Part shown: positions 1-64,000 of the stretch, piece after piece
Layout: the number at the start of each line of letters is the position of its first letter
How positions within the stretch are numbered: position 1 is the stretch's first letter
NCBI GenBank assembly: GCA_965229245.1
Contig: CBDDIW010000001.1
Coordinates: 650,372-714,371 of the forward strand
Direction: 5' to 3'
Source of the DNA: Verrucomicrobiales bacterium
Lineage (GTDB): Bacteria > Verrucomicrobiota > Verrucomicrobiia > Verrucomicrobiales > V1-33
Length of the DNA: 64,000 nucleotides
Position numbers and translations under genes: made by a program
The notes under the pieces: model-generated
Told to the model about the DNA's origin: nothing
Database searches by the model: none
The model's input: the letters and a program-made list of their open reading frames with translations, nothing else

Positions 1-428
1 ATGGTGCCGCGCTGCTCAAAGCCCGTGCGCATGAGGTACCGCGCGGACTCGTGCACGCCCACCTTTGCCGTCATACTGCGGATGACGCAGATCTTGTCCG
101 CGATCTTCGCCGTCTCCGGCAGGAAGGAGGTAAGCTGGAAACCGCCGGTGGTATCGATGATGTCCCCCGGGCCTTTGGAGGGGCCGGTCTTGGGATCGAA
201 GCTGTCGATCTGGCTGAGTCCCCCGGAAAGCTGGAGCATGATGACCGCCTTCGCTTTTCCAAAGCCTGGCCCCGCGGCGGCGGAAGCGGGAGTGGCTGGT
301 TTCGCCTCCTCCGCGGCGCTGGAGCGTCCGGGCAGGAAAGGCAGCACGCTGAGACCGAAGGCCGCGCGGGCCGCGCGCTCAATGAAAAGACGGCGGCTGA
401 ATTCGTCGGAATGGCGATGGATGTTCAT
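1..428 (-). CDS. DUF1501-family (sulfatase-like) protein with Tat signal; 3' end truncated by window start
   Basis: Minus-strand translation from ATG at 428..426 gives MNIHRHSDEFSRRLFIERAARAAFGLSVLPFLPG (twin-arginine signal), then a GGLSQIDSFDPK motif typical of DUF1501. It is not in the ORF track because no stop occurs before the window edge. DUF1501 proteins are the usual genomic partners of DUF1549/DUF1553 proteins. Confidence 0.6.
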   Translation of the reverse strand, partial: MNIHRHSDEFSRRLFIERAARAAFGLSVLPFLPGRSSAAEEAKPATPASAAAGPGFGKAKAVIMLQLSGGLSQIDSFDPKTGPSKGPGDIIDTTGGFQLTSFLPETAKIADKICVIRSMTAKVGVHESARYLMRTGFEQRGT

Positions 429-607
429 GACGGCAGAGGGTTGAGTGGCGTTTGTTGGTATTTTCTAAAATCTATTAATTACATTCAGCACCGGACCCGC
501 CGGAGTAAACCACGGTGAAATCCATTTACAGCAAGGCGTGAATTCATTTGATACTATTTTAAAGACGCGGACAGCAACCGGGACGCGTGGTCTTATCAGG
601 TGAATCA

Positions 608-813
608 GGCCCGGAGGGCCGCCGGAAATTAGCCGGTGGCGCAAGCCACCGGAAAGCTGAATAACAAACGCTCACAGCCCCGGAGGGGCGCTGGAATGTT
701 CGTCGCCCCGCATTCCCCAAGGGTTTCCATCGCCCCTGCCGGGGCTCCGAATCACTTGACGGAAGGTTCCGGTGGCTTGCGCCACCGGCTAATTTCCATC
801 GGCCCTCCGGGCC
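608..813. repeat. 206-bp element bounded by a 47-bp near-perfect inverted repeat (45/47); each arm holds a CCGGTGGC-GCAA-GCCACCGG hairpin with a GNRA tetraloop
   Basis: Left arm 608..654 is ggcccggagggccgccggaaattagccggtggcgcaagccaccggaa. The reverse complement of right arm 767..813 is identical except gccgcc versus gccgat. The element lies in the 450-bp gap between the DUF1549/DUF1553 gene and the DUF1501 gene. Confidence 0.7.
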
Positions 814-879
814 TTGCTCGTCCCTGACCTTCTCACGGACCATATAAGTTTCCTGTATATATTACCGGCTTTCCGGTAT

Positions 880-3033
880 TTATTGTATGAAAAGGAATTC
901 CCGGGAGTTGAGCAGCACCCAGGCGAGATCCGCCACCTCCATGCCGCTCTGGAGGGCGGCGGTGAATTTCCCGCGCTCCTGGTCCGAGGGCGGTCGGGCG
1001 AGGAAGGAATGGTAAAGCGAGTCCACCTTTTCCCCGGGCGTGCCGGCCTTCACGGCGGCGGCGAGGGCGGTGGAGCCACCGGTAATGACGGACTGCGCGG
1101 GGCCGTTCATGAGGCTGAGCATCTGCGGCACGCTGCCGTCCGTGGTGCTGGTATTCGACACCAGGCGGTCGCTCTGGCCGAAGAGGCGCAGGAAGTGATT
1201 CTCCGGCGCGGGCTGCGGCAGTTCCGAGGCCCGGGCGAGCACCAGTCCGGAGCGCACCAGCGGCTTCCCTCCTTCGTAAAAGACGGCCAGCGCGCGTGGA
1301 TTGATCTTGCCACCACCCTTTCCACCACCACCCGCGCCCCGCAGGGGACGGCCGCTGGAGCGCATCTCTTCGATCATCTTTTGCACGCTGGCGGCATTGA
1401 TCTCATTGGAGGCCAGCACGGTCTGGCGCAGGTCGTCCCCGCGGCGCAGCAGGCATTCATCGATGTCCGTGCCGGAGGCCAGGGTGAGGATGGAATCCCA
1501 TGCCTGCTCCGCGCTCATGCGGCGCAGCACGGGGCCGGGGAAGGCATATTGCTTCGGGTCCTCCGGCATGGGGGAGGGACGGCGCTGATAGGCGGCGGTA
1601 TTGAACAGAATGCGCTGAAACTCCCGCATGTCGAACTTCGCCTGCTTCATGTAAGTGGCGATGAACTGGAGCAGCTCCGGATTGCTCGCGCCCGACAGGT
1701 CATCGAGGTCGGACACCGGCTCCTGCACGGCGAGGCCGAAGGCTTTTTTCCACAACCGGTTCGCGATGGCGGCGGCGAACCGGGGATTGTCCGGATGGGT
1801 CATCCACTTCGCGAATTCATCCCGCAGCGCGGGCGGGTTCCCCAGGTTGATCTTATAAGCGGGACCGGCGGCATCGTTCTTCCCCCACTCGATGAGCGTG
1901 GGCGTGGTGGGCTCGCCGGGTTTGGCGTTCGGATACTTGTAGTCGGCGGGAAACTTGAGCGTGTTCCTCGTGAGGTCCACCAGATCGAAGGCATTGCCCG
2001 AGAGCACCTGATTCACCAGCCCCTTATCCGCCTGGGGAATGGCATCCGACCGCGTGAGGCGCCGGATTTTCCGGTAGGTATCCTCATGGTAGCCATCCGT
2101 GGCCCCGAAGAAGGCGGCCATGTTATAAAAGTCCTTTTGCGTCCACTGCGCGAAGGGGTGGTCATGGCACTGGGCGCAGGAGACATCCGCGCCAAGGAAG
2201 GTGGTGAGCAGATTCGAGACGCCATCCAGCGGCATCTGGGCGTCCCGCAGGAGGAAGCCGGACGCGCCATTCGTGTTCAGTTTGCCATCGGCCGTCAGCA
2301 TGTCCCGCACCATGGCATCCCACGGACGGTTCATGGCGATCTGGTCTTTCAGCCAGTCCTCGTAGAGATACGCCTTCGCGCCGCGACCGTAGTCGTCCTT
2401 CACCCGGAGCATGTCCGCCAGCCAGTTGAACATGTGCATGGTGTAGCCCGGGGAGTTGAGGAGCTGGTCGATCAGCACCGCGCGCTTGTCAGGAGCCTTG
2501 TCCGCCAGGAAGGTCTCCGCCTCGCGGTCCGTGGGGATGCGCCCGATGGCGTCCAGATACACGCGGCGGGCGAAGGTGGCATCGTCCGCCGGGGCGTTGG
2601 CGGCCATGTTGTTTTTCTTCAACGCGGCATCCACGGACTCATCCAGACGCGCGGCGGCTTTGGCGATGACCTCCCGGCTGAGCGGCGGGCGCGGCAGGAG
2701 GGACTTGCAGGCGAGCGCGAACTTCCGGTCCTCCGCGCCCAGCCGGGCCAAGGGAAAGCGGGAGGTCTTCCCGTCCTTTCCCTCCACGGTGAGGATGCCG
2801 TTTTCCAGGGCGAGGAATTTTGCCTCCACCGTGGCCCCTTCGGAGTCCGTCCATGTATGCCAGTCCGCCGCGGCCCCGGCGGGGACGGCCTCGTGATTCG
2901 GCGGCACGGGGCGCGCGGGAGCCTCGCGGGCCGGGCGGTTTCTTTTCCCTTTTTCGGGTGGCGCGGCGATGAGCAGCGCGGGCACCGCCAGGAGGGTGGC
3001 GGCCAGCGTGACGAGGGTATGGGAACGCTTCAT
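880..3033 (-). CDS. PSCyt2/PSD1 (DUF1549/DUF1553) domain protein, exported
   Basis: Contains the CAQCHDHPF motif (DUF1549 cytochrome-like) and a C-terminal LNSREFLF motif (DUF1553). Signal peptide MKRSHTLVTLAATLLAVPALLIAAPP. Start chosen at ATG 3033..3031, internal to the longer listed ORF 880..3255. Confidence 0.85.
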   Translation of the reverse strand: MKRSHTLVTLAATLLAVPALLIAAPPEKGKRNRPAREAPARPVPPNHEAVPAGAAADWHTWTDSEGATVEAKFLALENGILTVEGKDGKTSRFPLARLGAEDRKFALACKSLLPRPPLSREVIAKAAARLDESVDAALKKNNMAANAPADDATFARRVYLDAIGRIPTDREAETFLADKAPDKRAVLIDQLLNSPGYTMHMFNWLADMLRVKDDYGRGAKAYLYEDWLKDQIAMNRPWDAMVRDMLTADGKLNTNGASGFLLRDAQMPLDGVSNLLTTFLGADVSCAQCHDHPFAQWTQKDFYNMAAFFGATDGYHEDTYRKIRRLTRSDAIPQADKGLVNQVLSGNAFDLVDLTRNTLKFPADYKYPNAKPGEPTTPTLIEWGKNDAAGPAYKINLGNPPALRDEFAKWMTHPDNPRFAAAIANRLWKKAFGLAVQEPVSDLDDLSGASNPELLQFIATYMKQAKFDMREFQRILFNTAAYQRRPSPMPEDPKQYAFPGPVLRRMSAEQAWDSILTLASGTDIDECLLRRGDDLRQTVLASNEINAASVQKMIEEMRSSGRPLRGAGGGGKGGGKINPRALAVFYEGGKPLVRSGLVLARASELPQPAPENHFLRLFGQSDRLVSNTSTTDGSVPQMLSLMNGPAQSVITGGSTALAAAVKAGTPGEKVDSLYHSFLARPPSDQERGKFTAALQSGMEVADLAWVLLNSREFLFIQ

Positions 3034-3043
3034 ATCGGGAGTA

Positions 3044-4414
3044 TCAGGGGGCTGAGACAAGGACCCGGAATTCATCCGGATCCGCGGTGGTATGGAGATT
3101 GAAATAAACCCGGCGGCCATCCTTGCTGATGCGGATGAGATCCCGTTCACCGGGCTTCTTCCACTGCTCGATGCCGCGCCGGGGCTTGTCCCGGTAAACC
3201 ACGCGGGGATGCCCGAAGGCTTCGTCCGTGGCGATGAGCCGGGTGCCATTCGCAATGATCCCCAGCACCGGCCGGGAAAAAGTGATGGAGCCGCTGAGGT
3301 CCGTCTCCCGCGGCACGGTGTCCGCGGCGGTGCGGAAAAAAAGGAGGTAGCTGTTCACCCGGCCCCGGCCCGCGAGGGGATAGCCCGCGGCCTCCTTCCG
3401 GCGGCGGTCCATGGGCTTCCCCGGCACGATGTCCACGGCGAGGTCCGCGGCGGGCTTCACCCGCTGGCGCTCCGGCATGAGGAAGATGCGGGTATCGCTC
3501 CGGAAGTCATTCCACCGGTGTTTTTTGCGGGGGATCACGAAGTCCACCAGATTCGACTGTGCCTCCACGCCCATGGTGAGCGGCCACAGATCCTCAAAGC
3601 CGCTGGAGGCCTCCACGGAGGACTGGAGCACGCTGGCGCGCCGGGGATGCGCGATGAGCCGCCCACCCTGCTCCAGGCGCTGCATTTCCCGCGCGCCGGG
3701 GGGCTTCACATCCACCTTCCCCTCCACCACGGAGACGAGCGCCTCGCCATCCTCCCGCACCTCCACGCCAAAGACCGTGCCGCGATCCAGCACCGTGAGC
3801 GCGTCCGTGAGGACGGTGAATCCGGCATCCGGATTCGACACCTGAGCGCTGAGCCGCCCCTCGTGGAGGCGGATGTGGCCGGGGGCCACCACGTCGAACC
3901 TCGCGGGGCCCGCCAGCGTGGCCACCGTGGCATCGTAGGCCATGGTGAGCCGCACCGTGCCGGAGGTCAGGGAATAGGAACCCTCCGCCAGTTGACCGTC
4001 CACCGGTCCCCTGCCCTCCTCCCATTCCGCCACATGCTCATACCCCACCACCGCCAGGCCTTCGGGCACCGGCTTCCCGCCCGGGAGCCAGAGGAAAGTG
4101 AGCAGACCGGCCACGGCCAGGAGCGCCGCGGCGGCGGAACCTGTCCAGAGCAGCCGGGCCCTGGAGCGGACCGGCACGCGCCGACCGGCCACAGGGGTCA
4201 GTTTCCCGCCGGAGTAGGCTTCCCGGCGCAGAAGTTCATTCATGAGCAGGGACCGCGTTTGCAGGTCCGCGAAGACCCGGCGCTTTTCCTCCGAGGCCAG
4301 CATCTCCTGCTCGAAGGCGCGGAGTTCCTTCTCCGGCAGGGTGTCGTCCTGCCAGCGCACCACACGCTGGAGGAAAGCATCATCGTCCATGTCAGGGTCC
4401 GGCTTCATGCTCAT
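3044..4414 (-). CDS. FecR-family transmembrane anti-sigma factor
   Basis: Cytoplasmic N-terminus, one TM helix (LLWTGSAAAALLAVAGLLTFLWL), periplasmic FecR-like domain. Its 4-bp overlap (ATGA) with the upstream ECF sigma gene suggests translational coupling. Confidence 0.75.
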   Translation of the reverse strand: MSMKPDPDMDDDAFLQRVVRWQDDTLPEKELRAFEQEMLASEEKRRVFADLQTRSLLMNELLRREAYSGGKLTPVAGRRVPVRSRARLLWTGSAAAALLAVAGLLTFLWLPGGKPVPEGLAVVGYEHVAEWEEGRGPVDGQLAEGSYSLTSGTVRLTMAYDATVATLAGPARFDVVAPGHIRLHEGRLSAQVSNPDAGFTVLTDALTVLDRGTVFGVEVREDGEALVSVVEGKVDVKPPGAREMQRLEQGGRLIAHPRRASVLQSSVEASSGFEDLWPLTMGVEAQSNLVDFVIPRKKHRWNDFRSDTRIFLMPERQRVKPAADLAVDIVPGKPMDRRRKEAAGYPLAGRGRVNSYLLFFRTAADTVPRETDLSGSITFSRPVLGIIANGTRLIATDEAFGHPRVVYRDKPRRGIEQWKKPGERDLIRISKDGRRVYFNLHTTADPDEFRVLVSAP

Positions 4415-4938
4415 GAGGGCTCACTGGCCAGGCGCTGGCGGACGCAATCGCCCAGGGTTTTATGAATGCGGGCGAGGGCCTGGTAAACGGTCTCCAGTTT
4501 CCGCCCCATGGCCCCGGCCACCCCGGCCCCGGTGCGGCCCTCGAAGTAGCGCAGGCGGATGATCTCCCGGTTGTTCGGCGTCAGGCGGTTCATGCAAGCC
4601 TGGAGCGCCTCCAGGGCCGCGGAGCCCTGCGCGGCCTCGCCCGCGGGCCACACGGGCTCCAGGGCGGCCAGCATTTCCTCGCTGAGCCCCACGGTTTTGC
4701 CATCCCGCGTCCGGAGGACATCGATGGCCCGGTGCCGCCCCGCCACGCGCGCCCAGTTCAGCACATGCAGGGGGGACTCGAATTCCCCGTGCTTTCCCAC
4801 CGCCTTCACACAGACGTCCTGGTAGATGTCCTCCGCGAGGTGAAAGTCCCGCGTGACCGTGGCGATGAACGCCGTGAGCGCGAGGCGTTCACGCAGCAGC
4901 GTGGCGGTGATGTCTTCAGGGGAAAGCATGGGTCTCAC
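4411..4938 (-). CDS. ECF (sigma-70 family, group 4) RNA polymerase sigma factor
   Basis: 175 aa. Region 2 helix (DIYQDVCVKA) and region 4 HTH (REIIRLRYFEGRTGAGVAGAMG). First gene of the sigma, anti-sigma, DUF1549/1553, DUF1501 operon. Confidence 0.85.
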   Translation of the reverse strand: MRPMLSPEDITATLLRERLALTAFIATVTRDFHLAEDIYQDVCVKAVGKHGEFESPLHVLNWARVAGRHRAIDVLRTRDGKTVGLSEEMLAALEPVWPAGEAAQGSAALEALQACMNRLTPNNREIIRLRYFEGRTGAGVAGAMGRKLETVYQALARIHKTLGDCVRQRLASEPS

Positions 4939-5018
4939 TAAATACTACGGGCCCGGCGGGGAATACTCGACATGGAATGAGCCAGGAGGGGAATCCTCCG
5001 AATGAGCCCGAAGGATGA

Positions 5019-5164
5019 GCCCAAGGAGCGGCGACATTCCTGTCGCCGTCGAACTCAGCCGTTTGGTCACTCCTACTCAGAGTAAGAGTAAGAGCAGGAA
5101 CACGAACAGGAGGCACCAAACAGTTGAATCCCACGGCGACAGGAATGTCGCCGCTCCTTGGGGC
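5019..5164. repeat. REPIN (REP doublet forming a hairpin), copy 1
   Basis: Terminal arms cccaaggagcggcgacattcctgtcgccgt (5020..5049) and its perfect reverse complement acggcgacaggaatgtcgccgctccttgggg (5133..5163). Each arm carries the internal palindrome GGCGACA-ttcc-TGTCGCC. Intergenic. Confidence 0.8.
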
Positions 5165-5257
5165 CTAACGGTCGGGTTCAGGCCTGCTCTGCTTTCTATG
5201 GATGCGCGACCTTATAATACCCCTCCCGAGAGACAGGAAGCACGTCGCGTTTCTCCA

Positions 5258-5605
5258 TCACTCCAGCGGCAACTCGCCACCACTGAAATCGAAGCTCGTC
5301 CTCTTCTTCGGCCGCAGTGAATACCGCCCGCCCGCCGCGCGCCGCAGAGGCTCAAAAACCGACTCCGCCCCGGCCATGCGGATTTCACACACCACCTGGA
5401 GGAGCCGCCCGAGTTTCCCTTTGGGAAAGCCGTTGTGCTTGAACCAGATGACATACTCGTCCGGCAGATCGTAGAGCGGCACTCCCTTGGGCGGGTAATG
5501 CTGGGGGCCGTATTTCCCGAACGGCATGTGCCAGCGCCCGATCTCGGCGAGGGCCTCCCCGAGATTTGCCTGCCAGTCTGCCAGAAACGCCGCTTCGTCA
5601 TCCAT
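5258..5605 (-). CDS. conserved hypothetical protein, DUF3820-like
   Basis: 115 aa. The motif MPFGKYGPQHYPPKGVPLYDLPDEYVIWFKHNGFPKGKLGRLL resembles the DUF3820 family; the assignment is from memory only. Confidence 0.4.
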   Translation of the reverse strand: MDDEAAFLADWQANLGEALAEIGRWHMPFGKYGPQHYPPKGVPLYDLPDEYVIWFKHNGFPKGKLGRLLQVVCEIRMAGAESVFEPLRRAAGGRYSLRPKKRTSFDFSGGELPLE

Positions 5606-5666
5606 GGCGGGGATTTTGGCCCTTACAGGAACAAGGGAAAGCGAAAACCCCCACCCCCGGTTACCT

Positions 5667-5996
5667 TCAAGGCAGGCCCGGAAATTCCTCCGCCTTCATA
5701 TAGTCCCGGGCGGCCCGGCGTATTTGTACAATCCAGACAGTGCCATTGAGAACAATAAACAGTATCCGGAACTGGCCCCGTTTTTTCCCGAACAACGCCT
5801 GCCTCAGAGATTTTTCAAGGAGAGCTGCTTCGGGAGCAAAACCAAACCTTTCCGGATCATGCGCCACCGGGCCTTCGATCAATGCAAGAATCCCTTCGAC
5901 CCATTTGGCGGCAAAAATTTCGCTTTCCCCTGCAATCCAATCCGTAATCTCCCTTATCTGACGTGCCGCAATCCGGGTATAAACCAGTTTGCTCAC
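5667..5996 (-). CDS. type II toxin-antitoxin system toxin, ParE/RelE family
   Basis: 109 aa with a ParE-like hydrophobic pattern (YMKAEEF, RILFIVLNGTVWIVQIRRAARDY). The 4-bp overlap with the upstream antitoxin gene is the classic TA arrangement. Confidence 0.65.
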   Translation of the reverse strand: MSKLVYTRIAARQIREITDWIAGESEIFAAKWVEGILALIEGPVAHDPERFGFAPEAALLEKSLRQALFGKKRGQFRILFIVLNGTVWIVQIRRAARDYMKAEEFPGLP

Positions 5997-6295
5997 ATTT
6001 TCCGTCCCGGGATTGCTTTTTTCACACGCCCACGAAGCCCGGCATGAACAGATTCGGCATTCTCTCCCTCTCCCGCCTCCGCCTCCTCCAGACTTTTCCT
6101 GATCTCTGCCAGACTCTGCTGCCGGTCAAGAAGCGCGGCCATCTCTTCATACTGCTTCGCTCCAATGACCACACAACGGGCACGGCCATTCACGGTAAGT
6201 ACCGATGCCCTGCCTGTTTTGTTCACCCGGTCCACGGTGGCCCGCGCATTGCGCTGGAAATCAGAAAGTGATTGAATGTCCTCCAGATGAATCAT
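5993..6295 (-). CDS. type II antitoxin, Phd/YefM family
   Basis: 100 aa. N-terminal SLSDFQRNARATVDRVNKTGRASVLTVNGRARCVVIGAKQYEEM matches the Phd/YefM fold signature, with an acidic C-terminal tail. Confidence 0.65.
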   Translation of the reverse strand: MIHLEDIQSLSDFQRNARATVDRVNKTGRASVLTVNGRARCVVIGAKQYEEMAALLDRQQSLAEIRKSLEEAEAGEGENAESVHAGLRGRVKKAIPGRKM

Positions 6296-6314
6296 ACTCC
6301 TGCAGTTAATTTAC

Positions 6315-7283
6315 ATGAAATTTACTGCTCCTCCCGGTCCATGTCAACTCACGGTTAGCCCTGGCGGATTCCCCCGCCGCGGATTTCTCACCGGGCTCGC
6401 GACCGTGGCCGCGGGGCTCCGGTTCTCCCGGGCGGCGGCCCCGGCCATGGATCCCGCGGACTGGGTGTTCATCGATAACGGCGAGGTCCGCCTGGGCGTG
6501 AAGCAGTCCAGCGGCGCGGGCATCGGGTGGCTCTCGGCGTCCGGGGCCGGGGAAAATCTGCTGGATCACTTCGACCACGGGCGCTTCATCCAGCAGAGTT
6601 ACTACGGGCACACGGACGGTTCCGTGTGGGTGGACAAGCCATGGCGCTGGAATCCCGTGCAGGGCGGCGATTACAAAGGGAACGCTTCCCAGCTTCTGGA
6701 AATCACCAGCGACAAAACCACGCTCCACTCCCGCGTCCACCCGCGGAACTGGGCAGGAGGCCAATTGCTGACGGACTGCGAAATGGAACAGCACATCCGC
6801 CTGGAGGGCAAGGTGGCGATCGTGAAATTCCGGTTCCGTTATAACGGGAAAGGATCGCACCCGGAGATTCATCACGAGGTGCCCGCCACGTTCCTGAATC
6901 CCGCCCTGGGCACGCTGGTCATCTATGAAGGCGACAAGCCGTGGACGAACGGAGAGCTGAAGCGCTCCACACCCGGCTGGCCTAACGAAAGCCGCAGGAT
7001 CCCGGAATCCTGGGCCGCGTATGTGAATGACAAGGACACGGGGGTGGGCGTCTTCGTGCCCATCGCGAAGGAACTCACCTGTTACCGCTACGGAGCGAAC
7101 CCCAAAGCACCCGCCGCGTGCTCCTACTTCGCGCCCCTGGTGAAATTCGCCATCACGCCGGGGGTGGATTTCAGCTATGAAGCGGTGCTTGCGACCGGCA
7201 CGCCCGCGGAGATGCGTGCCACCTTCGCAAAGCTCAAGGATTCCCTCACCGGCAAGCTCCCGGAGACTCCCGCCGCGAAATAA
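6315..7283 (+). CDS. Tat-secreted hypothetical protein
   Basis: Twin-arginine signal (RRGFLTGLATVAAGL) followed by a soluble domain with no motif I recognise. Confidence 0.55.
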   Translation: MKFTAPPGPCQLTVSPGGFPRRGFLTGLATVAAGLRFSRAAAPAMDPADWVFIDNGEVRLGVKQSSGAGIGWLSASGAGENLLDHFDHGRFIQQSYYGHTDGSVWVDKPWRWNPVQGGDYKGNASQLLEITSDKTTLHSRVHPRNWAGGQLLTDCEMEQHIRLEGKVAIVKFRFRYNGKGSHPEIHHEVPATFLNPALGTLVIYEGDKPWTNGELKRSTPGWPNESRRIPESWAAYVNDKDTGVGVFVPIAKELTCYRYGANPKAPAACSYFAPLVKFAITPGVDFSYEAVLATGTPAEMRATFAKLKDSLTGKLPETPAAK

Positions 7284-7299
7284 CCCCGCCCCCCATGGC

Positions 7300-8016
7300 A
7301 TGACCGTCACGCTTTTCATTCCCTGTTTTATCGATGCCCTCTACCCCCAGGCGGGGATCAGTATGGTGACCATTCTCGAAGAGCTGGGGCATACCGTGGA
7401 TTTCCCCGGGGAACTGGCCTGCTGCGGGCAGCCGCCGTTCAATTCCGGCTACTGGGACGAAGCCCGGGAGGTCGCGCGCCCGGCACTGCGGCGGCTGGAA
7501 AAGGCGGAGGCCGTGGTGATCGGCAGCGGATCCTGCGGGGCGATGCTGAAGGTGTTTTACAAGGAACTCTTCGCCGGGCAGCCGGAGGAGGCCCAGGCAA
7601 AGGCGCTGTCCGCGAAGACCTGGGAGTTCTCGGATTTCCTCGTCACCCGTCTGGGCGTCACGGACTTGGGGGCCACCTTCGAGCGCCGGGTGACGTTCCA
7701 CGATGGCTGCCACGGCCTGCGGGAACTGAAGACGAAATCCCAGCCCCGCGCGTTGCTGAAGCACGTGCGCGGTCTGGAGCTCGTGGAGATGGCGGAGGCC
7801 GAGACCTGTTGCGGCTTCGGCGGCACCTTTGCCACGAAGTATGCCGGCATCTCCACCGCCATGGGCGAGGTGAAATGCGCCAGCGCCGCGGAGACGGGCG
7901 CGGATGTCATCGTGAGCAACGACTCCAGTTGCCTCATGCACCTCCAGGGCTTGCTGGACCGCCAGGGCCGCCCCATCCGGACAATGCACCTGGCGGAAGT
8001 GCTGGCCCAGCGATAA
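7300..8016 (+). CDS. lutA: lactate utilization protein A (LutA, CCG-domain Fe-S oxidoreductase)
   Basis: Two cysteine-rich CCG motifs (ACCGQPPFNSG and CCGFGGTFATKY). Start ATG 7300, internal to the listed 7177..8016 ORF. Followed by lutB and lutC. Confidence 0.8.
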   Translation: MTVTLFIPCFIDALYPQAGISMVTILEELGHTVDFPGELACCGQPPFNSGYWDEAREVARPALRRLEKAEAVVIGSGSCGAMLKVFYKELFAGQPEEAQAKALSAKTWEFSDFLVTRLGVTDLGATFERRVTFHDGCHGLRELKTKSQPRALLKHVRGLELVEMAEAETCCGFGGTFATKYAGISTAMGEVKCASAAETGADVIVSNDSSCLMHLQGLLDRQGRPIRTMHLAEVLAQR

Positions 8017-8025
8017 GCTCCCAGG

Positions 8026-8295
8026 ATGAAAACCCCGCCGGAAACAAACGCTTTCCCCGTCACTCCCGAAGAATGGCGCGCGCGTGCCGAAGCCATGCTG
8101 GAGCCGGAACAGTTTTACTGGTTGTTTCTTTCCATGGACGAACGGGCCGCCGCCATGGATGACGTCTTCCGGGACTATCAACTCATGGGCGGCTCGCTGG
8201 ATCCGGATCCCGATCCGCAGAGCCCCTTCTGGAGCCGGGAGGAACTGGAGGAGTTTGCCCGGAGTCATGGAACCACGATCCGGAATCCCTCATGA
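8026..8295 (+). CDS. small hypothetical protein (89 aa)
   Basis: ORF closely linked between lutA and the next gene, with a 4-bp overlap downstream. No recognisable motif. Confidence 0.35.
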   Translation: MKTPPETNAFPVTPEEWRARAEAMLEPEQFYWLFLSMDERAAAMDDVFRDYQLMGGSLDPDPDPQSPFWSREELEEFARSHGTTIRNPS

Positions 8296-9053
8296 TCGGT
8301 CTCCCTTCAACCATTCTCGCCGTCATCACCACTTTTGCGCACAGCGGCGTGCGCTGCCTGCTCATGGGCGGACAGGCCTGTTGGGTATACGGCTCCGGCC
8401 AGGCAAGCAAAGACGTGGACTTTGCCATCATGGCGGATAGCGGAAATTTGGAGCAATTGCGCGTGGTCCTCGCGGACCTGGCGGCCCAAAACATTGCCGT
8501 TCCCGCCCTGGATCAGCAATTTCTGGATGCCGGACTCGCCGTGCATTTTCGCTGCTCCCGAAAAGACGCCGCGGGTATCCGGGTGGATGTCATGTCGAAA
8601 ATGCGGGGCGTGGATTACTTCGACGCCCTGTGGGAGCGCCGGGCGGTCGCTATCGTGGGAGACGGAGTGGAACTCAACCTCCTTTCCTTGCGTGATCTTA
8701 TCCGTGCAAAGAAAACCCAGCGGGATAAAGACTGGCCTATGATCAGCACACTCGTTTCCGGGCATTACCTGAGAAACGGCCACGATCCCTCGCCCGCAAA
8801 TATCGCTCTTTGGCTGGAGGAGCTTCGTGATCCGGAACTGCTTCTGGAAGCAGTGACCCGCTACCCGGCCGAAGCCGCAAAGGTAGCCTCTTTGCGCGGA
8901 CCGGTGACTATCGCCCGCGACCCCTCCTCTTCCATGGATGACATCCGCCGGGCCATCCGGGACGAAGAGGACGCCGAACGCGCGGCGGACCGGGCCTATT
9001 GGGAACCATTGAAAAAACAACTCGCGGAACTCCGCCGGCAAAAGTATGACTGA
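8292..9053 (+). CDS. hypothetical protein, possibly a Pol-beta-type nucleotidyltransferase fold
   Basis: 253 aa. LMGGQACWVYGSGQASKDVDFAI resembles the hG[GS]...DxD nucleotidyltransferase motif, with a third acidic residue in RVDVM. Overlaps lutB start by 8 bp. Confidence 0.45.
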   Translation: MIGLPSTILAVITTFAHSGVRCLLMGGQACWVYGSGQASKDVDFAIMADSGNLEQLRVVLADLAAQNIAVPALDQQFLDAGLAVHFRCSRKDAAGIRVDVMSKMRGVDYFDALWERRAVAIVGDGVELNLLSLRDLIRAKKTQRDKDWPMISTLVSGHYLRNGHDPSPANIALWLEELRDPELLLEAVTRYPAEAAKVASLRGPVTIARDPSSSMDDIRRAIRDEEDAERAADRAYWEPLKKQLAELRRQKYD

Positions 9054-10479
9054 CACCAAACCCGCCCACCAGTTTCACACGGACGCGGACCAGGTCTCCG
9101 CGGACCTCATTCACCGGCGGCGCATCCAGGGAGCCATGGGGAAATACCTGGCCGCGCGCGGGCCGCGCCAGGCGGCTTTCCGCGACTGGCAGGAGGCCCG
9201 GCAGACGGCGGCGGAGACGAAGTGGGCCGCACTCAATGAGCTGGACAAACACCTTCTGGAGTTTGAAAAACAGGCCACCGCGCGCGGCACCCAAGTGCAC
9301 TGGTGCGGCACCGGGGAAAAGGCGCGGGAGGTCATCGTGGACATCATCCGGAGGCACAAAGCCCAGCGCATTGTGAAGTCCAAGGTGATGACCTCCGAGG
9401 AGATCCATCTCAACAAGCTCCTGGAAAAGCTGGGCTTCAGCGTGGTGGAAAGCGACCTCGGGGAATACATCCAGCAGCTCAAAGGCGAGCCTCCCTATCA
9501 CTTCGTCTTCCCCTGCATGCACCTCAGCCGGGAGGAGATCAGCGACCTCTTTGAAAACAAACTCGGCACCGCGCAAACGCACGATCCCGAGGAGCTCACC
9601 ATGATCGCCCGGAAGGTGCTGCGGCAGAAGTATCTGGAGGCGGATATCGGGTTCACCGGCGCGAATTTCATCGTGGCCGAGACCGGCATGATCTCCATCA
9701 CGGAAAACGAGGGGAACGCCCGGCTCTCCGCCGCCCTGCCGCGAGTGATGATCACCCTCGTGGGCATCGAGAAAATGGTGCCACGCCTCGCGGATCTGGC
9801 GCTCTTTCTCCCCATGCTGGCCACGGCGGGCACGGGGCAGCCGCTCACGTGTTATAATACAGTGTATGGCGGGCCCCGCCAGCCCGGCGAGGTGGACGGC
9901 CCGCTGGAGTGGCACGTCATCCTCCTGGATAACAACCGCACCACCCTCCTCGCGGACCCGGAGCAGCGGGACGCGCTGCACTGCATCCGCTGCGGGGCGT
10001 GTCTGAATGTGTGCCCGGTCTTCAAGAACATCGGCGGCCTGAGCTACGGCACCACTTACCAGGGGCCCATCGGCAGCGTCATCACGCCACACTTGCGCGG
10101 GCTCCAGGACTGGAAGCACCTGTCAGGAGCCTCCTCCCTCTGCGGCGCGTGCACGGAGACGTGCCCGGTGAAGATAGACCTGCATCACCACCTGCTCCAG
10201 AGCCGCCGGAACGCGGTGCGGCAAAAGCGCGGGCGCACGGAGGGCCTGATGTGGCGGGGATTCAGCTTCCTGATGAAGCGCCCGCAGCTTTACCGGGCCG
10301 GGCTGAAGGCGGGCCGGCTGTTCCAGCCGCTGCACGCACTCGTGAAGGGAGGCGCGCTTGATCCCGCGCGCGCATGGACGAAGTCCCGGGAGCTCCCGGA
10401 GGTCGCGCCGCGTTCGTTTCGCGACTGGTGGAGCCACCGCCCTCCCAAAACCCCATCCCCCCCCACCGGCCACTCATGA
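9046..10479 (+). CDS. lutB: lactate utilization protein B (LutB, LUD domain plus 4Fe-4S ferredoxin)
   Basis: 477 aa. 4Fe-4S motifs CIRCGACLNVCPV and CGACTETCPV, with an N-terminal DUF162/LUD region. Confidence 0.85.
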   Translation: MTDTKPAHQFHTDADQVSADLIHRRRIQGAMGKYLAARGPRQAAFRDWQEARQTAAETKWAALNELDKHLLEFEKQATARGTQVHWCGTGEKAREVIVDIIRRHKAQRIVKSKVMTSEEIHLNKLLEKLGFSVVESDLGEYIQQLKGEPPYHFVFPCMHLSREEISDLFENKLGTAQTHDPEELTMIARKVLRQKYLEADIGFTGANFIVAETGMISITENEGNARLSAALPRVMITLVGIEKMVPRLADLALFLPMLATAGTGQPLTCYNTVYGGPRQPGEVDGPLEWHVILLDNNRTTLLADPEQRDALHCIRCGACLNVCPVFKNIGGLSYGTTYQGPIGSVITPHLRGLQDWKHLSGASSLCGACTETCPVKIDLHHHLLQSRRNAVRQKRGRTEGLMWRGFSFLMKRPQLYRAGLKAGRLFQPLHALVKGGALDPARAWTKSRELPEVAPRSFRDWWSHRPPKTPSPPTGHS

Positions 10480-10904
10480 GCTTCCCCATCCGCAGCCCCC
10501 GCCACCAGACCGGCGGCATCTACGTCTTCGCCCGCATCCTGGATAAAATCCGCCTCAATGCCGAGGGCAGTCTCCCCGCGGGTTACCACGTGGGCATCAT
10601 TCCCGGAAACCGCACCTTCGATGACCGGGTGTGCAAGTTCCTCCACATCAACTTCGACACCCTGGTGCCCCGCGTGCTCCAGGGCGGCACGGACGAGGAA
10701 ATCCTGGAATGGTGCTTTGAGAGTGGCCGCCGTCCCTCGGAGGAGGAGGTGGAAATCTGGAACGGCTTCATGAGCAAACGCGGCTGGCGGGACTGGGCCC
10801 AGTCCGGCTTTGATAAATCCCGCGCGGATGCCGGTTTCGAGGACCGGGAGGACATCCAGTGCTATTTTGATCTCATGGATGCGGAGGAGGGGCGGGGCGC
10901 GTGA
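10476..10904 (+). CDS. conserved hypothetical protein inserted between lutB and lutC
   Basis: 142 aa (MSFPIRSPRHQTGGIYVFARILDKIRL...). ATGA overlap with the lutB stop and GTGA overlap with the lutC start, so it appears translationally coupled inside the lut operon. Confidence 0.5.
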   Translation: MSFPIRSPRHQTGGIYVFARILDKIRLNAEGSLPAGYHVGIIPGNRTFDDRVCKFLHINFDTLVPRVLQGGTDEEILEWCFESGRRPSEEEVEIWNGFMSKRGWRDWAQSGFDKSRADAGFEDREDIQCYFDLMDAEEGRGA

Positions 10905-11590
10905 GCGATCGCGAGGCCATCCTTTCCCGCATCCGGGCGGCGCTCACGGTCACCGCGCCGCGTCCCGGCGCGCACGATCACCAGCCGCTCTCCACCGCGC
11001 GGAAAGCCGCCGCCTCCGCGCGCGCCTGGCTGCCCGCCGCCGGGGAGACTCCGGATGAATGGCTGGCCCTCTTCGCGAAGAACTCCGCGGACCTGAAGAC
11101 CACCTTCCTCGCCGTGCCGGACGAAGCCGCCGCCCACGCCGCCCTGCGGGATCTCGCGGCGGCGGAGGGCTGGAGATTCGTGGCCACGCACCGGGGCACG
11201 CTGGCCGCGCCCGCCGCCGTCTCCGCGGGCCCGGCCGTCATGACCGTCACGGAGGGCTACGATGTCCAGGAGCTGGAACGCTGCGACGCGGGCATCTCTG
11301 AATGCGAGGCCCTCATCGCGCAGACCGGCTCCGTGCTGCTCACTGCCCGGGATGGCGGCGGGCGCGCGCTTTCCGTGCTGCCCCCGCACCACGTGGTCAT
11401 CGCCCGGCGCGGACAGCTCCTCCCGGATCTCCCCGCCGCCTATGCCCTGCTGCACGAGAAATACGGCTCGACGGGCTGGCCCGGCATGATGACCCTCATC
11501 ACCGGCCCCAGCCGCACGGCGGACATTGAGCGCATCCTCGTTCTTGGAGCCCACGGGCCGAAGAAGCTGACGGTGATCCTGTTTCCCTGA
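10901..11590 (+). CDS. lutC: lactate utilization protein C (LutC, LUD domain)
   Basis: 229 aa with a GTG start. LUD/DUF162-like protein in the expected position after lutB. Confidence 0.75.
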   Translation: MSDREAILSRIRAALTVTAPRPGAHDHQPLSTARKAAASARAWLPAAGETPDEWLALFAKNSADLKTTFLAVPDEAAAHAALRDLAAAEGWRFVATHRGTLAAPAAVSAGPAVMTVTEGYDVQELERCDAGISECEALIAQTGSVLLTARDGGGRALSVLPPHHVVIARRGQLLPDLPAAYALLHEKYGSTGWPGMMTLITGPSRTADIERILVLGAHGPKKLTVILFP

Positions 11591-11641
11591 TACGGGACAG
11601 GAAACCGGGGTGCCGATTCCTCCCCGCCGAACCTCCGGGGA

Positions 11642-12742
11642 TCACTGACGTTCGCTCATTTCCTGCTTCAGCCGGAGCTGGCCGCAGGCGGCGTCGATGT
11701 CATGTCCTTTTTCCCGGCGGATGGTGGCGGGGATGCCGGCGTTGTCCAGAACGGCGAGAAAGGCGTCCTGATCCGCCTCGGACGGCCGTGTCCATGGCAG
11801 GCCCTCCACGGTGTTGTAGGGAATGAGATTCACCTTCGCCTGAATGGACCGCGCCCGGCGCGCGAGGGCGGCGGCGTGTTCCGGGCGGTCATTCACATTC
11901 TCTATGAGGATATATTCGAGGGTGATTTTCTGCTTCTTCCGGTCCCGGAAATAAACCAGCGCGTCAAAGAGCTGGTCCAGTGGGTACTTCCGGTTCACGG
12001 GCATGATGACACTCCGCACTTCATCCGTGGCTCCGTGGAGGCTGATGGCCAGCCGCACGGGCATGGGGAAGTCCGCCAGCTTTTTGATCTGCGGCGCGAG
12101 CCCGCTGGTGGAAACGGTGATGTGCCGGGCTCCGATGCCGATGCCCCAGTCCGCCTGGATGATGCGGATGGCGCGGGAGAGATTCGTAAAATTCGCCAGC
12201 GGCTCGCCCATGCCCATGAAGACGATATTATCGATGCGGGAGCCGTCATACGCCTCCGCCTGGAGGATCTGCTCCACAATCTCGTCCGCCCGCAGATTCC
12301 GCGTAAACCCGGCCAGCCCGGAGGCGCAGAATTTACAGTCATAAGCGCAGCCCACCTGACTGCTCACGCAGATGGTGCGGCGGTCACTCTGCTCCCCGAA
12401 GGCTCCGCGATTGGCCGGAATGAGCACGCTCTCCACATAGCGTCCATCGTGCAGCCGGAAGAGGAATTTCCGGGTGGTATCCTTCGCGCCCTGCACCTTC
12501 GCGATCCGCATGGTGTGCAGGGGGTGCGTGGCTGTGAGCCGCGCGCGGAGGGACTTCCCCAGGCTGGTCATGGATTCATAGCCCGCCGCCCGCTTCTGGA
12601 AGACCCAGTCCAGGATCTGCTTTGCCCGGTAGCGGGGCTCCCCCCAGGACGCAAGCTCCTCCTCCAGCTCCTCCGGAAGCATTCCGGTAAGAGCGGGCGC
12701 GTCGGAGGGGGCAAGGGCTGGCGAACTGGCGGCGGTTTCCAC
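11642..12742 (-). CDS. rlmN: 23S rRNA (adenine2503-C2)-methyltransferase RlmN (radical SAM)
   Basis: 366 aa. Radical-SAM motif CAYDCKFCASG and the conserved RlmN C-terminal region (NLIPYN, ACGQL). Confidence 0.9.
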   Translation of the reverse strand: METAASSPALAPSDAPALTGMLPEELEEELASWGEPRYRAKQILDWVFQKRAAGYESMTSLGKSLRARLTATHPLHTMRIAKVQGAKDTTRKFLFRLHDGRYVESVLIPANRGAFGEQSDRRTICVSSQVGCAYDCKFCASGLAGFTRNLRADEIVEQILQAEAYDGSRIDNIVFMGMGEPLANFTNLSRAIRIIQADWGIGIGARHITVSTSGLAPQIKKLADFPMPVRLAISLHGATDEVRSVIMPVNRKYPLDQLFDALVYFRDRKKQKITLEYILIENVNDRPEHAAALARRARSIQAKVNLIPYNTVEGLPWTRPSEADQDAFLAVLDNAGIPATIRREKGHDIDAACGQLRLKQEMSERQ

Positions 12743-12855
12743 GATAAGTAATGGATCGCACGGCTGCCGCGGCGGCGAAAGCCGAAAGAACAGAGCAGTT
12801 TCTGTTTCCGGCTCCCGTCGGAAAGCGAGACAGGAAAAAGGAAAAGACCGGAGGA

Positions 12856-13845
12856 TTACCCGACGGTCACGCGCACGCCTTGGGTGGTGCCGATGACCCC
12901 CAGTTCCCGCGCGCCGGAGCCGGCGGCGAGGGCTTTCTCTTTATCCGCGGCCGGAACGATGACCACCCAGCCCCAGCCCATGTTGAACGTATGGAGCTGG
13001 CTCTCCGGATCACAGTGGCGGAGCACCTTCGGGATGGCTCCCAGAGTCCATTCCGGGATGGAAATGTCCGCGCCTTTTTCACCCAGGAAGCGCTCCAGAT
13101 TCTCCGGCAGCCCGCCTCCGGTGATGTGGGCCATGGCCTTGATATCACAGCCCGCGGCGCGCAGGGCGGCCACTTCCTCATGATACAGGGCGGTGGGGGC
13201 CAGCATTTCCCGGATCTCCTCGCGGGTGAAGTCCTCCGGATGCTCGCGCAGCACGCGGCGCACAAGGCTCCAGCCGTTGGCATGGAATCCGGCGGAGGGA
13301 TAGCCCACCAGCACGTCCCCGGGCTCCACGCGCTCCGGGTTGATGAGGTCCTTCTTTTCCACCGCGCCGATAGCGAAACCGCTGAGTTCGATGAGACCGT
13401 CCGGCACGATGCCCGGCATCTCCGCCGTCTCACCCCCGGCCAGGATGCAATCGCACGCGCTCAGCCAGTCCGTCATGCCGGCGATGAGGCGGGTGATCTG
13501 CGTTTTGTCGATGCGCCCGATACCGATGTAATCCAGGAACATAATGGGGTCCCCGCCCGTGGTGAGGACATCATTCACACTCATGGCCACCAGGTCCTTG
13601 CCCGCGGTCTCCAGTTCATCGTGCTCCAGCAGGAGCTCCAGCTTCGTGCCCACGCCATCGCAGCCGGTCACGATCACCGGCTCCTTATAGTCGCTCAGAT
13701 CATAGGCGGCGGCAAAGAGGCCGAAGGCACCGAAAAGCTTGCGTTTCGTCTCGGTGCGGCGGCGGAGTTCACCGAAGACATCCCCCACGAGGGCGGCGGC
13801 GGCTTTGGTATCGACTCCGGCTTCTTTGTAGGTGAGCTTGGCCAT
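12856..13845 (-). CDS. purM: phosphoribosylformylglycinamidine cyclo-ligase (AIR synthase)
   Basis: 329 aa. MAKLTYKEAGVDTKAAAAL N-terminus and the AIRS domain signature. Confidence 0.9.
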   Translation of the reverse strand: MAKLTYKEAGVDTKAAAALVGDVFGELRRRTETKRKLFGAFGLFAAAYDLSDYKEPVIVTGCDGVGTKLELLLEHDELETAGKDLVAMSVNDVLTTGGDPIMFLDYIGIGRIDKTQITRLIAGMTDWLSACDCILAGGETAEMPGIVPDGLIELSGFAIGAVEKKDLINPERVEPGDVLVGYPSAGFHANGWSLVRRVLREHPEDFTREEIREMLAPTALYHEEVAALRAAGCDIKAMAHITGGGLPENLERFLGEKGADISIPEWTLGAIPKVLRHCDPESQLHTFNMGWGWVVIVPAADKEKALAAGSGARELGVIGTTQGVRVTVG

Positions 13846-13905
13846 GCGGGAAAAAAGGTGCGGCTGGGAGGCAGGGGGGTGTTGTTGGGAGGAGAGGGGA
13901 AAAGA

Positions 13906-14643
13906 TCAGGCGAGGAGCTTGCTCTGGCCGCTGAGTTCGCGCCAGATGGAGCGGAAGAAATAATAGCCGTAGCCGTGCTCGCCATCGCCCTTCCAGTCCT
14001 GATCGTAGTGATGCGAACGGAAAAGAAAGCGCTCCGGGTGCGGCATGAGGCCAAAAACCCGGCCTGTCTCGTCCTGGAGGCCGGCGATGCGCTGGCTGGA
14101 GCCGTTCACATCGTCCTCGTATTGCAACGTCACGAGACCCTTCGCGAAGTATTCCTCCACCTTCCCCTCCGGAGCCACGAAGCGGCCCTCGGCGTGGGCG
14201 ATGGGGAGTTCCCACTCCTCCGGCAGTTCCGCCAGGAAGGGATTGTCCCGCTGCACGCTTTTCAGCTTCACCCACCGGCACTGGAAGCGCCCGCTGGCGT
14301 TGTCGATGAGGGAGCCCGTGGGCAGCACGCCGATCTTGCTGAGAATCTGGAAGCCGTTGCAGATCCCGAGCACATAGCCGCCGCCCGAGATGAAGTGCTC
14401 CAGGGACTGCCCCAGCCGCCGCTCCGTGACCAACTGGGCGATGCGCCCGGCCATGACGTAGTCCCCGTAGGAAAAGCCGCCGCTCATCACCACCAGTTGC
14501 GCCGCCTTCAGATGATCCGGCGTGACGAGGGAAATGGGCACGATGTTCGTGCCAAACCCGGCGGTCTTCAACGCACGGGAAGTCTCCGCATCACAGTTGG
14601 TCCCGGGGAATTTGATGAGCAAAGCTGAAGGCTGGGAGTTCAT
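13906..14643 (-). CDS. purQ: phosphoribosylformylglycinamidine synthase subunit PurQ (glutaminase)
   Basis: LLIKFPGTNCD N-terminus, catalytic GICNGFQ and HPER motifs. Start trimmed to ATG 14643 (the listed ORF extends to 14799). Confidence 0.85.
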   Translation of the reverse strand: MNSQPSALLIKFPGTNCDAETSRALKTAGFGTNIVPISLVTPDHLKAAQLVVMSGGFSYGDYVMAGRIAQLVTERRLGQSLEHFISGGGYVLGICNGFQILSKIGVLPTGSLIDNASGRFQCRWVKLKSVQRDNPFLAELPEEWELPIAHAEGRFVAPEGKVEEYFAKGLVTLQYEDDVNGSSQRIAGLQDETGRVFGLMPHPERFLFRSHHYDQDWKGDGEHGYGYYFFRSIWRELSGQSKLLA

Positions 14644-15015
14644 GAGGAACACCATTACAGGGGCGGGGGCAGGGCGAATGCAAGGGGAAGGTGACCAGGA
14701 GAAAAGCAGGCCCGGTCCGGGGAGCCGGTTGTTGACCGCTCCGTTCAGAGTCAGCTCAGCCCCCGCCGTCACGCCGGTCCACCGGGGCGATGAGCCCATA
14801 CCCGGAAATGGAGTTCCAAAGGCCCGAGCCGGATATAGCCAGAAACGGAGTCTTCTAGTTTCACTTACGGAGCCAGAGAGGGAAGTGTATAATTCCTCAT
14901 GATTTCAATAAACAGCTATGCCCCCGTGTTCACGGAAACCTTTCTTAATTATTTCCCTGGCATTTGATGGTCTCAAATTTAAATAAATTTGAAATAACAG
15001 AAGAAGCAGAATCAA

Positions 15016-15948
15016 ATGGCCCATATCACCTTCATTCATGGCATCTCCAATAAACCGGCGGCGGACCGGTTGTTGCGCATCTGGCTGGATTCCCTTACCG
15101 GGGGGACCGGCGGAATCGATCTGGACGCGGAAGGCGTCACCACTTCCATGATTTATTGGGCGGATGTTCTTTATCCGGAACCGGTCGCCGCGGAAGCCGA
15201 GTTCGTAAATGAAGCGAACACCGCGGAACTGCCCTCCGCCACCGATCCGAATATGAAATGGCGAGAGCATCTTTCCGGGGAGGAAAAAGCCATCACCGAC
15301 GCCCTGGCTGCCAAATTGAGCTTCGATGTGCTTACCGAGGACACCTATGTGCCACCGGTGACCGCGATGGATGCCCAGCTTGAACGAATTCCCCTCCCCT
15401 GGTTTGTAAAACGCCGGGTCATGAAGGAATTCCTTCGTGATGTCCATCACTACCTCTTTAACGAAACCTCCTCACCCCGGCCCGGAGTTTCCTATAAGGT
15501 AAGAGATGAAATCAGAAGTCGAACCATCGCCGCCCTCCAGGCAGGCTCCTCGAAACCGGGCCCGCACCTTCTCGTAAGCCACAGCATGGGGACAGTCATC
15601 GCCTACGATTGTCTCAAGCGGGTTCCGGAATGCCCGGCGGTGGATGGCCTGATGACTGTCGGAAGTCCTCTCGGGATTGATGAAATCCAGGACAAACTCA
15701 AGCCTGAATGGTCTCGCGCCAACGGCTTTCCCTCAAAAGTAAAAGGGGGATGGATCAATATTTATGACAGCCTCGACCCGGTCACGGGTTTTGACGGAAA
15801 CATTGCCAATGACTTCAAGAAAGACGGCCGTGAGGAAGTGGAGGTAATCAATGAACAGAACTACGGCGCCTGGCGGCATGATATCGTCAAGTACCTGGCG
15901 GGCACAAAGCTCCGGGCAAGCCTGGGACGTTTGCTTTCCGGCCTCTAA
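15016..15948 (+). CDS. alpha/beta-hydrolase fold protein, lipase/esterase-like (gene A of candidate three-gene system)
   Basis: 310 aa. ITFIHGI oxyanion-hole-like motif and LVSHSMGT nucleophile elbow (GxSxG). Candidate acid (IYDSLDP) and His (AWRHD) residues. GC is markedly lower than the flanks. Confidence 0.7.
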   Translation: MAHITFIHGISNKPAADRLLRIWLDSLTGGTGGIDLDAEGVTTSMIYWADVLYPEPVAAEAEFVNEANTAELPSATDPNMKWREHLSGEEKAITDALAAKLSFDVLTEDTYVPPVTAMDAQLERIPLPWFVKRRVMKEFLRDVHHYLFNETSSPRPGVSYKVRDEIRSRTIAALQAGSSKPGPHLLVSHSMGTVIAYDCLKRVPECPAVDGLMTVGSPLGIDEIQDKLKPEWSRANGFPSKVKGGWINIYDSLDPVTGFDGNIANDFKKDGREEVEVINEQNYGAWRHDIVKYLAGTKLRASLGRLLSGL

Positions 15949-15962
15949 CCCCCCCTCGACCC

Positions 15963-17612
15963 ATGGCGTGGAATTCGATTACCTTCAATCAGGAGCTGTC
16001 CTCTGCCGCCGGCACTTTTAATTTGGCCGCCGTCTCAGAGTTGTGCGGACAGTTAATCAAACACCTTAACGAAACAGGAGATCCTTATCCTTCAGATGAT
16101 GCCTCGGCGGCAATGTCAATCCTGCGCCGGAAAAGGTATTTCAGTCTCATGATGAAAGTAGGCGCGGCTTTTATGATGACGGGCCGCGCCTCCCTGAAAG
16201 TAATTCGTTTGTTTGCTCAGGCGCAGATCGATGACGGGGATGTCGCCGCCGGGTTGATCACTCTACATGATCTGGCCGCCAAGGCGGAGCTACTCGGGCA
16301 TCAAGGCGAATTGAACGAAGCCCGGGGCTTGATCGGCCGGGCGCATAAGCAGTATTATGTAACCACCGAAGGAAACGCCCCTCACCGGCTGGAACACTTG
16401 AAAAAGTCTCTGAAAGCCTATTTGGAGGTTTATAGCACGTTGCCGGAGAAATGCCTGTGGCACGGGATCAACAGCGTGGCTCTGCTCAGGCGGGCTGAGC
16501 GCGAATCCGTGGACTGTCCTGTTTTCGTGGATCCCGAAACCATCGCGAAACAGATTTTTTCCGTGATTTCCCACTTGAGAGAACCGGTGGAAGTGTGGGA
16601 TTGCGCCACCGCCATGGAAGCCAGCCTGGCTTTGGGGGATCTGAAAAATGCGGGGGCCTGGCTTGAACGGTATGTGGCTCATCCTGACGGGGACGCGTTT
16701 GAACTTGCCAGCACTCTGCGTCAGTTGGAAGAGGTCTGGCAACTGGACTCCGCGCAGGGAGCCGGGCAGTTACTGTTACCGGTTCTCCGGGCTCACCTTC
16801 TCGCGAAGGAGGGTGGAGCGGTGGATATGTCTCTTTCCGAAATGAGGAAATCCGCCGCGGTCTCCCCGCCCCAGGCGTCTGACTTTGAAAAGGTCTTTGG
16901 AACTGACTCCTATAAGGCGCTTGAATGGTTTCGCAAAGGATTGCGGCGGGCCAGGCTTGTGGGCCGCATCGGCAGAACCTCCACCGAGGGACACGGCACG
17001 GGTTTTGTCCTTCTGGGGAAGACGCTCTCTCCAGTGTGGGGCGAAAGTTCAATCCTTCTTACCAACAGCCATGTGGTTTCCGATAATCCGGAGATCTGCA
17101 AACAGGGGGCGCTCCACCCCTCGGAGGTAGTCGTCACCTTTGAGGCCCTTGGAAACGGGGAGGAATATACGGTGGACCTGCTTTGGACCTCCCCTCCCGA
17201 CAAACTGGACGCCACGGTTCTGCTCCTTAAGGATACCTCGAAGCTCGCCCCCCTTTTGACGGATGATCACGCGAAAATAGCGACCGGCCTGCCGCTACTC
17301 AATGATTACGCCCGTGTATATATTATCGGGCATCCCCAGGGAGGAGGCTTGAGTTATTCCCTCCAGGACAATCTGCTGCTGGATCACGAAGATCCTCTGC
17401 TCCACTACCGGGCACCCACGGACCACGGGAGTTCAGGCAGTCCGGTATTCAACGCCAACTGGGATTTCATCGGGCTCCACCATAAGGGCAGCGAGACCAT
17501 GCGGAGATTAAATAAAAAACCGGGCACCTACCCGGCGAACGAAGCCATCTGGCTTCAGGCTGTCATTTCTGAATTGAAAACCCATCCGCCGGCACCCCCG
17601 GCCTCCACTTGA
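15963..17612 (+). CDS. trypsin-like (chymotrypsin-fold) serine peptidase with an about 330-aa N-terminal alpha-helical (TPR-like) domain (gene B)
   Basis: 549 aa. The C-terminal about 200 aa carry His (LLTNSHVV), Asp (DKLDATVLLL) and Ser (DHGSSGSPVF) in canonical order and spacing. The N-terminal region is predicted helical with no recognised motif. Starts 14 bp after gene A. Confidence 0.75.
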   Translation: MAWNSITFNQELSSAAGTFNLAAVSELCGQLIKHLNETGDPYPSDDASAAMSILRRKRYFSLMMKVGAAFMMTGRASLKVIRLFAQAQIDDGDVAAGLITLHDLAAKAELLGHQGELNEARGLIGRAHKQYYVTTEGNAPHRLEHLKKSLKAYLEVYSTLPEKCLWHGINSVALLRRAERESVDCPVFVDPETIAKQIFSVISHLREPVEVWDCATAMEASLALGDLKNAGAWLERYVAHPDGDAFELASTLRQLEEVWQLDSAQGAGQLLLPVLRAHLLAKEGGAVDMSLSEMRKSAAVSPPQASDFEKVFGTDSYKALEWFRKGLRRARLVGRIGRTSTEGHGTGFVLLGKTLSPVWGESSILLTNSHVVSDNPEICKQGALHPSEVVVTFEALGNGEEYTVDLLWTSPPDKLDATVLLLKDTSKLAPLLTDDHAKIATGLPLLNDYARVYIIGHPQGGGLSYSLQDNLLLDHEDPLLHYRAPTDHGSSGSPVFNANWDFIGLHHKGSETMRRLNKKPGTYPANEAIWLQAVISELKTHPPAPPAST

Positions 17613-17618
17613 TTTCCT

Positions 17619-18998
17619 ATGCAACCTCTTGAGATCGCACCGGCCCCTCCCGCTACTCCGGCTCCCGTTAATGTCACTTATCCGCTGAAGATCTTTCTCA
17701 GCCACAAACTGGGCCCATCCAAAGCGAAAGCGGAGCGGATCGCCGCGGCTCTGTCGCTTTTTGCCGGGGATAAACTCAGGATCACTTGCTCAGCCACGTT
17801 TGCCAAGGGCATTGACTGGGAGGAGACTATAAAGAGGGAATTGAAAGCCGCCCATTGGTTTATTCTGATCTATGACGGACCTGACGTGAACCACGACTGG
17901 TGCCTTTTTGAGGCGGGCTTTTTCCTTGCCAACGATCCCGGCAGGAAATTGATCTGCCTTCATGATCCAAGACACAGTCTGCCTCCTCCTTTGAGACAAT
18001 TTGTGGACGTGCCCGCCCGTGCCGAAGAGGTCATGAGCCTGTTCCAGGAAATTTATTTCAATCCTCCATGGGCGATCAAACCGGAACTGCTGCTGGCAAA
18101 TGGCCCTCTTCCCGATTATGTCAACCGCATCGTAAAGGAGATCAATGGCCAGGATATTCTTTCTCAATTCACCCTCTCCCCCACCTTTACTTTCCAAATA
18201 AGGAACGAAAACATTTCCCTGCTGAGTGAAGGCATTATCGACGACAACGCCGAGATCAGTGGAGACGGTGCCTGGGAAGCCATATTTGGAAAACCGGATG
18301 CCACCATCTCGTGGACATGGAAAGGCATCACCGACGGATTAGATGACTGGCAGGCATGGGCATACCAGCTCGCGGGCATGATGGCCGAGGCGATCACCAC
18401 AATATCCGTGAACAACCCCTCGACAGCATTGCGCGTACGCCTTAAAAACGGACAGGAATCTATTTACAGAGTCCTGATCCGGCGCATGGAGAGAACAACG
18501 GAAGCATACCGGTTCACCTTCGGAGCCGCTGAGATTGTGACCTCATACCGTCCGGGGGACGCGGCAAGCCGGACGAAAATATTTCATCTTTATAACCTCG
18601 CATGGTTTTTCAAAGAAAATTTCCTGAAGACTCATCTCGCCGCGCTTGAAGAGCAGGTTCTCATGAAGGCTCTTCCTCCGGACTTTCTCCCCAAAAGGAT
18701 CAAAAATATCCGGGATGACCTTAAAGCCCTGCACGCTGAAGCCCAGGTTCGGGGCATAGAAGACAATGCCCGGGTGGTCAATGCTTTCCGACCGGAGTTG
18801 AGGGCTCCGGTGGCAGCCGCGTTGCAGGAAACCTGGCCCTTGCTCGACCAGGCTTTGCAGGAGGCCTGCTCCGCGGCAAAGCCGTCGCTGACCGCCCTGA
18901 TCAAGGCACTGAGGGAGATGAAGCCCATCAACACTTTTTTTCTGAAGAGTTGCCTTGAAGAATTGCAGGTTCTCGAAGAACTCCCTGGCGCGGGGTGA
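17619..18998 (+). CDS. TIR-domain protein with an about 280-aa C-terminal domain of unknown function (gene C)
   Basis: 459 aa. Residues about 20-180 have the KIFLSHK beta-A motif and a W-C-L-F-E-A-G motif matching the conserved (S)xWCxxE of TIR domains, which contains the catalytic Glu. Starts 6 bp after gene B. Confidence 0.7.
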   Translation: MQPLEIAPAPPATPAPVNVTYPLKIFLSHKLGPSKAKAERIAAALSLFAGDKLRITCSATFAKGIDWEETIKRELKAAHWFILIYDGPDVNHDWCLFEAGFFLANDPGRKLICLHDPRHSLPPPLRQFVDVPARAEEVMSLFQEIYFNPPWAIKPELLLANGPLPDYVNRIVKEINGQDILSQFTLSPTFTFQIRNENISLLSEGIIDDNAEISGDGAWEAIFGKPDATISWTWKGITDGLDDWQAWAYQLAGMMAEAITTISVNNPSTALRVRLKNGQESIYRVLIRRMERTTEAYRFTFGAAEIVTSYRPGDAASRTKIFHLYNLAWFFKENFLKTHLAALEEQVLMKALPPDFLPKRIKNIRDDLKALHAEAQVRGIEDNARVVNAFRPELRAPVAAALQETWPLLDQALQEACSAAKPSLTALIKALREMKPINTFFLKSCLEELQVLEELPGAG

Positions 18999-19067
18999 CT
19001 GGAGGTAGAGAGAAGGCTCCTTTCGCGGCCTCAGCGCGGCTTTGCTTTCCGCCGGGTTTCCTTTAAG

Positions 19068-20507
19068 GTGGGCGCTCTTCCCCTCCCCTCTACCGTGAAC
19101 CGATTTGCCACCCGCGGCTCCGCCACTCCCCCCGTGTTTGTCTTCGCGGGAATCGTGGGACTAAGCATTGTCTTTTTCCTCCTCTTCTCCGCCAAAAACC
19201 TGTTCCGGAAAGACCCGCCGCCGGATTCCGGGACCGCGCCGGTCACCGCCTCCACCACGACCACCCCGCCGGAGAAGGAAACCGCCGGGAAGCCGGGGGA
19301 CGGCACCGCGGGGAAAGCCGCCGGAAAGCCGGAGACCAGCCCGCCTGGAGAGGATCCCGCCGGGAAGCCACATGCCGCCTACTTCACTACCGCGGAGGCC
19401 GTGCTGAAGGATCTCACCAGCCGCCTCCGGAGCGGACGCACGGAGGACCTGACAAAAACCGCGGGCGGCGGACCGCGGGTGGATTTCCTGCATCAACTGC
19501 TCACCAAAGCGGGCTGGACGCTTCCGGAGGGGGAACCGTGGTCGGATGAGGGCGCCATGACCGGCGTGAACCGCTATGGCTTGAAACTGGAGCCCTCCTC
19601 CCCCGCCGTGCCCCTGCCTGCCGGTCCCGTCATGGCGGACGTGGAGCGCACCAAAACCGAGGGCTGGAAGCTGCGCGGGCTGCGCTTCGATCCCGCCCTG
19701 GTGGATCAGGCGGTGCTGCTGCTGAAGGACGCGGGCATCACCGTGGAGCCCGCCCCGCTGCGGGACGCGGCGGACCCGCTGGACCTCGCACACCGGTTTT
19801 TCGATGGCGTGCTGGGCCACGATTTCAAATCCGCCCGGAGTCTCACGGACCACGCGAAGGTCACCCACGAACGGCTGGCCGGCATGTGCATCGTCTTTGA
19901 GGAGGGGGAATACTACATCGCCGCGAAACGACCTATCGTCATCACCGCCGGCACGGCGGACAAGGCGTGGGCCATCGTGAAGATCCGCTCGGACAAGCAG
20001 AATCTGGACGCGGAGGTGGGTCTGGAGATGGACCGGAACGCAGCCGGCGCGTGGGTCATCCAGGCACTGGATTTTACCAACATGCTGGAGAGCTATGTGA
20101 AGGCCACGAATACCGGGAACGTCTTCTATTCCCCCGTGGTGAAGTCCGCGAAGGGCGGCGAGAGCATCGTGCTTTACTTCGAGTTCGACAAATCCGCGCT
20201 CCATCCCCGCGCGCTGCGGCAACTGGACATCATCGCCAGCCTGCTGAAGAGCGACCCCGCCCGGAAGATGCGCATCACCGGCCACAGCGACGCCCTGGGG
20301 CGGGACTCCTACAATGTGAAGCTCTCCACCGCCCGCGCGAAAAATGTGCGTACGCGCCTGCTTGAACTCGGCGTCTCGGCCACCCAGATTGACACCCAGG
20401 GAGTGGGCTCCATCGCCCCTCTCGATCCCGACCGGCGGGAGGACGGCTCCGATAACCCGGATGGCCGCTCCCGGAACCGCCGCACGGAAATCTACCTCGA
20501 CTTCTAA
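19068..20507 (+). CDS. OmpA-family (OmpA/MotB C-terminal peptidoglycan-binding domain) protein with TM anchor and Pro/Thr/Gly-rich linker
   Basis: 479 aa, GTG start. N-terminal TM helix, low-complexity PPPDSGTAPVTASTTTTPPEKETAGKPG linker, C-terminal OmpA-like domain ending NRRTEIYLDF. Confidence 0.7.
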   Translation: MGALPLPSTVNRFATRGSATPPVFVFAGIVGLSIVFFLLFSAKNLFRKDPPPDSGTAPVTASTTTTPPEKETAGKPGDGTAGKAAGKPETSPPGEDPAGKPHAAYFTTAEAVLKDLTSRLRSGRTEDLTKTAGGGPRVDFLHQLLTKAGWTLPEGEPWSDEGAMTGVNRYGLKLEPSSPAVPLPAGPVMADVERTKTEGWKLRGLRFDPALVDQAVLLLKDAGITVEPAPLRDAADPLDLAHRFFDGVLGHDFKSARSLTDHAKVTHERLAGMCIVFEEGEYYIAAKRPIVITAGTADKAWAIVKIRSDKQNLDAEVGLEMDRNAAGAWVIQALDFTNMLESYVKATNTGNVFYSPVVKSAKGGESIVLYFEFDKSALHPRALRQLDIIASLLKSDPARKMRITGHSDALGRDSYNVKLSTARAKNVRTRLLELGVSATQIDTQGVGSIAPLDPDRREDGSDNPDGRSRNRRTEIYLDF

Positions 20508-20516
20508 ACACCCCAC

Positions 20517-21044
20517 ATGTTCCTTCGTTTTGTCCCCGTTATCGCCTGCGCGGTCGCATTCTCCGGCTGCAAACGCCACACGGTCATAGATCCCGCCGAT
20601 CTGCAAACCCCCGCAGCGGAAGCCGCGCTGCGCTACGTCATCGACCACAGCCCCCGGAGGAAAGACGCAAAGCTGGCAATTATCTGCATCGGGGATGCTC
20701 CTATGAGTCCTGCCACCGAAGAATTTGAGGCACGGTTCAAAGACATTCCCGGTCTGGAGTTTATCAACTTTCTGAGGATGGAACATGGCATGTATAATGG
20801 AAAACCCCGACGCTGGGACTTCCAGACAAAGAAATTCGTGCTGGAGGTTCAGATCAGTGCCCTCACGCCTTTTAAGGACGGACGGGCGGAGGCCATCGCG
20901 GCATGGGCGTATGAGGATGACGCGGAGCGCTACCGGCTGAGGATTCTGGAAAAAGCGGGCGGCGGCTATGACGTGAAAGAACTGGAGACCATTCCTGTTT
21001 CCAATCGCAACGACGACCGGAGCAGTGTCACGAAGGGCAAGTGA
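20517..21044 (+). CDS. hypothetical lipoprotein
   Basis: Signal peptide with lipobox AFSGC, 175 aa. Confidence 0.5.
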   Translation: MFLRFVPVIACAVAFSGCKRHTVIDPADLQTPAAEAALRYVIDHSPRRKDAKLAIICIGDAPMSPATEEFEARFKDIPGLEFINFLRMEHGMYNGKPRRWDFQTKKFVLEVQISALTPFKDGRAEAIAAWAYEDDAERYRLRILEKAGGGYDVKELETIPVSNRNDDRSSVTKGK

Positions 21045-22077
21045 ATCGCCTCCGCCCCTGGAGGCCGGGGAGCTGGCGGCCTTTCGCGGGGCGCTGGTAG
21101 CGTGGTTCCGGCGGGAGGGCCGGGACTATCCCTGGCGGCGCACGCGGGACCCGTATGCCATCCTGGTCTCGGAGGTCATGCTCCAGCAGACGCAGATCGC
21201 CACCGTGCTGGGGCGGGGCTACTACGCGCGGTGGATGGAGCGCTTCCCGGACGTGGCCGCGCTGGCGCGTGCCGGGGAGACGGACGTTCTCCAAACCTGG
21301 GAGGGGCTGGGCTACTACAGCCGGGCGCGGAATCTCCAGCGCGCCGCCGCGGCGGTGGTGCGGGAGCACGGCGGCGTCTTCCCTTCCGAACCCGCCGCCG
21401 TGGCCGCGCTGCCGGGCGTGGGACGTTACACGGCGGGAGCGGTGCTCTCCTTTGCCTACGGCCAGGCGGCCCCCATCGTGGATGGAAACGTGGCCCGCGT
21501 GCTGGCCCGGCTGTTTGCCCTGCGGGAGGAGATCGATACCCCGCGCGGCCAGACGCTCCTGTGGGCGTGGGCCGCGGCACTCACGGACCCCGCGCATCCC
21601 CGGGAGTATAACAGCGCCATCATGGAGCTGGGCCAGCGGATCTGCACTCCGCGCCGTCCCGCCTGCGGGGAGTGTCCGGTGAAAACCTGGTGCCGCTCCG
21701 CCGGACCCGGTGCGGAGGCCCTGCCGCTGAAGAAGCCCGCGCGTTCCACGGTCTTCATGGAGGAGCACGTCCTCTGGGCCTGGCGCGGGGACAGTCTGCT
21801 GCTGCGGCTGGAGACGGGCCGCCGCCGCCAGGGACTTTGGCGGCTGCCAGAGCGCACGCCCGCCGAGATCAGCGGCCTGCCTCTGCTCAGCCGCACACGG
21901 TATTCCATCACCCACCACCGGGTGACGCTGCTGGTTTACGATGCCGGGGCCATCCGCGCCCGGGAGGACGAGGAATGGCAGCCCGCGTCCCAACTGGCCG
22001 CCCTGCCCATGCCCGGCCCGTTCCGGAAAGTGGTGGATACCCTGCTGGGGGAGGCCCGGGAGTTCCGGCTGGCTTGA
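21025..22077 (+). CDS. mutY: A/G-specific adenine DNA glycosylase MutY
   Basis: HhH-GPD region (ILVSEVMLQQTQ, LPGVGRYTAGAV), 4Fe-4S loop CTPRRPACGECPVKTWC and a C-terminal NUDIX-like domain. Confidence 0.85.
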   Translation: MSRRASESPPPLEAGELAAFRGALVAWFRREGRDYPWRRTRDPYAILVSEVMLQQTQIATVLGRGYYARWMERFPDVAALARAGETDVLQTWEGLGYYSRARNLQRAAAAVVREHGGVFPSEPAAVAALPGVGRYTAGAVLSFAYGQAAPIVDGNVARVLARLFALREEIDTPRGQTLLWAWAAALTDPAHPREYNSAIMELGQRICTPRRPACGECPVKTWCRSAGPGAEALPLKKPARSTVFMEEHVLWAWRGDSLLLRLETGRRRQGLWRLPERTPAEISGLPLLSRTRYSITHHRVTLLVYDAGAIRAREDEEWQPASQLAALPMPGPFRKVVDTLLGEAREFRLA

Positions 22078-22142
22078 GAAACCGGGGCGGCGGTTTTCAA
22101 TGAGGGGTGTCCGGCTAACTGATTCCAGGGTGGAGATGGAAA

Positions 22143-22269
22143 CCCAAGGAGCGGCGACATTCCTGTCGCCGTCTGGAAATCATCCGTTAGGCCCTTCGAT
22201 TTCGACAGGCCAGGCTCTTGTTCTCCATCGAAGAGCTCACGGCGATAGGAATGTCGCCGCTCCTTGGGG
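22143..22269. repeat. REPIN, copy 2
   Basis: Left arm cccaaggagcggcgacattcctgtcgccgt (22143..22172). Right arm acggcgataggaatgtcgccgctccttgggg (22239..22269) is its reverse complement with one mismatch. The copy is itself flanked by an inverted GTGTCCGGCTAAC motif. Confidence 0.8.
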
Positions 22270-22444
22270 CCTGGCCGTCCCGGAAAACGACATCGCATCG
22301 GCACGCACTACAGAAACCGGTTAGCCGGACACCAGTGATTTCAAACCGCCGCCACGGGAGTTCCCACGTTTGCGGGTCTTTCGCGCGCTTTAGGCGGCAC
22401 GGTGTGCCGGTCTCTTGTCTCACCCCCATTTCACAAATCCCCCC

Positions 22445-25400
22445 ATGATTCTGAAGCTCCTCCCCGCCATTGTCCTGCTGCCCTCGTTTCTTCACGCCCG
22501 CCCGTTTGAGAATATGTCGAGTGACGGCAAAACCCCGGATGGCTGGGAGGGAAACCCCGCGTGCTGGCGGGTGGCGGATGGCATCCTCACCGGGGAGATC
22601 AAGGAGGGCACCACCCTGGACCGCAATGAATGGTTCTTCATGAACCAGGAGACGGGGGACTTTGAATTGACCGTGGAATACCGCATCACCGGCGGCCCCA
22701 CCGCCAACAGCGGCATCCAGATCCGCAGCCGGCGGGATGCCAAAGGCCAGGCCAGCGGGCTCCAGTGTGATCTGGACGATGGCAAGGAATGGCTGGGCCG
22801 CATCTATGATGAGCACGGGCGCGCGCTGGTGATGGAGCGGGGCACGCGCGTGTCCATCGCCCCGGACGGCCGCCGCTGGGCAGATCCCTTCGCGGACCCG
22901 AAGTCCTTCACAAAAATCGCGAAGAAGGATGACTGGAACACCTATCGCATCAAGGCCACCGGCTCCCACGTGCAGGTCTGGATCAACGGTGTCTTCTTTG
23001 GCGCGCTGGATGACCACGAGTCGAAGGCGGCGGAATACAGCGGGAAAATCGCCTTCCAGCTCCACGCCGGGGCGGGTCCGGCGAAGGTGGAATTCCGGAA
23101 CTTCAATCTTCTGGACAAAGGAAAGACCGACCCGCCCGCGGGAGCCAAAACCGTGGCCGAAGACAAACCGGACGACGTTTTCCACCCCTCCAGCGCGGAC
23201 GGCAAGCCGCTGAATCTCGGCTTTGAAAAAGGGAATCTGGATGGCTGGACCGCGGAGGGTGATGCCTGGGAGAGCCAGCCCATCAAGGGCGACACCGTGT
23301 CCCCCCGGAAGCCGGGGCAGGCCAGCCGCCACGCGGGGCAATACTGGATCGGCGGCTACGAGCCGAAACTGACGGATGCCGGCACGGGCAAGCTGACCTC
23401 CGTCCCTTTCGAGGTGACGCATCCCTGGGCCAGCTTTCTCGTGGGGGGCGGTGGCGAGGTGGCCTCCGTGCGGGTGGAGATCGTGGACGCGGAGACGGGG
23501 AAAATCTTCCACACCGCCGCTGGGCGCTTTGAGGAGGACATGCACCGGGAGGTGGTGGATATGCGGCCCATGAAGGGGAAGAAGGTTTTCCTCCGCCTCA
23601 TCGACCGCGCGAAAGGCGGCTGGGATCACCTGAACTTTGACGACTTCGCCTTCCACAACGAACCACCGGCGAAGGCCGTGGCGGAGGGCAGCCGCCAGAC
23701 GCAGAGCCCCGTGCTCTGGCACCTCCAGCCGAATCCCGCGAAGCCCACCGCCATTCAAAATCCGGAGGCGCAAAAGACCGTGGCCACCATGATGCTCACC
23801 AGCGGCTTCCAGGCGGAACTCATCGCCGCCGAGCCGGAGGTGCGCCAGCCCATCGCTTTCACCATCGACGAAAAAGGACGCCTCTGGATTCTGGAGGGCT
23901 ACAGCTATCCTAACAAACAACCGGAGGGCCAAGGGAAGGACCGGATCATCGTGCTCTCGGACCAGGATGGGGACGGGGTGTTCGAGACCCGCCGGGTCTT
24001 CGCGGAGGGGATCAATCTGGGGAGCGGCATCGAGGTGGGGTTCGGCGGGGTCTTCGTGGGCGCGGCCCCGGAGCTGCTGTTCTTCCCCGCCAGCACCCGG
24101 GACGACCAGGTGGCCGCCGGGCCGCCGAAGGTGCTCCTGGACGGCTGGGGCTATCAGGACACGCACGAGACCCTGAACAGCTTTTCCTGGGGGCCGGACG
24201 GCTGGCTCTACGGCTGCCATGGCGTCTTCACCACCTCCTATGTGGGCAAGCCGGGAACCGCGAAGGAAGGGCGCGTGCCGCTGCACGCGGGCGTGTGGCG
24301 CTACCACCCGGTGAAGGGGGAATTCGAAGTCTTCGCCCACGGCGGGAGCAATCAATGGGGGCTGGACTACAATGAAGCCGGCGACCTTTTCATGACCCAC
24401 TGCCGGAGCTTTTTCGGCGGCGGCGGCACCACCTATGTCATCCGCAACGGGCACTACTGGAACCAGGCGAACGCTGGCTACGCGCCGTTCATTTCCAACA
24501 GCGGCCCGGACTTCGCCCCGGACCTGAAGAACTACCTGCCCGCCGCCGCGCTCTATGACAGCGGCGAGGGTGGCGCGGGAAAACCCGGCACCACGGCCAT
24601 CTATGGCGGGCACTCCCACGTGGGCACCATGATTTACCAGGGCACGAACTGGCCGGAGATCTACCGGGGCCACCTTTTCACGCACAATCTCCACGGGCAC
24701 CAGATGAACCACCAGGAGAACGTGCGGTCCGGCTCCGGCTATGAGACCATGCACGCCGGGGCGGATCTCCTCCACGCGCCGGACCCCCGCTACATGGCGG
24801 TGGACCTCCAGAGCGGCCCGGACGGAGCGGTCTATACCATCGACTGGTTTGACCAGCAGCACTGCCACACACCCATCGAGGAAAAGTGGGACCGGAGCAA
24901 CGGGCGGGTGTATCGCGTCTCATGGGCGGCCACCTACAAACCGGTGAAAGTGGATCTCTCGGGGGAAAGTGATGAAGCCCTCGCGAAGCTCCAGAATCAC
25001 GCGGACGAATGGTACCGCCGTAACGCCCGCCGCCTGCTCATGGAGCGCGCGGCCACGCGTCCCCTGGATGAGCGGGCTGTCCCGGTACTCCGTGACCTGG
25101 CGGGTAACGCCGGGATGGAGCCATCCTTGCGCGGCCTGTGGACCCTCGCGCAGTGCAATCTTCTGACAAAGCGGGAGATCACGCTCGCGGCCCGCAATGA
25201 CAACGCCCCCACCCGCGCCTGGGCCGTGAGGCTGGCCACGGAAAAGGGAGCGAAGGATCTGCTGGATCCCGCGATCCTCCTGAAGCTGGCGAAGGAGGAT
25301 CCCGCGCCCGCCGTGCGCCTGGCCCTCGCCTCCGGCCTGCCCTCCCTGCCAAATGACCAATGCTGGGAAATCGTGACCGCGCTCGCCGCCCACGTCGAAG

Positions 25401-26656
25401 ACGATAAAGACCGTTTCCTGCCGAAGCTCATCTGGACCGGATTCGCCCCCGTGGCGAAAACCGACTGGCCGCGCGCCCTCGCCCTGGCCGCCACCACCCC
25501 GCTGCACGAGCTGGCGGACAGCATCCGCTGGTATGCCGCGCAGGACGCCGCCGGGCGTGAAGCCCTGGCCTCCGCCGCCGCCGGACAATCCGCCATCAAA
25601 GCCGGCCGCGCGGTGAGGATCGCCGCCTTTGCCCTGCGGGACGAGGCCACGCTCACTCCTCCCGCCTCCGCGGAGGCCGCCATGAAAGCCCTGGGCGAAA
25701 ACCCGGAACCCGCCGTGCTGGCCGCCGCGAATGAGCTGGCCGCCACCTTTGGCGACAAGGACGTGCTGGGCCGCATGCGCGCGGTGCTCGCGGATGCGAA
25801 CGCGCCGCTGGGAGAAAGGAAGTCCGCCTTTGCCCTGCTGAAGCGCACCGGGGATAAAGAGGCCCTGGGGGTTTTTGCCACCCTGCTGGATAACGCGGCT
25901 TTCCGCTCCGCCGTCATCCCGCTCCTGGGCCGGAGCGACGACCCCGCGGTGGCCACCGCCCTGCTGGAACGGTATGCGAACCTCTCCGTGAATGACCGCA
26001 ACGCGGCGCTCGCCGCCCTGACCAGCCGCGCCCCGTTGGCGCTCACGCTGGTGAAGGCCATGGCCGCGGGCACCTTTGACAAGAAGCAGCTCACGGCGGT
26101 GCACATCCGCCAGATGCGGAATCTCGGCAGCGCGGAGCTGAACACCCTGCTCGAAAAGACCTGGGGGAAATTCAATCCGTCCTCCGAAGCCTCCAAAGCC
26201 ACGATCGCCAAATTCAAGAAGCTTTACAACGAGGCCCCGCTCTGGGCCTACGATGCCGGGAAGGGCCGCGAGGTCTTCACCCGCGTGTGCGGCGCGTGCC
26301 ATGCCTATGGCCAGGGCGAGGCCCGCGTTGGGCCCAACTTGGGAGGCACCTGGCGCAATGGCGTGGACTACTTCCTAGAGAACATCGCGGACCCGAACGC
26401 GGTCATTGGCGATGACTTCCAGCTCACCATCATCACGAAAAAGGATGACACCGTGTATGCGGGGATCGTGGAAAAAGAGACGGACACCGCGGTGGTGCTG
26501 CGGACACTCACGGAATCTGTTAGTATCCCGAAAGCGGATAATAATATCAAATCCCGTGAGAAACTGCAACAAAGCCTCATGCCGCCGGGCCTTTTGGAGT
26601 CCATGTCGGAGCGGGAAGCCCTTGAGTTGTTGAAGTTCCTGTCCACACAGCAGTAA
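22445..26656 (+). CDS. large exported fusion protein: DUF1080 (3-keto-disaccharide hydrolase-like) domain, then PVC-type membrane-bound-dehydrogenase beta-propeller with HEAT repeats, then C-terminal CxxCH cytochrome c domain
   Basis: 1403 aa from ATG 22445 (signal peptide MILKLLPAIVLLPSFLHA). DUF1080 block (WRVADGILTG, IAFQLHAG), long helical repeat region, heme motif VCGACHAYG and C-terminal LMPPGLLESMSEREALELLKFL, typical of the Planctomycetes/Verrucomicrobia heme-binding dehydrogenase family. Confidence 0.8.
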   Translation: MILKLLPAIVLLPSFLHARPFENMSSDGKTPDGWEGNPACWRVADGILTGEIKEGTTLDRNEWFFMNQETGDFELTVEYRITGGPTANSGIQIRSRRDAKGQASGLQCDLDDGKEWLGRIYDEHGRALVMERGTRVSIAPDGRRWADPFADPKSFTKIAKKDDWNTYRIKATGSHVQVWINGVFFGALDDHESKAAEYSGKIAFQLHAGAGPAKVEFRNFNLLDKGKTDPPAGAKTVAEDKPDDVFHPSSADGKPLNLGFEKGNLDGWTAEGDAWESQPIKGDTVSPRKPGQASRHAGQYWIGGYEPKLTDAGTGKLTSVPFEVTHPWASFLVGGGGEVASVRVEIVDAETGKIFHTAAGRFEEDMHREVVDMRPMKGKKVFLRLIDRAKGGWDHLNFDDFAFHNEPPAKAVAEGSRQTQSPVLWHLQPNPAKPTAIQNPEAQKTVATMMLTSGFQAELIAAEPEVRQPIAFTIDEKGRLWILEGYSYPNKQPEGQGKDRIIVLSDQDGDGVFETRRVFAEGINLGSGIEVGFGGVFVGAAPELLFFPASTRDDQVAAGPPKVLLDGWGYQDTHETLNSFSWGPDGWLYGCHGVFTTSYVGKPGTAKEGRVPLHAGVWRYHPVKGEFEVFAHGGSNQWGLDYNEAGDLFMTHCRSFFGGGGTTYVIRNGHYWNQANAGYAPFISNSGPDFAPDLKNYLPAAALYDSGEGGAGKPGTTAIYGGHSHVGTMIYQGTNWPEIYRGHLFTHNLHGHQMNHQENVRSGSGYETMHAGADLLHAPDPRYMAVDLQSGPDGAVYTIDWFDQQHCHTPIEEKWDRSNGRVYRVSWAATYKPVKVDLSGESDEALAKLQNHADEWYRRNARRLLMERAATRPLDERAVPVLRDLAGNAGMEPSLRGLWTLAQCNLLTKREITLAARNDNAPTRAWAVRLATEKGAKDLLDPAILLKLAKEDPAPAVRLALASGLPSLPNDQCWEIVTALAAHVEDDKDRFLPKLIWTGFAPVAKTDWPRALALAATTPLHELADSIRWYAAQDAAGREALASAAAGQSAIKAGRAVRIAAFALRDEATLTPPASAEAAMKALGENPEPAVLAAANELAATFGDKDVLGRMRAVLADANAPLGERKSAFALLKRTGDKEALGVFATLLDNAAFRSAVIPLLGRSDDPAVATALLERYANLSVNDRNAALAALTSRAPLALTLVKAMAAGTFDKKQLTAVHIRQMRNLGSAELNTLLEKTWGKFNPSSEASKATIAKFKKLYNEAPLWAYDAGKGREVFTRVCGACHAYGQGEARVGPNLGGTWRNGVDYFLENIADPNAVIGDDFQLTIITKKDDTVYAGIVEKETDTAVVLRTLTESVSIPKADNNIKSREKLQQSLMPPGLLESMSEREALELLKFLSTQQ

Positions 26657-26682
26657 GCGCTTTTCCCGCGCCTTTCTTCGCC

Positions 26683-27903
26683 ATGTTTACCCGCCGCCGC
26701 TTTCTCGCCGTTTCCGCCGCCACCGCCGCCCTGCCCCGTTTCTCCCGTGCCGCCGGGAATCCGGCCCTGGAGGAAAAGCTGGCGGGCATCGTGGACAGTT
26801 ATCTGAAGGATCGCGAGATCCCCGGCGGGCAACTGGCGCTGCTGAAGGAAGGCCAGGTGGTGTTTTCCCGCGCCTTCGGCATGGCGGACCGGGATAAAAA
26901 AGTGGCGGTGACACCGCGCACGCTCTTCCGCATCGCCAGCGTTTCCAAACCCCTCACCGCCGCCGCCATCCTCGTGCTGGCGGAGGAGGGGAAACTCTCG
27001 CTGGACGCGAAGATGCTGGACGTGCTGATGGTGGACATCTTCCTGCCGGAGGGGAAGAAGATGGACCCGCGGGTGAAGGACATCACCCTGCGGCACCTGC
27101 TGCAACACACCGCCGGCTGGGACCGCAACAAGAGCGGGGACATGATGTTCGAGAGCAAAAAGATCGCGAAGACCCTGGGCATCCCCTGCCCTCCCGGGCC
27201 CATGGACGTGATCCGCGAAGTGCTGGGCCGTCCGCTGGATACGGACCCGGGAGCGAAGTATGCCTACTCGAACTTCGGCTACTGCGTGCTGGGCCGCATC
27301 GTGGAACAGGTGAGCTGCATGCCGTATGAGAAGTTCGTGCAGGAGCGCGTGCTGAAGCCCGCCTCCATCAGCGGCCCCCGCGTGGGTGCCACGCTCACCC
27401 AGGGCGAGGGCGAGACCCGCTACTACACGCCGAAGCCCGAGGACGAGGAGCCCGTGTTCCCGAACCTCCCGGACAAAGTCCCCTCCCCCTACGGCGGCTG
27501 GTGCCTGGAAACGATGGATTCCCACGGCGGCTGGATCGCCGCGGCGGAGGACATCGCGAAGTTTGCCGCCAGCCTGCCGGATATCGGGGGCATTTCGCCG
27601 TTCAAGAAAAAGGAGACGTGGGAGACGCTCATCGCGCCGCCCGCCGGGCCGGTGGGGTATGAGAAGGACGGGAAAGTGAAACCCGTGAGCTACGGCTGTG
27701 GCTTCCAGATCCACCGCGAGGAAAAGGGAGCGGGCATCGAGCACAGCGGCAGCCTCCCCGGCACCACCACCTTTGTCTGGCGCCGCCCGGACGGCTACAC
27801 CTGGGCCGCGTTTTTCAATATGCGCCACGACGGCCGCAGCAACAAGGACGCCTCCGTGGTGGCCCAGTTGAACAAGGCTCTGGACGAATCCGCGAAGGGC
27901 TGA
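26683..27903 (+). CDS. Tat-exported serine hydrolase of the beta-lactamase/transpeptidase-like family
   Basis: 406 aa. Twin-arginine signal MFTRRRFLAVSAATAAL. SxxK (ASVSKP), YxN (YSNFGY) and HxG-like (HSGSLPG) motifs. Confidence 0.8.
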   Translation: MFTRRRFLAVSAATAALPRFSRAAGNPALEEKLAGIVDSYLKDREIPGGQLALLKEGQVVFSRAFGMADRDKKVAVTPRTLFRIASVSKPLTAAAILVLAEEGKLSLDAKMLDVLMVDIFLPEGKKMDPRVKDITLRHLLQHTAGWDRNKSGDMMFESKKIAKTLGIPCPPGPMDVIREVLGRPLDTDPGAKYAYSNFGYCVLGRIVEQVSCMPYEKFVQERVLKPASISGPRVGATLTQGEGETRYYTPKPEDEEPVFPNLPDKVPSPYGGWCLETMDSHGGWIAAAEDIAKFAASLPDIGGISPFKKKETWETLIAPPAGPVGYEKDGKVKPVSYGCGFQIHREEKGAGIEHSGSLPGTTTFVWRRPDGYTWAAFFNMRHDGRSNKDASVVAQLNKALDESAKG

Positions 27904-27965
27904 GGAAAGGAGCGGGGATTTTTATCTGAAGTGTCCGGCTAACACTTTTTGTGGTTTCGTCCGTT

Positions 27966-28012
27966 GCTCAGGCAATGGCATCCGGCGCCCCGCCGGATGC
28001 CATTGCCTGAGC
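27966..28012. terminator. perfect 22-bp-stem hairpin between convergent genes (putative bidirectional intrinsic terminator)
   Basis: gctcaggcaatggcatccggcg-ccc-cgccggatgccattgcctgagc. Lies between the beta-lactamase-family gene (+) and pdxA (-). No obvious U-tract, which is common in high-GC genomes. Confidence 0.45.
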
Positions 28013-28110
28013 CTGGGGCTCTCCGCGCGAGAAATCCCTGCGACGGACGACACCATAAAAAGGGTCAGCCGAACACTGATGATTTCCAATCCGCGCTCCA
28101 GGGAAACGTT

Positions 28111-28998
28111 TTAAATCCCGGGCCTCGATTTGCTCAACTCCGCCGCGAGATTGATGGCCGCGATCATGCTTGTGGCGGAGGCTTTCCCCTGCCCCGCGAT
28201 GTCGAAGGCGGTGCCGTGGTCCGGGCTGGTGCGGGTGTGGGGCAGACCCAGGGTCACGTTCACCGCACTGTCAAAGTCCAGCAGCTTCAGCGGGATCAAT
28301 CCCTGGTCATGATACATACAGAGCACGGCGTCCCACGCCCCACGCGCGGCATGGTAGAAGAGGGTATCCGGTGGCTGGGGCGCGGAAAAGACCACGTCCG
28401 GCAGCAGGCGGCGCAGTTCCTCCACCGCCGGGCGGATCACCGCCGCGTCCTCCGTGCCCATGTGTCCGTCCTCTCCCGCGTGGGGATTCAGCCCCGCGAC
28501 CGCGATCCGGGGACATGCCTTGCCGCGCCTTTTCAGAAACTCCGCGAGCAGTCTGCCCGTGCGGATAATGCCCTCCGGCGTGATCAGATCCGGCACGCGC
28601 CGCAGGGGCTCGTGGATGGTGACCAGCCCCACGGTGAGACGCGGACCGGTGAGGCACATGACAAAATCCTCCACCCCCAGGCGGTCTGCATAGAACTCCG
28701 TCTGTCCGGGAAAAGGAAATCCCAAGTCCGCCAGGGACGCCTTGCAGACCGGGGCCGTGACCACTGCCGCGATGCCTCCACTCCTCAGGAGCGCTGCGGA
28801 TTCCTCCAGGGCCTCCAGCGCGGCGCGCGCGCCCCGCGCATCCGGCTTCCCGGGCCGCGCGCCCGGACAGGACCCGATGACCCGGTAGTCACACTCAGGG
28901 TCCAGTTCGCCGGAGGCCAGCGCCGCCGCCGTCACCTCCGGGCCGATGCCCGCGGGATCGCCGAGGGTGATGCCGATGACAGGCCGGAGCCCGTTCAC
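28111..28998 (-). CDS. pdxA: 4-hydroxythreonine-4-phosphate dehydrogenase PdxA family
   Basis: 295 aa. IGITLGDPAGIGPEV N-terminus, NPHAGE and HGTAFDIAG motifs. 4-bp overlap with the upstream surA-like gene, as in the surA-pdxA arrangement of other bacteria. Confidence 0.8.
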   Translation of the reverse strand: MNGLRPVIGITLGDPAGIGPEVTAAALASGELDPECDYRVIGSCPGARPGKPDARGARAALEALEESAALLRSGGIAAVVTAPVCKASLADLGFPFPGQTEFYADRLGVEDFVMCLTGPRLTVGLVTIHEPLRRVPDLITPEGIIRTGRLLAEFLKRRGKACPRIAVAGLNPHAGEDGHMGTEDAAVIRPAVEELRRLLPDVVFSAPQPPDTLFYHAARGAWDAVLCMYHDQGLIPLKLLDFDSAVNVTLGLPHTRTSPDHGTAFDIAGQGKASATSMIAAINLAAELSKSRPGI

Positions 28999-29981
28999 TG
29001 GGGATTGATGGTAATGGTCGCCTTCTTCCTCAGCTTGGCCATCCAGTCGGCATTCGCTTTCTGGCGTTTGTCCACCTGGACGCCACGCTCCACCACCTGA
29101 TCCACTTCCTCCTTGGGCTTCATCTTACCCTCCGTGCGGGCCTCCACCCAGAAGATGTAGTAGCTGCCGCCCATGGGCACGATCTCGCTGATCTTGCCGG
29201 TGGGGACTTTGGAAACGATGGGCCAGAAGCTGTCATCCAGGGTCTTTTTATCCACCCAGTCCCAGCTGCCGCCCGCCTCGCGTTTGCTGTCCCCGGAATA
29301 CGTCTTCGCCATGGAGGAAAAGTCCGAGCCGTTCATCAGACGGGTGCGCACATCCTTCGCCAGAGCCTGCTGATCGGCGGGCGTCTTGCCCGGAGCCTGG
29401 CCGGGAATGGTGATGGACCACAGCTTGAGCTTCACGTCCTCGCGGAACATGGACTCATGTTTTTTCAGCCACGCGGCTTTCTCCTGGTCCGTGATGTATT
29501 GCGTGTCCCCCTTCGCGAAGTAGCCGCGCATCATTTCCACGATGACGTTCTTCTTCTGCTGCTCGTAAAACTTCTTGTACTGGATCCCGCTGTTCTTCAG
29601 TTCCTCCAGGAATTTGGCGCGGTCCCCTTTGAACATGCCGTCCACGAACTGCTTCTTGATGGACTCCTTCGCGTTGGCCTCCACCCGGGAATTGAACTGG
29701 GCGGCGAAGGGCTCGAATTCATGGAGAATGAGCTCCTGATTGACCAGGTCATCCAGGACCTTGGAGCGCAGGGTCTTGAGTTCCGCCTCATACTCCTCCC
29801 GGCTGTTCACCCGCTGGCGGAGCGCCACGGAACTGGCGCGAATGAGTTCCTCCACTTCGGATCTGAGGATGCACCGGCCGTTCACCACGGCGGCGATGCC
29901 ATTCTCTTGGGCGGGAGCGACAGGGGCGAGGGAGGCCGAGGCGAGGAAAAAGGCGAGATAAAAGAACGGTCCGGTCTTCAT
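28995..29981 (-). CDS. SurA-like periplasmic chaperone / PpiC-type peptidyl-prolyl cis-trans isomerase
   Basis: 328 aa. Signal peptide, SurA N-terminal-like helical region and a parvulin domain (HILI-like region FSSMAKTYSGDSKREAGGSWDWV). Located upstream of pdxA. Confidence 0.7.
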   Translation of the reverse strand: MKTGPFFYLAFFLASASLAPVAPAQENGIAAVVNGRCILRSEVEELIRASSVALRQRVNSREEYEAELKTLRSKVLDDLVNQELILHEFEPFAAQFNSRVEANAKESIKKQFVDGMFKGDRAKFLEELKNSGIQYKKFYEQQKKNVIVEMMRGYFAKGDTQYITDQEKAAWLKKHESMFREDVKLKLWSITIPGQAPGKTPADQQALAKDVRTRLMNGSDFSSMAKTYSGDSKREAGGSWDWVDKKTLDDSFWPIVSKVPTGKISEIVPMGGSYYIFWVEARTEGKMKPKEEVDQVVERGVQVDKRQKANADWMAKLRKKATITINPQ

Positions 29982-30014
29982 GTCAGGGGAAGGATGGAGT
30001 GGGGGAGCAGGGAC

Positions 30015-30482
30015 TTAGTCCCACAGGAAGGATTTTTGTTCACCGAGCGGACGGCCTCCCTGAGTGAGAACAGCACGCCAACCCAGCAGGCGGCCGCGAT
30101 CGTGGAATTCGGAACCGGTCACCTCAAAGCGCACCATTCCGCTTTTTGCGCTGGTTTCAACCTCCTTTGCATGGACCTTGAAACCGGTGGTGGACTGCCG
30201 GTACTCGAAGCGGGCGCGCACCGGTGTCACCCGGTCCTCCGTCCGGAAGAAAATGGTGTAGTAGTTCCCCCGGCGGGCCTCCCGGTCCCCGTCCGAGACC
30301 GCGCCGTAGAGGTAGTGCTTTTGCTCAAAGGGGATGCTGGGCTCCGCGCTGTCCGGCACCACGGAGGGATTCAGCCGGTAGATTTTCACCCGCGTGATGC
30401 CCGTGCCGGGATGCGAGGCGCAGGATGCCAGGCCGCACGCGGCGGCCGCGGCCAGGAGACGAACGATGGCAGGGAAACTCAT
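30015..30482 (-). CDS. hypothetical lipoprotein
   Basis: 155 aa, lipobox LASC after a signal peptide. First gene of the lipoprotein, surA, pdxA minus-strand cluster. Confidence 0.45.
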   Translation of the reverse strand: MSFPAIVRLLAAAAACGLASCASHPGTGITRVKIYRLNPSVVPDSAEPSIPFEQKHYLYGAVSDGDREARRGNYYTIFFRTEDRVTPVRARFEYRQSTTGFKVHAKEVETSAKSGMVRFEVTGSEFHDRGRLLGWRAVLTQGGRPLGEQKSFLWD

Positions 30483-30977
30483 GGCCGGACTTTCCGCCGC
30501 CGTCCGGGCCTGTCAATGAACTTGCCCGCCGCCCCGCGACCGCGACGGCGGGGCTGGCTTTATGCCCGTGAAATAAATATCAGCCTCATGGTGAGGCAGT
30601 TGTGACACAGCCATTTGCATTCCTGAAATCCCGTGCATTCTTTGGTTAGTTCTTTGTCAGCTTAATGTCCCGGCTTCGCCGCCGGGACAGCGGGGGACCC
30701 AAAAATTCCCAAACCCGTCAGGGCCGGCTCATTTGCCGGCAGACTCGGGGCGCATGACGCCTGCGGCGTCAGGGGCACCACGGTGGCCTCAGCCCGACAG
30801 CTAACCTCGCCTGCCCACACCGGGAGACATTTCGGAACGCGCTCATCCTTCTGTGAAAGTGAAGGAGGGGAGGCGGCCAGAGGCCTTCCCCTTCAGAGAA
30901 TACCGGACGCGCGCAAGCCCCGCAGGCGAGGCGCGTCCTCTCAAAACACCCATAAAAACACAGGAGGATAATCATCT

Positions 30978-33023
30978 ATGCTCTGGAACTTCATGTTCTG
31001 GACAGGCATCGCCATGGCCGCGCTCGTCGCGCTCTGGCTCATCATCTGGCTCGTGCTGGGCGCGCGCTACATTCCCCACCGCAGCGTGGGCATCATCGAA
31101 AAACTCTGGTCCCCCGGCGGCTCGCTCGCGGAGGGACGCATCATCGCCCTGAACGGGGAGGCGGGCTACCAGGCCCGGCTGCTGCGGGGTGGTCTGCACA
31201 TGGGCTATCCATTCTGGAAGTTCAGCGTGCACAAGGTGCCGCTGGTCACCGTGGGGGAAGGCCGCATCGGGTATGTCTATGCCCGGGACGGACGCCCGCT
31301 GCCGCCGGAGCAGACGCTGGGCAGCACCGCGGCGTGCAATTCCTTCCAGGATGCCGTGGCCTTCATCAACAATGGCGGCCAGCGGGGACGCCAGCGCGGC
31401 ATCCTGCGGGAGGGCACCTATGCCATCAATACGGCCCTCTTCGTGGTCATCACGGAGCAGGCGGTCTATGCCGGAACGCTGCCCAAAACGGAGGCGCTGC
31501 AGCTCCACGCCTGGCAGAATGAACTCAGCGCGGCGGGAGGCTTCACCCCCGTGCGCGTGGGGGCCACGGGACGGGGACCCTCCGTGCTGGTGAGACCTCC
31601 CGAGGACGAGGACCGCCCCGTGCCGGACAGCGGCCTCTCCTCCCAGGACAACATCGGCGTCATCACCGTGCATGACGGCCCCACGCTGCAGCCGGGCGAA
31701 TTCATCGCGCCCCAGGCGGGTGGCGACGAACACGGCGCGGGGCACAATTACTTCCAGGATCCGGAGCAGTTCCTGTCCCTGGGAGGCCGCCGCGGCCGCC
31801 AGCTTCAGGTGCTGACGGACGGGACGTATTTCATCAACCGCTGGTTCGCCACGGTGGAGCTGCGGCCCAAGACGCTGATCCCCATCGGCTATGTGGGCGT
31901 GGTTATCAGTTACTACGGCCAGGCCGGGGAGGACGTGACGGGCGCGCAGTTCCGCTACGGGCAGCAGGTGAGCACGGGGCACCGCGGGGTGTGGCGGGAC
32001 GCGCTGCCTCCGGGCAAATACGCGCTCAATTCCTATGCCCTCAAAGTGGAACTCGTGCCCACGGTGAACTTCGTCCTTCGCTGGATCAGCGGCCAGACGG
32101 AAAGCCACCGCTACGATGAATCCCTCGCGAGCATTCCCATCATCACGGCGGATGCCTACGAGCCCCTGCTGCCGCTCTCCCTGGTGCTGCACATCGACTA
32201 CGAAAAAGCCCCGCGCGTGGTGCAGCGCTTCGGCGATGTGCGCCGCCTCATCAGCCAGACGCTGGACCCCATCCTGACGGCTTACTTCCGGGACGTGGCG
32301 CAGTCCTCCAACATGCTGGACCTGCTCACGCACCGCGAGGATATCCAGAAGCGCGCCACGGCGGAGCTGGGCCGCCGGTTCACGGAGTATGATATCAACT
32401 GCGTGGCCGTGCTCATCGGGCGGCCGGAGTCGGACATCCGGAAGCTCACCCGCGGCGAGGACCCCATCGAAGCACTGTTCGATCAACTCCGCATGCGCCG
32501 CCTGGCGGACGAGCAGCGCGAGACGTTCGCTAAACAACAGGAGGCCGCCGTGCGCCTGAAGGAGCTGAACCACGCCCAGGCCGAGGCCGAGCGCCAGTCG
32601 CACCTCACCGCCACGAAGGTGGAGATCGAGATCTCCTCCAACCGCGGCGCGGCGCAACTCGCCGAAGCCCAGAACATGGCCAAACGCGAGGTGACGCTCG
32701 CGGAGGGCCAGAGCCGTGCCGCCCGCCTGCTGGGCGAGGGTGAAGCCGCCCGCATCGCCCAGGTGGGTGAAGCCGAGGCCCAGGTAAGCCGCCAGAAAGT
32801 GGAAGCCGTGGGCGACCCCCGCCTCTATGCCCTGAACCAGATCACCGACAAGCTGACAGAGTCGAAGCAACCGCTGGTCCCCGAGCGGCTCATCATGCTT
32901 GGCGGCGCGGAAGGTTCCAACAGCCAGGCCAGCCTCTTCCAGGCCATCATGCAGGTGCTCACCACCTGGCAGGTCATAAGGGAGGACAGCCGCGGGCCGG
33001 TGGAGGTGGACAAGGCGGCGTGA
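30978..33023 (+). CDS. flotillin / SPFH (band 7) family protein, YqiK-like
   Basis: 681 aa. N-terminal TM segment, SPFH domain and a long coiled-coil tail with EA/AEAE repeats (AEAERQSHLTATKVEIE...). AGGAGG RBS at 30962..30967. About 370-nt structured leader. Confidence 0.8.
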   Translation: MLWNFMFWTGIAMAALVALWLIIWLVLGARYIPHRSVGIIEKLWSPGGSLAEGRIIALNGEAGYQARLLRGGLHMGYPFWKFSVHKVPLVTVGEGRIGYVYARDGRPLPPEQTLGSTAACNSFQDAVAFINNGGQRGRQRGILREGTYAINTALFVVITEQAVYAGTLPKTEALQLHAWQNELSAAGGFTPVRVGATGRGPSVLVRPPEDEDRPVPDSGLSSQDNIGVITVHDGPTLQPGEFIAPQAGGDEHGAGHNYFQDPEQFLSLGGRRGRQLQVLTDGTYFINRWFATVELRPKTLIPIGYVGVVISYYGQAGEDVTGAQFRYGQQVSTGHRGVWRDALPPGKYALNSYALKVELVPTVNFVLRWISGQTESHRYDESLASIPIITADAYEPLLPLSLVLHIDYEKAPRVVQRFGDVRRLISQTLDPILTAYFRDVAQSSNMLDLLTHREDIQKRATAELGRRFTEYDINCVAVLIGRPESDIRKLTRGEDPIEALFDQLRMRRLADEQRETFAKQQEAAVRLKELNHAQAEAERQSHLTATKVEIEISSNRGAAQLAEAQNMAKREVTLAEGQSRAARLLGEGEAARIAQVGEAEAQVSRQKVEAVGDPRLYALNQITDKLTESKQPLVPERLIMLGGAEGSNSQASLFQAIMQVLTTWQVIREDSRGPVEVDKAA

Positions 33024-33093
33024 GCCAATAAAAAGAGGATGCAGGGAACGGCGGCAGAAACGCCGCCGTTCTCCTGTCCAGCCTCCGTTCGCG

Positions 33094-33228
33094 CCCAAGG
33101 AGCGGCGACATTCCTGTCGCCGTCCTCATGACGAGTCTCCGGAATGACTTCAAAGACAAGCTTCAGGGTAGTAGAGGACGACCAGTTAGAAGAACTGACG
33201 GCGACAGGAATGTCGCCGCTCCTTGGGG
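33094..33228. repeat. REPIN, copy 3 (immediately 3' of the RAYT gene)
   Basis: Arms 33094..33123 and 33198..33228 are perfect reverse complements of each other and match the consensus of copies 1 and 2. Confidence 0.8.
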
Positions 33229-33260
33229 CGCGTTATGAGGTTAATCCCGCCCCCCTCTTT

Positions 33261-33917
33261 TCAAACGGGGGGCGCCTCAAGGATTGAGCGGACTTCATCG
33301 CTCAAATAAAGAGTATAGTCCCCTTCACGCAGTCTGGCCTTTACCGGGTTTCTCCGGATGTAACGCACGCAATTCCAAAAATGGGTTTTATCCCGCACCA
33401 GCCTGTCGAAGTAATCCTTTTGCCAGAAGCCTCCATCACCTGATACCCGTGGAGATACCAGCCTGGCGGCGCGAGCGGAAGCTCCCTTCCAGGCTTTGAG
33501 CAGGGTTTCCAAACGAACGTTTTCCTGAAGGGAAAACAGCAGATGAGCATGATTCGGCATCAGGACCCAGGCGTGATGCCGGTAGCGCCCGTCATCATAT
33601 TTTATAAAAATGTTCTCCACGGCGTCCCGGACTTCCGGATGACGCAGCAGGCATTCACCATGGCAGTCGTCCAGCCAGCGTTCGAGCCTGCTGGAAAACC
33701 GCTCGTGATATTCCGCCTCCTGTGCCGCTGACCATGGTTCAGGATTCCATTTCAGCCAGAGATCACGTTCCCCATGCCACTGGGCGATGAGCGCGTGAGG
33801 GAGGGAGTCCGCGAGACGGAATGTGAGGAAATAGGTGGCTCCCGGCTGATCCCAGTGGGTAAGGCGATTAGTCCCTACAAGAGTGTCGGTCCATGGATTG
33901 AAGTATTTCAGGTCCAT
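33261..33917 (-). mobile_element. REP-associated tyrosine transposase (RAYT; IS200-like Y1 HUH transposase)
   Basis: 218 aa. HUH motif MPNHAHLLF and catalytic Tyr region YIRRNP. The gene is flanked on both sides by REP sequences of the same family found elsewhere in the window. Confidence 0.75.
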
Positions 33918-33969
33918 TTCGACGGGCTCATACCGCTGAGGAGGAGGCTGGAGAGGACCTGAACGGAGG

Positions 33970-33999
33970 ACGGCGACAGGAATGTCGCCGCTCCTTGGG
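33970..33999. repeat. solo REP (single arm) 5' of the RAYT gene
   Basis: acggcgacaggaatgtcgccgctccttggg, identical to the REPIN right arm, followed by tandem cgttatg(a/t)gg units that also follow REPIN copy 3. Confidence 0.75.
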
Positions 34000-34018
34000 C
34001 TCGTTATGTTGAGGCTCG

Positions 34019-35680
34019 TTATGAGGCAAAATACCCCGCCATTTCCGGACCGAAGTGTTCCATGGCGTTCTTGATGGGCAGGGGCACGCCGCCGCCCAGG
34101 GCGCAGAGGGAGGTCTGCTCCATGGTATCGAGGAGGTCGTTCATCAGGGTCCGGTCCATCTTATAGGAACTATCCGTCCGGGCTTTGATGATCATTTCCT
34201 TCCCCCGGGTGCTGCCGAGGCGGCAGGGGAAACATTTACCGCAACTCTCGTCGGCGGTGAATTTGAAAAGGTGTTCGATGTATTCGATCATCGGGAACGC
34301 CGCCGGGATGCTCACCACACCCGCGTGGCCCAGGAGGAAGCCGGCTTTTTTGAAGCTCTCAAAGTCCACCGTCAGCGCCTCGATATGGCTCAGCGGCACG
34401 ATGCCCCCCAGGGGGCCGCCCACCTGAATGGCTTTGATCTCCGTCCGCCAGCCGCCCGCGAGGTCGATGACCGTGCGCAACGGCGTGCCCATGGCCACCT
34501 CATAGATGCCCGGCTTCACAAAATGGCTGTCCAGCGAGAGCAGCTTTGGCCCGCTGCTTTGGGGCGTGCCGATGGTGGCGTAGCCTTTCCCGCCCAGGGT
34601 GAGGATGGCGCGCAGATTCGCGAAGGTTTCCACATTGTTCACGATGGTGGGCCGCCGGAAAAGCCCCTCCACGGTGGGGAATGGAGGACGCACCCGCACC
34701 TCCGGGCGCTGCCCTTCGATACTGGCGAGAAGCGCGGTTTCCTCCCCGCAGATATAAGCTCCCGCGCCTTTGATGGTCTTCAGGTGGAAGTCGAAGCCGC
34801 TGCCCAGGATGTTTTTCCCCAGGAGCCCGGCGGCGTGGAGATCCGCGATGGCCGCGTCGATGATCTTCACGGAATCCGGATACTCCGCCCGGATGTAGAG
34901 CACGCCCGTGCCCGCGCCCGCGAACCAGCCCGCCACCATCATGCCCAGGAGCACGCTGTGGGGACGCTCCTCCATGAGATACTTATCGATGTAAGCCCCG
35001 GGATCGCCTTCGTCCGCGTTGCAGACGATGTATTTCACCGCGCCCTCCGCCTCGCGGCAGGACTGCCATTTGAAGTGCAGCGGGAAGCCCGCGCCGCCCC
35101 GGCCGCGCAGTCCGCTGTCCTTCAGTTCCCCCTGGAGCCAGTTCCGGTCCTTCCCCAGGAGTTCGCGGAAGGGAGCGTAATATTCGTCCACTCCCGGAAA
35201 GGGAGCCGTGAGCAGGGCGGGCTGGAGATGGGAGACCACGGCATAGCGGTCCGTTCCATCCCCCTGCCCCGTGGCGAACAGCGCCTCCAGGGCCTCCGGC
35301 TTCTGCCCGGAGTAGTTTTGCCCCTGGTATTGGAAAGCCCCGCCCTCATGGCACCGGCCCAGGCAGCAGATATGGCCGATCTCTTCGCCCGCGAAATGTC
35401 CCTCCATGCGTTCATGCAGGTGGTCTTGGGTACCCGCCACGAGGCAGGCGGAGCCATTGCAGACGAAGACCTTCTTGCCCTCGTTCTCCTTCTTCAGAAA
35501 ATCGTAAAACGACACCGCCCCCAGCGTGACCGCGTCGCCGAAAAGGGTTTCCTCCCCCATCTTTTCCACGATCGCCGGGTTTTCCGCCGTTCCGGTCGCC
35601 TCCGCCGCGCGCACCATGCGTTCGAAGACATTGCGGTCGGTGCCTTTGCGGAAGGAGAGGGAGCTGAGATTTCTGGACAT
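34019..35680 (-). CDS. NuoF-like NADH:acceptor oxidoreductase flavoprotein fused to an N-terminal NuoE-like thioredoxin-fold [2Fe-2S] domain
   Basis: 553 aa from ATG 35680. N-terminal cysteines (CNGSAC ... CCLGRC), FMN/NADH-binding GRGGAGFP motif, SLBB domain, and C-terminal 4Fe-4S motif ESCGKCFPCR. No neighbouring nuo or hydrogenase genes are present. Confidence 0.8.
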   Translation of the reverse strand: MSRNLSSLSFRKGTDRNVFERMVRAAEATGTAENPAIVEKMGEETLFGDAVTLGAVSFYDFLKKENEGKKVFVCNGSACLVAGTQDHLHERMEGHFAGEEIGHICCLGRCHEGGAFQYQGQNYSGQKPEALEALFATGQGDGTDRYAVVSHLQPALLTAPFPGVDEYYAPFRELLGKDRNWLQGELKDSGLRGRGGAGFPLHFKWQSCREAEGAVKYIVCNADEGDPGAYIDKYLMEERPHSVLLGMMVAGWFAGAGTGVLYIRAEYPDSVKIIDAAIADLHAAGLLGKNILGSGFDFHLKTIKGAGAYICGEETALLASIEGQRPEVRVRPPFPTVEGLFRRPTIVNNVETFANLRAILTLGGKGYATIGTPQSSGPKLLSLDSHFVKPGIYEVAMGTPLRTVIDLAGGWRTEIKAIQVGGPLGGIVPLSHIEALTVDFESFKKAGFLLGHAGVVSIPAAFPMIEYIEHLFKFTADESCGKCFPCRLGSTRGKEMIIKARTDSSYKMDRTLMNDLLDTMEQTSLCALGGGVPLPIKNAMEHFGPEMAGYFAS

Positions 35681-35823
35681 GCGGGGAGTGAGATAAAGTG
35701 GCAGCTTCCATGTTTCCCCGCCCGCTGGCAAGAACGGGGAAGACGAAAAAAAATCCGCCTCCCGCGCCTGTCTTCCGGCATCCCGTCCTCGCATTTTTCG
35801 TGGTCCCGGGCGAAAGTGGGTTA

Positions 35824-36522
35824 GTGAGACTGTTGTTATTCCTTTTGATGCTGGGCGGCTCCCTGGGCGCGCAGGAGGATCCGGTGCCCCTGAAACCGCC
35901 GGATCACATTCTGGATCTGACGGGAGAAGCGGAGGACGCGGACCGGGCCTCGTATGGCCTGGAGCTGGAACTGGCGGCGGAGAAATCCGGGCTGGGGGTT
36001 TATCTGGTCCTCCTGGAGCGCGTGCCCGCGGAACCCGCCGCGGAACTCGCGGGCCGCCTGGCCCGGGAATGGACCGGCTTTCCGGACCGGGCGGTGGTGC
36101 TGTCCTGTCCGGGACGGGAGCCGGTGGTCGCCATGGCGGGGGAGGCGCTGGATGCCGTGACGGAGGACCGGCTGAAGGCCACGGGCGCGGAGGCGCTGGC
36201 CGCCGCGCGGCGGGCCGGAAGCGGGCTGCCGGGCCTGATGGCGGCGGGCCGGAGCCTCATCGCACAGATGGAGGTCTTCCGGGCGGGAGGCAGTCTGGGG
36301 CCACCTCCGGGAATCGTGTCCCTGGACACCGCGGAGTCCGGCGGGCAGGTCACTGCGTGGATCACGGGAGGGGCGCTTTTCTGCTGTGTCGCCGCCCTCA
36401 TCCTGCGGCAGCGCAGCCGGCGTCCGGCCCTGGTCTTCCCTCCACATGAATTCCGCCGCCGGTTTTCCGCTCCGCATTCGGGAGGGAATGACGCGTCCAT
36501 TTCCTTTGGGAAGGAGAAGTGA
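35824..36522 (+). CDS. hypothetical exported/membrane protein
   Basis: Start placed at GTG 35824 (VRLLLFLLMLGGSLGAQE signal peptide). The listed ATG 35698 would leave only 17 bp before the divergent upstream gene. C-terminal TM helix. Confidence 0.35.
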   Translation: MRLLLFLLMLGGSLGAQEDPVPLKPPDHILDLTGEAEDADRASYGLELELAAEKSGLGVYLVLLERVPAEPAAELAGRLAREWTGFPDRAVVLSCPGREPVVAMAGEALDAVTEDRLKATGAEALAAARRAGSGLPGLMAAGRSLIAQMEVFRAGGSLGPPPGIVSLDTAESGGQVTAWITGGALFCCVAALILRQRSRRPALVFPPHEFRRRFSAPHSGGNDASISFGKEK

Positions 36523-36961
36523 GACGATTCTCTTGAAAGGGGTGAGGGGGACGTGCGGCTACCCGAAGCACGGGAAATCAGCCTCTCTCCGGTCCACAAA
36601 CTGAAAAAAGCCCGTCGGATCCACCTCCAGCAAATAGGCACAAAGGGAATGGGCTGATTCCTTCAAAAGCTGGTCCGCACGGGTGGAATGCGAGTCTCCC
36701 CGTTTGGCCCTCAGTTCCTGCATGAGAGCCCACGCTTGCGCGAGCTTGTGGTTCTCAACGGAAGTAGAGTTCATGGGAATTTTATTATTAACGCAACGCT
36801 AATTCACAATACCCTGAGTGTATAGATACTTTCCCGGCGCGGGATAGTAGGTCATGACCCCATGTCCGCCCTATGCGACGGACCAGTTACCCCCCGGTTC
36901 GATGGACGCATCGCTTTTATCGATATCTCCTTTGCGCGGCCCCCGCGGAGCTTCGCGGGCC

Positions 36962-37576
36962 ATGCCAAACCTTTCCGCTTTTCCCGATTCCCCGCGTCTC
37001 TCCTCCCGTCGCGCGACCGCAACGCGGTGCCTGACGGTCTCCGTTTTCTGCGCCATGCTTTCCAGCTGCATCCTGCCTTATCCGCACACCTGGGATCGGA
37101 GCCGGGGAATTCGGGGCATGATCGTGGATGCCAAAACCGGAAAACCTCTCCAGGGGGCTAAAATTCAAGTCATGGGCAAAGGCCCTGATGATCATCCCCG
37201 GTGCATTCCGTTGAAGCCGTCCGCGATTTCCGGTCCCGATGGCCGCTTTGAGCTGAAGCGTAGCCTGCGGATGGGCTGGACGTATGAGTTTGCACCCTGT
37301 CACGGCGGGGGGCCGAGCCATGGGTATTTCTATCGCGATTATCTCGTGTCCCGGGAAGGCTACGGACAGGTCATGTTCGATACAGGCAGCAGCGTGGATG
37401 AGAGCGGGTGGAAAGGGGGCACGCACCTGCTGAACATGGACCGCATCCCTCTGCCGCCCGGGCCCTCCACCATGGTAACTGAGTACCGGAGGAGCAAAAG
37501 CCAGCTCAAAGAAAACCCGCTGAAAACGCTCCCGGCACCGTCCTCTCTTACGCGGAGTTCACCGGAGCCACAATAA
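36962..37576 (+). CDS. hypothetical lipoprotein with carboxypeptidase-regulatory-like beta-sandwich domain
   Basis: Lipobox AMLSSC. The GMIVDAKTGKPLQGAKIQVMG motif resembles the CarboxypepD_reg fold. Start at ATG 36962, internal to the listed ORF. Confidence 0.4.
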   Translation: MPNLSAFPDSPRLSSRRATATRCLTVSVFCAMLSSCILPYPHTWDRSRGIRGMIVDAKTGKPLQGAKIQVMGKGPDDHPRCIPLKPSAISGPDGRFELKRSLRMGWTYEFAPCHGGGPSHGYFYRDYLVSREGYGQVMFDTGSSVDESGWKGGTHLLNMDRIPLPPGPSTMVTEYRRSKSQLKENPLKTLPAPSSLTRSSPEPQ

Positions 37577-37645
37577 TGACGGCGGCGGGACATTCCCGGA
37601 TCTGCCGCCGGCCCGGAGCTTCAGCGTGCCAATGGCGCCCCTTTC

Positions 37646-38512
37646 TTATACACTGGTGCCGTTCCAGCCGAGCTTCTGCCGGAGCACGCCGTAGAAGGAC
37701 ACGCCGGGCAGCATGACCAGCGGCACGGTCCACGCGCCGCGGTGGAGGGTCACGGGGTGTTCCTTGTCCAGGGTCCACTGGGCTCCGCCATCGATGTTCA
37801 GAATGATATCGTCCACCGTGCCCGCGGAGGTGATCTCCATGGTGACGTCGTCATTCACCACCAGGCTGCGGTTTGACATGGCGTGCGGGCAGATGGGCGT
37901 GAGGCAGAGCACGCCGGCCTCCGGATTGATGATGGGGCCGCCCGCGGAGAGGCTGTAGGCGGTGCTCCCGGTGGGGGTGGAAATGATGAGGCCATCCCCG
38001 TTGTAACAGGTCACGAAGACCCCGTTGATGGACACATTCAGCCGCACCACGCGGGAGATGGCCCCGCGGCTGATGAGCACCTCATTCAGCCCCGTGTGCC
38101 GCACCTGGCGTCCGTCCTGTGCCGTGAAGGAGGCCTCAATGGTGCGGCGGTGGCTGATGCGGTAGCCCCTGCCCAGCACCGCGGAGACCAGCATTTCCGT
38201 CTCTTCCGAGGTGGCGGTGGTCAGGAAGCCCAGGCGTCCGGTATTCACGGCGGCCACCGGCTTCAGCGCCCCGCCGAGCTGGCGGGCGGTGTGCAGGATG
38301 GTCCCGTCCCCGCCCAGCACCACGAGCACATCACACTCCGCGGCCACTTCCTGGAGAGGCTTTCCATCCGGTTCCCCGGCGAGGGCGGCGGCGGCCTGTT
38401 CACAGACCACGCGCGCGCCTCCCCGGCGGAATTGCTCCGCCAGTTTCCGGGTCAATTCCCCGGCGTTGGGTTTGGTGGTGTTGGCGGTGAGACCGATGAC
38501 CGGGTAATCCAT
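37646..38512 (-). CDS. nadK: NAD kinase
   Basis: 288 aa from ATG 38512. GGDGT motif (VLGGDGTILHTARQ) and NGDGLIISTPTGSTAYSLSAGGPI. Confidence 0.85.
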   Translation of the reverse strand: MDYPVIGLTANTTKPNAGELTRKLAEQFRRGGARVVCEQAAAALAGEPDGKPLQEVAAECDVLVVLGGDGTILHTARQLGGALKPVAAVNTGRLGFLTTATSEETEMLVSAVLGRGYRISHRRTIEASFTAQDGRQVRHTGLNEVLISRGAISRVVRLNVSINGVFVTCYNGDGLIISTPTGSTAYSLSAGGPIINPEAGVLCLTPICPHAMSNRSLVVNDDVTMEITSAGTVDDIILNIDGGAQWTLDKEHPVTLHRGAWTVPLVMLPGVSFYGVLRQKLGWNGTSV

Positions 38513-39228
38513 GCTAGAAACTCTGTGTTGCCGTCCGTGCCCTTTATCGGTGACTCGATCAAGCCGCGCCAGTGGAATCCTGGCCGGGTCCCGACGAATC
38601 CCCGTATCTTGTCCACCGCCCGCTGGTGCAGCGCGGGATCCCGCACGATGCCCCCCGGCCCCACGTCTCCGCGGGTGAGTTCGAACTGCGGCTTGATGAG
38701 GCAAATGATGGTCCCGTGCGCCGGATGCAGCACGTCCATCACGGGAGACATCACCAGTTGCAGGGAGATGAAGGAGACATCGAACACCGCGAGATCGATC
38801 ACCTCCGGCACGTCCCCGGGCTGGAGGTGGCGCACGTTGAACTGCTCACGGCTCACCACGCGGGGGTCATCGCGCAGTTTCCACACCAGTTGATTCGTGC
38901 CCACGTCGAAGGCATACACCCGGGCCGCGCCATGCTGGAGCAGGCAGTCCGTGAAGCCTCCCGTGCTCGCGCCCACGTCCATGCAGGTGTATCCAGTGAC
39001 ATTGACTCCGAATGCCGTGAGCGCGCCCTCCAGCTTGAATCCGCCGCGGCTCACGTAGCGCGGCTTCTCCTTCACGGCCAGCACATCATCGTCACTCACA
39101 CCGGTGCCTGCCTTGGCGGCGGGCTTCCCGTTCACCAGGACCTCCCCGGCGAGGATGAGCCGTTTCGCCTGCTCCCGGGAATCACACAACCCGCGGGCCG
39201 CCAGCGCGGCATCCAGACGCTGCTTCAT
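38452..39228 (-). CDS. tlyA: TlyA-family rRNA 2'-O-methyltransferase (hemolysin A-like)
   Basis: 258 aa. N-terminal S4-like domain, then a FtsJ-like SAM-binding motif MDVGASTGGFTDCLL. The tlyA-nadK adjacency is common. Confidence 0.85.
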   Translation of the reverse strand: MKQRLDAALAARGLCDSREQAKRLILAGEVLVNGKPAAKAGTGVSDDDVLAVKEKPRYVSRGGFKLEGALTAFGVNVTGYTCMDVGASTGGFTDCLLQHGAARVYAFDVGTNQLVWKLRDDPRVVSREQFNVRHLQPGDVPEVIDLAVFDVSFISLQLVMSPVMDVLHPAHGTIICLIKPQFELTRGDVGPGGIVRDPALHQRAVDKIRGFVGTRPGFHWRGLIESPIKGTDGNTEFLAWITRSSVSPPTPPNPTPGN

Positions 39229-40439
39229 GCGGGGGATTCGCAGTCGTTGATGGCATTGATGAACTGCCGGTAGCGCCCGTAGTTCCCCTTCCGGGGCACG
39301 AAGACGAGGCGCGGCAGATGCGCGATGCCGGGCTCGTCCTTCTCCTCCGGCAGCGCGGCGTCCTCCTGGGTCATGATGCCGTTCTTCACGAGGTCCGCGA
39401 AGGCGGTGTTCAGATCCGCCAGCTGGTTTTGGGTGAGGGGGTGTTGCAGGCGGAAGACGATGAGGTCCTTCACAAAGCGGTAGGAGTGGAAAATGTGATA
39501 GAAGTGCTTCACCTCGCGCACGGCCTCCTCCACGTCATCCGTGATCTTGAAGAGCGAGAAATCATCCTCACTGATGAGCCTCCGCTCCAGCAGATGGCCG
39601 CGCAGGAATTGCTCGAAGGTTTTCCAGTAGGTGCCACCGGGAGCGTCCACCATGACGATGGGCAGGATGGCGGACTTCCCCGTCTGGATGAGCGTGAGCA
39701 CTTCAAAGCCCTCGTCCATGGTGCCAAAGCCGCCGGGGAAAAGGGCCAGCGCCTCGGACTCTTTCACGAAGGACAGCTTCCGGGTGAAGAAGTAGTTGAA
39801 GGACACCAGCTTTGAGTCCCCGCCGATGGTCTCGTTGGCACTTTGTTCGAAGGGGAGCTTGATATTGAGGCCAAAGCTGTTGTCCCGCCCGGCGCCTTTT
39901 TGCGCCGCGCCCATGATGCCGTCCCCGGCACCGGTGATGACCATAAAATTCTCCTCCACCATGCGGCGGGCGAAGGTGGCGGCGGCCTGGGCCTCCGGGA
40001 GATCCTGCGGCGTGCGCGCGGAGCCGTAGATGGCGATCTTCCGGCGGTCGTCATACGGGCGGAAGACCCGCCAGGCATTGCGCAGCTCCTTGCAGGCGCG
40101 GTTCAGGAGCTTCAGCTCCGCCACCGTCACATCATGCCGCGCGAGGCGGAGATTTCCGATGATGAGCTCCTCGATGAGTTCCGCGTTCGCCTTGCCTTTC
40201 CAGTCCTTCACCAGTTCCACGACCCGGCGGTCAAATTCGGGATCGCCCGTGGTGGTGCGCCGCCCGCTGAGGGCGTGGATGCCTCCGGCGGTGAAGTCCT
40301 TGCCGGGGTTTTCGGGGGGGGTGTCGTTCATAGGGGGGTAAACCGGGGCCATGGTGGCATCCGCCGGTCCGTGCAATGATTTCCCCGCGTGGCGGCGGAT
40401 ACAAGGGCAGGGAAAGCCCCGGGGAGGTGTCATTTCCAC
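39225..40439 (-). CDS. LOG-family protein (TIGR00730-like Rossmann fold), PpnN-like long form
   Basis: About 404 aa. PGGFGTMDE motif and GAGDGIMGAAQKGA. N- and C-terminal extensions resemble the nucleotide 5'-monophosphate nucleosidase architecture. The exact start is uncertain (ATG at 40439, 40355 or 40334). Confidence 0.7.
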   Translation of the reverse strand: MEMTPPRGFPCPCIRRHAGKSLHGPADATMAPVYPPMNDTPPENPGKDFTAGGIHALSGRRTTTGDPEFDRRVVELVKDWKGKANAELIEELIIGNLRLARHDVTVAELKLLNRACKELRNAWRVFRPYDDRRKIAIYGSARTPQDLPEAQAAATFARRMVEENFMVITGAGDGIMGAAQKGAGRDNSFGLNIKLPFEQSANETIGGDSKLVSFNYFFTRKLSFVKESEALALFPGGFGTMDEGFEVLTLIQTGKSAILPIVMVDAPGGTYWKTFEQFLRGHLLERRLISEDDFSLFKITDDVEEAVREVKHFYHIFHSYRFVKDLIVFRLQHPLTQNQLADLNTAFADLVKNGIMTQEDAALPEEKDEPGIAHLPRLVFVPRKGNYGRYRQFINAINDCESPA

Positions 40440-40474
40440 TTTCCCCCCGCCCGGGGTATGATAACGAAAGATTC

Positions 40475-40933
40475 ATGCATATCTCCCGCAAAGCCGAGTA
40501 TGCCCTGCGCGCCCTCACCGCCATGGCCCGCAAGCCCGCCACCGCCACCTCCCAGATCGAGGAACTGGCGGCGGCGGAGCATATCCCCGTAAAGTTTCTG
40601 GAGCAGATCCTCCTGACCCTGCGCCGTGCCGGGATCCTCCGGAGCCGCCGGGGCGTGGGCGGCGGCTATCAACTGGACCAGCCCGCCTCCCGGATCACGT
40701 TTGCCGAGATTCTCACCGCCATCGACGGCCCGGTGCAACCCATGAGCTGCACGCCCGCGGAGCCCGGCAAGACGCCCCGGCCCGTGTGCGACTGTGGCAC
40801 TCCCGGCGGCTGCGGCGCGGGGCGGCTGTTCACGGATCTGCAAAATCAGATTCACGCCTTCCTCTCCTCTCAAACGCTGGCGGACGCCATCGCCCGGGAA
40901 ACACCCGCCCCGGCGATGCAGTTCGATATTTGA
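40475..40933 (+). CDS. Rrf2-family transcriptional regulator (IscR/NsrR-like)
   Basis: 152 aa from ATG 40475. MHISRKAEYALRALTAMAR helix-turn-helix and C-terminal cysteines (CTPAEPG...CDCGTPGGC) consistent with Fe-S ligation. Confidence 0.8.
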   Translation: MHISRKAEYALRALTAMARKPATATSQIEELAAAEHIPVKFLEQILLTLRRAGILRSRRGVGGGYQLDQPASRITFAEILTAIDGPVQPMSCTPAEPGKTPRPVCDCGTPGGCGAGRLFTDLQNQIHAFLSSQTLADAIARETPAPAMQFDI

Positions 40934-40967
40934 GGCCTCCGCCTCCCGTCGGGGACCGGTCGATCTC

Positions 40968-42083
40968 TCAGGATTCCGGAACCTCGCGGAGCTTGCTCCC
41001 TCCGGCCAGCACCGGCAGGATTTTTTTGTTCCACCACGCCATGAGAGGCACCTCCACCCACTTCCAGAACGCCAGGGAACCCGCCAGAGACACCACTCCC
41101 ATAAGCGCGATCACCGGGAAGAACCAGACATCGAGATTGAGGCCCAGCCGCTTCACCACGGGCACAAAGGCCATCATGATGGAGGTGTGCACGAGGTAGA
41201 TGGAGTAGGAGGCATCCCCCAGCACACGGAGACCGGCCGGCCAGCGGAGGCCTTTTCTCATCTCCATGCTGGTGGCGGAGAGAATGATCATGGCACTCGC
41301 GAGGCCCCAGAGAACATTGCTGAGAAAATTGATCGCGGCCGCTTCCGGAGAGATCCACGTCGATATTTCCGGAAACCAGATGAGGGCGGCCATGAGCGCA
41401 ATCCCCGGCACCCAGAGCCATCCCATACGGGGCATCCACTTTGAGCTGGCGATGATCCGGGCGGAAAGCCCCCCCATCAGGAACAGGAGGCAATAGGGAT
41501 CGAGGACGGTGCCCGTCAGGGTGCCACGCTCCGGGGAATATCCCATGAGATGGCTTCCGAAGATGAGCGCCACCCACCCCCCCGCGGCAGCGATGGCTGC
41601 CTTGCGTCCGATGACCAGAGCGAGAGCGAACAGGATATAAAAGAGGATTTCAAAAGACAGGGTCCACAGGACATCGATGAGATATACGGGTGTCGGCAGC
41701 AGCAGAAAAGACGAGACCACCATGCGGGGATTGACATCCTTGTTAACCGCGCTGCCCGCCACGAGGATCAGAAGCAGCTTGATCCCGACGACGATGAACA
41801 CCGGAGGATAAATACGGGAGAGCCGTCTTGAAAGATAGGGCCTTACATTCGAAGGATCCCCCATGTGCTTCCAGTGCACATAGGTGATGATGAACCCGCT
41901 CAGAACGAAAAAGAAACTGACAGCGTGCATCCCCCCGGCCATCAAAGGAGAATTGATTTCCCGCCCCATTTTTAAAGCGGAAATGACCCCCAGGTGGCTG
42001 TAGAGCACCCAGAGCGCGGCCAGACCCCGGAAAACCTGGAGAGAAAGGAGGCGGGGGCTGGAGGAGGACTGCGGCTGGGACAT
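40968..42083 (-). CDS. acyltransferase family 3 integral membrane protein
   Basis: About 371 aa, multiple TM helices. N-terminal LSLQVFRGLAALWVLYSHLG is characteristic of Acyl_transf_3. Start chosen at ATG 42083. Confidence 0.7.
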   Translation of the reverse strand: MSQPQSSSSPRLLSLQVFRGLAALWVLYSHLGVISALKMGREINSPLMAGGMHAVSFFFVLSGFIITYVHWKHMGDPSNVRPYLSRRLSRIYPPVFIVVGIKLLLILVAGSAVNKDVNPRMVVSSFLLLPTPVYLIDVLWTLSFEILFYILFALALVIGRKAAIAAAGGWVALIFGSHLMGYSPERGTLTGTVLDPYCLLFLMGGLSARIIASSKWMPRMGWLWVPGIALMAALIWFPEISTWISPEAAAINFLSNVLWGLASAMIILSATSMEMRKGLRWPAGLRVLGDASYSIYLVHTSIMMAFVPVVKRLGLNLDVWFFPVIALMGVVSLAGSLAFWKWVEVPLMAWWNKKILPVLAGGSKLREVPES

Positions 42084-42189
42084 CGGAGGATGTTCTTGCC
42101 GGATTGTGGAGTCCGGGCAATGAGGATTTACCAATTATGTCCGGCCTTTCCCGGGCTCACCCAATGGTGGAAAAAAGCAGGAGGGGGGA

Positions 42190-42918
42190 TCAGGCCTCCG
42201 TGGCCTCCCGTTCCGGCTCCGGTTTCCGGCGGCGCTTTACGATGGAACGGGCACCCCCGACAAGCAGCGGGCATGGATCCAGACAAAGCAGCGGGATCGG
42301 GCCGCCGGCGGCGGGGGTGCCGGGGGGCAGCGTTTGTTTTTCCGCGGAGAGGGTGTCCCAGCCCTGGGTGGCATCCAGCGGCCAGAGCACGTGGCGGAGG
42401 CATTTTTCCCCGCAGACCTCCGCCACCAGTTGCCCGGCCTCGTCATCGCGGATAAGGCTGGTGACGCGATAGATCCCCGTCTGGCGGCCCAGGGTTTCCC
42501 GCAGCGGCGGGGCCTTGGCTTCACCCGCGAGGGCGCGCACCCAGTTTGCCAGGGCTGCGGGGTAGAGGAAATCCAGGGCCAGGCGGAGATCCGCCAGCGT
42601 CTCCACGGCGAGCTCCCAGCCGCGTGCCAGCGTGGGGGCGGTCTTCAGCGGGCGGAAGGTTCCGGCGGCATCATGCTTCGCCACCTCGCGGGCAGCCTCC
42701 GGATGGGTGTGGCGGGTCAGGGTACCCGCGTCCGCCCCGGCATCTGCGGCGTGCCGCAGGAGATAGCCGCCCCCGGATTCCCGGCGGACAGTCACTTCCC
42801 CGATGCCCGTGCCCCCGGCATCCAGCCAGGCGGCGAGCGCGGATAACAGCGGGCGGGAGGAATGGTCGGTCGCGGGAGGCATGGGAGAGACAGGGCTGTC
42901 AGGCGATACGCGCGGCAT
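42190..42918 (-). CDS. hypothetical protein, possibly a DR2241-like domain partner of CbiX
   Basis: 242 aa downstream of, and overlapping, cbiX. Cysteines (CGEKC, CLDPC). The assignment is tentative and based on gene context. Confidence 0.4.
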   Translation of the reverse strand: MPRVSPDSPVSPMPPATDHSSRPLLSALAAWLDAGGTGIGEVTVRRESGGGYLLRHAADAGADAGTLTRHTHPEAAREVAKHDAAGTFRPLKTAPTLARGWELAVETLADLRLALDFLYPAALANWVRALAGEAKAPPLRETLGRQTGIYRVTSLIRDDEAGQLVAEVCGEKCLRHVLWPLDATQGWDTLSAEKQTLPPGTPAAGGPIPLLCLDPCPLLVGGARSIVKRRRKPEPEREATEA

Positions 42919-43708
42919 CGAAGGCGTCCACCTGGTCGAGAATCACGTCCGCCATTTCCGGCTCGGTGCCGATGGCGCTGCAATAGTAGAGCCGCCGTCC
43001 CTGGAGGTGGTGGGGATTCCGCCGGAAGACCTCCAACTGGCTGGCGGCGGCGGTGGGCTCGGACTCGATGCCCAGCAGCACGGGGATGTCCTGGAAGGAA
43101 TGCAGGCCGTCCGCGATGAAAAAGGGCACCACGATGACATTTGGCGCGGTGGTCAGGCGGGCCCAGTCCGCCACCATGGGCGGCTCCTCCATATAGGCGT
43201 CCACCACCTCCGCGAAACCCGCCTCCATGCTCCGGATGAGTTCCACCTGGTCCTTGATGGCCTTCGTGGAGTTCTCGTTCAAGCCGGTGCCGTGGCCCAC
43301 GATGATGAGGCTGCACTCCCGGCGGGGCACGTCCGGGGCCACCTCATCCGCGCGCTTCAGCAGCAGCCGCGTCATGGACGGGTGGATGCCCACGGGATCA
43401 CAGTAATGAGCTGTCAGGCGCGGGAAGACCGTGGTTTTCCCCGTAAGCCCCAGCTCCCGCGGGATGACCTCCTGGGTGAAGTAGCCCTCACTGATGAAAT
43501 TCGGCACGATGTAAACCTCCGGGCTGTCCACCATGCGCAGCACCTCCCGCAGGGACGGCTCCTCCTTCCAGAACGCGCACACCACCTCCGCGAACAGGCC
43601 CCGGCGGCGGATGGTGTCCGCGTGCGCGTGGGTGGGCTGGGAGGAATCAGGATTGAGCGTGGAGCCGTGTCCGGCAAGGACGAGGGCGCTGTCGGGTTTG
43701 GGAGTCAT
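42899..43708 (-). CDS. cbiX: sirohydrochlorin cobaltochelatase CbiX (two-domain form)
   Basis: 269 aa. Duplicated CbiX modules with LVLAGHGS and LIIVGHGT motifs. Confidence 0.8.
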   Translation of the reverse strand: MTPKPDSALVLAGHGSTLNPDSSQPTHAHADTIRRRGLFAEVVCAFWKEEPSLREVLRMVDSPEVYIVPNFISEGYFTQEVIPRELGLTGKTTVFPRLTAHYCDPVGIHPSMTRLLLKRADEVAPDVPRRECSLIIVGHGTGLNENSTKAIKDQVELIRSMEAGFAEVVDAYMEEPPMVADWARLTTAPNVIVVPFFIADGLHSFQDIPVLLGIESEPTAAASQLEVFRRNPHHLQGRRLYYCSAIGTEPEMADVILDQVDAFDAARIA

Positions 43709-43976
43709 GGGAGAGGGGACGGGCTCTTACTGCACCGGAAACAGCGGGGAGACCAGCGAAACCACGCGGATTCTCCCGTCCCCGGGATAAAATGAAAAAA
43801 CTCCAGGGAGGGACTAAACCCTCAATTAAAAACCATCCCCGCAAGCGGGTTTCTTACGGTCAACTTAAGTGTTGCGCTTTTTTTCCGCACGGGTAGCCTC
43901 GCGCCCCAAAGCCCCCTGAATCCCGAGGGTCAATCGCTTACATAGGTGAAGCTTTCATAAAAATAACACTTTCCAG

Positions 43977-46427
43977 ATGAATCATCGCGTTGCGTGCCTT
44001 TCCGTCGTCAGCCCTGTTCGCGGGCCCGGTCTTACTCTCAACCTTTGTTCGCTGGTCCTGGCCCTCAGCATGGGCGGCGCTGCCCAGGCGCAGGAGATGC
44101 CGGACCTCACGCCTCCGGACACCGGCTCCATCCTGCCGGATGTCCGCCCCGCCGGGTCCCTGAGTGTGAAGGAGATCGATGTGCGCTTCAGCAGCGGCAA
44201 CACGGTGGACCGGGCGCGGATCCTTTCCCTCATGCGCCTGAAGGTGGGGGAAACGTGGACCCAGGACAAAGAGGACGAAGACCTGCGCGCACTCTATAAG
44301 TCCGGGAATTTCATCAATCTCTCCATCTCCAAGGTGCAGGTGGCCGGAGGGCTGAAACTGACCGTGACCGCGGAGGCCCGCCCCGCCATGGGCGACCTCG
44401 TTTTCCAGGGGAATACCGCGTTTCACACGGACCGCCTGAAGGACACCGTGGAATTCAAGTCCGGCGGCGTGGTGGATGACACCAAGCTGAGCGAGGCGAA
44501 ACAGAAGATTCTCGAACTCTATAAGAAAAAAGGCTATCCGGATGCCGTGGTGACCTACGCGGTGGAGCCCGGGCCCCAGGCGGGATTCTCCCGTATCGTC
44601 TTCCGCATTGATGAAGGCGGACGGGGCGTGATCGATAAAGTGCGTTTCGAAGGCAACACCGTCTTCTCCGACTTCAACCTCAAGGGCGTGATCGAGAGCG
44701 ACAACCGCAACTGGCTGAAGGTGTGGGACCTGAAGCGGAAGCTGGACCGCGAAAAGCTGGAGAAGGATCTCGCCGCCATTCACGACCACTACGGCAACTA
44801 CGGCTACTTTGACGCCCGGGCCACGGCGGACACCGTGCCCACCGGGGACAAGATCACCCTCGTCTTCCACGTGGAGGAGGGACCGCGTTACACCACCGCC
44901 CAGGTGAATGTGACGGGGAACAAGCTGTATGAAACCTCCGTGCTGCTCCCCGTCTTCCAGTTGGAAGCCGGGAAAGTCTTCTCCCTGGAGGGGATGAAGA
45001 TGGACATGGAGACCATCTCCGAATACTATGGTGCCCGCGGCTACGCGGACGCCCGCGTGACGCCTAAGATCAGCAAAAGCGGCACGGATCTGCACGTCAC
45101 CTACGCCATCGAAGAAGGCGAAAAATTCAAGGTGGGCCGGATCAACATCAAGGGGAACAACGACACCCGGGACGCCGTGATCCGCCGGGAACTGACCATC
45201 GCCCCCGAGGACGAATACAACACCATCAAGATCCGGAAGAGCATCGCGAAGGTGAAAAACCTGGACTACTTCGCGGACAACACCGGCGTGGACTTCATGG
45301 CCGTGACCTCCGCCCAGGGGCCGGAATACAAGGATCTGGACATCACGGTGAACGAGAAGAAGACGGGCTCCCTGCAGTTCGGCGCCGGTTTCAGCTCCAT
45401 CGACAGCATCGTGGGGATGGTGGAACTGACGCAGCGGAATTTCGACGTAACCAACTGGCCCACCTTCACGGGCGGCGGCCAGCGCTTCCGCATGAGCGCG
45501 CGCATCGGTTCGGAGAGAAAGGACTTCCTCCTCAGCCTCACCGAGCCCTACTTCATGGAAAAACGCCTTTCCGTGGGCGGCGATCTTTTCTGGACGGAGA
45601 AGACGTATCTTTCGGATGTGTTCGATCAGCGGGACGCCGGCTTCACCCTGAACGTTCGCACGCCGCTGGGGGACAGTTCAGACCTGCGCCTGGGCTACAC
45701 CGTTCAGAACGTCGATATCTACAATATCGATATGGACGGCACTGGCGTGGACTCGAAGACCAGCCAGGCCATCCGGGATGAAAAGGGCAAATACCTGCAA
45801 AGCCGCCTGAGCGCCTCCGTGGTGTTTGATAACCGCAACAGCTTCCAGGCCCCCACCAAGGGGCACAAGATCAGCCTGGAAACCACCTTCAGCGGCAGCT
45901 TCCTCGGCGGGGACGTGGATACCTACTCCGCCGCCCTTTCCGGACAGAAGTACTGGAAACTCCCTTACAAGTCCGTTTTCTCTCTGGAGGGCCGCGTGGC
46001 CGTGGTGGACAGCGTGGATGGTGGCCGGGTGCCGATCTTCGAACGCCAGTTCCTGGGCGGCGCGAACAACCTGCGCGGCTTTGAATACCGCAAGGTGGGT
46101 CATCGCATCAGCACGACGGACGATGGCGGTACGCTGGACCGCTACGGTGAGCCGCTGGGTGGTAATACCTCCGCGTATCTCACGGCGGAACTCACCGTGC
46201 CCGTCATCCGGAAGTTCCGCGCCGCCGTCTTCGTGGACGCCGGTTTTGTGAACAAGGATTCCTGGGACTTCGACACGAAGGACTTCAACGCGGACGCCGG
46301 TCTGGGCGTGCGCTTTACCCTCCCCGTCCTCGGCCCCATCAAGCTGGACTACGGTATCCCCTTCGTGGCGGACGACGCGAACGACAACAGCGGGCGCTTC
46401 AACTTCAGCGTGGACTACAAATTCTGA
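43977..46427 (+). CDS. bamA: outer membrane protein assembly factor BamA (Omp85 family)
   Basis: 816 aa. Signal peptide, five POTRA-like repeats, C-terminal 16-strand beta-barrel region ending in aromatic residue (FNFSVDYKF). Confidence 0.9.
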   Translation: MNHRVACLSVVSPVRGPGLTLNLCSLVLALSMGGAAQAQEMPDLTPPDTGSILPDVRPAGSLSVKEIDVRFSSGNTVDRARILSLMRLKVGETWTQDKEDEDLRALYKSGNFINLSISKVQVAGGLKLTVTAEARPAMGDLVFQGNTAFHTDRLKDTVEFKSGGVVDDTKLSEAKQKILELYKKKGYPDAVVTYAVEPGPQAGFSRIVFRIDEGGRGVIDKVRFEGNTVFSDFNLKGVIESDNRNWLKVWDLKRKLDREKLEKDLAAIHDHYGNYGYFDARATADTVPTGDKITLVFHVEEGPRYTTAQVNVTGNKLYETSVLLPVFQLEAGKVFSLEGMKMDMETISEYYGARGYADARVTPKISKSGTDLHVTYAIEEGEKFKVGRINIKGNNDTRDAVIRRELTIAPEDEYNTIKIRKSIAKVKNLDYFADNTGVDFMAVTSAQGPEYKDLDITVNEKKTGSLQFGAGFSSIDSIVGMVELTQRNFDVTNWPTFTGGGQRFRMSARIGSERKDFLLSLTEPYFMEKRLSVGGDLFWTEKTYLSDVFDQRDAGFTLNVRTPLGDSSDLRLGYTVQNVDIYNIDMDGTGVDSKTSQAIRDEKGKYLQSRLSASVVFDNRNSFQAPTKGHKISLETTFSGSFLGGDVDTYSAALSGQKYWKLPYKSVFSLEGRVAVVDSVDGGRVPIFERQFLGGANNLRGFEYRKVGHRISTTDDGGTLDRYGEPLGGNTSAYLTAELTVPVIRKFRAAVFVDAGFVNKDSWDFDTKDFNADAGLGVRFTLPVLGPIKLDYGIPFVADDANDNSGRFNFSVDYKF

Positions 46428-46469
46428 TCCCCCGTCCCTCCGGGCGGGAATCTGTTAGCTCAAATCGAC

Positions 46470-46499
46470 GGGCATCCGGTGTTTCATACCCGGATGCCC
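46470..46499 (+). terminator. putative intrinsic terminator hairpin downstream of bamA
   Basis: GGGCATCCGG-tgtttcata-CCGGATGCCC, 42 bp after the bamA stop. No clear U-tract. Confidence 0.4.
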
Positions 46500-46530
46500 G
46501 TCCTGTTAGGCAGCCAGTGCCCTCCGGCAG

Positions 46531-46553
46531 GGCGGCGACCTTCCCGTCGCCGT
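46531..46553. repeat. degenerate REP-like copy
   Basis: gcggcgaccttcccgtcgccgt versus the family consensus gcggcgacattcctgtcgccgt (2 mismatches). Retains the GGCGAC...GTCGCC palindrome. Confidence 0.4.
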
Positions 46554-46563
46554 TTCCCGGGCA

Positions 46564-47604
46564 TCACCCTTCCCGCCGCTGCACCAGGCACTGGAAGGCT
46601 TCCGCCGCGCCGCCGGGTTCATAGAGGGGACTGGAGTCCGGGGCCTGGACGAATTCCCGCTGGCTCACGCACTGTTCCGTCCGCAGGCCCGCGGCCTCGC
46701 CCCATGCGATGAGGTCCGTGAAGTTCACGTCCACCGTCACATCACATTTCCCCATGAGTGGATACAATGCCATGGAATCCAGCCGCTGGTGATGGAAGTA
46801 ACCGCGCGCCGTGCCCCCGGGGCGGCGGTAATAAATATCCGCCGGTGGGCCCCCATAGTCGATGGTCAGCATAGCCCCCTCCTTCCACCCCGGGAGCCAG
46901 CCCTCGAGCCATTGCCGCCAGGAATGGAGCGCCTCCACCCGCTGGCCCTCCGGCCAGTCGTGATCGAACGCGGAGGACGTGACCTCCGGAGGCCGCGGTC
47001 GCAATTCCTCCACGATGCCGCCGTTTTCCGCGATGCGGAGCCACACCTCCCGCCATTCACCTCGCTCTTTTTGAAGAAGATGCGCGGGAAAAGCATCGGC
47101 CAGTTCATTGCTGAAGATCAGCGCCCGCCCGCCGCATTCCGCCAGCGCCGCCTCCATGCTGTCATGCCACGCCACCTTCCCTCCCCTGCCCCGCAGCTTT
47201 CGCCGCTGCACCTCCCGCAGGACCGGCGAGCGCTCCACCAGCCAGGACCGCAGCCCCCACCTTCCGCCAAAGCCCAGCGCTTTCAGCACCGTATGATGCA
47301 GCGACCCGTCCCCCGGCCCGATCTCGATCACCGGCAGCTTCCTCCCCGCCCGCCGCCACTCCTCTCTGATCCACACCGCGATGGCCCCGCCGAGTTCCCC
47401 GCCCAGCGTGGCACTGGTGGAAAAATCCCCCGTCTTTCCCACCGTGCGGATATTCTTTGTATAGTATCCCTCCTCCGGATCATACAAAGCCGCCTCCATC
47501 CATTCCCGCCACGACACCGCGCCATTCTTTTTTTCAAGAAATGAACGAAGCGGCGAGTTTGTCAGCGCGGGCGGCATCAGAAGGAAACAGGATGGAAATT
47601 CCAT
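46564..47604 (-). CDS. class I SAM-dependent methyltransferase, MidA/DUF185 family
   Basis: 346 aa. DUF185-like motifs (IEIGPGDGSL, FSNELADAFP). An alternative start is ATG 47577. Confidence 0.7.
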   Translation of the reverse strand: MEFPSCFLLMPPALTNSPLRSFLEKKNGAVSWREWMEAALYDPEEGYYTKNIRTVGKTGDFSTSATLGGELGGAIAVWIREEWRRAGRKLPVIEIGPGDGSLHHTVLKALGFGGRWGLRSWLVERSPVLREVQRRKLRGRGGKVAWHDSMEAALAECGGRALIFSNELADAFPAHLLQKERGEWREVWLRIAENGGIVEELRPRPPEVTSSAFDHDWPEGQRVEALHSWRQWLEGWLPGWKEGAMLTIDYGGPPADIYYRRPGGTARGYFHHQRLDSMALYPLMGKCDVTVDVNFTDLIAWGEAAGLRTEQCVSQREFVQAPDSSPLYEPGGAAEAFQCLVQRREG

Positions 47605-47698
47605 GCAGTATGACTATGGGAATTTCCGTTCCCAAGGGCCTTTTGAGCGTTTGTGTTGGGGCTTGACGCCTTTGCCGCTTCGGAGTGAATTCGCTCCC

Positions 47699-50600
47699 AT
47701 GCGTCTCCGTGCTCTTTCTTTGCGATCCTTTCGTTCCCTTTCCGCTCCCGGGGCCCTGCCATGGCTGATGGCGTGTCTGGTCGCGTTGTCCCCGGCGGTG
47801 CGGGGGCAGGACGACGCACCGCCGGACAAGCCGCAGGCGAAGGCGCTGAAATATCACGAAAGCCTGCTGAAACGGCCCGCGCCGGGATATCTTTTTGACC
47901 GCTTTTTCAATACCTGGCTGGACACCGGCACGGTGGCGGAGCTGGAGACGTTTTTGCAGGGCCGGGTGAAGGCGAATGGCGATACCGCGAACCGGCTGCT
48001 GCTGGCTTATTTCCATGTGCGCCAGGGGAATACGGTGCAAGCTATCGCCGAGTTCCGCGCGGCACTGGAGAAGGACCCGGGCAACGCGGAGGCGTGGTAT
48101 CAAAAGGGCGTGGTGGAGGCACGCACGCTGAACTTCGAGACGGCGCTCAACGATTTGCAGAAAGCCTCCGCCGCTTCGCCGAAAACGGACCTCGCACTCC
48201 AGATCGGCCAGTTGCGCGGGAAGCTGCTGGTGCGCTCCGGCAAGACGGCGGAGGCCCTGGAGGTGTGGAAGGGGCTGCTGGCCTCACGCCCGGACGATGA
48301 AGACCTGCGGGAGGACATCGTGGACGCGCAGACCGCGGAGGGCCTGCTGGATGCCGCCTCCGCCGCCGCGAAGGATCTGGTGGAGAAAACGAAAGACCCG
48401 CAGAAAAAAGTCCTGCGCCGTCTGCGGCTGGGGGACCTGCGCCAGCGCGCGGGCCAGCGGGAGGAGGCGGCGGACATCTATGCCGCGTGCCTCGCGGACG
48501 TGGGCGCGGGTTCCTGGCTGGAGAAGGAAATCCTGGGGCAGATCGACAAGATTTACCGCGGGGACGACCAGATGGAGGCCCTTGAAAAACGCCTGCGGAA
48601 GCTCGTGGAGACCGAGCCGCGTCGCCTCTCCACGCGCGTGGCCCTGGCGCAATTACTGACGCAGAATGGCTCCGCCGCCCCGGCGCTGAAGGCGTGGCAG
48701 GAGGTGCTGGCGCTCACGCCCGGGGACCAGGCCATGCGCCTTGCCTTCGTAGATGCCGTGGCCGCGCTTTCGAAGCCCGAGGAAGCCATCAAGCAACTGG
48801 AATCCCTTTTGGCGCAGAAGCCGGGGGATACCGTGCTGCTGGGGAAGCTGAGCCAGCTTCTTTTCACCCGCGGGGACAAGCCCGCGCTGCGGACCACGCT
48901 GGAAAAACTCGCCGCCGCGGAGGACCGCTCGGACGGCGCGCGGCTCCGCGTGGCCGCGCTCTATGACCGCTACGGTCTCGCGGAGGAGGGCCTGGCCTTC
49001 CTCCTCGCGGCGGCAAAGGCGGACCCCGCCAGCGAAGCCCTCCAGGACGCGCTGGCCGCGGCGCAATACAAGGCGGGCAAAAAGGACGAGGCCCGCGCCC
49101 TGTGGACCTCCATGGCAAAGGCCGCGAAGGACGCCCCCAGGCTCTCCGCCATCGCCCGCCTGGCGTCCGCCCAGGGGGAAAAGGATCTCGCGTTCACGCT
49201 GTTGAAGGAGCACGCCGCGGAGTGGCCTAAGGACGCGGTGTTTCTCACGGAGCTTTCGAACCTGGCGCTCGCGGCGGACAAGGCGGCGGAGGTGCTGCCC
49301 TGGGTGCGCCAGCGGGTGGCGGCCCCGCCCGCGCCGGCGGACGCTGATCGCGCCATCGAGGAGGCGGTGCGCGTGGTGCGGGCCGCGAAGGAGGCGGGGG
49401 AAAATTATCTCGATGCCCTCCTGAAGTCCGCGGAGACCCCGCGGGATCTCGCGCTCCTGGCCTGTCTGCTGGAGGCCCGGGGAGATGCCCGCCAGGCGGA
49501 TGAAGCCTTGGCCAAGGCCGCCGCGGCGGAGCCCCTGCTGGGGCATCTGGTGCAGGTGCGGCTGCTCTCCCTGCGCCGTCAGCCGGAACAGGCGGCGGAA
49601 GCCCTGGCCAAAATCTTCCGCACCCCGGAAGGCCGGAAGACGGTGAACGCGCAGCGCATGGCCTCCCTCCTGCGCGAGGCCGGTCGCGCCGCAGAGGCAC
49701 TGAAGTGGATCGCGGAATGGAAGAGCCTGGCCCCCGGGGCTCCGCAGCCGTGGCTGCTGGAGTCCGAGATTCTGGAGGACGAGGGCAGGGCGAAGGAGGC
49801 CGTGACCGCCATGCGCCAGGCGGTGCAGAAGTTTGACAAGGACCAGGATCTGAAAGCCCGGCTGGCCCGGCTCTATCGCGCTGCCGGACAGCCCGGGGAC
49901 GCGCGCCGCCTGTATGAACAGCTTTTCGAGGACGCGACGGACAACGCGCAGAGGATGCGCTGGGTCCATGAGCTCGCCACCTCCGCGGAGGAGACCGGTC
50001 GCGTGAGGGAACTGGTGGAGAGCTTTGAGGAACGCCGCCGGAACAACCGTGCCTCCATCTTCCCGCTTCTGGCGCTCGCGGAGATCCACCATGTGGCGGG
50101 CGATAACGAAAAGCGCCGGGATGCCCTCTTGGAGGCGGCGCGCCTCAAGCCGGACGATGTGGAGCTGCTCCTGGAGATCGCCCGCGTGGAGGTGAAGCAG
50201 GAGAATCACGAGAACGCCCTGACCACCCTGCGCAAGGCCCGCCCGCTGGACAAGACCGGGCGCGCCTCCCAGCTCATCGCGCAGACCCTGCTCACCCTGG
50301 GCCGGACGGAGGAGGGCCTGCGGGAACTTCAGGAGCTCACCGCCTCCGGCAGCGCCGGGGCCCGCGCGGTGGAGCAGATGGCACAGACGCTTCTCGCCAG
50401 CCAGGGCCCGGAGGCCGCCGCGCGCTTCCTGCGCCCGCAGTGCGAACGCTTCCCGGAGGACTACCGGCTGGGCACGCTGCTCGTCTTTGCCCTCCGGCAG
50501 TCGGGGGAAACCGCGGAGGCCCTGACGCAGACGGTGCGGCTGTGGAATATCCAGGCGGAGCTTCCGGCGTCCGGCCCGGCGGTGACGGGATTGCCGAACA

Positions 50601-53600
50601 TGGATGAGGAAAGCTCCCGGCGCTATACCAAGGGCGAGCCTCCGGGCATGACGGAGGCCTTCCAGACCGTGCGGGGCGTGTGGTATGTGGGCTCCCGGGA
50701 AAACGGGCGGGGACGCGGGAACTCCCGGCGCGGCGGTGGCGGCGCGGCGCAGGATCTGCCCGGCTCCCTTTTCGAAAAGGACACTTTGTGCCTGGGCTGG
50801 TTTGCCCAGGGCGTGGAGGATCCCGCCGCCTCCGCGGCCTCGCTGGAGAAACAACTCACCACCCGTCCCGTCCCGCAACTGACCACCCTCCTGGCGATGG
50901 GGAAGGCCATGGAAGAGGGGGCGCGGGATTCCGGCAATGGCCCGTTCATCGAGCTGGCGCGCGCGCATCCGGACAATGACCTGATGCAGGATCTCATGAT
51001 CTACTCCATGGCGGGGAATCCCCGCGCCACGGACACCGCGATGGCCCGCAAGGCGTGGGAACGCTTTAAGGACCGGTACCCCAAGCCCGCGCTGGTGGCG
51101 GCTCTCATCTGCTTCCAGGAACCCGGGGCCGCGCTGGCTCCGGTGCGGGCCGCCGCCCTGAAACAACTGGAGACCCCGCTGGAGGACCCCGATTTCCTGC
51201 ATTCCTGTTTCTATGCCCTCTTCAACCAGGACCGGGATGACGGAGAGCCTGCCGGTGCCCGGGAAAGCAAGGACGACCCCGCGTATGCCGCGGACCTGAA
51301 GGCGCTCCGCCGCCTCGCGGTGAAGCTACTGAGCGCCCCGGGGAATGTCACGTCCTCTCCCTCCAGGTCCGGCTACTATATGCGCCGCCTGGCCACGCAG
51401 ATCCTCCGGCAGGACGCGGACTACCCGGCGCTCCTGGACCTCGTGCTTGCCAGCGATGCCGGAAAGACCGGCGGGGTCTCCGCGGGGGGCTTTTCCGCGG
51501 GTGCCATCACCGGTGGCGGGGAGGAATTCGAGCCTCCCGCCTTCCCGCCGGATTCGCTGGAAAGCGTGCCGGACGAGGCGCTCCAGCTTTCGCACAGCCT
51601 CAAGGAGGACTTTGAAAAACTCAGCGGCCCGGAGCTCGCAACCCGCGTCTCCGCCTGGAAAGCCGCAGTGGAGGCGAAAGTCAAGGACCCCGTGCTGAAG
51701 GCCGTGCTTTCCATCCCCGCCGGGGATGACGCTTATACCGCCGCCTGCGTGGAGGCCGTCGCGAAGCTGCCTGTCCCGACGGTGGACAGTTGTCTGCTGC
51801 TGGCAGGCTGGGAGGCAAAGAAGGAGAACTGGAAGGACTCCGCGGAGTGGCTGCGGCGCGGCCTTTTCCTGCCCATCTCCCGCGGGCAGCGGGAGGCGCT
51901 GGACCACCTCCTCACGGCCATCGTGCTCCAGCAGCCGGAGGCTCTGGGCGACGCGCAGTCCCCTCTGATCGCCACGGCAAAGGACGCGGCCCTGAGGCTG
52001 CGGCTCACGATCACGGACCGCGACATGAAGAGCCAGCTCATCGAGGCCATGGAAGCCCTGGGCTTGAAAGAAGCGGCGGAATCCGAAAGCGACAAGCTCA
52101 CCGGCGGCCCCTCCGCCGGTCCGCGTGCCCGCATGGGCGCGATGCTCGGAGGCTCACGGAGCGGCACCGCGGGCATCGGGCCGAAGGTGAAAGCCCTGCT
52201 GGAAAGCTCCAAACGGGACGAAGCCCTCGCCCTGTTGGCGAAGACCGCGAAGGGCGAACTGGCGAAATACGCCTCCTACAAAAAGAACTCCAGTTACAAC
52301 TACCGCGGCGTTTCCATCCTGGACGACGACTTCATCTCCCTGGTGCGGGACAATCAATTGGAGGAGGCGCTGCTGGCTTACTCCCATCCGGAAACAGGCA
52401 CCGCGCGCCTGGGCTGGACGGACTACGCGGAATTCGTCACCGGATTCAATGGCGTGGCCTCCCCGAAAACGCGGGCGGTGATGAAGGAAGCCATCGCCAA
52501 AGACCCCGGGGCCAGCGGCCTCCGGTGCCGTCTCGCGTTTGAACTCCTCCCGGAATCCCCCGTGGCAGCGGATGAGATCATGAAAGACATGCCCGCCGCG
52601 GACATGGACGAAATCACCTCCCGGGTCATCGAGAGCAACCTGTGGGAAAGTTCAGCCGGGGCTTACCGCACCCTCAGTTTCTGCCGCCGGCTGGTGGATA
52701 AATACAAGGACGCGCCCGATGCCACGTGGCTGTGGCTGGCGGCGGCGATGCGCTACGCGGATGATGCCTTCAAGAACTTCAAGGGCATGGACGGCAGCCT
52801 CTCCACATGGCTCACCGCCCAGACCGAGGGACGGAAACCGGACTTCCCGCTGGAGAGCGACATCACTGCTTACATCGACCTGCACGCGGCCATCGTGCGC
52901 CAGGCCGCCGGGATCAAGGAACTGGCTCCCCTGGCGTTCGACGATCTGGCCCGCCATGAACTGAGCGCCGGGAAGCCCGGCGAGGCGCTGCTGGCCACCG
53001 CCCGCGCGATGATCCTGCATCCCGTGCCCGAGCCCCGGGGCGCGGCGGGGAAACCCGGCCCGCGAAACTACGTTGCCACCCAGGCGGTGGAAGCCTGCCG
53101 GGCCAGTCGGCTGGATGACTTCTCCCCCGTGGCCCTGCTGGTGGCCCACGCGGTGGAGACCGGCGGGCTGGAGGCTCTGAAGACGGAGATCCTGGCGGAA
53201 CTGGAGAAGTCCGGGCGCCGCGCGGAGGCCCGTATTTTCGGGGCGTATGTCTCGCTGTATGAAGCCCCGGCGGAGTCCTTCCTGGACACCGCCCGGGAGT
53301 TCCTGCGCGCGGGCGCGGGGGGCGCGACCTCCACGCGCAATGCCGCCGAATCCGCGGACAAGGCACTGCTCCGCGTCTGGCGCGCGCGGAAGTTGAAGAC
53401 GGACCTCGGCCCGCTGGTGCTCGCCTCCGTGACCCCGTCCGGGGTGGCCCGGAATCAATTGCCCGGGCTGGCCGCGCTCTGGGCCGCGGAGCTCGGCAAA
53501 CAGCGGAACCGCCCTGCCGCCCGGGCCTTCATGGTGAGCGTGGTGGAAAAGCTCCTGGGCCCCCTGGAAAAGCGCGCGGAGGTGGTGGTGAAAAACCACG

Positions 53601-56600
53601 GTGCCAGCAATGACACGGGCCGCTGCCTCGAACAGTTGCAGTCCTTTTTCCAGACCTTCGCCGCGGATCACCTCATGGCGCTCTTGGGCGCGGAGGTGCT
53701 GCAGGAGCAGCTTTCGCCCTTCCATCCGGACTACGAGCCTGACAAGATGAACCGCCAGCGCCTTCAGGTCTGGCTGGACCGGAAGGACTGGATGACGTGC
53801 CCGGATTACTTGAAGGAGGAGATCGCGCTCACGCCCTTCATTCTGGATCTCCCGGACTTCACCCCGCGCCTCACCCGCGTGGCGAAACCCGCGCGCTTCC
53901 CGCTCATCGTCACCCGGCTCACCCAGACGCCCGCGCGCTTCCGCCAGGCGTTCACCGCCGTGGCTCCGGCGGAGACCTTTGGCGGGAAGATCATCCGCGC
54001 CGCGCTGAATGACGATGGCCTCCAGGAGGTCATCCGCTTCATGGGCAGCGAAAAGGAGCGGATCGAAAAACTGCCGGACGCGCGTCAACTGGACCTGCGG
54101 CTCTTCGTGGAGGTGCTCATGAAGCAGGGAGGAGACACCTCCGCCTTCACTCCGGAAACCCGGGCCACGCTGGACTGGCTCCTGAAGCTGGGCGGCGAAA
54201 GCCTGCCGGTGGACCCCCGCGTCCTCGCCTTCCTGAAACAACCCGCCACGCGCGCGGCAAACTTCCAGCCCCGGGACTTTGTGGAAATGGCGGGCGGGCT
54301 CGCCGCGGGCGCGGTGACCAACCCCGGGGGCACGGAGGACGTGCTGCGCCACGCCCGGGAGATCATCCAGGCGAATCCGCGCCGCGACAGCGACGAGGAT
54401 CCCACCCTGACGCAACTGGGCCGGTACTACTTCAGCGGCCTGGCCCCGGACGGGGACCGCAGGGGGTGGAGGGATGGCGAGGCCATCGACATGATCACCG
54501 CGGGACTGCGCGGCCTGCTGGATGAGAGCAAAGGCCCCGGCTATCTGGTGCCCGTGGATGAGGACAGCTTTGAGAGGCTGTGCTCCCAGTGGTACCAGAT
54601 CCACCGCGCCGCGCACCCGACGGACCTTGGCGGCATCTTCCTCTCCATGGCACGGGAGGCGGAGGGGAAACTGCGGCCGGACGAGTGGCCACTTCTCGCC
54701 CATGCCCTCGCGGGTGCGTTGAAGGACCGGAGTGGATTCAACGCGGATAACTTCTCCGGCGCCATCTCCGCGCTGGAGAAGCGGGGCGCGGACATCCCGT
54801 CCGTAAAGCCTCTCATCATGGTGCTGAAGCTGGGCCGCATCGCGGAGTCCGCCCCCGCGAAGGTGAATCCGGACATGAAGCCCGGCGAGGTCTCCAGTTC
54901 CCAGAAATGGATGCTCCAGACGCTCCAGGACAAGACCCGGCCCCTCTCCGCGCGCTACACGGCGGCGGTGGGCGCGGCGGGCATCCTGGGGCATTCCATG
55001 GATCCGCTGCTGCTGGTGGAGGTGCTGAAGACCTTCCACGAGGCCGTGGCCGCGAAGCGCCCGTGGACCTCCGGGGATCTCGGCGCGGTCATCGAGTGTC
55101 TTTTCGACGCCCCGGACCAGGAGGCGGTCTCCACCGCCGCCACCACCCTGCTGAACAGCGTGGACGCGAAGCGTCTGGTGCTGAAAAACGCGGGGCGCTA
55201 CGACACGGACACCACCACCAGCCTGCTGCGCGTGGCCTCCCGCTACGCCCCGCCGGAGGCCGCCATGCAGATGATCAAGACGGCCGTCCGCGCCCGCCTT
55301 TCCGAACGCGAGGCCCTGCCCATGGAGTGGCTGCTGCTCTGCCTGGAGGCGGGAAATGTGGATACCGCGCGCTACCTCATGGCGCAGAGCAAGGGGGTCT
55401 TCGACAAGGGCGGGAACTTCTCCGCGCGGCTGCAAAAGACGCTGCCGAAGCTCCTGGAGTCCATCCCCTCCGCGGATGAACGCTGGGCGCTGGAGACCCG
55501 CATCGTGGCCATCCCGGACTCGCAAAAGGACGGGAATGACCGCTACGACACGGCGCGGCTGGTGGCCTTTGCCACCCGGCTCCGGGATGCCCAGGGGGTG
55601 TCCCCCGCCGTCATGGACGACTGCGTGGCCCGGGTGGCCGGACTCTTTGGCGCGGTGGAGACCCGGAAGACGCTGAAGGACCGCATCCAGGAGTGCCTGA
55701 AGCGGAATCCGCTCTCCACGCTCTATCGCGGCCTCCGGGATTCCCGGCACGAGGAGGACTCGCCGGCGGCCCGCATGGTGGCGCTGCACGGCATGGCCGC
55801 CATGGATCTGCTGCGTGAGGACCAGAACTACGATGCGTGGCTGGCCGCGCTGGAGGAGCACTTCGCCGCCATGACCGCCATCCGGCAGTATCCCATGGAC
55901 ACCGTGGTGCTGGTGCTGCGAAACTGCCACTGGTGGGCCATCAGCCGCGCCGCGGACCGGAAACCCGTAGACCTGAAGAAGGTGGCGGAGGGCATGCGGA
56001 AGGTCCTGCGTCCCGGGTGCATGCAGGCGCTCATCAATGACTTCTACTTCACGCTCCCGCTGATCCACGGCGTGGCCGGGGACATGCCCGCGCTGTACGA
56101 ACACATGAAGGCGCTCCCGGAGGCGGACCGCCGCTTCTTCCTGGACAAAGCGGAGCGCATCCGTACCGGCACCTCGCGCAATGTGTGGAAGAACGCGGTG
56201 AAAGGGAACGAGGAAGTCCGCGCCGCGGGCATCCGGGGCATGCTTACCGCGCCGTGGCTGCCGCTGCAAAATACCAACGGCTACCGTTTGCCGGAACTGG
56301 TGGCCGCGAACTGGGCGACGAACGCGGACGTAGCCGTCCTGGCGGAGGATCTCCTGGCGCGGTATCCGGCCAATGCGAATCTCGCGGGAGAGATCGTGTG
56401 CTGCGTGGACGCGACGGACAACCCGGAGCTCATGTTCAAGTGCCTGGCACGCTACCGGAAGATCACCACGCCGGAGGATGAACTCCGCTGGCGGCTGTTC
56501 TACACCGGGCCGGAGGTCATGGCGATGCTGCGCCAAGGCCGTGTGGATGAGGCCCGGGCCATCATGGACCGCGAGCAGCCGGTGCTGGAGCAGGAGGCCG

Positions 56601-57457
56601 CCACGGTTTCGGAGGGTTACATCGCGCCCAGTGTCTTCGGTGCCTGGCTTTCCTCCCAGGGGCGTCTCCAGTTCCTCCGCGGGGAAAAGGAAAAGGCCGT
56701 GAATTCCCTCGCGCTGGGGCTGAGGATGCTCCTCGTGGCCAGGGAGGCGGGCTTTGCCATCTCGAACAAGGCGAAGATCGATACCACCATCTCCTGGCTG
56801 GTGGAGGCCCGGTCCGGACAGAAGCTCACGCGGATGACCCTGCTGCCGGAGAAATCCGTGTGGAGTTATCTGGACGGCACGGCCCTCGCGCCCGCCGGAT
56901 GGCAGGCCGCGGACTTCGCCGCCGCGGGCTGGAAGTCCGGCCCCGCGCCCCTGGGCTATGGCGATCCCGTGGCCACGGAGATCAGCTTTGGCCCGGACAA
57001 AAAGAAGAAGCCGCTCACCGCGTGGTTCCGCACGGAGTTCAACGTGGACGATCCCGCCGCGCTGCCCGCGCTCCAGCTCAGCGCCTGCGTGGATGACGGC
57101 GCGTGCTTCTACCTGAACGGAAAGGAAATCTGGCGGCACAATCTGCCGTCCGGGGAGTTGAAGCCCGAAACGAAGGCGAAGACCGGAGCCGAGGACGCGG
57201 ATGAGTCCGCCTGGCACCAGCATGCCCTCCCCGCGGACGGCTTTTTGAAGGGCCGCAACGTGCTCGCGGTGGAGGTCCACCAGGCGAACGCCACCAGCTC
57301 CGATCTCATGCTGAAGGCCACCATCAGCAACGAGGGCGCGCTGGCCGATCCCGCGGAGCTGCTGAAGGGCTTCGACGCCCGCGCCGCCGCCACCCAAACC
57401 GGCATCCTCATGCGCTTCCTGACACCCCGGTTCCGCCCCGCCATCATCGGGCAGTGA
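47699..57457 (+). CDS. giant (3252 aa) secreted TPR/helical-repeat protein with a distinct C-terminal beta-rich domain
   Basis: One uninterrupted frame. Signal peptide MRLRALSLRSFRSLSAPGALPWLMACLVALSPAVRGQD. Dozens of TPR-like 34-residue repeats (for example AIAEFRAALEKDPGNAEAWYQKGVV). Last about 180 aa non-helical with WKSGPAPLGYGD and NVLAVEVHQANATSSDLML motifs. The overlapping minus-strand 1603-aa ORF is judged a shadow. Confidence 0.8.
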   Translation: MRLRALSLRSFRSLSAPGALPWLMACLVALSPAVRGQDDAPPDKPQAKALKYHESLLKRPAPGYLFDRFFNTWLDTGTVAELETFLQGRVKANGDTANRLLLAYFHVRQGNTVQAIAEFRAALEKDPGNAEAWYQKGVVEARTLNFETALNDLQKASAASPKTDLALQIGQLRGKLLVRSGKTAEALEVWKGLLASRPDDEDLREDIVDAQTAEGLLDAASAAAKDLVEKTKDPQKKVLRRLRLGDLRQRAGQREEAADIYAACLADVGAGSWLEKEILGQIDKIYRGDDQMEALEKRLRKLVETEPRRLSTRVALAQLLTQNGSAAPALKAWQEVLALTPGDQAMRLAFVDAVAALSKPEEAIKQLESLLAQKPGDTVLLGKLSQLLFTRGDKPALRTTLEKLAAAEDRSDGARLRVAALYDRYGLAEEGLAFLLAAAKADPASEALQDALAAAQYKAGKKDEARALWTSMAKAAKDAPRLSAIARLASAQGEKDLAFTLLKEHAAEWPKDAVFLTELSNLALAADKAAEVLPWVRQRVAAPPAPADADRAIEEAVRVVRAAKEAGENYLDALLKSAETPRDLALLACLLEARGDARQADEALAKAAAAEPLLGHLVQVRLLSLRRQPEQAAEALAKIFRTPEGRKTVNAQRMASLLREAGRAAEALKWIAEWKSLAPGAPQPWLLESEILEDEGRAKEAVTAMRQAVQKFDKDQDLKARLARLYRAAGQPGDARRLYEQLFEDATDNAQRMRWVHELATSAEETGRVRELVESFEERRRNNRASIFPLLALAEIHHVAGDNEKRRDALLEAARLKPDDVELLLEIARVEVKQENHENALTTLRKARPLDKTGRASQLIAQTLLTLGRTEEGLRELQELTASGSAGARAVEQMAQTLLASQGPEAAARFLRPQCERFPEDYRLGTLLVFALRQSGETAEALTQTVRLWNIQAELPASGPAVTGLPNMDEESSRRYTKGEPPGMTEAFQTVRGVWYVGSRENGRGRGNSRRGGGGAAQDLPGSLFEKDTLCLGWFAQGVEDPAASAASLEKQLTTRPVPQLTTLLAMGKAMEEGARDSGNGPFIELARAHPDNDLMQDLMIYSMAGNPRATDTAMARKAWERFKDRYPKPALVAALICFQEPGAALAPVRAAALKQLETPLEDPDFLHSCFYALFNQDRDDGEPAGARESKDDPAYAADLKALRRLAVKLLSAPGNVTSSPSRSGYYMRRLATQILRQDADYPALLDLVLASDAGKTGGVSAGGFSAGAITGGGEEFEPPAFPPDSLESVPDEALQLSHSLKEDFEKLSGPELATRVSAWKAAVEAKVKDPVLKAVLSIPAGDDAYTAACVEAVAKLPVPTVDSCLLLAGWEAKKENWKDSAEWLRRGLFLPISRGQREALDHLLTAIVLQQPEALGDAQSPLIATAKDAALRLRLTITDRDMKSQLIEAMEALGLKEAAESESDKLTGGPSAGPRARMGAMLGGSRSGTAGIGPKVKALLESSKRDEALALLAKTAKGELAKYASYKKNSSYNYRGVSILDDDFISLVRDNQLEEALLAYSHPETGTARLGWTDYAEFVTGFNGVASPKTRAVMKEAIAKDPGASGLRCRLAFELLPESPVAADEIMKDMPAADMDEITSRVIESNLWESSAGAYRTLSFCRRLVDKYKDAPDATWLWLAAAMRYADDAFKNFKGMDGSLSTWLTAQTEGRKPDFPLESDITAYIDLHAAIVRQAAGIKELAPLAFDDLARHELSAGKPGEALLATARAMILHPVPEPRGAAGKPGPRNYVATQAVEACRASRLDDFSPVALLVAHAVETGGLEALKTEILAELEKSGRRAEARIFGAYVSLYEAPAESFLDTAREFLRAGAGGATSTRNAAESADKALLRVWRARKLKTDLGPLVLASVTPSGVARNQLPGLAALWAAELGKQRNRPAARAFMVSVVEKLLGPLEKRAEVVVKNHGASNDTGRCLEQLQSFFQTFAADHLMALLGAEVLQEQLSPFHPDYEPDKMNRQRLQVWLDRKDWMTCPDYLKEEIALTPFILDLPDFTPRLTRVAKPARFPLIVTRLTQTPARFRQAFTAVAPAETFGGKIIRAALNDDGLQEVIRFMGSEKERIEKLPDARQLDLRLFVEVLMKQGGDTSAFTPETRATLDWLLKLGGESLPVDPRVLAFLKQPATRAANFQPRDFVEMAGGLAAGAVTNPGGTEDVLRHAREIIQANPRRDSDEDPTLTQLGRYYFSGLAPDGDRRGWRDGEAIDMITAGLRGLLDESKGPGYLVPVDEDSFERLCSQWYQIHRAAHPTDLGGIFLSMAREAEGKLRPDEWPLLAHALAGALKDRSGFNADNFSGAISALEKRGADIPSVKPLIMVLKLGRIAESAPAKVNPDMKPGEVSSSQKWMLQTLQDKTRPLSARYTAAVGAAGILGHSMDPLLLVEVLKTFHEAVAAKRPWTSGDLGAVIECLFDAPDQEAVSTAATTLLNSVDAKRLVLKNAGRYDTDTTTSLLRVASRYAPPEAAMQMIKTAVRARLSEREALPMEWLLLCLEAGNVDTARYLMAQSKGVFDKGGNFSARLQKTLPKLLESIPSADERWALETRIVAIPDSQKDGNDRYDTARLVAFATRLRDAQGVSPAVMDDCVARVAGLFGAVETRKTLKDRIQECLKRNPLSTLYRGLRDSRHEEDSPAARMVALHGMAAMDLLREDQNYDAWLAALEEHFAAMTAIRQYPMDTVVLVLRNCHWWAISRAADRKPVDLKKVAEGMRKVLRPGCMQALINDFYFTLPLIHGVAGDMPALYEHMKALPEADRRFFLDKAERIRTGTSRNVWKNAVKGNEEVRAAGIRGMLTAPWLPLQNTNGYRLPELVAANWATNADVAVLAEDLLARYPANANLAGEIVCCVDATDNPELMFKCLARYRKITTPEDELRWRLFYTGPEVMAMLRQGRVDEARAIMDREQPVLEQEAATVSEGYIAPSVFGAWLSSQGRLQFLRGEKEKAVNSLALGLRMLLVAREAGFAISNKAKIDTTISWLVEARSGQKLTRMTLLPEKSVWSYLDGTALAPAGWQAADFAAAGWKSGPAPLGYGDPVATEISFGPDKKKKPLTAWFRTEFNVDDPAALPALQLSACVDDGACFYLNGKEIWRHNLPSGELKPETKAKTGAEDADESAWHQHALPADGFLKGRNVLAVEVHQANATSSDLMLKATISNEGALADPAELLKGFDARAAATQTGILMRFLTPRFRPAIIGQ

Positions 57458-57472
57458 CGCCACTCACTTCTG

Positions 57473-58765
57473 ATGTCCCCTTCCCCATCACGGTCCCGCG
57501 CGTTCAGCGCCCTCCTGGCGGCGGGCGTGGGCGGCGTGACGTGGTGGGTGCTGGCGGCGGGCATGGGTCCTGAAAAACCACACGCGCTGCCGGTCACCCA
57601 GGCGCTCCACAAAAACGAAAACAACCCGGCATCCGCCCTTCCCCCGGGCACGGGAAAAGGAACCGGAGCCGCCGTGCCCGGGTCATCGCGCGTGCCCGTC
57701 ACGGACGCGGAGTTTGAGGAGATAAAGCGCCGGATACAGGAATATGCCCAACCCGTGACCGGAGACCAGACGCGGGAGGACGTGAATGTCTTCACGGACG
57801 AACTGGTGGCACGGCTGGGCTTTACCAGCCGGATGGCGGAGATCCTGGGCCCTTACACCTATACCGCATGCAGCCCCTTCGAGGGAATCGGCTGGTATCT
57901 CATGGAGGCGTTGAGTCGCGGGTTGTCCAGCCCGGGCGGGGCCATGTTGCGGGCGGAGCTGGTGGCCACCTACACGCATTCCGAAGACTTGAGCCCGCTT
58001 GGGCGGGCAGGTCTGTCGGAATGGATCGGCAACGCCGGATTGAACGCGCCGCCCGCCGAATATGCTGTCCTGAGAGAGGCCCTGGCGGGGGATGACAAGG
58101 CCCGGCTTTCCCTCCACCGGGGGCATCAACTCGCCCGTATGGAGGAGTCCCCCGTGGAGGTGCTGACGGCCGCTCGAAATGACTGGCTGGCCGCCGGCCC
58201 GCGGCAGCCGTCCGCTCCTGAAGGGGAGATCGTGGAGGTCCATAGCACTCCTCCCCTGGTGACCTATCAGTCCCCGGCCCAGGTGGATGCGTGGAATCAG
58301 ATAATCCAACTCACACGCCGCGCTCCGCCGGGGGCTGACTATGCCGCACTGGACACGATCCTCCTCAGCTTCCAGGAACACGATGCCGCAGGCGTCCTCA
58401 CGGTTTTTGAACTGGAGGGTGCCCGCACCTCCGTGCTCACCCCCTGGGTCCGCGAACAGCCGGAAGCCGCCGCCGCCTGGGTGGCCTCCCACCCGGGTGA
58501 TCCGGAGAACGCATACCTCGCGAAGTACATCATAGCCTCGCTCGGAGAGCAGAGCCCCGCCGCCCTGGCCACCTGGGTGCGCGCCTTTCCTCCCGGACCC
58601 GCGAAGGACGGACTGGTCTTTGAGGCAATGGGTGCCTTCATCGCCCGCGACCCCGCCACCGCCCGGGCCCTGGCCTCCGGCATCGGAACCGCGGACCTGC
58701 GGGAAAAGGCCCTGGCATCGCTGCGGGAGATTCCGCCCGCCACGACGGTTCCGGAGGGAAAATGA
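57473..58765 (+). CDS. hypothetical membrane-anchored protein
   Basis: 430 aa. Begins 16 bp after the giant TPR gene stop. N-terminal TM helix and an Ala/Pro/Trp-rich helical body. Confidence 0.45.
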   Translation: MSPSPSRSRAFSALLAAGVGGVTWWVLAAGMGPEKPHALPVTQALHKNENNPASALPPGTGKGTGAAVPGSSRVPVTDAEFEEIKRRIQEYAQPVTGDQTREDVNVFTDELVARLGFTSRMAEILGPYTYTACSPFEGIGWYLMEALSRGLSSPGGAMLRAELVATYTHSEDLSPLGRAGLSEWIGNAGLNAPPAEYAVLREALAGDDKARLSLHRGHQLARMEESPVEVLTAARNDWLAAGPRQPSAPEGEIVEVHSTPPLVTYQSPAQVDAWNQIIQLTRRAPPGADYAALDTILLSFQEHDAAGVLTVFELEGARTSVLTPWVREQPEAAAAWVASHPGDPENAYLAKYIIASLGEQSPAALATWVRAFPPGPAKDGLVFEAMGAFIARDPATARALASGIGTADLREKALASLREIPPATTVPEGK

Positions 58766-58828
58766 AGGGCCTCCCGCTTCCGGCAAAGATCAGGCTGCGT
58801 GCCAGGGGAACGACGGTGCCGGACGCGG

Positions 58829-60058
58829 TCAGCCCCGGCGGCGGTTGTTGTTATTCATCAGGCGATCCTTCATGTCCGCCGGGAGCTGGCTGGTATTGAC
58901 CCAGGCCCGCGCGTTCTCCGGCTCGCGGTTCATCCACTCGCGGATGAGGCGGAAGGAGGTCTGATTCCGGCGGTTTTCGTCCGTGATGGTACTCGCCCAG
59001 GCAATGGCGGCCTCGGGATCGCGCTCCTGCACCTTGTAGGCAAAGCGTTCACGGGGATCGTCCATGGCGGCGGTGCGGGGCAGTTCATTCAGCCAGTTGC
59101 CGGCCTCGTTGGGGTTCTTGTCCGCCCATTCGTTGATGACCTGGGTGAGAGCCCGGGGCTTTGCCTCGCCGTCCGGCAGGCTGCCCGCCCACTCCGCGGC
59201 GGACTTCACGTCAGCGCTCGCCAGACGGCCCGCGAGTTTGTCCAGAATCCCGTTTTTGTAAGGGCCGTCCGCCAGACCCGCCACCATTTCCTTCGCGGCA
59301 TCCGGGCCGCGCTGTTTGAAAAACTGTTCCAGCACGCGGTCCATGGCCTCGCCCCGGGCGTTGCTGCGGTCCATGCCCTGTGCCAGTTGGGAGGCGAGGT
59401 CCGGATTCGTCTTCGCGAGACCGCTGATCACCGAAGTCATGTGGAAGTTCCCCTCGTCCTTGTTCTTGTTCGGGTGAGCCTGGGCCCACGCGATGGCTTT
59501 GTCCGGGTCGCTCTGGGCCCAGACATTCAACGCCGTGCCGGTGCCCCATTTGCTGCGCCAGTCATCGTGCGTCTGCGTCCAGGTCAAGGCTTTCTCCGGG
59601 TCCTCCTTCGCCCAGCGGGTCATGAGCATGGAAAACTCGCGGCCCCGCTCACGGTTGTTGAAGCCTTCCCCGGTCATGGCCTCCATGGCGGCTCCGATCT
59701 GCTCGCTGCCTTTCAGGCCCTTCATGAATTCCAGATACGCCACCAGCCGCTGCTCAGGGTCCTCGATGGCAAAGATCTCCTTCACCCGCGCGGCGGTCTG
59801 CTCCGGGGTGAGATCCCGCACGGCAATCGCCGCAGCGGCCATGCCCTCCTTCGTTCCGTCCCCGGCCTGCACGGCTCCTCCCGCGGCACCCTTCCGGCTT
59901 TCGTTGAGAGCCTGCGCGGACTGTTGCAGCGCGGTGCGCCGGGCCGTCGCGGTGGAGCTTTCCGCCGTGTTCATTTGCATTCCCGCCCAAAAAGCCGCCG
60001 CGGTGCAGCCGGCCCAGGAAAGGGAAAGGAGGACGATTTTCTTCTTCTGCATCATCAT
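58829..60058 (-). CDS. hypothetical repeat protein
   Basis: 409 aa. N-terminal TM or lipo-like signal. Repeated DPExAxxWAQ helical units resembling those in the 57473..58765 protein. Confidence 0.45.
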   Translation of the reverse strand: MMMQKKKIVLLSLSWAGCTAAAFWAGMQMNTAESSTATARRTALQQSAQALNESRKGAAGGAVQAGDGTKEGMAAAAIAVRDLTPEQTAARVKEIFAIEDPEQRLVAYLEFMKGLKGSEQIGAAMEAMTGEGFNNRERGREFSMLMTRWAKEDPEKALTWTQTHDDWRSKWGTGTALNVWAQSDPDKAIAWAQAHPNKNKDEGNFHMTSVISGLAKTNPDLASQLAQGMDRSNARGEAMDRVLEQFFKQRGPDAAKEMVAGLADGPYKNGILDKLAGRLASADVKSAAEWAGSLPDGEAKPRALTQVINEWADKNPNEAGNWLNELPRTAAMDDPRERFAYKVQERDPEAAIAWASTITDENRRNQTSFRLIREWMNREPENARAWVNTSQLPADMKDRLMNNNNRRRG

Positions 60059-60187
60059 GATCTTTATAAAAACACCTACACCCGAAACGGGTGGTCACCC
60101 GGATTCTTTCCCCCGCGAAAGCGGACAACGGGGCCTGCGTCCGGAAGCGTGTGGCCGGGTTTCCCCGGACTTCAAGGCGGATATCCA

Positions 60188-60829
60188 CTATCCTCCCCCG
60201 GAATTGGGCAGCATGACCGCTCCGGGACGGCGGATGCGGCTCCATAGCAGTTTTTCCTGGGGAGTGCTCCGTTCGTTTACGGGCAGGGGTTTCCAGGTCA
60301 CGGAGGCCTGGCCTGCCTCCTTCAGCACCTCATCGAGGAATCCGGCGAACTCTTTGAACGGTGCCGGGAAAACGTTATCGAGATACACGGACTTCCCGGA
60401 GGAGCCCTGCTGGATCCACAGCACCCACTGCGTGCCGTCCGCGATCACGGGATCGGAGTAAGAGCGCGCCATGGTCGTCAGTTTCAGGTCATTGACCTTT
60501 TCCACGATGGTCAGTTTTTTTGCCTCCGGGAGAGGGAGGATGGCTTCCTCCTGGCGGATCTGGATGACATCCTCCACCAGGCGGCTGGTCCGGCGCTGCA
60601 TCCAGGCGGTCCCGGTTTCATCCACTTGCACGATATCCAGCCCGTCCCACCCGCTGCCGCGACCCAGTTCCACCACAAAAGGCCGTCCGGCATCCAGGGT
60701 GAACGACGGGCGTTCCTCTTTGACGATATTGATCCGCGAAAACCTCTCCCCGATATAACAGGAGCCGAGCGCCAGAAAGGCCACTACCGGCAGACCCGCG
60801 GCCATCCTGGTCTTCGTGGTGGAGCTCAT
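60188..60829 (-). CDS. hypothetical lipoprotein
   Basis: 213 aa from ATG 60829 (MSSTTKTRMAAGLPVVAFLALGSCY, lipobox LGSC). The listed ORF extends further 5' into the dusB gene. Confidence 0.45.
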   Translation of the reverse strand: MSSTTKTRMAAGLPVVAFLALGSCYIGERFSRINIVKEERPSFTLDAGRPFVVELGRGSGWDGLDIVQVDETGTAWMQRRTSRLVEDVIQIRQEEAILPLPEAKKLTIVEKVNDLKLTTMARSYSDPVIADGTQWVLWIQQGSSGKSVYLDNVFPAPFKEFAGFLDEVLKEAGQASVTWKPLPVNERSTPQEKLLWSRIRRPGAVMLPNSGGG

Positions 60830-60834
60830 GGGTT

Positions 60835-61872
60835 TCAGGCCGGTACCGGTTCCTCCTCCGGGCTCTCCATTTCCGAAGCTCCCTGGGCCTCCTGCCAGCG
60901 GGGATGGCTGAGGTATTCGTCCGCCAAATCCTCCAGCTCCGTGATGCTGGTCATTTTGCAAAAACGCTCCCGCAGTCTCCGTCCGGCGGGCAGGCCCTTG
61001 CTGTAGGCCATGAGGCGACCGCGCATGGCCTGCACGGTGAATTTCTCCGCGCCGTAGCGTCCGTGCTCCGCGGCCATGCGGAGGTGGCACAGGATGAACG
61101 CCCAGCGGGCGTCCGCAGGCACAGGGGCAGGTTGCTCGCCGGTGGCCAGGTAGTGCTTCGCATCGCGGAAGACCCACGGATAACTCATGGCCGCGCGCCC
61201 GATCATCAGGCCGCTCACCGTCGTCTCGCGCAGACGCTTTTCCACATCCCGTCCGCTGGCGATGTCCCCGTTCCCGATCACCGGGATGCCCGCCGCGTCG
61301 GCGCAGGCGCCGATGACCTCCCAGTTGGCCACGCCGCTGTAACCCTGGGCGCGGGTGCGCCCGTGGATGGTCACGGCGGCGATGCCGCAGTCCTCCAGCA
61401 GGCGCGTGACTTTCAAAGCGTTGACGCTGTTTTCATCCCACCCGATGCGGATCTTGGCGGTGACGGGAATGGGCACCGCCTTCACAATGGCGGAAGCCAC
61501 CGCCGTGAGCGCCGGGCAGTCCCGCAGCAGGGAGGAGCCGCCGTTTTTGGAGACCACTTTGTTCACCGGGCAGCCGAAGTTGATGTCGATGAAATCCGGC
61601 TGCTTCCAGTCGATCACCTTCCGCGCGGCTTCCGCCATGTGCGCGGGATCCGAGCCGAAAAGCTGCACGCCCACGGGCCGCTGGGCGTCGTCAAACTCCG
61701 TGTATTTCCGCGTGCGGTCGTCCCGCTGGAGGATGCCCTCCGCGGAGACAAACTCCGTGACCATGGCATCCGCGCCCAGTTCCTTGCACAGGCGGCGGAA
61801 GATAAAATCCGACACCCCCGCCATGGGAGCGAGATAGATGGGAGGACGTTCGCGGGAGAGCCAGGGGAGCAT
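60835..61872 (-). CDS. dusB: tRNA-dihydrouridine synthase (DusB-like)
   Basis: 345 aa from ATG 61872. IYLAPMAGVSDFIFRRLCKELGADAMVTEFVSAEG, FGCPVNKVV and IPVTAKIRIGWD motifs of the Dus TIM barrel. Confidence 0.85.
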   Translation of the reverse strand: MLPWLSRERPPIYLAPMAGVSDFIFRRLCKELGADAMVTEFVSAEGILQRDDRTRKYTEFDDAQRPVGVQLFGSDPAHMAEAARKVIDWKQPDFIDINFGCPVNKVVSKNGGSSLLRDCPALTAVASAIVKAVPIPVTAKIRIGWDENSVNALKVTRLLEDCGIAAVTIHGRTRAQGYSGVANWEVIGACADAAGIPVIGNGDIASGRDVEKRLRETTVSGLMIGRAAMSYPWVFRDAKHYLATGEQPAPVPADARWAFILCHLRMAAEHGRYGAEKFTVQAMRGRLMAYSKGLPAGRRLRERFCKMTSITELEDLADEYLSHPRWQEAQGASEMESPEEEPVPA

Positions 61873-62043
61873 TGCGGGAAAAGCAACGAGCGTAACGCCC
61901 GCCCGGAGAAATGCAAAGGCCACCCGTGCTCCCTCCAGACAGGGATCCTGCCCGCGGCCGCAAAGAGAGAACCGGCACCCCGCAGCAAAGGAAGCCACCG
62001 CGAAAGGAATCCCGGGTTGCCTTGCCCGCGGGAAGGGCTTTTC

Positions 62044-62874
62044 ATGCGATTCCCCCGCCCCATGAATCCCGCGCCTCCTGTCCGGCTTCGCCAGCCGTGG
62101 TTGTTCCCGCTGAGCGGACCGCTCACGGAGCGGCTGGGCCCGGCGGTTTTTGCCGCGCTGCCGGAACAACCGGGGGTTTACCGGTTTTTCGGGGAGGAGA
62201 ACCGGCTGCTTTATATCGGGCAGTCGTCCAATCTGCGGCACCGGGTGGGAAGTTACCGCTTTGTCACCGCGGAGCGGCATACCCGGCGCATGGCCCGCAT
62301 GGTGGCCCGGGTGCGGCGGGTGGAATGGGAGATCTGCGAAACCGCGCAGGCGGCGGTGGAGCGGGAGCGGACGCTGCTGCTGGAGCACCGGCCGCCATTC
62401 AACCGGGCCGGAGTCTGGGCCCCTCCGCCGTGGTGGGTGGTGATCCTCCAGGATGCGGATACGGAAACCTTTTCCCTGCGCCTCTCGCGGGAGGAACCGG
62501 AAGCGGACGTGTCCGCCGCCGGGCCTCTGCCGGGGGCTTTCCGTTACACTTTTGCCGCCCTCGTCCGTTGTGTGTTGCGATGGCACCGGAGGGATATGGA
62601 GTGGTGGCATCTGCCGTGCGGCATGGCCGGGCCGGTAATCCCCCCGGAGCAGTCCCTGTCCGGCGCGGGAACGGAATTCATCACTTCCCTGCACCGGTTC
62701 CTCACCACCGGCTGTCCGGTGTTTCTGGAGGAACTCCTGGGAGCCCTGCCGGACGCGGCGGGTAAAGCCTCCACCCGCGCCTGCTGGGACGGGGACGTGG
62801 AGGCTTTGACAAAGTTTTCCCAGGGAAAAGGACGCGTAACCAGGAACACTCCCGGGATAGACGAAGGGAATTGA
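62044..62874 (+). CDS. GIY-YIG nuclease-domain protein
   Basis: 276 aa. N-terminal GIY-YIG module GVYRFFGEENRLLYIGQSSNLRHRVGSY ... E. It is the C-terminal portion of the listed 60904..62874 ORF, the remainder of which is antisense to dusB. Divergent from dusB. Confidence 0.7.
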   Translation: MRFPRPMNPAPPVRLRQPWLFPLSGPLTERLGPAVFAALPEQPGVYRFFGEENRLLYIGQSSNLRHRVGSYRFVTAERHTRRMARMVARVRRVEWEICETAQAAVERERTLLLEHRPPFNRAGVWAPPPWWVVILQDADTETFSLRLSREEPEADVSAAGPLPGAFRYTFAALVRCVLRWHRRDMEWWHLPCGMAGPVIPPEQSLSGAGTEFITSLHRFLTTGCPVFLEELLGALPDAAGKASTRACWDGDVEALTKFSQGKGRVTRNTPGIDEGN

Positions 62875-62927
62875 AACAAAGGCGGGATCCCGTTCCTACT
62901 CCTAAGAGTAAGAACCCGGCTTCCCTG

Positions 62928-63476
62928 TCACTCTACACTCAAAATCCCACTGGTCCGGATCTTTGCGCGGAGGCCGCCGCGAAAGGCTGCTTTCAAAAAC
63001 TCCTCCGTCCCCTCCGCCACGGCGCGGTCCATCCAGTGGCAGGGCTTGCATTCCTGACTGCCTTCAAACTCGATGCCCTGGAAACGGAACCGCCGCCCCA
63101 GCCACTCCCGGAGCTCGATCCCCTCCACGATAAGATTCCGCCGGAAGACCGAGGCCGGGAGCTTTGAAAGCTTGAACCGCTCCCTCACCTCCAACACCGT
63201 GCGCATCTCAAAAAAAGTCACCTGTCCTTTGAAGTCCGGACGATAGCCGAAGTAGCGGTCGCCTCGCAGGCCCATGCCCGCCACGCATTTCACCTCCTTT
63301 ACTTCCTGGACACCGCTTTGCAGGCGCCCCTCCCCCTGACGCCCCCAGTAGTCATGGCCAGGGGAGATGTAAATCTTCAGCAGCCGTCCCGGACATTCCG
63401 GCACCCCGCTTTCCTCCGCGGGCGCGGGGCTGGCGGGAGATTCCTTTTCCACGGCGGGCAAAACGTTCATCGTCAT
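62928..63476 (-). CDS. MOSC-domain protein
   Basis: About 183 aa from ATG 63476. GDRY (MGLRGDRYFGYR) and conserved Cys (ECKPCHWMDRA), typical of MOSC/YiiM. Confidence 0.6.
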   Translation of the reverse strand: MTMNVLPAVEKESPASPAPAEESGVPECPGRLLKIYISPGHDYWGRQGEGRLQSGVQEVKEVKCVAGMGLRGDRYFGYRPDFKGQVTFFEMRTVLEVRERFKLSKLPASVFRRNLIVEGIELREWLGRRFRFQGIEFEGSQECKPCHWMDRAVAEGTEEFLKAAFRGGLRAKIRTSGILSVE

Positions 63477-63592
63477 GGCCGATGCAAATGCCGGACCGCG
63501 GGCCACCGGCCTGGGACAGCGATGCGCGCCTTTAACCGGGCCTGAAAGATGCATGGCTCCCTGGCCTCCCGTTTCCCCAACGGTCTCATGGA

Positions 63593-64000
63593 ATGAAATT
63601 CGAACATCTGGCTCTCATCGGAAGCGGCCCCACCGCCATCTTTGTCCTCAGGCATTTTCTGGAGTCCGTCCACCCGTTGAAACCCCGCATCGGGGCGATT
63701 GCCATTTTTGACAAAAGCGACCTCACGGGCATGGGCATGCCTTACACCCCCAGGACCACTGACCGGTATAACCTGTCCAACATCAGCTCCGGGGAAATTC
63801 CCCCTCTGCCCGTGTCCCTCGCGGACTGGCTGCGGGCCCAGGACGGGGCGGTGCTGCGAGAGCTGGATCTGGAGGGCGTGGAGATCACCAGTGACGGGAT
63901 CTACAGCCGCCTGGCACTGGGGAGATATCTGCGCTCGCAGTATCACACGCTCGTCCGGCTTCTCCGGGAATCCGGCATCCAGGTCACGGAGCATCCGGGC
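63593..64000 (+). CDS. FAD/NAD(P)-binding oxidoreductase-like protein, 3' end beyond window
   Basis: MKFEHLALIGSGPTAIFVLRHF carries a GxGxxA dinucleotide-binding motif. The frame stays open to the window end. Confidence 0.55.
   Translation, partial: MKFEHLALIGSGPTAIFVLRHFLESVHPLKPRIGAIAIFDKSDLTGMGMPYTPRTTDRYNLSNISSGEIPPLPVSLADWLRAQDGAVLRELDLEGVEITSDGIYSRLALGRYLRSQYHTLVRLLRESGIQVTEHPG

Follow-up and report, generated by a model that had tools for sequence, protein, structure and literature searches.

In a Verrucomicrobiales chromosome, three genes, here called A, B and C, are flanked by purQ on the left and an OmpA-like gene on the right, within the 64-kb stretch of DNA that was analysed (the window). 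They form one tight operon, a reading that follows from the short intergenic gaps, 14 nt between A and B and 6 nt between B and C, together with the uniform composition over the three genes. The features, in order along the window, are these:

13906..14643, - strand: purQ (FGAM synthase I), host gene of the left flank, outside the island (NCBIfam TIGR01737, 190.6 bits, cut-off 177.8; GC3 0.846)
14800..15015, + strand: AT-rich leader (GC 0.41) belonging to the acquired operon, with TGTATAAT at 14886-14893
15016..15948, + strand: gene A, a 310-aa alpha/beta-hydrolase (esterase/lipase/thioesterase-like)
15963..17612, + strand: gene B, 549 aa, TPR-S joined to a trypsin-fold serine protease
17619..18998, + strand: gene C, 459 aa, TIR, PAS-like domain and helical bundle
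18999..19094, + strand: spacer at the 3' end of the operon; 19023-19039 is a weak hairpin resembling a terminator
19095..20507, + strand: OmpA-family lipoprotein-like gene, host gene of the right flank, outside the island (Pfam OmpA, 66 bits; GC3 0.829)

The purQ gene shares 90% identity with its counterparts in Verrucomicrobiales MAGs, and the start of the OmpA-like gene at 19095 agrees with its record in the protein collection. In the leader, a consensus scan of the + strand found no complete sigma-70 promoter, and there was no match to an Rfam family.

An earlier note, made by reading the sequence by eye, had described this interval as an AT-rich island of about 53% GC in a chromosome of about 67%. 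The direction of this contrast was right and its size overstated, the computed values being 0.550 for 14644-19067 and 0.646 for the remaining window. Among all 4,424-bp windows the lowest GC (0.548) belongs to the one starting at 14801, and windows outside the block have a mean of 0.647, with a standard deviation of 0.018 and a minimum of 0.612, placing the block more than 5 sd below them. The three genes are, as had been stated, more AT-rich than the flanking genes, with GC3 values of 0.640 (A), 0.642 (B) and 0.615 (C) compared to 0.846 for purQ, 0.809 for rlmN, 0.829 for the OmpA-like gene and 0.860 for a mutY-like gene; composition is uniform across A, B and C. The strongest tetranucleotide outlier of the window is 15001-19000, where the distance to the rest peaks at 0.36, against typical values of 0.12-0.20.

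The borders can be drawn more closely than before. The 372-bp region upstream of gene A had been taken as AT-rich, and this holds for 14800-15015 (GC 0.41) but not for 14644-14799, which is host-like (0.60-0.64); the two strings quoted from the region are indeed present, at 14834-14845 and 14976-15007. In related Verrucomicrobiales MAGs, the region upstream of purQ is homologous as far as ~14,690-14,725 and no further, and GC is back at the host level past ~19,100. Given the restricted AT-richness and the homologous, host-like segment to its left, the foreign-looking block is therefore placed at ~14,800 to ~19,040, about 4.2 kb. Scans for tRNA genes (none in the whole 64-kb window), for flanking direct repeats (none convincing, only chance-like 14-23-mers) and for an integrase or recombinase gene adjoining the block (none) gave the same outcome as inspection by eye had done.

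The data support horizontal acquisition of the block, inserted between purQ and the OmpA-like gene, and in addition to the compositional contrast several observations bear out the suggestion that the event was recent. At 90% identity, the products of A, B and C are each a singleton in a set of ~15 billion proteins, and their nearest relatives, 50-70% identical, are found on unrelated contigs with different flanks. In 22 other A-B loci the two genes have a GC that follows the surrounding DNA (range 0.42-0.72), whereas here it is 0.56 against flanks of 0.64, with the closest homolog loci at 0.57-0.59; the pair is also carried by conjugative plasmids of Rhizobiaceae (Agrobacterium, Rhizobium and Sinorhizobium). 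Four related contigs with a purQ ~90% identical to the one here (L169-L171 and a fourth contig) have purQ and a purM-like gene in synteny and lack A, B and C; because these four also lack the OmpA-like right flank, what they display is absence at a rearranged site and not a true empty site. In the nearest species representatives, purQ is 52-63% identical and synteny is absent.

Gene B joins an N-terminal TPR-S (DUF4071-like) sensor domain (Pfam, 32.3 bits, cut-off 27.6) to a C-terminal protease (Trypsin_2, 68.4 bits) in which the catalytic residues H370, D416 and S491 are invariant. The protease matches the profile of the SplB/V8/exfoliative-toxin S1B proteases, which suggests that it cuts selectively and not indiscriminately. 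A sequence search found no solved TPR-S structure; by analogy, we infer that this domain is a putative receptor of a TIR-made signal. Gene A has a generic alpha/beta-hydrolase fold with an HG oxyanion motif, an intact Ser-Asp-His set that includes invariant S190 (HSMG) and H288, and several invariant Asp residues. Its residues ~55-120 make up a variable, partly disordered insertion of low pLDDT, in which E90 is nevertheless invariant and E68 nearly so. In gene C, a TIR domain (residues ~23-176, motifs FLSHK and DWCLFEAG) with a conserved E98 in a WCxxE-type motif is followed by a PAS-like domain (~189-305) and a helical bundle (~312-454). Its TIR_2 score lies below the Pfam cut-off; with its catalytic glutamate, C is a TIR-domain protein of the kind by which Thoeris is recognised. 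As judged from these residues, all three enzymes look catalytically competent. No PADLOC v2 model, those for ThsB included, matches A, B or C.

A and B constitute a widespread, co-evolving two-gene module, the conserved core of the operon. Each family has ~2,000 members (more than 1,855 homologs of B) distributed sporadically over many phyla, and of the 59 metagenomic loci whose upstream sequence reaches 1 kb or more, 29 have A immediately before B, an arrangement also seen in L001, L002, L003 and L167. The pairwise identities of A and of B are correlated (r = 0.83), a value reached in 0 of 999 Mantel permutations. The A superfamily pairs with two unrelated protease classes. On the plasmid sequence pTiAF3.44 the equivalent position is taken by a Peptidase_C14 (caspase) protein and, after it, a 290-aa homolog of A, a distant match over its full length (hhalign probability 98.2%, 29% identity over 273 columns).

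TIR genes are enriched beside B homologs. Among 150 neighbours of B homologs the commonest family is TIR_2 (16), followed by Metallophos (9), TIR (5) and TPR-S (4), with RyR, LSDAT/SLOG, ThsB_TIR and patatin also present, and the PADLOC ThsB models match many of these neighbours. The 0.64 Mb surrounding B homologs contains 26 TIR ORFs and the 1.33 Mb of control loci a single one, an enrichment of ~50-fold; counted by locus, TIR is present at 17 of 77 B-homolog loci and 1 of 80 control loci. The order A-B followed by a same-strand TIR gene recurs with unrelated TIR architectures, namely patatin-TIR (L103), ThsB_TIR (L104) and TIR (L132). After removal of redundancy, 35 loci contain A, and just 10 of them have a TIR gene within the DNA retrieved; TIR input is therefore optional or encoded elsewhere, and we propose that gene C is an exchangeable input module on the A-B core. 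Related loci also have AbiE, patatin-type phospholipase effector, caspase and SLATT genes as neighbours. Such company, together with the TIR/TPR-S/protease content and the TIR/ThsB enrichment, supports the idea in the earlier note that the block is accessory defence cargo.

Our preferred reading, to which we assign a probability of roughly one half, is that of an acquired three-gene conflict operon of anti-phage type, Thoeris-like, in which a TIR protein would act through a protease on a hydrolase. Let us assume that the PAS-like/helical part of C senses infection. Its TIR domain would then convert NAD+ to an ADP-ribose-derived signal, and binding of this signal by the TPR-S domain of B, as presumed for cADPR and the TPR of ThsI, might release the protease activity; direct sensing by TPR-S would be an alternative trigger. 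B would next cut the variable insertion of A and turn a dormant pro-hydrolase into an active esterase or lipase, which might damage the cell or block the phage with an abortive-infection outcome, both steps being modelled on the known pairs of pro-nuclease and protease. The protease-to-hydrolase step is suggested because of the gene order and fusion logic, the insertion in A, the V8/Spl type of the protease and the caspase-paired A homolog. More tentatively still, A may represent a new class of protease-gated executioner pro-enzymes, wired via TPR-S to TIR-derived nucleotide signals, a proposal that we hold with clearly less than even confidence. If it is true, A, as a pro-lipase or pro-esterase, would parallel the pro-nucleases that were described recently, and the cascade from TIR signal to protease to hydrolase would have three tiers, new for Thoeris-type systems.

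It is possible, though we consider it rather unlikely, that two independent systems share the islet, with an autonomous A-B pair whose TPR-S directly detects a phage protein or some other cue, and with C as a separate single-gene defence protein, a TIR NADase effector fused to a PAS/helical sensor, which depletes NAD+ and sends no signal to B. Such an arrangement would account for the lack of a nearby TIR gene at most A-B loci (for instance L003 and L167) and for the distribution of the C family, which is absent from beside A-B at the other 83 B loci and has homologs in other contexts. A large patatin gene is found near each of the three mapped C homologs: in two loci it immediately precedes the homolog, and at the remaining locus it lies ~6 kb off on the opposite strand. 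One of these loci also has ThsB and caspase genes, another a SLATT gene. The C-terminal module of C is always joined to TIR, including TIR of the CAP12/Pycsar effector type, and the best Foldseek matches of C include the TIR-APAZ of SPARTA, in which TIR is an NADase effector; as far as the module is concerned, a self-contained sensor-NADase and a signal generator would fit equally. On the other hand, the 6-nt gap between B and C and the shared composition of the three genes tie C to its neighbours, the TPR-S family shows a specific association with TIR genes and has a presumed cADPR receptor in type VIII Thoeris, and A-B-TIR recurs with several TIR families.

The hydrolase step could also be misassigned within a TIR-dependent operon. 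A would then be no protease substrate but a receptor or adaptor for the TIR product, catalytic or not, or would act enzymatically on the signal to degrade or remodel it, and B would itself execute by cleaving cellular proteins. The lipase-like proteins of the plant EDS1 family have such a receptor or adaptor role, A is better conserved than B (mean pairwise identity 57% versus 45%), which is unusual for a terminal toxin, the protease of type IV Thoeris is an indiscriminate executioner, and a calcineurin-like phosphoesterase, in keeping with signal modulation, is often adjacent to B homologs that lack A (11 loci). However, the invariant nucleophile elbow and His of A argue for an enzyme and not a pure adaptor, the V8/Spl type of B argues for specific cutting, and the pairing of the A superfamily also with a caspase fits a relation of substrate or partner; we regard this arrangement as improbable. 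Least probable of all, in our view, is an acquired metabolic or proteolytic set, a lipid or ester hydrolase with its maturation protease, whose low GC would be irrelevant to defence. The generic fold of A and the lack of any match to the curated defence models would suit it, but the sporadic cross-phylum distribution, the plasmid carriage, the ~50-fold enrichment of TIR genes and the ThsB, TPR-S, AbiE, caspase, SLATT and patatin-type effector neighbours would not, and no signal peptide is evident by eye at the N-termini.

Returning to the Thoeris-like reading, we compare the operon with known systems. According to the preprint of Yirmiya et al. (2025, bioRxiv 10.64898/2025.12.03.692087), type VIII Thoeris consists of a ThsB TIR and ThsI, a CMP-hydrolase with a TPR presumed to perceive the signal cADPR, while type IV combines a ThsB TIR with an indiscriminate caspase-like protease, ThsE, and signals by N7-cADPR; the same source credits Aravind and colleagues with predicting a role for the TPR scaffold in bacterial TIR-mediated signalling, and the word 'trypsin' does not occur in the searched part of its tables. 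The operon here joins a TIR gene to a TPR-scaffold effector as type VIII does and has a protease output as type IV does, and ThsB-type TIR is enriched beside B homologs. It differs in that the protease has a trypsin fold (V8/Spl-like) and is neither a caspase nor a CMP hydrolase, in its obligatory-looking third partner, the alpha/beta-hydrolase A, in the distinct TIR-PAS-helical family of C, without a PADLOC ThsB match, and in that most A-B loci have no TIR. By analogy, the operon may be a Thoeris relative whose protease switches on a dormant hydrolase.

Systems centred on TPR-S were reportedly predicted by Burroughs and Aravind in J Bacteriol in 2020. TPR-S (PF20308) is associated with TIR, calcineurin-like, patatin, SLOG/LSDAT and caspase genes, as it is around B homologs. 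The core of the BcTir/Tpr systems, the subject of a preprint, is said to be a nucleosidase/NADase-type N-terminal domain fused to TPR, whereas in the present operon TPR-S is joined to a serine protease that has hydrolase A as its partner. That preprint presents the calcineurin-like phosphoesterase type of domain as a presumed signal-modulating enzyme (BcTir/Tpr, bioRxiv 10.1101/2023.05.26.542521). The plant pathway from TIR to EDS1/PAD4/SAG101 offers a further likeness, an alpha/beta-hydrolase-fold protein genetically coupled to a TIR enzyme.

Lastly, in Hachiman (HamMAB), Avs, Lamassu and DRT systems an MBL pro-nuclease is accompanied by a trypsin-like protease that removes its gating insertions, which carry conserved cleavage sites, and caspase-nuclease 'canu' pairs were described alongside them (Tuck et al., Science 2025, PMC12799240). 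[quoted passage not shown] Unlike these enzymes, A is an alpha/beta-hydrolase and not an MBL-fold nuclease, and it is therefore an analogue and not a member of the pro-nuclease family; the protease is fused to TPR-S here and to HamA, Avs or LmuA there, and activation of A by its protease partner is putative.

The low-GC block between purQ and the OmpA-like gene is best read, in our estimation with a probability of about 0.85, as a conflict-type operon that was acquired and is built around a hydrolase and a protease that co-evolve. Its three genes, here called A, B and C, all lie on the forward strand, with intergenic gaps of 14 and 6 nt, in the following arrangement.

13906..14643 (-), purQ
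15016..15948 (+), gene A, 310 aa, alpha/beta-hydrolase
15963..17612 (+), gene B, 549 aa, N-terminal TPR-S domain and C-terminal Trypsin_2 protease domain
17619..18998 (+), gene C, 459 aa, TIR domain followed by PAS-like and helical segments
19095..20507 (+), OmpA-like gene

An earlier note had described 14644-19067 as a compositional island of about 53% GC against about 67% in its surroundings. The drop is real by GC, GC3 and tetranucleotide deviation, all computed in the window, although the size of the contrast was slightly exaggerated: GC of this interval is 55.0%, compared to 64.6% in the remaining 59.6 kb of the window. Profiles at 1-kb and 200-bp resolution show a plateau of 0.50-0.60 from ~14,800 to 19,050, with an abrupt rise to 0.64-0.73 on either side. 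When all 4,424-bp windows were compared, the one with the lowest GC started at 14801, and those outside the block had a mean GC of 0.647 (sd 0.018) and a minimum of 0.612. GC3 of A, B and C is 0.62-0.64, compared to 0.81-0.86 in the purQ, rlmN, OmpA-like and mutY-like genes, and tetranucleotide usage departs furthest from that of the remaining sequence at the island (distance 0.36 vs 0.12-0.20 elsewhere). Both AT-rich strings quoted in the note are present in the sequence. The AT-rich leader itself, however, is limited to 14800-15015 (GC 0.41); composition is host-like over the initial 150 bp of the interval (14644-14799), which up to ~14,690-14,725 is homologous to DNA upstream of purQ in related genomes. 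The scans agree with the note that no integrase, tRNA or clean repeat marks the borders: there is no tRNA in the whole window, no convincing flanking direct repeat at the island borders and no recombinase gene adjoining the block. Border and promoter/terminator scans gave no insertion signature and no convincing forward-strand promoter, and the Rfam scan found no RNA family.

A few other features of the window should be mentioned here. A forward-strand ORF at 12751-14628 (625 aa, no family match) was rejected as a gene: it is a shadow ORF, antisense to purQ and the purM-like (AIRS) gene. Directly 3' of the OmpA-like gene, a 175-aa ORF at 20517-21044 (+; GC 0.568, GC3 0.67) has no Pfam or NCBIfam match and is a singleton when clustered at 90% identity; it may represent one more foreign or orphan gene near the island. 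A second low-GC patch, separated from the island by ~14 kb, holds a 218-aa ORF at 33261-33917 (-; gene GC 0.55, GC3 0.60) with an IS200-like Y1 transposase domain (Y1_Tnp, E 1.1e-8), which is another small foreign element. Low GC (0.55-0.57) is also seen at 5015-6271, where three small ORFs (101, 173 and 102 aa) have no Pfam match, and the second-largest tetranucleotide outlier of the window is a single 3,284-aa TPR-rich ORF at 47603-57457 (+), in its most GC-rich part.

The earlier reading of the block as horizontally acquired defence cargo gains support from several directions besides composition. A, B and C are each a singleton at 90% identity in a collection of 15 billion proteins, and their best relatives (68-70% identity for A, 55% for B and ~50% for C) reside on unrelated metagenomic contigs with other neighbours; an exact-match query with B from the window gave no indexed contig. 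Elsewhere, in 22 loci where both A and B are complete, GC of the pair tracks that of the surrounding DNA over 0.42-0.72, and the window is the only locus of those compared in which the pair falls 8 points under its flanks, while the three closest homolog loci have a GC of 0.57-0.59, approximately the island's value. The named carriers of A-B are mostly Bacteroidota (Pedobacter, Mucilaginibacter, Hymenobacter, Chitinophagaceae), Acidobacteriota and Deltaproteobacteria, and tblastn located the pair on plasmids of Agrobacterium, Rhizobium and Sinorhizobium, some of them conjugative; a search of IMG/VR viral contigs gave no A homolog. The host is a Verrucomicrobiales bacterium, its purQ sharing 90% identity with purQ of Verrucomicrobiales MAGs and 52-63% with that of species representatives from Akkermansiaceae/Verrucomicrobiales, and among the representative genomes reached with the purQ query none is syntenic with a window flank. 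The empty-site comparison proposed in the note is not decisive, for lack of synteny. In four contigs from the 90% purQ cluster (three with DNA, L169-L171, and a fourth without), A, B and C are absent beside purQ, but so is the OmpA-like gene; collinearity with the window is confined to purQ and the purM-like gene, and upstream of purQ lies an M50-like peptidase or a different gene. The three-gene cluster is thus not conserved there, although with its right flank rearranged this is not a clean empty site. As a feature of the host genome, the block is a clear, well-supported, small and recently acquired islet of defence type, without recognisable mobility genes.

Gene A has no match in Pfam, NCBIfam or PDB sequences by single-sequence or profile search; ~2,011 proteins of its family, 56-70% identical over the full length, were detected. 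An HG motif ending strand 1, the nucleophile elbow H189-S190-M191-G192, several Asp residues and H288 are invariant. At residues ~55-120 lies an insertion that is variable and partly disordered. Within it E90 is invariant and E68 nearly so, and after it comes the strongly conserved motif ERIPLPWF-KRR...DVHHYLFN. In B, Pfam recognizes TPR-S (PF20308; 32.3 bits, cut-off 27.6) and Trypsin_2 (68.4 bits), and many B homologs also match DUF4071/MAP3K_TRAF_bd. The protease residues H370, D416 and S491 are invariant among homologs, and the protease profile matches S1B proteases, namely the sequence-specific staphylococcal SplA-F, V8 and exfoliative toxin. The TIR_2 score of C is below threshold (24.5 vs 28 bits), with the motifs FLSHK and DWCLFEAG present and the glutamate conserved; C has no PDB sequence match by single sequence or profile. 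When 1.84 billion representatives were scanned in full with HMMER, 128 C-family clusters reached E<=1e-30, and among the matches listed most cover nearly the whole profile. Relatives with a different N-terminus still carry a TIR domain of another subfamily, including the CAP12/Pycsar effector type. The PAS-like and helical module was seen on TIR_2, CAP12/Pycsar-type and tandem TIRs (proteins P0268, P0269, P0313 and P0398 of this search), and its presence on several TIR subfamilies makes it look like a TIR-dedicated accessory module. NCBIfam has nothing for A, B or C; PADLOC gave only marginal matches to the protease or TIR parts, and its version 2 lacks models for all three.

The pair A-B is a conserved unit, to which TIR proteins are recurrent but exchangeable companions. 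Among the metagenomic B loci, 59 extend at least 1 kb upstream, and in 29 of these A lies directly upstream of B on the same strand, as it also does in loci L001, L002, L003 and the plasmid locus L167. Pairwise identities of A and B correlate across 23 loci (r = 0.83; Mantel, 0/999 permutations), A being the more conserved (mean identity 57% vs 45%). At the closest A-B locus, L001/L002 (upstream region L001 7998-9000, L002 170-475), a 101-aa pYEATS (prokaryotic YEATS) protein lies directly upstream of A, and in L001 AbiEi/AbiEii follow 1.3 kb downstream of B. Further upstream in L001 is a 230-aa protein without Pfam or PADLOC match that recurs in L143/L145, L002 being too short to tell. In 11 loci, including L136, L139, L143, L148, L149, L151, L158 and L165, B homologs without A are adjoined by a calcineurin-like phosphoesterase (~423 aa, same strand), which suggests alternative partners for the TPR-S protease.

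Among 150 immediate neighbours of B homologs, TIR is the commonest Pfam family (TIR_2 16, TIR 5, ThsB_TIR 2), followed by calcineurin-like phosphoesterase (9), TPR-S (4), RyR (3), LSDAT/SLOG (2) and patatin (2), and PADLOC models for ThsB match many of these neighbours, with matches also to AbiEii, phospholipase effector and SAVED-TIR models. With a TIR profile, the DNA around B homologs (0.64 Mb) gave 26 ORFs and that of control loci (1.33 Mb) gave 1, and 17 of 77 non-redundant B loci were positive; this profile was trained on the same neighbourhoods, of which the Pfam counts are independent. Arrangements like that of the window recur with different TIR proteins, as listed below.

A-B loci with TIR proteins other than C
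L103: A-B-[patatin-TIR]
L132: A-B-[TIR, 388 aa]
L104: [TIR]-A-B-[ThsB_TIR]-[TIR]
L105: TIR-TPR-S fusion and phospholipase effector gene just upstream of A-B

The principal rival to the proposed cascade of all three proteins would have A-B act autonomously, with TPR-S sensing something else and C travelling along as a self-contained sensor-NADase. The optional nature of TIR in A-B loci speaks for it, a TIR being found within the retrieved DNA in 10 of 35 A-containing loci and a C-family protein being absent from all 83 other B loci. So does the occurrence of the C family in other contexts: C homologs lie near large patatin proteins in L084, L085 and L086, in the first of which (4987-11222) the C-family TIR sits between a 657-aa patatin and a ThsB_TIR and Peptidase_C14 pair resembling type IV Thoeris, and a SLATT protein adjoins one other C homolog. 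The finding of C's C-terminal module on effector-type TIR also fits. These large patatins were searched for a TPR-S domain with Pfam and hhalign, and it is absent. We consider such an autonomous pair less probable than the cascade.

The reading favoured here, a cascade linking all three genes, would, if real, broaden two lines of current work on bacterial immunity, namely TIR/NAD+-derived signalling and the activation of pro-enzymes by proteases. To these it would contribute an alpha/beta-hydrolase as effector chemistry and a fusion of receptor and protease, both of them new. It would also provide a function for A and B, both large families without annotation that have ~2,000 matches each, in many phyla and on rhizobial plasmids; for A there is no Pfam model. 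The pair is compact (~2.6 kb) and present in culturable Agrobacterium, Sinorhizobium, Pedobacter and Hymenobacter, making the hypothesis directly testable. The searchable literature yielded no description of an alpha/beta-hydrolase/TPR-S-trypsin pair, and the portion of the Thoeris survey tables that was searched mentions no trypsin effector. Both TPR-S as a Pfam family and its TIR link reportedly originate with Burroughs and Aravind in 2020, whose work may already list TPR-S-peptidase fusions.

In such a cascade, the TIR domain of C would produce an NAD+-derived signal, TPR-S would bind this ligand, the protease of B would then cleave and activate A as a pro-hydrolase, and active A would perhaps act on a cellular target to cause abortive infection. 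The domains, the intact catalytic residues, the operon layout, the co-evolution, the TIR association and the pairing with two protease classes are directly seen; on the full chain from C to abortive infection we would place even odds. We propose it because it follows the same grammar as two precedents, with different parts. Thoeris systems combine a signal-making TIR with very diverse effectors, among them a protease in type IV and, in type VIII, which uses cADPR, the effector ThsI, whose TPR domain is presumed by the authors to perceive cADPR, with a role in TIR signalling predicted by Aravind and colleagues (Yirmiya et al., bioRxiv 10.64898/2025.12.03.692087). The other precedent is a pro-nuclease activated by a protease cutting its disordered gating insertions, the same nuclease family having caspases as alternative partners (Tuck et al., PMC12799240). 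Like these pairs, A has a disordered insertion and lies just upstream of a sensor-fused trypsin-fold protease of a specific type, and its superfamily is also paired with a caspase, the enzyme being a hydrolase instead of a nuclease. On the Ti plasmid pTiAF3.44 of Agrobacterium larrymoorei (L168 3142-5870), a caspase-family gene is followed, with a 4-nt overlap, by a distant full-length A homolog (hhalign probability 98.2%), in a slot adjoining a ParB-N gene equivalent to that of A-B on A. fabrum pAtl-11c (L167 6001-8523); the two plasmids differ by a protease-class swap around one hydrolase family. The sensor domain of B was sought in the caspase partner and is not shared. We would not class the system as categorically new, but as a Thoeris-like or TPR-S conflict system combined with the protease/pro-enzyme theme.

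Follow-up and report, generated by a model that had tools for sequence, protein, structure and literature searches.

Background

Thoeris, as it is now defined, comprises a TIR signal generator together with any signal-activated effector; types I-XI have been verified and 29 configurations predicted (bioRxiv 10.64898/2025.12.03.692087). In the verified type VIII, the TIR protein ThsB is combined with ThsI, a CMP hydrolase-TPR protein, and the signal is canonical cADPR (Yirmiya et al., bioRxiv 10.64898/2025.12.03.692087). The authors presume that the TPR of ThsI perceives cADPR, and they equate it with the TPR that Burroughs and Aravind (2020) predicted for TIR signalling. Type VII combines a TIR protein with the SLATT effector ThsH and likewise uses canonical cADPR (bioRxiv 10.64898/2025.12.03.692087). 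In type IV, the caspase-like effector ThsE is activated by N7-cADPR (10.1101/2024.10.24.620036).

Proteases also act within other defence systems. Hachiman, AVAST, Lamassu, DRT and canu include nuclease-protease pairs in which the protease cleaves its partner and thereby renders it active (bioRxiv 10.1101/2025.07.28.667249). VMAP / MoxR-vWA ternary conflict systems pair an alpha/beta-hydrolase with a caspase, and trypsin-NucA effector couplings have been described as well (Kaur et al., eLife 2020, PMC7159879).

Cassette layout and genomic setting

The window, i.e. the whole stretch of 64,000 nucleotides of Verrucomicrobiales DNA analysed here, contains three co-directional ORFs on the plus strand, encoding proteins A (15016-15948, 310 aa), B (15963-17612, 549 aa) and C (17619-18998, 459 aa). 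The ORF coordinates confirm the gaps of 14 bp (A-B) and 6 bp (B-C), and thus the single operon, that an earlier note on this DNA had described. The GC content of the cassette is ~0.50-0.57 vs 0.64-0.69 around it; since the tight operon lies inside one low-GC island, we regard A, B and C as horizontally acquired, and as acquired together. Significant homologues exist for all three proteins (~2000 for A, >1855 for B and 10 for C), so the ORFs are more than chance.

The left edge of the island is an AT-rich intergenic region (14800..15015, GC 0.49-0.53 vs 0.64 upstream), presumably with divergent promoters for gene A and for a PurQ-like gene, which lies on the minus strand. A promoter scan of this region gave a sole consensus match, a minus-strand one that does not exceed shuffles. 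At the right edge, directly 3' of C, there is a terminator-like hairpin (19023..19039, plus strand), and from 19001 onward the GC content is up to 0.66-0.69; the terminator reading is only suggestive, because the regional count of such sites is not above shuffles. The flanks of the island are housekeeping genes (LutB/C, RlmN, PurM-like, PurQ-like, OmpA-family and MutY), with no defence island seen in the flanks within the window. Neither an NTPase nor a SIR2, SLOG or cyclase gene was found within the low-GC island, in line with the earlier note, and PADLOC 2023 had no model matching A, B or C. A search of IMG/VR viral contigs for relatives found none.

The A-B pair

Protein B consists of an N-terminal helical domain of the TPR-S / MAP3K_TRAF_bd type and a C-terminal S1 serine protease, an architecture that was identical in 120/120 homologues among the matches listed. 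Its TPR-S core (PF20308; aa 79-175, 16197..16487, plus strand) scores 32.3 bits and passes the Pfam cut-off of 27.6 bits. We take the TPR of Burroughs and Aravind's 2020 prediction to be this same Pfam TPR-S; both the TPR-S and the pYEATS model reportedly come from that work. Invariant columns in the core are R126, K129, Y132, Y153 and W166-H-G-I-N170, to which R253, Q254, E257 and W259 slightly downstream can be added; that these residues are polar or aromatic suggests a ligand pocket. The Trypsin_2 domain (aa 345-505, 16995..17477, plus strand; Pfam E 1.5e-18) carries the catalytic residues H370, D416 and S491 (in GSSGSP), unchanged across 31 homologues. By profile comparison, its nearest solved relatives are the S1B endopeptidases SplB, V8 glutamyl endopeptidase, the exfoliative toxins and FAM111A; the protease resembles such endopeptidases of narrow specificity.

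Protein A is a lipase-like alpha/beta hydrolase without any Pfam family. Its triad of Ser190 (in SHSMG), Asp251/254 and His288 is invariant, and the oxyanion-hole HG is found at residues 8-9. An acidic insertion (aa 53-128, 15172..15399, plus strand) is part helical and part disordered, with a predicted pLDDT <50 at aa 64-75, 104-109 and 115-123. It differs in length and sequence among homologues, with E90 and E123 being invariant and E64 nearly so. We consider it a candidate lid or propeptide, and also a candidate cleavage target of B.

We surveyed A-B in 80 loci/genomes drawn from 207 species hits in many phyla. B lies directly 3' of A in 76/80 loci, and in two Planctomycete loci both form a single polyprotein, one composed of A, TPR-S, Trypsin_2, Trypsin and Endonuclease_NS (L042), the other of A, TPR-S, Trypsin_2 and Metallophos (L073). 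A and B are an obligate pair and, judging from these loci, probably one functional unit. Since extra effectors (nuclease, phosphoesterase) are appended in the fusion proteins, the toxin might be something other than A, with A acting as a cofactor. The pair is widespread yet unstudied; it is spread patchily over at least seven phyla at 48-70% identity. Among the genes near it are TIR, nSTAND1, CHAT, patatin and AbiE. A pYEATS gene adjoins the closest A-B relative, and L003/L009, the closest relative on a long contig, is without a partner gene.

TIR genes beside A-B

TIR_2 is the most frequent Pfam family among co-directional A-B neighbours. TIR ORFs are present in 30/80 A-B loci; the other 50/80 have none within 8 kb, so that A-B is apparently able to work without an adjacent TIR. 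The density of TIR genes depends on the distance from A-B, with 13.3 per 100 kb at <=0.5 kb and 0-1.2 per 100 kb at 6-8 kb, and 10/10 sampled TIR matches near A-B were above the Pfam cut-off. Their architectures are unrelated and include bare TIR domains of 155-220 aa. L036 and L080 repeat the order A-B-TIR, as does, by jackhmmer only, L078; in L066, TIR and A are fused in one protein. Taken at the level of domains, these neighbourhoods argue for a functional link between TIR and A-B.

On the other hand, the exact A-B-C trio was not found outside this window: a C homologue occurred in none of the 80 A-B loci (0/80), and A or B in none of 12 other C-family loci (0/12). The conserved module is A-B, not the A-B-C set put forward in the earlier note, and its TIR partner is interchangeable. 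The co-occurrence check which that note had proposed as a refutation goes formally against the exact trio, which does not recur and whose flanks in this window are housekeeping genes; a functional link between TIR and A-B is nevertheless supported at the domain level.

Protein C and its relatives

Protein C, a rare TIR "alarm" protein, contains a TIR domain (aa 23-147, 17685..18059, plus strand) with a WCLFE motif, then a PAS-like alpha/beta domain (aa 189-305, 18183..18533, plus strand) and then a C-terminal four-helix bundle (aa 312-454, 18552..18980, plus strand). A disordered linker (aa 178-185) lies between the TIR and the C-terminal parts. The WCxxE motif is near-invariant in the family, and Glu98 is the putative catalytic residue. 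The PAS-like domain presumably serves as a trigger-sensing or regulatory module, the helical bundle as an oligomerisation or transmission module. The assignments given in the earlier note for A (alpha/beta hydrolase), B (S1 protease with intact triad plus a helical domain) and C (TIR with a catalytic Glu) are all borne out. Its "unknown" C-terminal domain of C resolves into a PAS-like domain and a four-helix bundle.

The C family comprises only 10 clusters among 5.8 billion sequences and 58 representatives among 1.84 billion, and its C-terminal domain is joined to differing TIR subfamilies (TIR_2, CAP12-PCTIR_TIR). C homologues adjoin SLATT/DUF4231 genes in L006, L008 and L089/L090, which suggests that the signal of the family is read by SLATT effectors. 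One homologue shares its operon with ThsB_TIR and Peptidase_C14 (L005), another adjoins a TPR-S protein different from B (L096), and patatin genes are also among the neighbours; in L007 there is no obvious adjacent effector. C thus appears to be a modular signal generator whose family associates with Thoeris-type effectors (SLATT, caspase, TPR-S).

Proposed mechanism and alternatives

We favour, with somewhat better than even confidence, the interpretation of the cassette as a Thoeris-like TIR-signalling abortive-infection/defence system built from two mobile modules. C would, like ThsB, both sense infection and generate the signal: on detecting an infection cue, its PAS-like/helical-bundle C-terminus would license the TIR (Glu98), which would then make from NAD+ a small nucleotide signal, likeliest a cADPR isomer and possibly canonical cADPR. 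Binding of this signal to the TPR-S of B would switch on the fused S1B-like serine protease. As the executioner, this protease would most probably cut the disordered acidic lid of A, which as the zymogen substrate would become active as a lipase or esterase-like hydrolase; the protease may cut other cell proteins too. In the end the infected cell would stop growing or die, and the function would thus presumably be anti-phage. The order of sensor, protease and hydrolase is the one already suggested in the earlier note; we infer the direction of information flow.

Two independent systems might instead lie side by side, with A-B sensing an invader protein or other cue via its TPR and C being a single-gene TIR NADase, no signal being exchanged. 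Most A-B loci (50/80) indeed have no TIR nearby, the closest long-contig relative lacks a partner gene, the C homologue of L007 has no obvious effector, and C has a sensor-like C-terminus of its own; moreover, SpbK-type TIR proteins are reported to be NADases acting alone (PMC12847820). We nevertheless consider this arrangement unlikely. The B-C gap is just 6 bp and the GC dip is common to both, TIR genes are concentrated beside A-B with a density decaying with distance, a TIR-A fusion exists, and a second C-family gene adjoins a different TPR-S protein. In addition, the type VIII effector, whose response to a TIR signal is verified, contains a TPR that we take to be TPR-S.

The order might also be reversed, in that B senses the trigger via its TPR and cleaves off the PAS-like/helical region of C, whereupon the TIR depletes NAD+, with A as a second protease-activated effector. 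Effectors activated by neighbouring trypsin-like proteases are documented (10.1101/2025.07.28.667249), TIR is an NAD-depleting effector in CBASS, Pycsar, SPARTA and Avs (bioRxiv 10.64898/2025.12.03.692087), the linker of C is disordered, and the L042 and L073 fusions imply proteolytic release of appended effectors. However, the TIR partners of A-B differ widely and the bare TIRs offer nothing to cleave, the SLATT and caspase effectors found with C homologues are known TIR-signal receivers, and TPR-S is the presumed receiver in type VIII; we regard this order as improbable. Least credible, and in our view very improbable indeed, is a non-immune module of regulatory or metabolic proteolysis and lipid turnover, e.g. 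in PAS-sensed stress signalling. Housekeeping flanks, the absent PADLOC match and the physiological sensing typical for PAS-like domains would fit it; against it stand the patchy occurrence of A-B and the atypical GC of the island here, the neighbours of A-B (TIR, nSTAND1, CHAT, patatin, AbiE), its fusion to a non-specific endonuclease (L042), and the SLATT, caspase and patatin genes adjoining C homologues.

Comparison with known systems

The pairs of Hachiman, AVAST, Lamassu, DRT and canu are like A-B in that a hydrolytic effector lies directly upstream of a trypsin-like protease to which a sensing/defence domain is fused, but those pairs have an MBL-fold nuclease as the partner, whereas in the cassette it is an alpha/beta hydrolase whose cleavage is only proposed. 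The trypsin-NucA couplings (PMC7159879) resemble the L042 fusion; VMAP / MoxR-vWA systems use another peptidase class, MoxR, vWA and VMAP are absent from the cassette, and the hydrolases are likened by description.

B resembles the TPR-S systems that Burroughs and Aravind (J Bacteriol 2020;202:e00365-20) predicted, which reportedly use a TPR scaffold for NAD+-derived, TIR-made signals with varied effectors, and type IV Thoeris shares with our proposal a TIR-made nucleotide that leads to a protease executioner. The protease of type IV has, however, a caspase fold and that of B belongs to the PA clan (serine), and in the cassette the sensor is TPR-S and a partner hydrolase is present. The novelty would be smaller if Burroughs and Aravind (2020) already describe the hydrolase/TPR-S-trypsin pair or the TIR-PAS-like family. 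Type VII has a SLATT effector as found next to C homologues, but a SLATT gene is absent from this window. In type VIII, as in the cassette, the TIR gene adjoins an effector with a TPR as the presumed signal receiver; its head is a CMP hydrolase and that of B an S1 serine protease, the TPRs being likened by description. Unlike type VIII, the cassette has an obligate second gene, A, and its TIR protein carries the PAS-like and helical C-terminus; no sequence similarity was detected between the TIR of C and one verified type VIII TIR. The earlier note's verdict "not Thoeris" nonetheless does not hold, given the broad definition of Thoeris and the TPR-S in B, and the cassette most likely represents Thoeris-type anti-phage immunity and not a wholly new kind of system.

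Gene cassette and its genomic environment

The cassette consists of three ORFs on the plus strand, as the earlier note had described: gene A for an alpha/beta hydrolase (15016-15948, 310 aa), gene B for a protein combining a TPR-S domain with an S1 serine protease (15963-17612, 549 aa) and gene C for a TIR protein with a PAS-like part and a helical bundle (17619-18998, 459 aa). The gaps between them measure 14 bp (A/B) and 6 bp (B/C). The three ORFs coincide with a sharp low-GC island at about 14.6-19.0 kb, in which GC is 0.49-0.57 against 0.64 upstream and 0.66-0.69 downstream. Both flanks are of housekeeping type, with LutB and LutC followed by RlmN, PurM-like and PurQ-like amidotransferase genes on the minus strand (11645-14799) upstream, and genes for an OmpA-family protein, MutY and a giant DUF7133 protein downstream. 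The 1413-aa ORF at 22415-26656 (plus strand) carries 3keto-disac_hyd, DUF7133 and HEAT_2 domains together with a weak cytochrome c match, an architecture typical of Planctomycetota and Verrucomicrobiota; the host probably belongs to the PVC group. Two plus-strand ORFs, at 11702-12751 (349 aa) and 12751-14628 (625 aa), were considered as unknown neighbours and discarded as antisense artefacts of the minus-strand RlmN, PurM-like and PurQ-like genes; long antisense ORFs are typical of high-GC DNA. A search of the window for tRNA genes and integration sites revealed no tRNA gene. Because of the GC island, the housekeeping flanks and the lack of a tRNA gene in the window, the cassette looks like an isolated three-gene insertion that was gained in one piece. 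Promoter and terminator scans of the region gave matches no more frequent than in shuffled sequences.

The hydrolase and the protease

For protein A we found no curated family: Abhydrolase_6 stays below threshold in Pfam, neither NCBIfam nor PADLOC yields a match, and a PDB sequence search returned no relative. Its 2011 homologues (about 2000 sequence clusters) are nearly all unnamed. The protein has the fold, the nucleophile elbow and the Ser-Asp-His triad seen in the alpha/beta-hydrolase superfamily, and the invariant positions comprise H8-G9 (oxyanion hole), S190 within S-H-S-M-G, D251/D254 and H288. The hydrolase assignment made from the sequence alone is hence retained, while the elbow reads SHSMG rather than GHSMG. 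Residues 53-128 form a variable acidic insertion that is partly disordered; comparison of the homologues showed E90 and E123 to be invariant and E64 nearly so. A is better conserved than B, with 68-70% identity to the two closest relatives versus 48-55% for B.

Protein B, annotated only as "serine protease", matches TPR-S (PF20308) with 32.3 bits (Pfam cut-off 27.6) and Trypsin_2 with an E value of 1.5e-18. Its homologues number more than 1855, and TPR-S is joined to Trypsin_2 in every one of the 120 among the matches listed; many homologues also match MAP3K_TRAF_bd/DUF4071. The triad residues H370, D416 and S491 follow the canonical His-Asp-Ser order and are invariant in the homologues. The Trypsin_2 profile, the invariant triad and S1B structure matches confirm the S1 peptidase assignment. 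By profile, the nearest proteins to the protease part are the S1B endopeptidases SplB, V8 glutamyl endopeptidase, exfoliative toxins and FAM111A, which are enzymes of narrow specificity. The TPR part contains invariant polar and aromatic residues (R126, K129, Y132, Y153, W166-H-G-I-N170, R253, Q254, E257 and W259), a cluster that we regard as a putative ligand pocket. Some B homologues of 907-917 aa (P0046 and P0118 among them) carry a fused CbiA/ParA-type NTPase domain. Scans of viral contigs with B, and likewise with C, found no relatives.

A rare family of TIR proteins

The family of C is rare, with 10 clusters among 5.8 billion sequences, and a search with its C-terminal 325 residues yields no more than 58 representatives out of 1.84 billion. 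The majority of these 58 are about 440-470 aa long; as the match begins around residue 105-165, there is space for a further domain at the N-terminus. In the cases checked, this domain is of TIR type (TIR_2, with CAP12-PCTIR_TIR in one variant). The AF2 model of C (pLDDT 80) falls into three parts, a TIR-like domain at aa 23-147, a PAS-like alpha/beta domain at aa 189-305 and a helical bundle at aa 312-454. Foldseek matched the TIR domains of SARM1, RUN1 and TRAM as well as the PAS domains of FixL and LOV proteins. The window's own copy reaches TIR_2 with an E value of 4e-5, which is below the cut-off, and PF13676 is found in homologues. Residues W94, C95 and E98 of the WCLFE motif are at least 90% conserved. 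The TIR domain with its catalytic-glutamate motif is thus borne out by the predicted fold, the PF13676 matches of homologues and the conservation of E98. A PDB sequence search with C returned no relative.

Conservation of the hydrolase-protease pair

Using A as query, we obtained hits in 207 species and fetched 80 loci, one genome per species. The species hits span Verrucomicrobiota, Acidobacteriota, Bacteroidota, Proteobacteria, Actinomycetota, Planctomycetota and Gemmatimonadota, and the closest A-B relative lies in a Verrucomicrobiae MAG. B directly follows A in 76 of the 80 loci; of the four loci in which it does not, two are truncated by the end of a contig. A homologue of C was found in none of the 80. 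Therefore, the A-B pair is the conserved unit. Conversely, none of the 12 C-family loci outside the window contained A or B. Conserved co-occurrence of all three genes, which had been expected of a defence operon, is not seen: among these 80 A-B loci and 12 other C-family loci, the exact trio is confined to the window.

In two Planctomycete MAGs, A and B are part of one polypeptide with appended effector domains. One protein (L042:7983-12782, 1599 aa) consists of A, TPR-S, Trypsin_2, a second Trypsin domain and Endonuclease_NS, the other (L073:8001-12131, 1376 aa) of A, TPR-S, Trypsin_2 and Metallophos. Polyproteins of this kind imply that they process themselves and set the appended effectors free.

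At L001 (5998-7997) and L002, JGI metagenome loci with the closest A-B relative, a 101-aa prokaryotic YEATS protein (PF20305) and a 230-aa protein are encoded directly upstream of A-B, and an AbiEi/AbiEii pair lies just downstream. The N-terminus of the 230-aa protein is weakly TIR-like (jackhmmer E 0.0018), and its homologue at L036 matches Pfam TIR_2 with an E value of 0.0029. In some loci an extra TPR-S protein is encoded right after A-B, for example a 446-aa MAP3K_TRAF_bd/TPR-S protein at L010:5711-7048.

TIR genes in the vicinity of A-B

The top Pfam family among co-directional neighbours of A-B is TIR_2 (four downstream, four upstream), followed by TPR-S/MAP3K_TRAF_bd. TIR ORFs were surveyed with a jackhmmer profile seeded with the TIR domain of C (domain E < 1e-5), and the hits were validated by Pfam; an HMM built from C-family TIR domains alone had turned out too narrow for other TIR proteins. 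In this survey, 30 of the 80 A-B loci contained a TIR ORF, and all 10 sampled matches exceeded the Pfam TIR_2 cut-off. The architectures of the sampled neighbours are unrelated (bare TIR, ThsB-like, X-TIR, ParA-TIR and TIR-nSTAND1-WD40). Distance from A-B served as an internal control: TIR density is 13.3 per 100 kb at less than 0.5 kb and drops to 0-1.2 per 100 kb when the distance reaches 6-8 kb. The gene order of the window, with a TIR gene following A and B after a minimal gap, is seen again in L036 and L080 and, by jackhmmer only, in L078. At L040, a ParA-TIR protein adjoins A-B.

A single ORF in an Acidobacteria MAG (JAKEER010000040.1; L066:6230-7678) fuses TIR_2 (aa 4-120, E 4e-23) to an A-family hydrolase; no B gene was found downstream of it. 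This fusion is a Rosetta-stone link between TIR and hydrolase. As to known defence genes in the surroundings, neighbours across the related A-B and C loci include TIR, nSTAND1, CHAT, patatin, AbiE, SLATT and caspase genes; the flanks in the window are housekeeping genes. For the cascade proposed below, the main caveat lies in the 50 of 80 A-B loci that have no TIR gene nearby; A-B may also respond to other inputs.

Partners of the C family

C homologues adjoin SLATT/DUF4231 proteins in L006, L008 and L089/L090, and patatin genes lie near them in L005, L006 and L007. At L005:4987-11222, a patatin gene (657 aa) is followed by the C homologue, then by ThsB_TIR (134 aa), Peptidase_C14 (317 aa) and an unknown protein of 163 aa; this operon is type IV Thoeris-like, with an additional C-family TIR protein. 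At L096, the C-family gene (2631-2951) is separated by 355 bp from a divergent gene (249-2276, minus strand) for a 676-aa protein with TPR-S (76 bits), MAP3K_TRAF_bd and unannotated N- and C-terminal regions. The C family is thereby paired with TPR-S in two independent loci, the window and L096. Considering the SLATT, Peptidase_C14 and TPR-S neighbours of its homologues, C behaves as an exchangeable TIR unit that is combined with effectors of Thoeris type.

At L089 (2092-7609) and L090, co-directional genes encode an S1-P1 nuclease, a DUF900-like alpha/beta hydrolase (322 aa), a 459-aa protein without Pfam match, DUF4231/SLATT_3 (148 aa) and the C homologue. The set may be a TIR system with several effectors, and it again includes an alpha/beta hydrolase.

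A proposed signalling cascade

In the order of events that we consider most likely, infection would be detected via the PAS-like and helical part of C, and its TIR domain would convert NAD+ into a signal, with a cADPR-type molecule as the best guess. A signal of this type is favoured because the two partner classes of the C family, SLATT and presumably also TPR-S, receive cADPR in verified systems. The TPR-S domain of B would bind the signal and thereby switch on the protease, which would cut the acidic lid of A, and possibly other targets, to release the lipase-like hydrolase. That A is inactive until cleaved is suggested by circumstantial evidence, namely its disordered acidic insertion with invariant glutamates and the A-B polyprotein fusions.

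A more far-reaching reading is that A-B may constitute a widespread, unrecognised class of Thoeris effectors, in which a TIR-produced nucleotide is read by TPR-S, which activates a sequence-specific S1B-type protease and, through it, a zymogen of a lipase-like hydrolase, the trigger here being an undescribed TIR-PAS-like-helical-bundle family. We advance this tentatively and consider it rather doubtful as a whole. If true, it would amount to a two-step cascade from nucleotide to protease to hydrolase, for which bacterial TIR immunity has so far offered no demonstrated case. Confirmation of the proposed cascade would extend the growing Thoeris family by an effector pair of serine protease and hydrolase and assign a function to two large unannotated families, one without any Pfam family (A) and one known only as "serine protease" (B). 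It would also provide a second, independent effector for asking whether TPR-S is the receptor of cyclic ADP-ribose-type signals, a question that connects TIR signalling in bacteria, plants and animals. Ready hypotheses on proteolytic effector release are offered by the natural fusions (A-B-nuclease, A-B-phosphoesterase and TIR-A), and the C family, whose partners come from at least three classes of effector (SLATT, caspase and TPR-S), gives a handle on how TIR sensors and effectors are matched. Being abundant, unannotated and absent from PADLOC 2023, with natural fusions that hint at a cascade of proteolytic steps, the A-B module is a good experimental lead.

Comparison with known defence systems

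No PADLOC system model (v2.0.0, 2023) fits any of the three proteins: A had no match, B only weak matches to generic protease models (E of at least 2.6e-4), and C reached TIR-TM with an E value of 0.05. NCBIfam scans of A, B and C gave nothing useful, and a literature search combining DUF4071 with TIR returned irrelevant matches only. The domain-centric screen published in NAR in 2026 does not mention trypsin or TPR effectors.

For Thoeris, 29 configurations have been predicted and types V-XI verified (Yirmiya et al., bioRxiv 10.64898/2025.12.03.692087). Canonical cADPR is used by type VII (TIR and SLATT) and by type VIII (TIR and ThsI, a protein with CMP hydrolase and TPR parts), and the TPR of ThsI presumably perceives cADPR according to the authors (10.64898/2025.12.03.692087). 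B differs from ThsI in carrying Trypsin_2 and no CMP-hydrolase domain, so that the TPR-type sensor alone is common to both; BLASTP of the TIR domain of C against a verified type VIII TIR detected no similarity. In type IV Thoeris, the TIR product can activate a protease (10.64898/2025.12.03.692087), which is caspase-like (Peptidase_C14), whereas B is an S1 serine protease. In the accessible part of the supplementary tables of the same study, "Caspase - Type IV" is the sole protease effector class and no trypsin or peptidase class appears (10.64898/2025.12.03.692087).

The arrangement of A and B resembles pairs in Hachiman and AVAST, in which a trypsin-like protease cleaves and so activates a hydrolytic proenzyme whose gene lies just upstream of its own (10.1101/2025.07.28.667249); there the upstream gene encodes an MBL-fold nuclease, here an alpha/beta hydrolase. 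In other conflict systems, Kaur et al. 2020 (PMC7159879) described an alpha/beta hydrolase that is obligately paired with a caspase, as well as trypsin-NucA couplings; they do not name TPR-S.

With the broad Thoeris group (types I-XI), the cassette shares a TIR protein with catalytic glutamate (C) and an operonic effector, since B ends 6 bp before C, its TPR-S domain being a presumed receiver by analogy with type VIII. A link from TIR to TPR-S was predicted in 2020 by Burroughs and Aravind, as cited in 10.64898/2025.12.03.692087. Because this link is now partly verified and TIR-to-protease signalling is known, the cassette is not categorically new. Of the novel defence operon originally envisaged, the domains and the coupling of A to B are supported, but neither the trio as a conserved set nor its separation from Thoeris: with a TIR protein and an operonic TPR-S effector, the cassette falls within Thoeris-type logic. 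It is best filed under TIR-signalling defence, as an uncharacterised, widespread effector pair combined with a rare TIR sensor family.

Follow-up and report, generated by a model that had tools for sequence, protein, structure and literature searches.

The serine hydrolase encoded at positions 15016-15948 of the window, i.e., the whole stretch of 64,000 nucleotides from a Verrucomicrobiales bacterium that was analyzed, is most likely a dormant cell-killing enzyme that would be activated by a protease in phage attack, since its gene almost always travels with a gene for a sensor-linked protease. That the hydrolase is the effector of a conflict system with a protease as its partner seems probable to us, and the full reading, i.e., a latent hydrolase effector activated by the protease and encoded in a mobile two-gene cassette, has slightly better than even chances in our analysis. 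The following features of the region are referred to below:

14800..15015, + strand: AT-rich intergenic region, presumed promoter, at the left edge of the low-GC island (216 bp, GC 0.41)
15016..15948, + strand: serine hydrolase of 310 aa with alpha/beta fold, proposed latent (zymogen) effector
15037-15042, + strand: oxyanion residues H8-G9, in the hydrolase ORF
15175..15381, + strand: variable acidic insert (residues 54-122), proposed inhibitory segment with protease cleavage sites
15583-15585, + strand: nucleophile S190, in the hydrolase ORF
15766-15777, + strand: acid D251/D254, in the hydrolase ORF
15877-15879, + strand: H288, in the hydrolase ORF
15963..17612, + strand: TPR-S + Trypsin_2 protease of 549 aa, assigned by Pfam domains; obligate partner and proposed sensor-protease
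17619..18998, + strand: TIR-domain protein of 459 aa, accessory gene of the low-GC island, not part of the cassette core

Hydrolase gene and fold

The open reading frame and the motifs named in the preliminary description were found exactly as claimed at 15016-15948 on the + strand. It begins with an ATG, the deduced protein starts with MAHITFIHGISNK, and the motifs are ITFIHGISNK (residues 4-13) and LLVSHSMGTVIAYD (residues 185-198). A search of 5.8 billion proteins resulted in 2,011 homologs at E<=1e-3, so that this is a real gene and not a chance ORF in GC-rich DNA. The best 120 homologs revealed 56-70% identity with 95-100% of the length covered; the sources of the best homologs were Acidobacteriota, Bacteroidota, Deltaproteobacteria, and others, and their annotation was nearly always that of a hypothetical protein.

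Residues H8, G9, H189-S190-x-G192, D251, D254, and H288 showed no variation in a family alignment of 42 sequences (190 homologs were also examined), and H8, G9, S190, D251, D254, and H288 were unchanged in 12 sequences covering all branches of the superfamily. Since the catalytic residues are invariant in the family and in all branches, the protein is an intact Ser-Asp-His hydrolase of the alpha/beta fold. In the AlphaFold2 model (pLDDT 80, pTM 0.78), the overall fold of which resembles solved alpha/beta hydrolases, S190 lies in an S-H-S190-M-G elbow after strand 184-189 and before helix 191-202, D251/D254 directly follow strand 246-250, and H288 is located between strand 275-279 and helix 290-294. 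The model thus places S190, D251/D254, and H288 at the canonical alpha/beta-hydrolase positions, i.e., after beta5, beta7, and beta8, respectively. Invariant residues and modeled positions together bear out the previous call of a catalytically intact alpha/beta serine hydrolase.

The assignment to DUF676/PGAP1/LCAT-like enzymes made at the same time did not hold, as PF05057, PF07819, and PF02450 gave no match to the hydrolase at E<=0.1. Among 42 relatives, PGAP1 was matched by five (best E 2.6e-3), LCAT by two (best E 7e-4), and DUF676 by none, and neither PGAP1 nor LCAT appears in the precomputed Pfam column for any of the homologs there; membership in these families was rejected with no match at or above the gathering score. 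All Pfam matches of the hydrolase were generic and sub-threshold, namely one to Abhydrolase_6, scoring 19 bits where 26.3 would be required, and one to Hydrolase_4. No match was obtained in NCBIfam or in a phage collection, and a sequence search of the PDB revealed nothing meaningful (best E 1.1). Since the models of PADLOC (PADLOC-DB 2.0) matched neither the window hydrolase nor any of 12 diverse superfamily members, the role of the hydrolase in defense is read from its context only.

Linkage to a TPR-S/trypsin-like protease

The gene directly downstream encodes a protein with a TPR-S domain (PF20308, residues 79-175) and a Trypsin_2 domain (PF13365, residues 345-505), the triad of which (H370, D416, S491) is conserved. 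By sequence, the nearest solved proteases to its protease domain are the narrow-specificity proteases SplA/SplB, and comparison with PADLOC resulted in weak matches to RT-Protease_XI, PDC-S45, and LmuA and nothing more.

The hydrolase was searched for in one genome per species, i.e., in about 185,000 species genomes, resulting in 166 matches, the best 80 of which were examined. These 80 loci cover at least seven phyla, including Verrucomicrobiota, Acidobacteriota, Bacteroidota, Pseudomonadota, Actinomycetota, Planctomycetota, and Gemmatimonadota. Among the loci of this best 80 with enough downstream sequence to be evaluated, an ortholog of the TPR-S/trypsin-like protease was found directly downstream of the hydrolase and on the same strand in 75 of 78, and these orthologs match the window protein in both their N-terminal and C-terminal halves. 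The three loci in which the protease is missing are L058, which carries a TIR-hydrolase fusion, L075, and L082. Pairwise distances of hydrolases and of proteases correlate with each other (r = 0.77). No description of a pairing of a TPR-S/trypsin-like protein with a hydrolase was found in the literature searched.

Genomic island and TIR gene

In the window, hydrolase, TPR-S/Trypsin_2 protease, and TIR protein are encoded by three co-directional genes separated by gaps of 14 and 6 nt. Their GC3 of 0.62-0.64 differs from that of the flanking purM, purQ, OmpA-like, and mutY genes (0.81-0.86). Based on this contrast and on the stretch of GC 0.41 ahead of the hydrolase gene, the trio, which covers about 4.2 kb, was identified as an island obtained by horizontal transfer. 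A scan of 14800-15015 with the sigma-70 consensus, which may not be that of the host, revealed no convincing promoter on the + strand, counts in a scan for promoters and terminators were not above those of shuffled sequence, and a repeat search revealed no repeats flanking the island.

An ordinary housekeeping or metabolic esterase lying beside unrelated genes would fit the generic, sub-threshold Abhydrolase matches and the housekeeping nature of the flanks (purQ, purM, the OmpA-like gene, and mutY). We nevertheless regard this explanation as scarcely credible, in view of the 96% linkage to a single protease family across phyla (best 80 of 166 loci), the patchy spread with 166 matches in about 185,000 species genomes, plasmids included, the composition atypical of the host, and the fusions with conflict-system domains described below.

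Some other regions of the window were noted as well. An ORF at 20517-21044 (+) encodes 175 aa with a lipoprotein-like N-terminus and no Pfam match; it may be foreign DNA, since its GC3 of 0.665 is well under that of its OmpA-like and mutY neighbors (0.83-0.86). Two ORFs at 8026-8295 and 8292-9053 (+) overlap each other and encode 89 and 253 aa, also with no Pfam match; they sit between lutA (7177-8016) and lutB (9046-10479) of a lactate-utilization operon and may represent an inserted two-gene module, e.g., a toxin-antitoxin pair. The region at 22415-26656 (+) encodes a protein of 1,413 aa with 3-keto-disaccharide hydrolase, DUF7133, and HEAT-repeat regions, an architecture typical of Verrucomicrobiota and Planctomycetota; the origin of the closest homolog of the hydrolase, a Verrucomicrobiae MAG (L006), agrees with it.

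The third gene of the island encodes a protein with a weak TIR_2 match, a TIR fold at about residues 23-146, and a WCLFE motif with E98, followed by two uncharacterized regions, namely a middle domain rich in beta structure and a bundle of helices at the C-terminus. Its family is small, with 10 relatives among 5.8 billion proteins, and those studied (L086, L087, L088) adjoin ThsB_TIR and Peptidase_C14 genes or lie near patatin and SLATT genes, in each case without the cassette. A homolog of the window TIR protein was found in none of the 80 related hydrolase loci (best 80 of 166). In 26 of the 80 loci, a TIR-like ORF unrelated to it occurs at most 8 kb away from the cassette, 14 of these being strong matches, and there is one branch with a TIR-hydrolase fusion, so that TIR proteins are a recurrent but not an obligatory companion, as is expected in defense islands. 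The TIR gene of the window is an add-on of the island and possibly encodes a second effector.

It had also been proposed that the hydrolase degrades a nucleotide signal made by the TIR protein and thereby tunes the TIR pathway. The position of a TIR gene with the catalytic WCxxE motif 6 nt after the cassette and its similar composition would agree with this, as would the TIR-like ORFs near other cassettes and the fusion of P0135/L058. Yet at least two thirds of the cassettes have no TIR gene nearby and share the protease as their universal partner, the window TIR protein is not conserved with the cassette, and its own relatives occur elsewhere. Moreover, to our knowledge, alpha/beta hydrolases of the Ser-Asp-His type act on esters, amides, and thioesters; cleavage of pyrophosphate or glycosidic bonds, as present in known TIR products, is not among their reactions, which also counts against the proposal. 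We therefore dropped it as very improbable. What also remains of the preliminary description is its placement of the hydrolase as an effector in a defense operon, since an effector in a horizontally acquired, defense-type three-gene island is still the best reading; it had missed the decisive partner of the hydrolase, which is the TPR-S/trypsin-like protease and not the TIR protein.

Fusions and other branches of the superfamily

An exhaustive profile search at E<=1e-3 revealed a superfamily of 3,032 clusters at 50% identity. Fusions of hydrolase, TPR-S, and Trypsin_2 in one protein were found among the top matches in three separate clusters (P0132, P0139, P0148). In a planctomycetal locus (L062 = P0138), a single ORF at 8001-12131 encodes 1,376 aa that comprise hydrolase, TPR-S, Trypsin_2, and a calcineurin-like metallophosphoesterase (Metallophos). 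The latter domain was also identified in a separate gene after the cassette (L024, 10611-11876) and joined directly to the hydrolase (P0133). Further architectures were a fusion of Trypsin_2 and hydrolase (P0161), fusions additionally bearing the nuclease domain Endonuclease_NS (P0175, P0195), and the fusion of TIR and hydrolase that contains no protease (P0135 = L058). In a distant actinobacterial branch, the hydrolase is followed by EAD1/EAD5-Trypsin_2 proteins and STAND NTPases.

A homolog was also detected beside a protease of another class. On an Agrobacterium conjugative plasmid (pTiAF1_95), a hydrolase of 290 aa follows a caspase-family (Peptidase_C14) protein of 587 aa; it revealed 28% identity over 94% of the query (residues 3-294) in tblastn and a probability of 98.2% (E 3e-14) in hhalign, and has the catalytic motifs in common with the window protein. 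This caspase and hydrolase pair (L094, 4238-6870) and a hydrolase and serine protease pair of plasmid pAtl-11c (L095, 6001-8523) occupy the same slot in the plasmid backbone, flanked by a gene for a ParB N-terminal domain and by one of about 5.1 kb for a DEAD/DEAH helicase; this looks like a hot spot for exchange. Based on the fusions, the branches, and this plasmid slot, the superfamily is a protease-coupled module that recombines with various protease classes and sensors.

In a Blastocatellia genome (L007/L004, 5711-9830), the cassette is followed by genes for a MAP3K_TRAF_bd + TPR-S protein and for a TPR-S + patatin phospholipase protein, which suggests arrays of TPR-S proteins with differing effector heads.

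Acidic insert of the hydrolase

Alignment of 190 homologs showed that residues 1-53 and 123-310 of the hydrolase are well conserved, in contrast to an insert of about 70 aa (residues 54-122), which is poorly conserved, varies in length between 67 and 91 aa, and separates strand beta4 from the remaining core. In the AlphaFold2 model, pLDDT falls below 50 at residues 60-75 and 104-109 of the insert, and residues 88-101 form a helix of moderate confidence. The net charge of the insert is -10 in the window protein and negative in all 190 homologs (mean -13); the caspase-linked protein has a charge of -14 there, and members of the actinobacterial branch have charges from -11 to -17. A neutral to basic character was found for the C-terminal core, with a mean net charge of +1.5 and of +4 in the window protein. 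Judging from the aligned sequences, the insert drifts in sequence and keeps its acidic composition, with the exception of a P0271-like subfamily in which it is shorter and non-acidic (uncharged).

No conserved cleavage motif could be called in the alignment of the insert. Semi-conserved positions are an E at column 64 (where the window protein has V), DPDMSW, E90, and L97/K100. Since the LERIPLPW stretch at the C-terminal edge of the insert is retained by the caspase-linked branch as well, it is probably structural and not a cut site. If the two floppy loops of the insert were cut, the resulting pieces would have masses of about 6-7.5 kDa and 21-22 kDa.

Proposed mechanism

Our data establish the fold with its catalytic residues, the near-obligate linkage to the protease including natural fusions, the homology to hydrolases linked to caspases or EAD-trypsin proteins, the acidic nature of the insert, and the composition of the island. 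What we infer is that the protease cleaves the hydrolase and that the latter is latent when uncut and toxic when cut, as well as the trigger and the substrate, and the mechanism may be described as follows. The hydrolase and the TPR-S/trypsin-like protease would form a mobile two-gene conflict cassette of the anti-phage type, in which the hydrolase is the effector half. It would be made as an inactive pro-enzyme, in which the insert (residues 54-122) stands between an N-terminal beta-alpha-beta piece with H8-G9 (about 6-7.5 kDa) and the catalytic C-terminal piece with S190, D251/D254, and H288 (about 21-22 kDa). The TPR-S module of the partner may sense a cue of infection or stress, upon which its S1B-type protease domain would cut site-specifically inside the insert, most likely in the loops at about residues 57-80 and 104-121. 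Freeing or re-arranging the insert in this way would switch on an esterase, probably a lipase or phospholipase, and the cell would be killed or arrested. We see the chances of this full zymogen mechanism as even or marginally better.

With regard to the substrate, a lipid is our tentative suggestion, and phospholipase activity of the hydrolase would be plausible. The activated enzyme might instead be a peptidase, a thioesterase, or another acyl-hydrolase acting on a soluble target, e.g., as a step of a proteolytic cascade; we hold this to be unlikely, though it would be compatible with the main model.

Control might also be exerted by binding or complex formation and not by cleavage, so that hydrolase and protease are independent outputs of the TPR-S sensor, or that the hydrolase regulates the protease. 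Fusions and strict adjacency would suit any physical partnership, other effectors (Metallophos, Endonuclease_NS, and TIR) likewise occur in fusion with members of the superfamily or beside them, and the TIR-hydrolase fusion (L058) exists without a protease. However, such control would leave the compositionally constrained insert of low model confidence with no obvious role, cleavage activates a caspase-linked hydrolase of the same type of gene pair (PMC12642450), and an effector upstream of a protease is the layout of proven zymogen pairs (PMC12799240). We consider control by binding quite unlikely, a little more so than the action on a soluble target, and prefer activation of the hydrolase by proteolysis.

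A broader proposal, which we regard as rather doubtful as a whole, would see in the hydrolase and TPR-S/trypsin pair an unrecognized, widespread, and self-contained defense system, carried by conjugative plasmids and by the genomes of at least 166 species, absent from PADLOC, and functionally interchangeable with caspase and hydrolase pairs. In this system, a polyanionic pro-segment, to be removed by the S1B-type protease, would restrain a lipid-directed esterase. If this was true, the TIR neighbors and fusions (14-26 of 80 loci, P0135) would reflect a combination of NAD+ depletion and membrane lysis; alternatively, the protease could act on the TIR proteins as additional substrates.

That toxic effectors are licensed by proteolysis is a common logic of bacterial immunity that was established only in late 2025, and, with respect to their substrate, alpha/beta-hydrolases are the least understood of these effectors. 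The window offers a clean and compact case of a large unstudied branch with a trypsin-like partner and a TPR-S sensor, and provides handles for experiments on activation and substrate. Among these are the residues of the catalytic site, the acidic pro-segment with its defined limits, the fusions found in nature, and the plasmid slot in which cassettes of the caspase and trypsin types take each other's place. The cassette would thus allow testing whether the zymogen mechanism generalizes across protease classes.

Comparison with known systems

Structural neighbors of the hydrolase are minimal lipases, lysophospholipases, and a phospholipase-type DDHD domain (9jyx, 1i6w, 1auo, 4zxf, 4x90). Sequence identity to these is 11-17%, and the hydrolase reaches no Pfam family. 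Its large acidic insert is found after beta4 and before alphaB, whereas the usual lid position follows beta6, and linkage to a protease is a feature of the hydrolase and not of minimal lipases, lysophospholipases, or DDHD enzymes.

Thoeris-like TIR systems resemble the island of the window in possessing a TIR-domain protein with a catalytic-Glu motif. In contrast to them, the island harbors no ThsA-type or other signal-binding effector domain, and its TIR gene is not conserved with the cassette.

The MBL nucleases described by Tuck et al. in 2025 are masked by disordered insertions and encoded upstream of trypsin-like protease-sensor fusions (PMC12799240). In these pairs (HamM with protease-HamA; VcMBL with Avs2; PMC12799240, PMC12642450), the disordered insertions of the effector are cut and its activity is unmasked. 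The effector is encoded upstream and the protease-sensor downstream, i.e., in the same order as in the window cassette (PMC12799240), and the MBL modules recombine with many sensors, as does the hydrolase module. Differences concern the effector, which is a metallo-beta-lactamase DNase there and a Ser-Asp-His alpha/beta hydrolase in the window, the cleavage, which follows isoleucine in the MBL pairs, and the sensors, which in these pairs come from known defense systems (Hachiman, AVAST, Lamassu, DRT).

The system of Lysobacter capsici has a hydrolase as its effector as well. Kaur et al. reported in 2020 that caspase-like peptidases in conflict systems always occur with a neighboring alpha/beta-hydrolase (PMC7159879), and Evans et al. 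showed in 2025 that LcCaspase cleaves LcHydrolase at R73 and R117, that the N-terminal fragment of 8.1 kDa and the C-terminal fragment of 19.8 kDa jointly kill E. coli, and that the middle fragment of 4.7 kDa is dispensable (PMC12642450). Both here and there, a hydrolase of about 300 aa is encoded beside a sensor-linked protease, and the layout of the window hydrolase would fit the same division into an N-terminal part, a middle part that can be dispensed with, and a catalytic C-terminal part of about 20 kDa. This likeness to LcHydrolase is one by description, and homology is deduced with the caspase-linked Agrobacterium homolog as a proxy.

In place of a caspase-like cysteine protease, the partner in the window is an S1B trypsin-like serine protease, and TPR-S takes the place of beta-transducin repeats or STAND as the sensor. 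The order of the genes is also reversed, the hydrolase being encoded ahead of the protease. The R-G cleavage motif of LcHydrolase is absent from the window hydrolase, as is expected with a different protease class. The branch of the window is common in Bacteroidota, Acidobacteriota, and Verrucomicrobiota, in contrast to the Actinobacteria and Pseudomonadota reported by Evans et al. (PMC12642450). Altogether, the hydrolase would belong to the protease-licensed alpha/beta-hydrolase effectors, a kind that was recently established, to which it would add a trypsin-like protease, a TPR-S sensor, and a reversed gene order.

Follow-up and report, generated by a model that had tools for sequence, protein, structure and literature searches.

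A TPR-S–trypsin protease gene linked to an alpha/beta-hydrolase gene and adjoining a TIR gene in a Verrucomicrobiales genome: a possible Thoeris-like conflict module

The window analysed here, a stretch of 64,000 nucleotides from a Verrucomicrobiales bacterium, carries three closely spaced genes on the plus strand. Gene A (15016..15948) encodes a 310-aa alpha/beta-hydrolase of the lipase/esterase-like type, gene B (15963..17612) a 549-aa protein in which a TPR-S sensor domain is joined to a trypsin-like serine protease, and gene C (17619..18998) a 459-aa TIR-domain protein. The spacing is 14 nt between A and B and 6 nt between the stop codon of B and C. A purQ-like gene on the minus strand, divergent from A, ends at 14799, and the A+T-rich spacer of 216 nt that lies between it and A (14800..15015) presumably holds the promoter of the A-B-C operon. 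A sigma-70 consensus scan of the plus strand returned nothing above chance. Around the island, neither promoter and terminator consensus sequences nor repeats, direct or inverted, nor tRNA genes rose above the chance level, where they occurred at all. The composition of the A-B-C island is foreign, with a GC3 of 0.62–0.64 versus 0.81–0.86 in the flanking housekeeping genes. The flanks of the window consist of housekeeping genes, with no defence island. Two plus-strand ORFs (11702-12751 and 12751-14628) were rejected as genes, being shadows of the minus-strand rlmN-, purM- and purQ-like genes.

B is a real gene. Residues 1-282 of its product (15963..16808, plus strand) form a TPR-S domain, an ASK1-CRR-like helical solenoid that scored above the Pfam cut-off and carries three family-wide motifs: GRxxKQ (Arg126, Lys129), WHGIN (166-170) and WDxATxxE (212-219). 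A flexible interdomain linker with pLDDT below 50 follows (residues 287-309; 16821..16889, plus strand), and residues 333-540 (16959..17582, plus strand) make up the trypsin-fold protease domain. The protease matched Pfam Trypsin_2 with an E-value of 1.5e-18, showed weak sequence similarity to DegS, Deg, HtrA and staphylococcal Spl/V8, and in its AF2 model resembled FAM111A, DegS and V8. The catalytic residues His370 (codon 17070-17072), Asp416 (17208-17210) and Ser491 (17433-17435) were invariant in 32/32 aligned sequences. The triad, the Pfam match and the AF2 model agree on the His-Asp-Ser order on a double beta-barrel that characterises the active form of S1 proteases. A preliminary description had considered the enzyme probably active and its N-terminal domain a helical-repeat region suited to binding a target or partner. 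The invariance of the triad across the family makes the former very probable, and the latter is refined by the ASK1-like TPR-S assignment, according to which the N-terminal domain appears to be a helical-repeat sensor or partner-binding module. Pfam found no PDZ domain in B, and no signal peptide or transmembrane segment was obvious by eye at the N-terminus (MAWNSITFNQELSS...). B is probably an active, cytoplasmic serine protease, for which we infer the role of a regulatory switch.

The B family is large and patchily distributed across many phyla. When a genome collection was scanned with the single B protein as query no relatives were recovered (0), while an alignment used as query recovered them. 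Among 2.9 million viral contigs there were 2 weak matches, both to the protease domain only, and a phage origin of B was rejected because the family is essentially missing from viral contigs. Longer relatives of B carry EAD1, nSTAND1, STAND/AAA_16, CbiA or NucA domains, and for the fusions of TPR-S-trypsin to STAND NTPases, the EAD1 adaptor and NucA, activation through oligomerisation or protein contacts is the more likely route. No A-B fusion proteins were present among the top matches. No PADLOC model matched A or C, B gave weak matches to the protease domain alone (RT-Protease_XI, PDC-S45), and the cassette is missing from PADLOC v2; NCBIfam gave no match for A, B or C. A literature search yielded no paper describing an operon of the A-B(-C) type and no experimental report on such an operon.

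The product of gene A has, in the alignment, an invariant His8-Gly9, an invariant Ser190 in an HSMG nucleophile elbow, an invariant His288 and two invariant acidic candidates, Asp251 and Asp254. Its AF2 model (pLDDT 82.4) matched BioH3, B. subtilis LipA and YdeN in Foldseek, and about 2,011 homologues were found. No MBL-fold or nuclease match was obtained for A in Pfam, PADLOC or NCBIfam. The minimal hydrolase core contains a variable, acidic insertion of low pLDDT at residues 55-128, which could be an ordinary lipase lid.

In 46 of 77 loci A immediately precedes B, mostly at a spacing of -10 to +20 nt. In the reciprocal check, all three A homologues taken had a trypsin-like protease gene downstream, the TPR-S-trypsin arrangement being intact in two and split in one. 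The distance matrices of A and B were correlated (r = 0.82; Mantel, 0/2000), a co-divergence that could stem partly from shared species phylogeny, and A was the better conserved of the two (58-70% identity versus 42-55% for B). At B loci where A is missing, the neighbours are unrelated hydrolases, such as Amidase_2, Metallophos and GDSL-like genes. The preliminary description had suggested that the protease gates a neighbouring effector and had treated A and C as equal partners. As judged from the comparison of loci, the first suggestion may well apply to A, which is tightly linked to B and co-diverges with it and is therefore a credible substrate, and does not appear to extend to C, which is not a conserved partner.

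The TIR domain of C spans about residues 24-131 (17688-18011, plus strand) and includes Glu98 (codon 17910-17912, plus strand), the predicted catalytic glutamate of the motif DWCxxE. This motif and IFLSHKL are invariant. C itself scored 24.5 bits against Pfam TIR_2 over residues 25-129, just short of the cut-off of 28; PF13676 is present in its homologues. The 330-aa C-terminal region matched no known fold. C belongs to a rare TIR family with nine known relatives, which adjoin SLATT genes, a ThsB_TIR and caspase (Peptidase_C14) pair, and patatin genes. SLATT, caspase and patatin proteins are known or proposed Thoeris effector types. Neither A nor B was found near C relatives in the four other C loci examined, and a C homologue was present in 0 of 81 other B loci. 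Since the C family occurs elsewhere without A or B, equating A and C as partners was wrong, and the link between C and B at this locus consists of adjacency and shared composition only. Of the features by which a Thoeris system is recognised, an adjacent TIR gene with a catalytic glutamate is present in C, and recurrent co-occurrence of the C and B families across genomes was not found.

TIR genes of families other than C accompany B in 31 of 81 loci (38%); Pfam TIR_2 bore out 53 of the 58 TIR matches identified in-house. With growing distance from the B operon these genes thin out 12-fold, from a density of 24 per 100 kb to one of 2. The remaining 62% of loci had no TIR gene within 8 kb, and a TIR signal therefore cannot be the general trigger of B unless the TIR protein is encoded elsewhere in those genomes. 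ThsI-like proteins (MAP3K_TRAF_bd + TPR-S) are encoded beside B in at least 8 loci, and the TPR-S of B aligned with that of these neighbours (HHalign 98.7%, E 4e-16) and has polar motifs in common with it. The conservation of these motifs across TPR-S paralogues with differing effector domains speaks for a small ligand that they have in common. Further neighbours of B were genes for calcineurin-like phosphoesterase, patatin and other TPR-S effectors, in agreement with the reported accessory set of TPR-S systems, in which calcineurin phosphoesterase, patatin and several TPR-S effectors share one operon. That TIR, TPR-S and calcineurin genes are enriched around B supports its placement in conflict- or defence-type neighbourhoods across loci.

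Taken together, the trio looks like a so far uncharacterised bacterial anti-virus module. Our preferred reading, to which we give somewhat less than an even chance with its mechanism included, is that A-B-C is a horizontally acquired, cytoplasmic, Thoeris-like anti-phage conflict module of about 4.2 kb. C, with its catalytic-Glu motif and private C-terminal domain, would detect infection and convert NAD+ into a nucleotide signal. The ASK1-like TPR-S of B would bind this signal or otherwise receive the trigger, whereupon the C-terminal trypsin-like protease would be released or oligomerised. B would then cut its caged partner A within the acidic insertion (residues 55-128), and the freed A, acting as an esterase or lipase, would damage the cell and abort the infection. 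We infer every functional step of this scheme: that a signal is made, that TPR-S binds a ligand, that A is cut and acts on a lipid or ester, and that the outcome is defence. The Thoeris-like model is favoured because the TPR-S of B aligns with ThsI-like TPR-S, because TIR genes concentrate near B operons, and because C relatives pair with Thoeris-type effectors while C keeps DWCxxE; uncaging of A by B is favoured because the disordered insertion of A parallels that of gated pro-nucleases. The model is weakened by the occurrence of the C family elsewhere without A or B, by nucleotide binding of TPR-S being presumed even for ThsI, by the fusion of TPR-S-trypsin also to STAND NTPases, EAD1 and NucA, by the score of C below the TIR_2 cut-off together with the lack of PADLOC models for A and C, and by window flanks that are housekeeping rather than a defence island.

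It is possible, if doubtful, that A and B are self-contained: the TPR-S of B would sense a phage or stress protein or peptide, or would oligomerise, and B would cut A, with C an independent TIR NADase that travels along. Such a pair would account for the many A-B loci, the majority, that have no TIR gene within 8 kb and for the different partners that the C family has elsewhere, and it would fit with protein-protein triggering, which is the norm among the STAND NTPase and EAD1 fusions of TPR-S-trypsin, and with TPR solenoids and the ASK1 CRR being classic protein-binding scaffolds. However, the TIR density climbs steeply towards the operon, B is accompanied by ThsI-like TPR-S effectors, calcineurin phosphoesterase and patatin, and B and C, only 6 nt apart, have matching GC3. 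The polar motifs common to TPR-S paralogues with varied effectors also point to a shared small ligand. A proteolytic link between B and C, in which B activates C or vice versa, the C-terminal domain being trimmed with NAD+ depletion as the result and A being incidental, is very improbable. The two genes lie 6 nt apart and the 330-aa C-terminal domain could be auto-inhibitory, yet 4 of the 4 other C loci examined contain no B-like protease and 81 of the 81 other B loci contain no C-like gene.

We consider it unlikely that B is itself the killing effector, degrading many cell or phage proteins in the manner of ThsE, with A a parallel co-effector or accessory and not a substrate. In such a role A could be, for example, an independent membrane lipase or a signal-processing esterase. 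The type IV Thoeris protease does cleave proteins indiscriminately after TIR signalling, unrelated hydrolases take the place beside B where A is missing, and the protease fold resembles the broad-specificity HtrA, V8 and FAM111A enzymes. The adjacency of the two genes, nearly obligatory as seen from A, their spacing of the kind seen in translational coupling and their co-divergence argue instead for a specific physical partnership. A is also better conserved than B and has a variable, disordered insertion like that of gated pro-enzymes. It is scarcely credible that B is just one more HtrA/DegP- or V8-type protease, whether for housekeeping or secreted for quality control, whose neighbours have nothing to do with it. 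The fold of B and its weak similarity to DegS, Deg, HtrA and Spl/V8 would allow it, but Pfam found no PDZ domain, inspection of the N-terminus by eye showed neither an evident signal peptide nor a transmembrane segment, TPR-S is diagnostic of conflict systems, and the family is patchy across phyla, here of foreign composition, with a conserved partner and neighbourhood.

Extended beyond this locus, the Thoeris-like reading would make the alpha/beta-hydrolase and TPR-S-trypsin pair a widespread unnamed immune cassette, spread over many phyla and no fewer than 569 species genomes of the scanned collection, in which the ASK1-type TPR sensor reads a TIR-made, NAD-derived nucleotide and the protease uncages a lipase, a proposal that we hold to be rather unlikely as it stands. 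If true, bacterial immunity would gain its first zymogen cascade leading from a serine protease to a lipase, Thoeris would gain a further type, and the original stimulus of the ASK1 regulatory domain could be studied in a bacterial model. Two principles of bacterial immunity that were established recently, TIR nucleotide signals read by TPR-S and protease-gated pro-enzymes, would be united in one small and abundant cassette, and a lipase-type executioner switched on by a serine protease would be added. The cassette is simple, with two or three genes and clear catalytic residues to mutate, and is frequent in phyla of soil and water, which defence screens centred on E. coli and Bacillus sample poorly. 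It also offers a practical way to study what the ASK1-like TPR domain, shared with animal stress signalling, binds and does. Should the model be wrong, B would still have been annotated correctly as belonging to a large protease family that is so far uncharacterised.

With respect to known systems, the parallel with bacterial gasdermin and CalpL/CalpT drawn in the preliminary description proved to be thematic: the likeness to gasdermin-protease and CalpL/CalpT/CalpS systems lies in the general theme of a regulated protease cutting a neighbouring protein, and no gasdermin, SAVED, Lon protease, CalpT/S-like, anti-sigma/sigma pair or CRISPR context was detected for A, C or the neighbours with Pfam, NCBIfam and PADLOC. 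B shares its protease fold and catalytic motif with HtrA/DegS, V8/Spl/exfoliative toxins and human FAM111A at only 16-24% identity, whereas HtrA/DegP proteins have a C-terminal PDZ domain and an export signal, neither of which was detected or evident by eye in B. The TPR-S of B resembles the central regulatory region of ASK1 (MAP3K5) at only 13% identity; in ASK1 this domain works together with a kinase within a stress-signalling complex of eukaryotes, whereas in B it is joined to a protease.

More closely comparable are TPR-S systems (type VIII Thoeris), type IV Thoeris, and the pairs of pro-nuclease and trypsin known from Hachiman and AVAST. TPR-S-centred conflict systems were reportedly described computationally by Burroughs and Aravind in 2020 (J Bacteriol). 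Type VIII Thoeris consists of a ThsB TIR protein and ThsI, a "CMP hydrolase and TPR" protein activated by TIR-made canonical cADPR, the TPR of ThsI being the presumed sensor and its nucleotide binding likewise presumed only. The resemblance to both lies in the TPR-S domain of B, the TIR genes of many loci and the matching accessory genes. In contrast to ThsI, which has an N-terminal DrHyd/CMP-hydrolase domain, B starts with TPR-S at residue 1 and ends in a trypsin domain; B is not a ThsI orthologue, since it lacks the DrHyd/"CMP hydrolase" N-terminal domain. ThsI systems also have no reported alpha/beta-hydrolase partner, whereas B has the obligate-looking partner A, and C belongs to a different and rare TIR family as compared with the type VIII protein. 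No trypsin or TPR-protease effector is among those listed in the available part of a Thoeris survey preprint. In type IV Thoeris, N7-cADPR made by the TIR protein switches on the caspase-like protease ThsE, which then cleaves indiscriminately. The logic of a TIR signal acting on a protease is alike, and one C relative adjoins a ThsB_TIR and Peptidase_C14 pair, but ThsE is a caspase-fold cysteine protease while B is a trypsin-fold serine protease with a TPR-S sensor and a dedicated hydrolase partner. Gated pro-nuclease/trypsin pairs have been described in Hachiman (HamM-HamA), AVAST (Avs1), Lamassu and DRT, together with caspase-nuclease (canu) loci; the gene of the pro-nuclease precedes that of the fused trypsin protease, and cutting within disordered insertions activates the pro-nuclease (Tuck et al., Science 2025). 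The A-B pair has the same arrangement of a hydrolase gene directly upstream of a sensor-fused trypsin-like protease, an insertion predicted to be disordered, and joint inheritance. The hydrolase of the gated pairs is an MBL-fold nuclease (HamM/Avs1a) and their protease is fused to HamA, Avs or LmuA, whereas A is an alpha/beta-hydrolase with Ser-His and a conserved Asp, and B, the putative protease for its cleavage, is fused to TPR-S.

Gene B (15963-17612, + strand) was found to be a single open frame of 549 codons with an ATG start, and the opposite strand of this interval was interrupted by stops. The motifs LLTNSHVV, KLDATVLL and HGSSGSPVF supply His370 (codon at 17070), Asp416 (17208) and Ser491 (17433), all on the + strand, and Pfam assigned residues 345-505 to Trypsin_2 (E 1.5e-18). 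The triad and the GSSGSP motif were invariant in an alignment of 32 family members (42-54% identity), which bears out the intact triad reported in the preliminary description. The N-terminal domain proposed there, built of helical repeats and about 330 aa long, was also recovered. An AlphaFold2 model based on the same alignment (mean pLDDT 88.7) consisted of a helical part with 14 helices (residues 5-282), a disordered linker (287-309), a long helix (306-330) and a beta-rich protease (333-540). This helical repeat is, more specifically, TPR-S/ASK1-like, with residues 79-175 matching Pfam TPR-S (PF20308) above the gathering cut-off.

More than 1,855 homologues of identical architecture were detected in a collection of 5.8 billion proteins, and a scan of bacteria with one genome per species gave at least 569 loci, distributed over Verrucomicrobiota, Acidobacteriota, Bacteroidota, Gemmatimonadota, Proteobacteria, Actinomycetota, Planctomycetota and Deinococcota. 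Essentially none was present in 2.9 million viral contigs. The TPR-S-trypsin module was also observed fused to EAD1, nSTAND1, other STAND NTPases, CbiA/ParA and the NucA endonuclease, all of them components of conflict systems (Kaur et al.). Since the fusion partners in the relatives P0275, P0281, P0261, P0251 and P0356 were nSTAND1 or other STAND NTPases, EAD1, or a second trypsin together with NucA, we regard the module as a portable effector cassette.

Gene A (15016-15948, + strand, 310 aa) belongs to a family of about 2,011 members that is conserved more highly than the B family (58-70% identity) and has no Pfam domain. Judged from the alignment, its invariant residues, His8-Gly9 at the oxyanion-hole position, Ser190 in HSMG, Asp251/Asp254 and His288, fit an alpha/beta-hydrolase. 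The AlphaFold2 model showed this fold (pLDDT 82.4), with weak resemblance to BioH3, the minimal B. subtilis lipase LipA, YdeN and monoglyceride lipases. Nowhere is the protein more variable than in an insertion at residues 55-128, which is acidic (20% Asp/Glu) and, in the model, partly disordered.

The linkage of A and B was observed directly. The ORFs of 83 retrieved loci were called, and A, B and C served as queries against them. Among the 77 loci with sufficient sequence upstream of B, 46 carried an A-like gene directly upstream on the same strand, and in 33 of these 46 the B start lay -10 to +20 nt from the A stop (14 nt in the window). Reciprocally, all three A homologues inspected had a trypsin-like protease gene directly downstream, two encoding an intact TPR-S-trypsin and one split. 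Pairwise distances in the two families were correlated with r = 0.82, a value reached by none of 2000 Mantel permutations and to which the species phylogeny common to A and B may contribute. In the B loci without A, the adjoining hydrolases were Amidase_2, calcineurin-like phosphoesterase and GDSL-like proteins. The split gene (locus L090, 1988-3640) encodes pieces of 89 aa and 399 aa, only the latter matching Trypsin_2, has a MAP3K_TRAF_bd fragment upstream, and could reflect decay of this copy or faulty assembly. The closest A-B relative (L001, B 55% identical) carries a pYEATS gene and a 230-aa gene of no assigned family directly upstream of A, and an AbiEii/AbiEi pair with a DnaB_C fragment just downstream (3998-5997, 8966-10964); this context is a defence island, in contrast to the window.

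TIR, TPR-S and calcineurin genes are enriched around B. With an in-house TIR profile, 31 of the 81 other B loci were found to contain TIR genes, often several in one locus (53 of 58 matches were confirmed by Pfam TIR_2). The density of these genes fell from 24 per 100 kb (up to 0.5 kb from the operon) to 2 per 100 kb (5-8 kb away). Proteins of 450 aa with full-length MAP3K_TRAF_bd and TPR-S matches adjoined B in at least eight loci; we read these as ThsI-like in architecture, an assignment based on domain layout. The N-terminal domain of B aligned with the TPR-S of these neighbours (HHalign probability 98.7%, E 4e-16), the common motifs being GRxYK, (W/P)xGINxxxL and (Y)WDxATxxE. TIR-TPR-S proteins occurred in some loci and a TPR-S-patatin protein in one. 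In that locus (L006, 3022-9830) A, B, the ThsI-like gene and the TPR-S-patatin gene follow each other in a single operon, which is a case of three different effectors with one common sensor domain. In Bacteroidota loci (L012, L014, L019, L020, L023, L026, L033, L047, L055, L063, L088), the convergent gene right behind B encodes a conserved protein, about 325 aa long and without a Pfam match, that could be a further partner or else an antagonist.

Gene C (17619-18998, + strand, 459 aa) had only nine homologues, all with TIR_2; the window protein itself scored 24.5 bits, slightly under the Pfam cut-off of 28. The alignment retained IFLSHKL and DWCxxE with an invariant Glu98, which we equate, from TIR NADases, with the motif that carries the catalytic glutamate in enzymatic TIR domains. 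No C homologue was detectable in any other B locus, and neither A nor B was found next to C relatives in the other C loci examined. C relatives adjoined SLATT_1 in some loci and ThsB_TIR with Peptidase_C14 in another. Since both SLATT and caspase-like proteins have been verified as Thoeris effectors (Thoeris preprints), C resembles in its behaviour a signalling TIR of the ThsB type with exchangeable effectors. In L084 (7001-10222) a C homologue of 50% identity is followed by ThsB_TIR, a Peptidase_C14 caspase and a 163-aa gene, with overlapping stops and starts; this operon is type IV Thoeris-like with an additional TIR protein. Patatin genes lay within a few kilobases upstream of the C relative in two loci (L084, L085); in L086 the patatin gene was on the other strand, at a distance of about 6 kb.

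The three genes, with 6 nt between B and the start of C, form an isolated insertion of some 4.2 kb outside any large defence island. Their composition is foreign (GC 0.54-0.56, GC3 0.62-0.64, against GC3 0.81-0.86 in adjoining housekeeping genes). Upstream, on the - strand, lie genes for an rlmN-like radical SAM protein (11642-12742), a purM-like AIR synthase (12856-13845) and a purQ-like amidotransferase (13906-14799), with GC3 0.81-0.83; downstream are an OmpA-family and a mutY-like gene. At the borders tRNA genes and flanking repeats were absent, and promoter and terminator scans did not exceed chance. The + strand ORFs 11702-12751 and 12751-14628 were rejected as shadow ORFs (junk-like translation, GC3 0.64), a pitfall for sequence-only reading of a high-GC window. 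Right behind the OmpA-family gene, a 175-aa ORF (20517-21044, + strand) with island-like low GC (0.566, GC3 0.665) and no match in Pfam, NCBIfam or PADLOC could be a further foreign gene, or no gene at all. Further along the + strand, 22415-26656 encodes a protein of 1,413 aa that combines 3-keto-disaccharide hydrolase, DUF7133 and HEAT domains. Large multidomain proteins of this type are common in the Planctomycetes-Verrucomicrobia group, which gives a hint of the origin of the DNA; 47603-57457 is a 3,284-aa open reading frame for a predicted giant protein.

The best-supported reading, which we put forward tentatively, is a Thoeris-like A-B-C module, and we infer each of its biochemical steps. 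The TIR protein C would make a signal, the TPR-S of B would receive it, the protease would then be released, and A would be cleaved and thereby activated. The earlier proposal, in which a regulated protease acts on a neighbouring protein, is right in spirit but imprecise: the conserved partner is A and not C. Processing of C by B is given lower weight. Against the Thoeris-like module speak the lack of recurrence of C as an A-B partner, the majority of A-B loci without a nearby TIR gene, and the merely presumed status of nucleotide sensing by TPR-S; the STAND NTPase fusions suggest that activation could also be driven by proteins. A and B might instead act autonomously beside an unrelated TIR gene, which we hold to be somewhat less likely than the Thoeris-like module. 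Lower weight is also given to B as a broad killer protease and to B as a housekeeping protease.

No published description of an alpha/beta-hydrolase + TPR-S-trypsin operon was found, nor a PADLOC model. The Thoeris-like module can be compared with type VIII Thoeris, where the TIR produces canonical cADPR and the effector ThsI is a 'CMP hydrolase and TPR' (2025 preprint); B differs from ThsI in having no DrHyd domain, and from HtrA in having no PDZ domain. In type IV Thoeris the TIR signal leads to a caspase-like protease. Tpr-core assemblies have TIR, patatin, SLOG-type proteins, calcineurin and caspase as accessory genes (2023 preprint). The gasdermin and CalpL/CalpT mechanisms invoked in the preliminary description are thematic parallels only, the locus falling outside both the gasdermin and the Calp systems. 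In Hachiman and AVAST a separate upstream pro-nuclease with disordered gating insertions is switched on by site-specific cleavage (Tuck et al., Science 2025); unlike in the MBL-nuclease/protease pairs, the partner here is an alpha/beta-hydrolase. In its proposed operation the locus comes closest to a cross between TPR-S/Thoeris signalling and protease-gated pro-enzymes.
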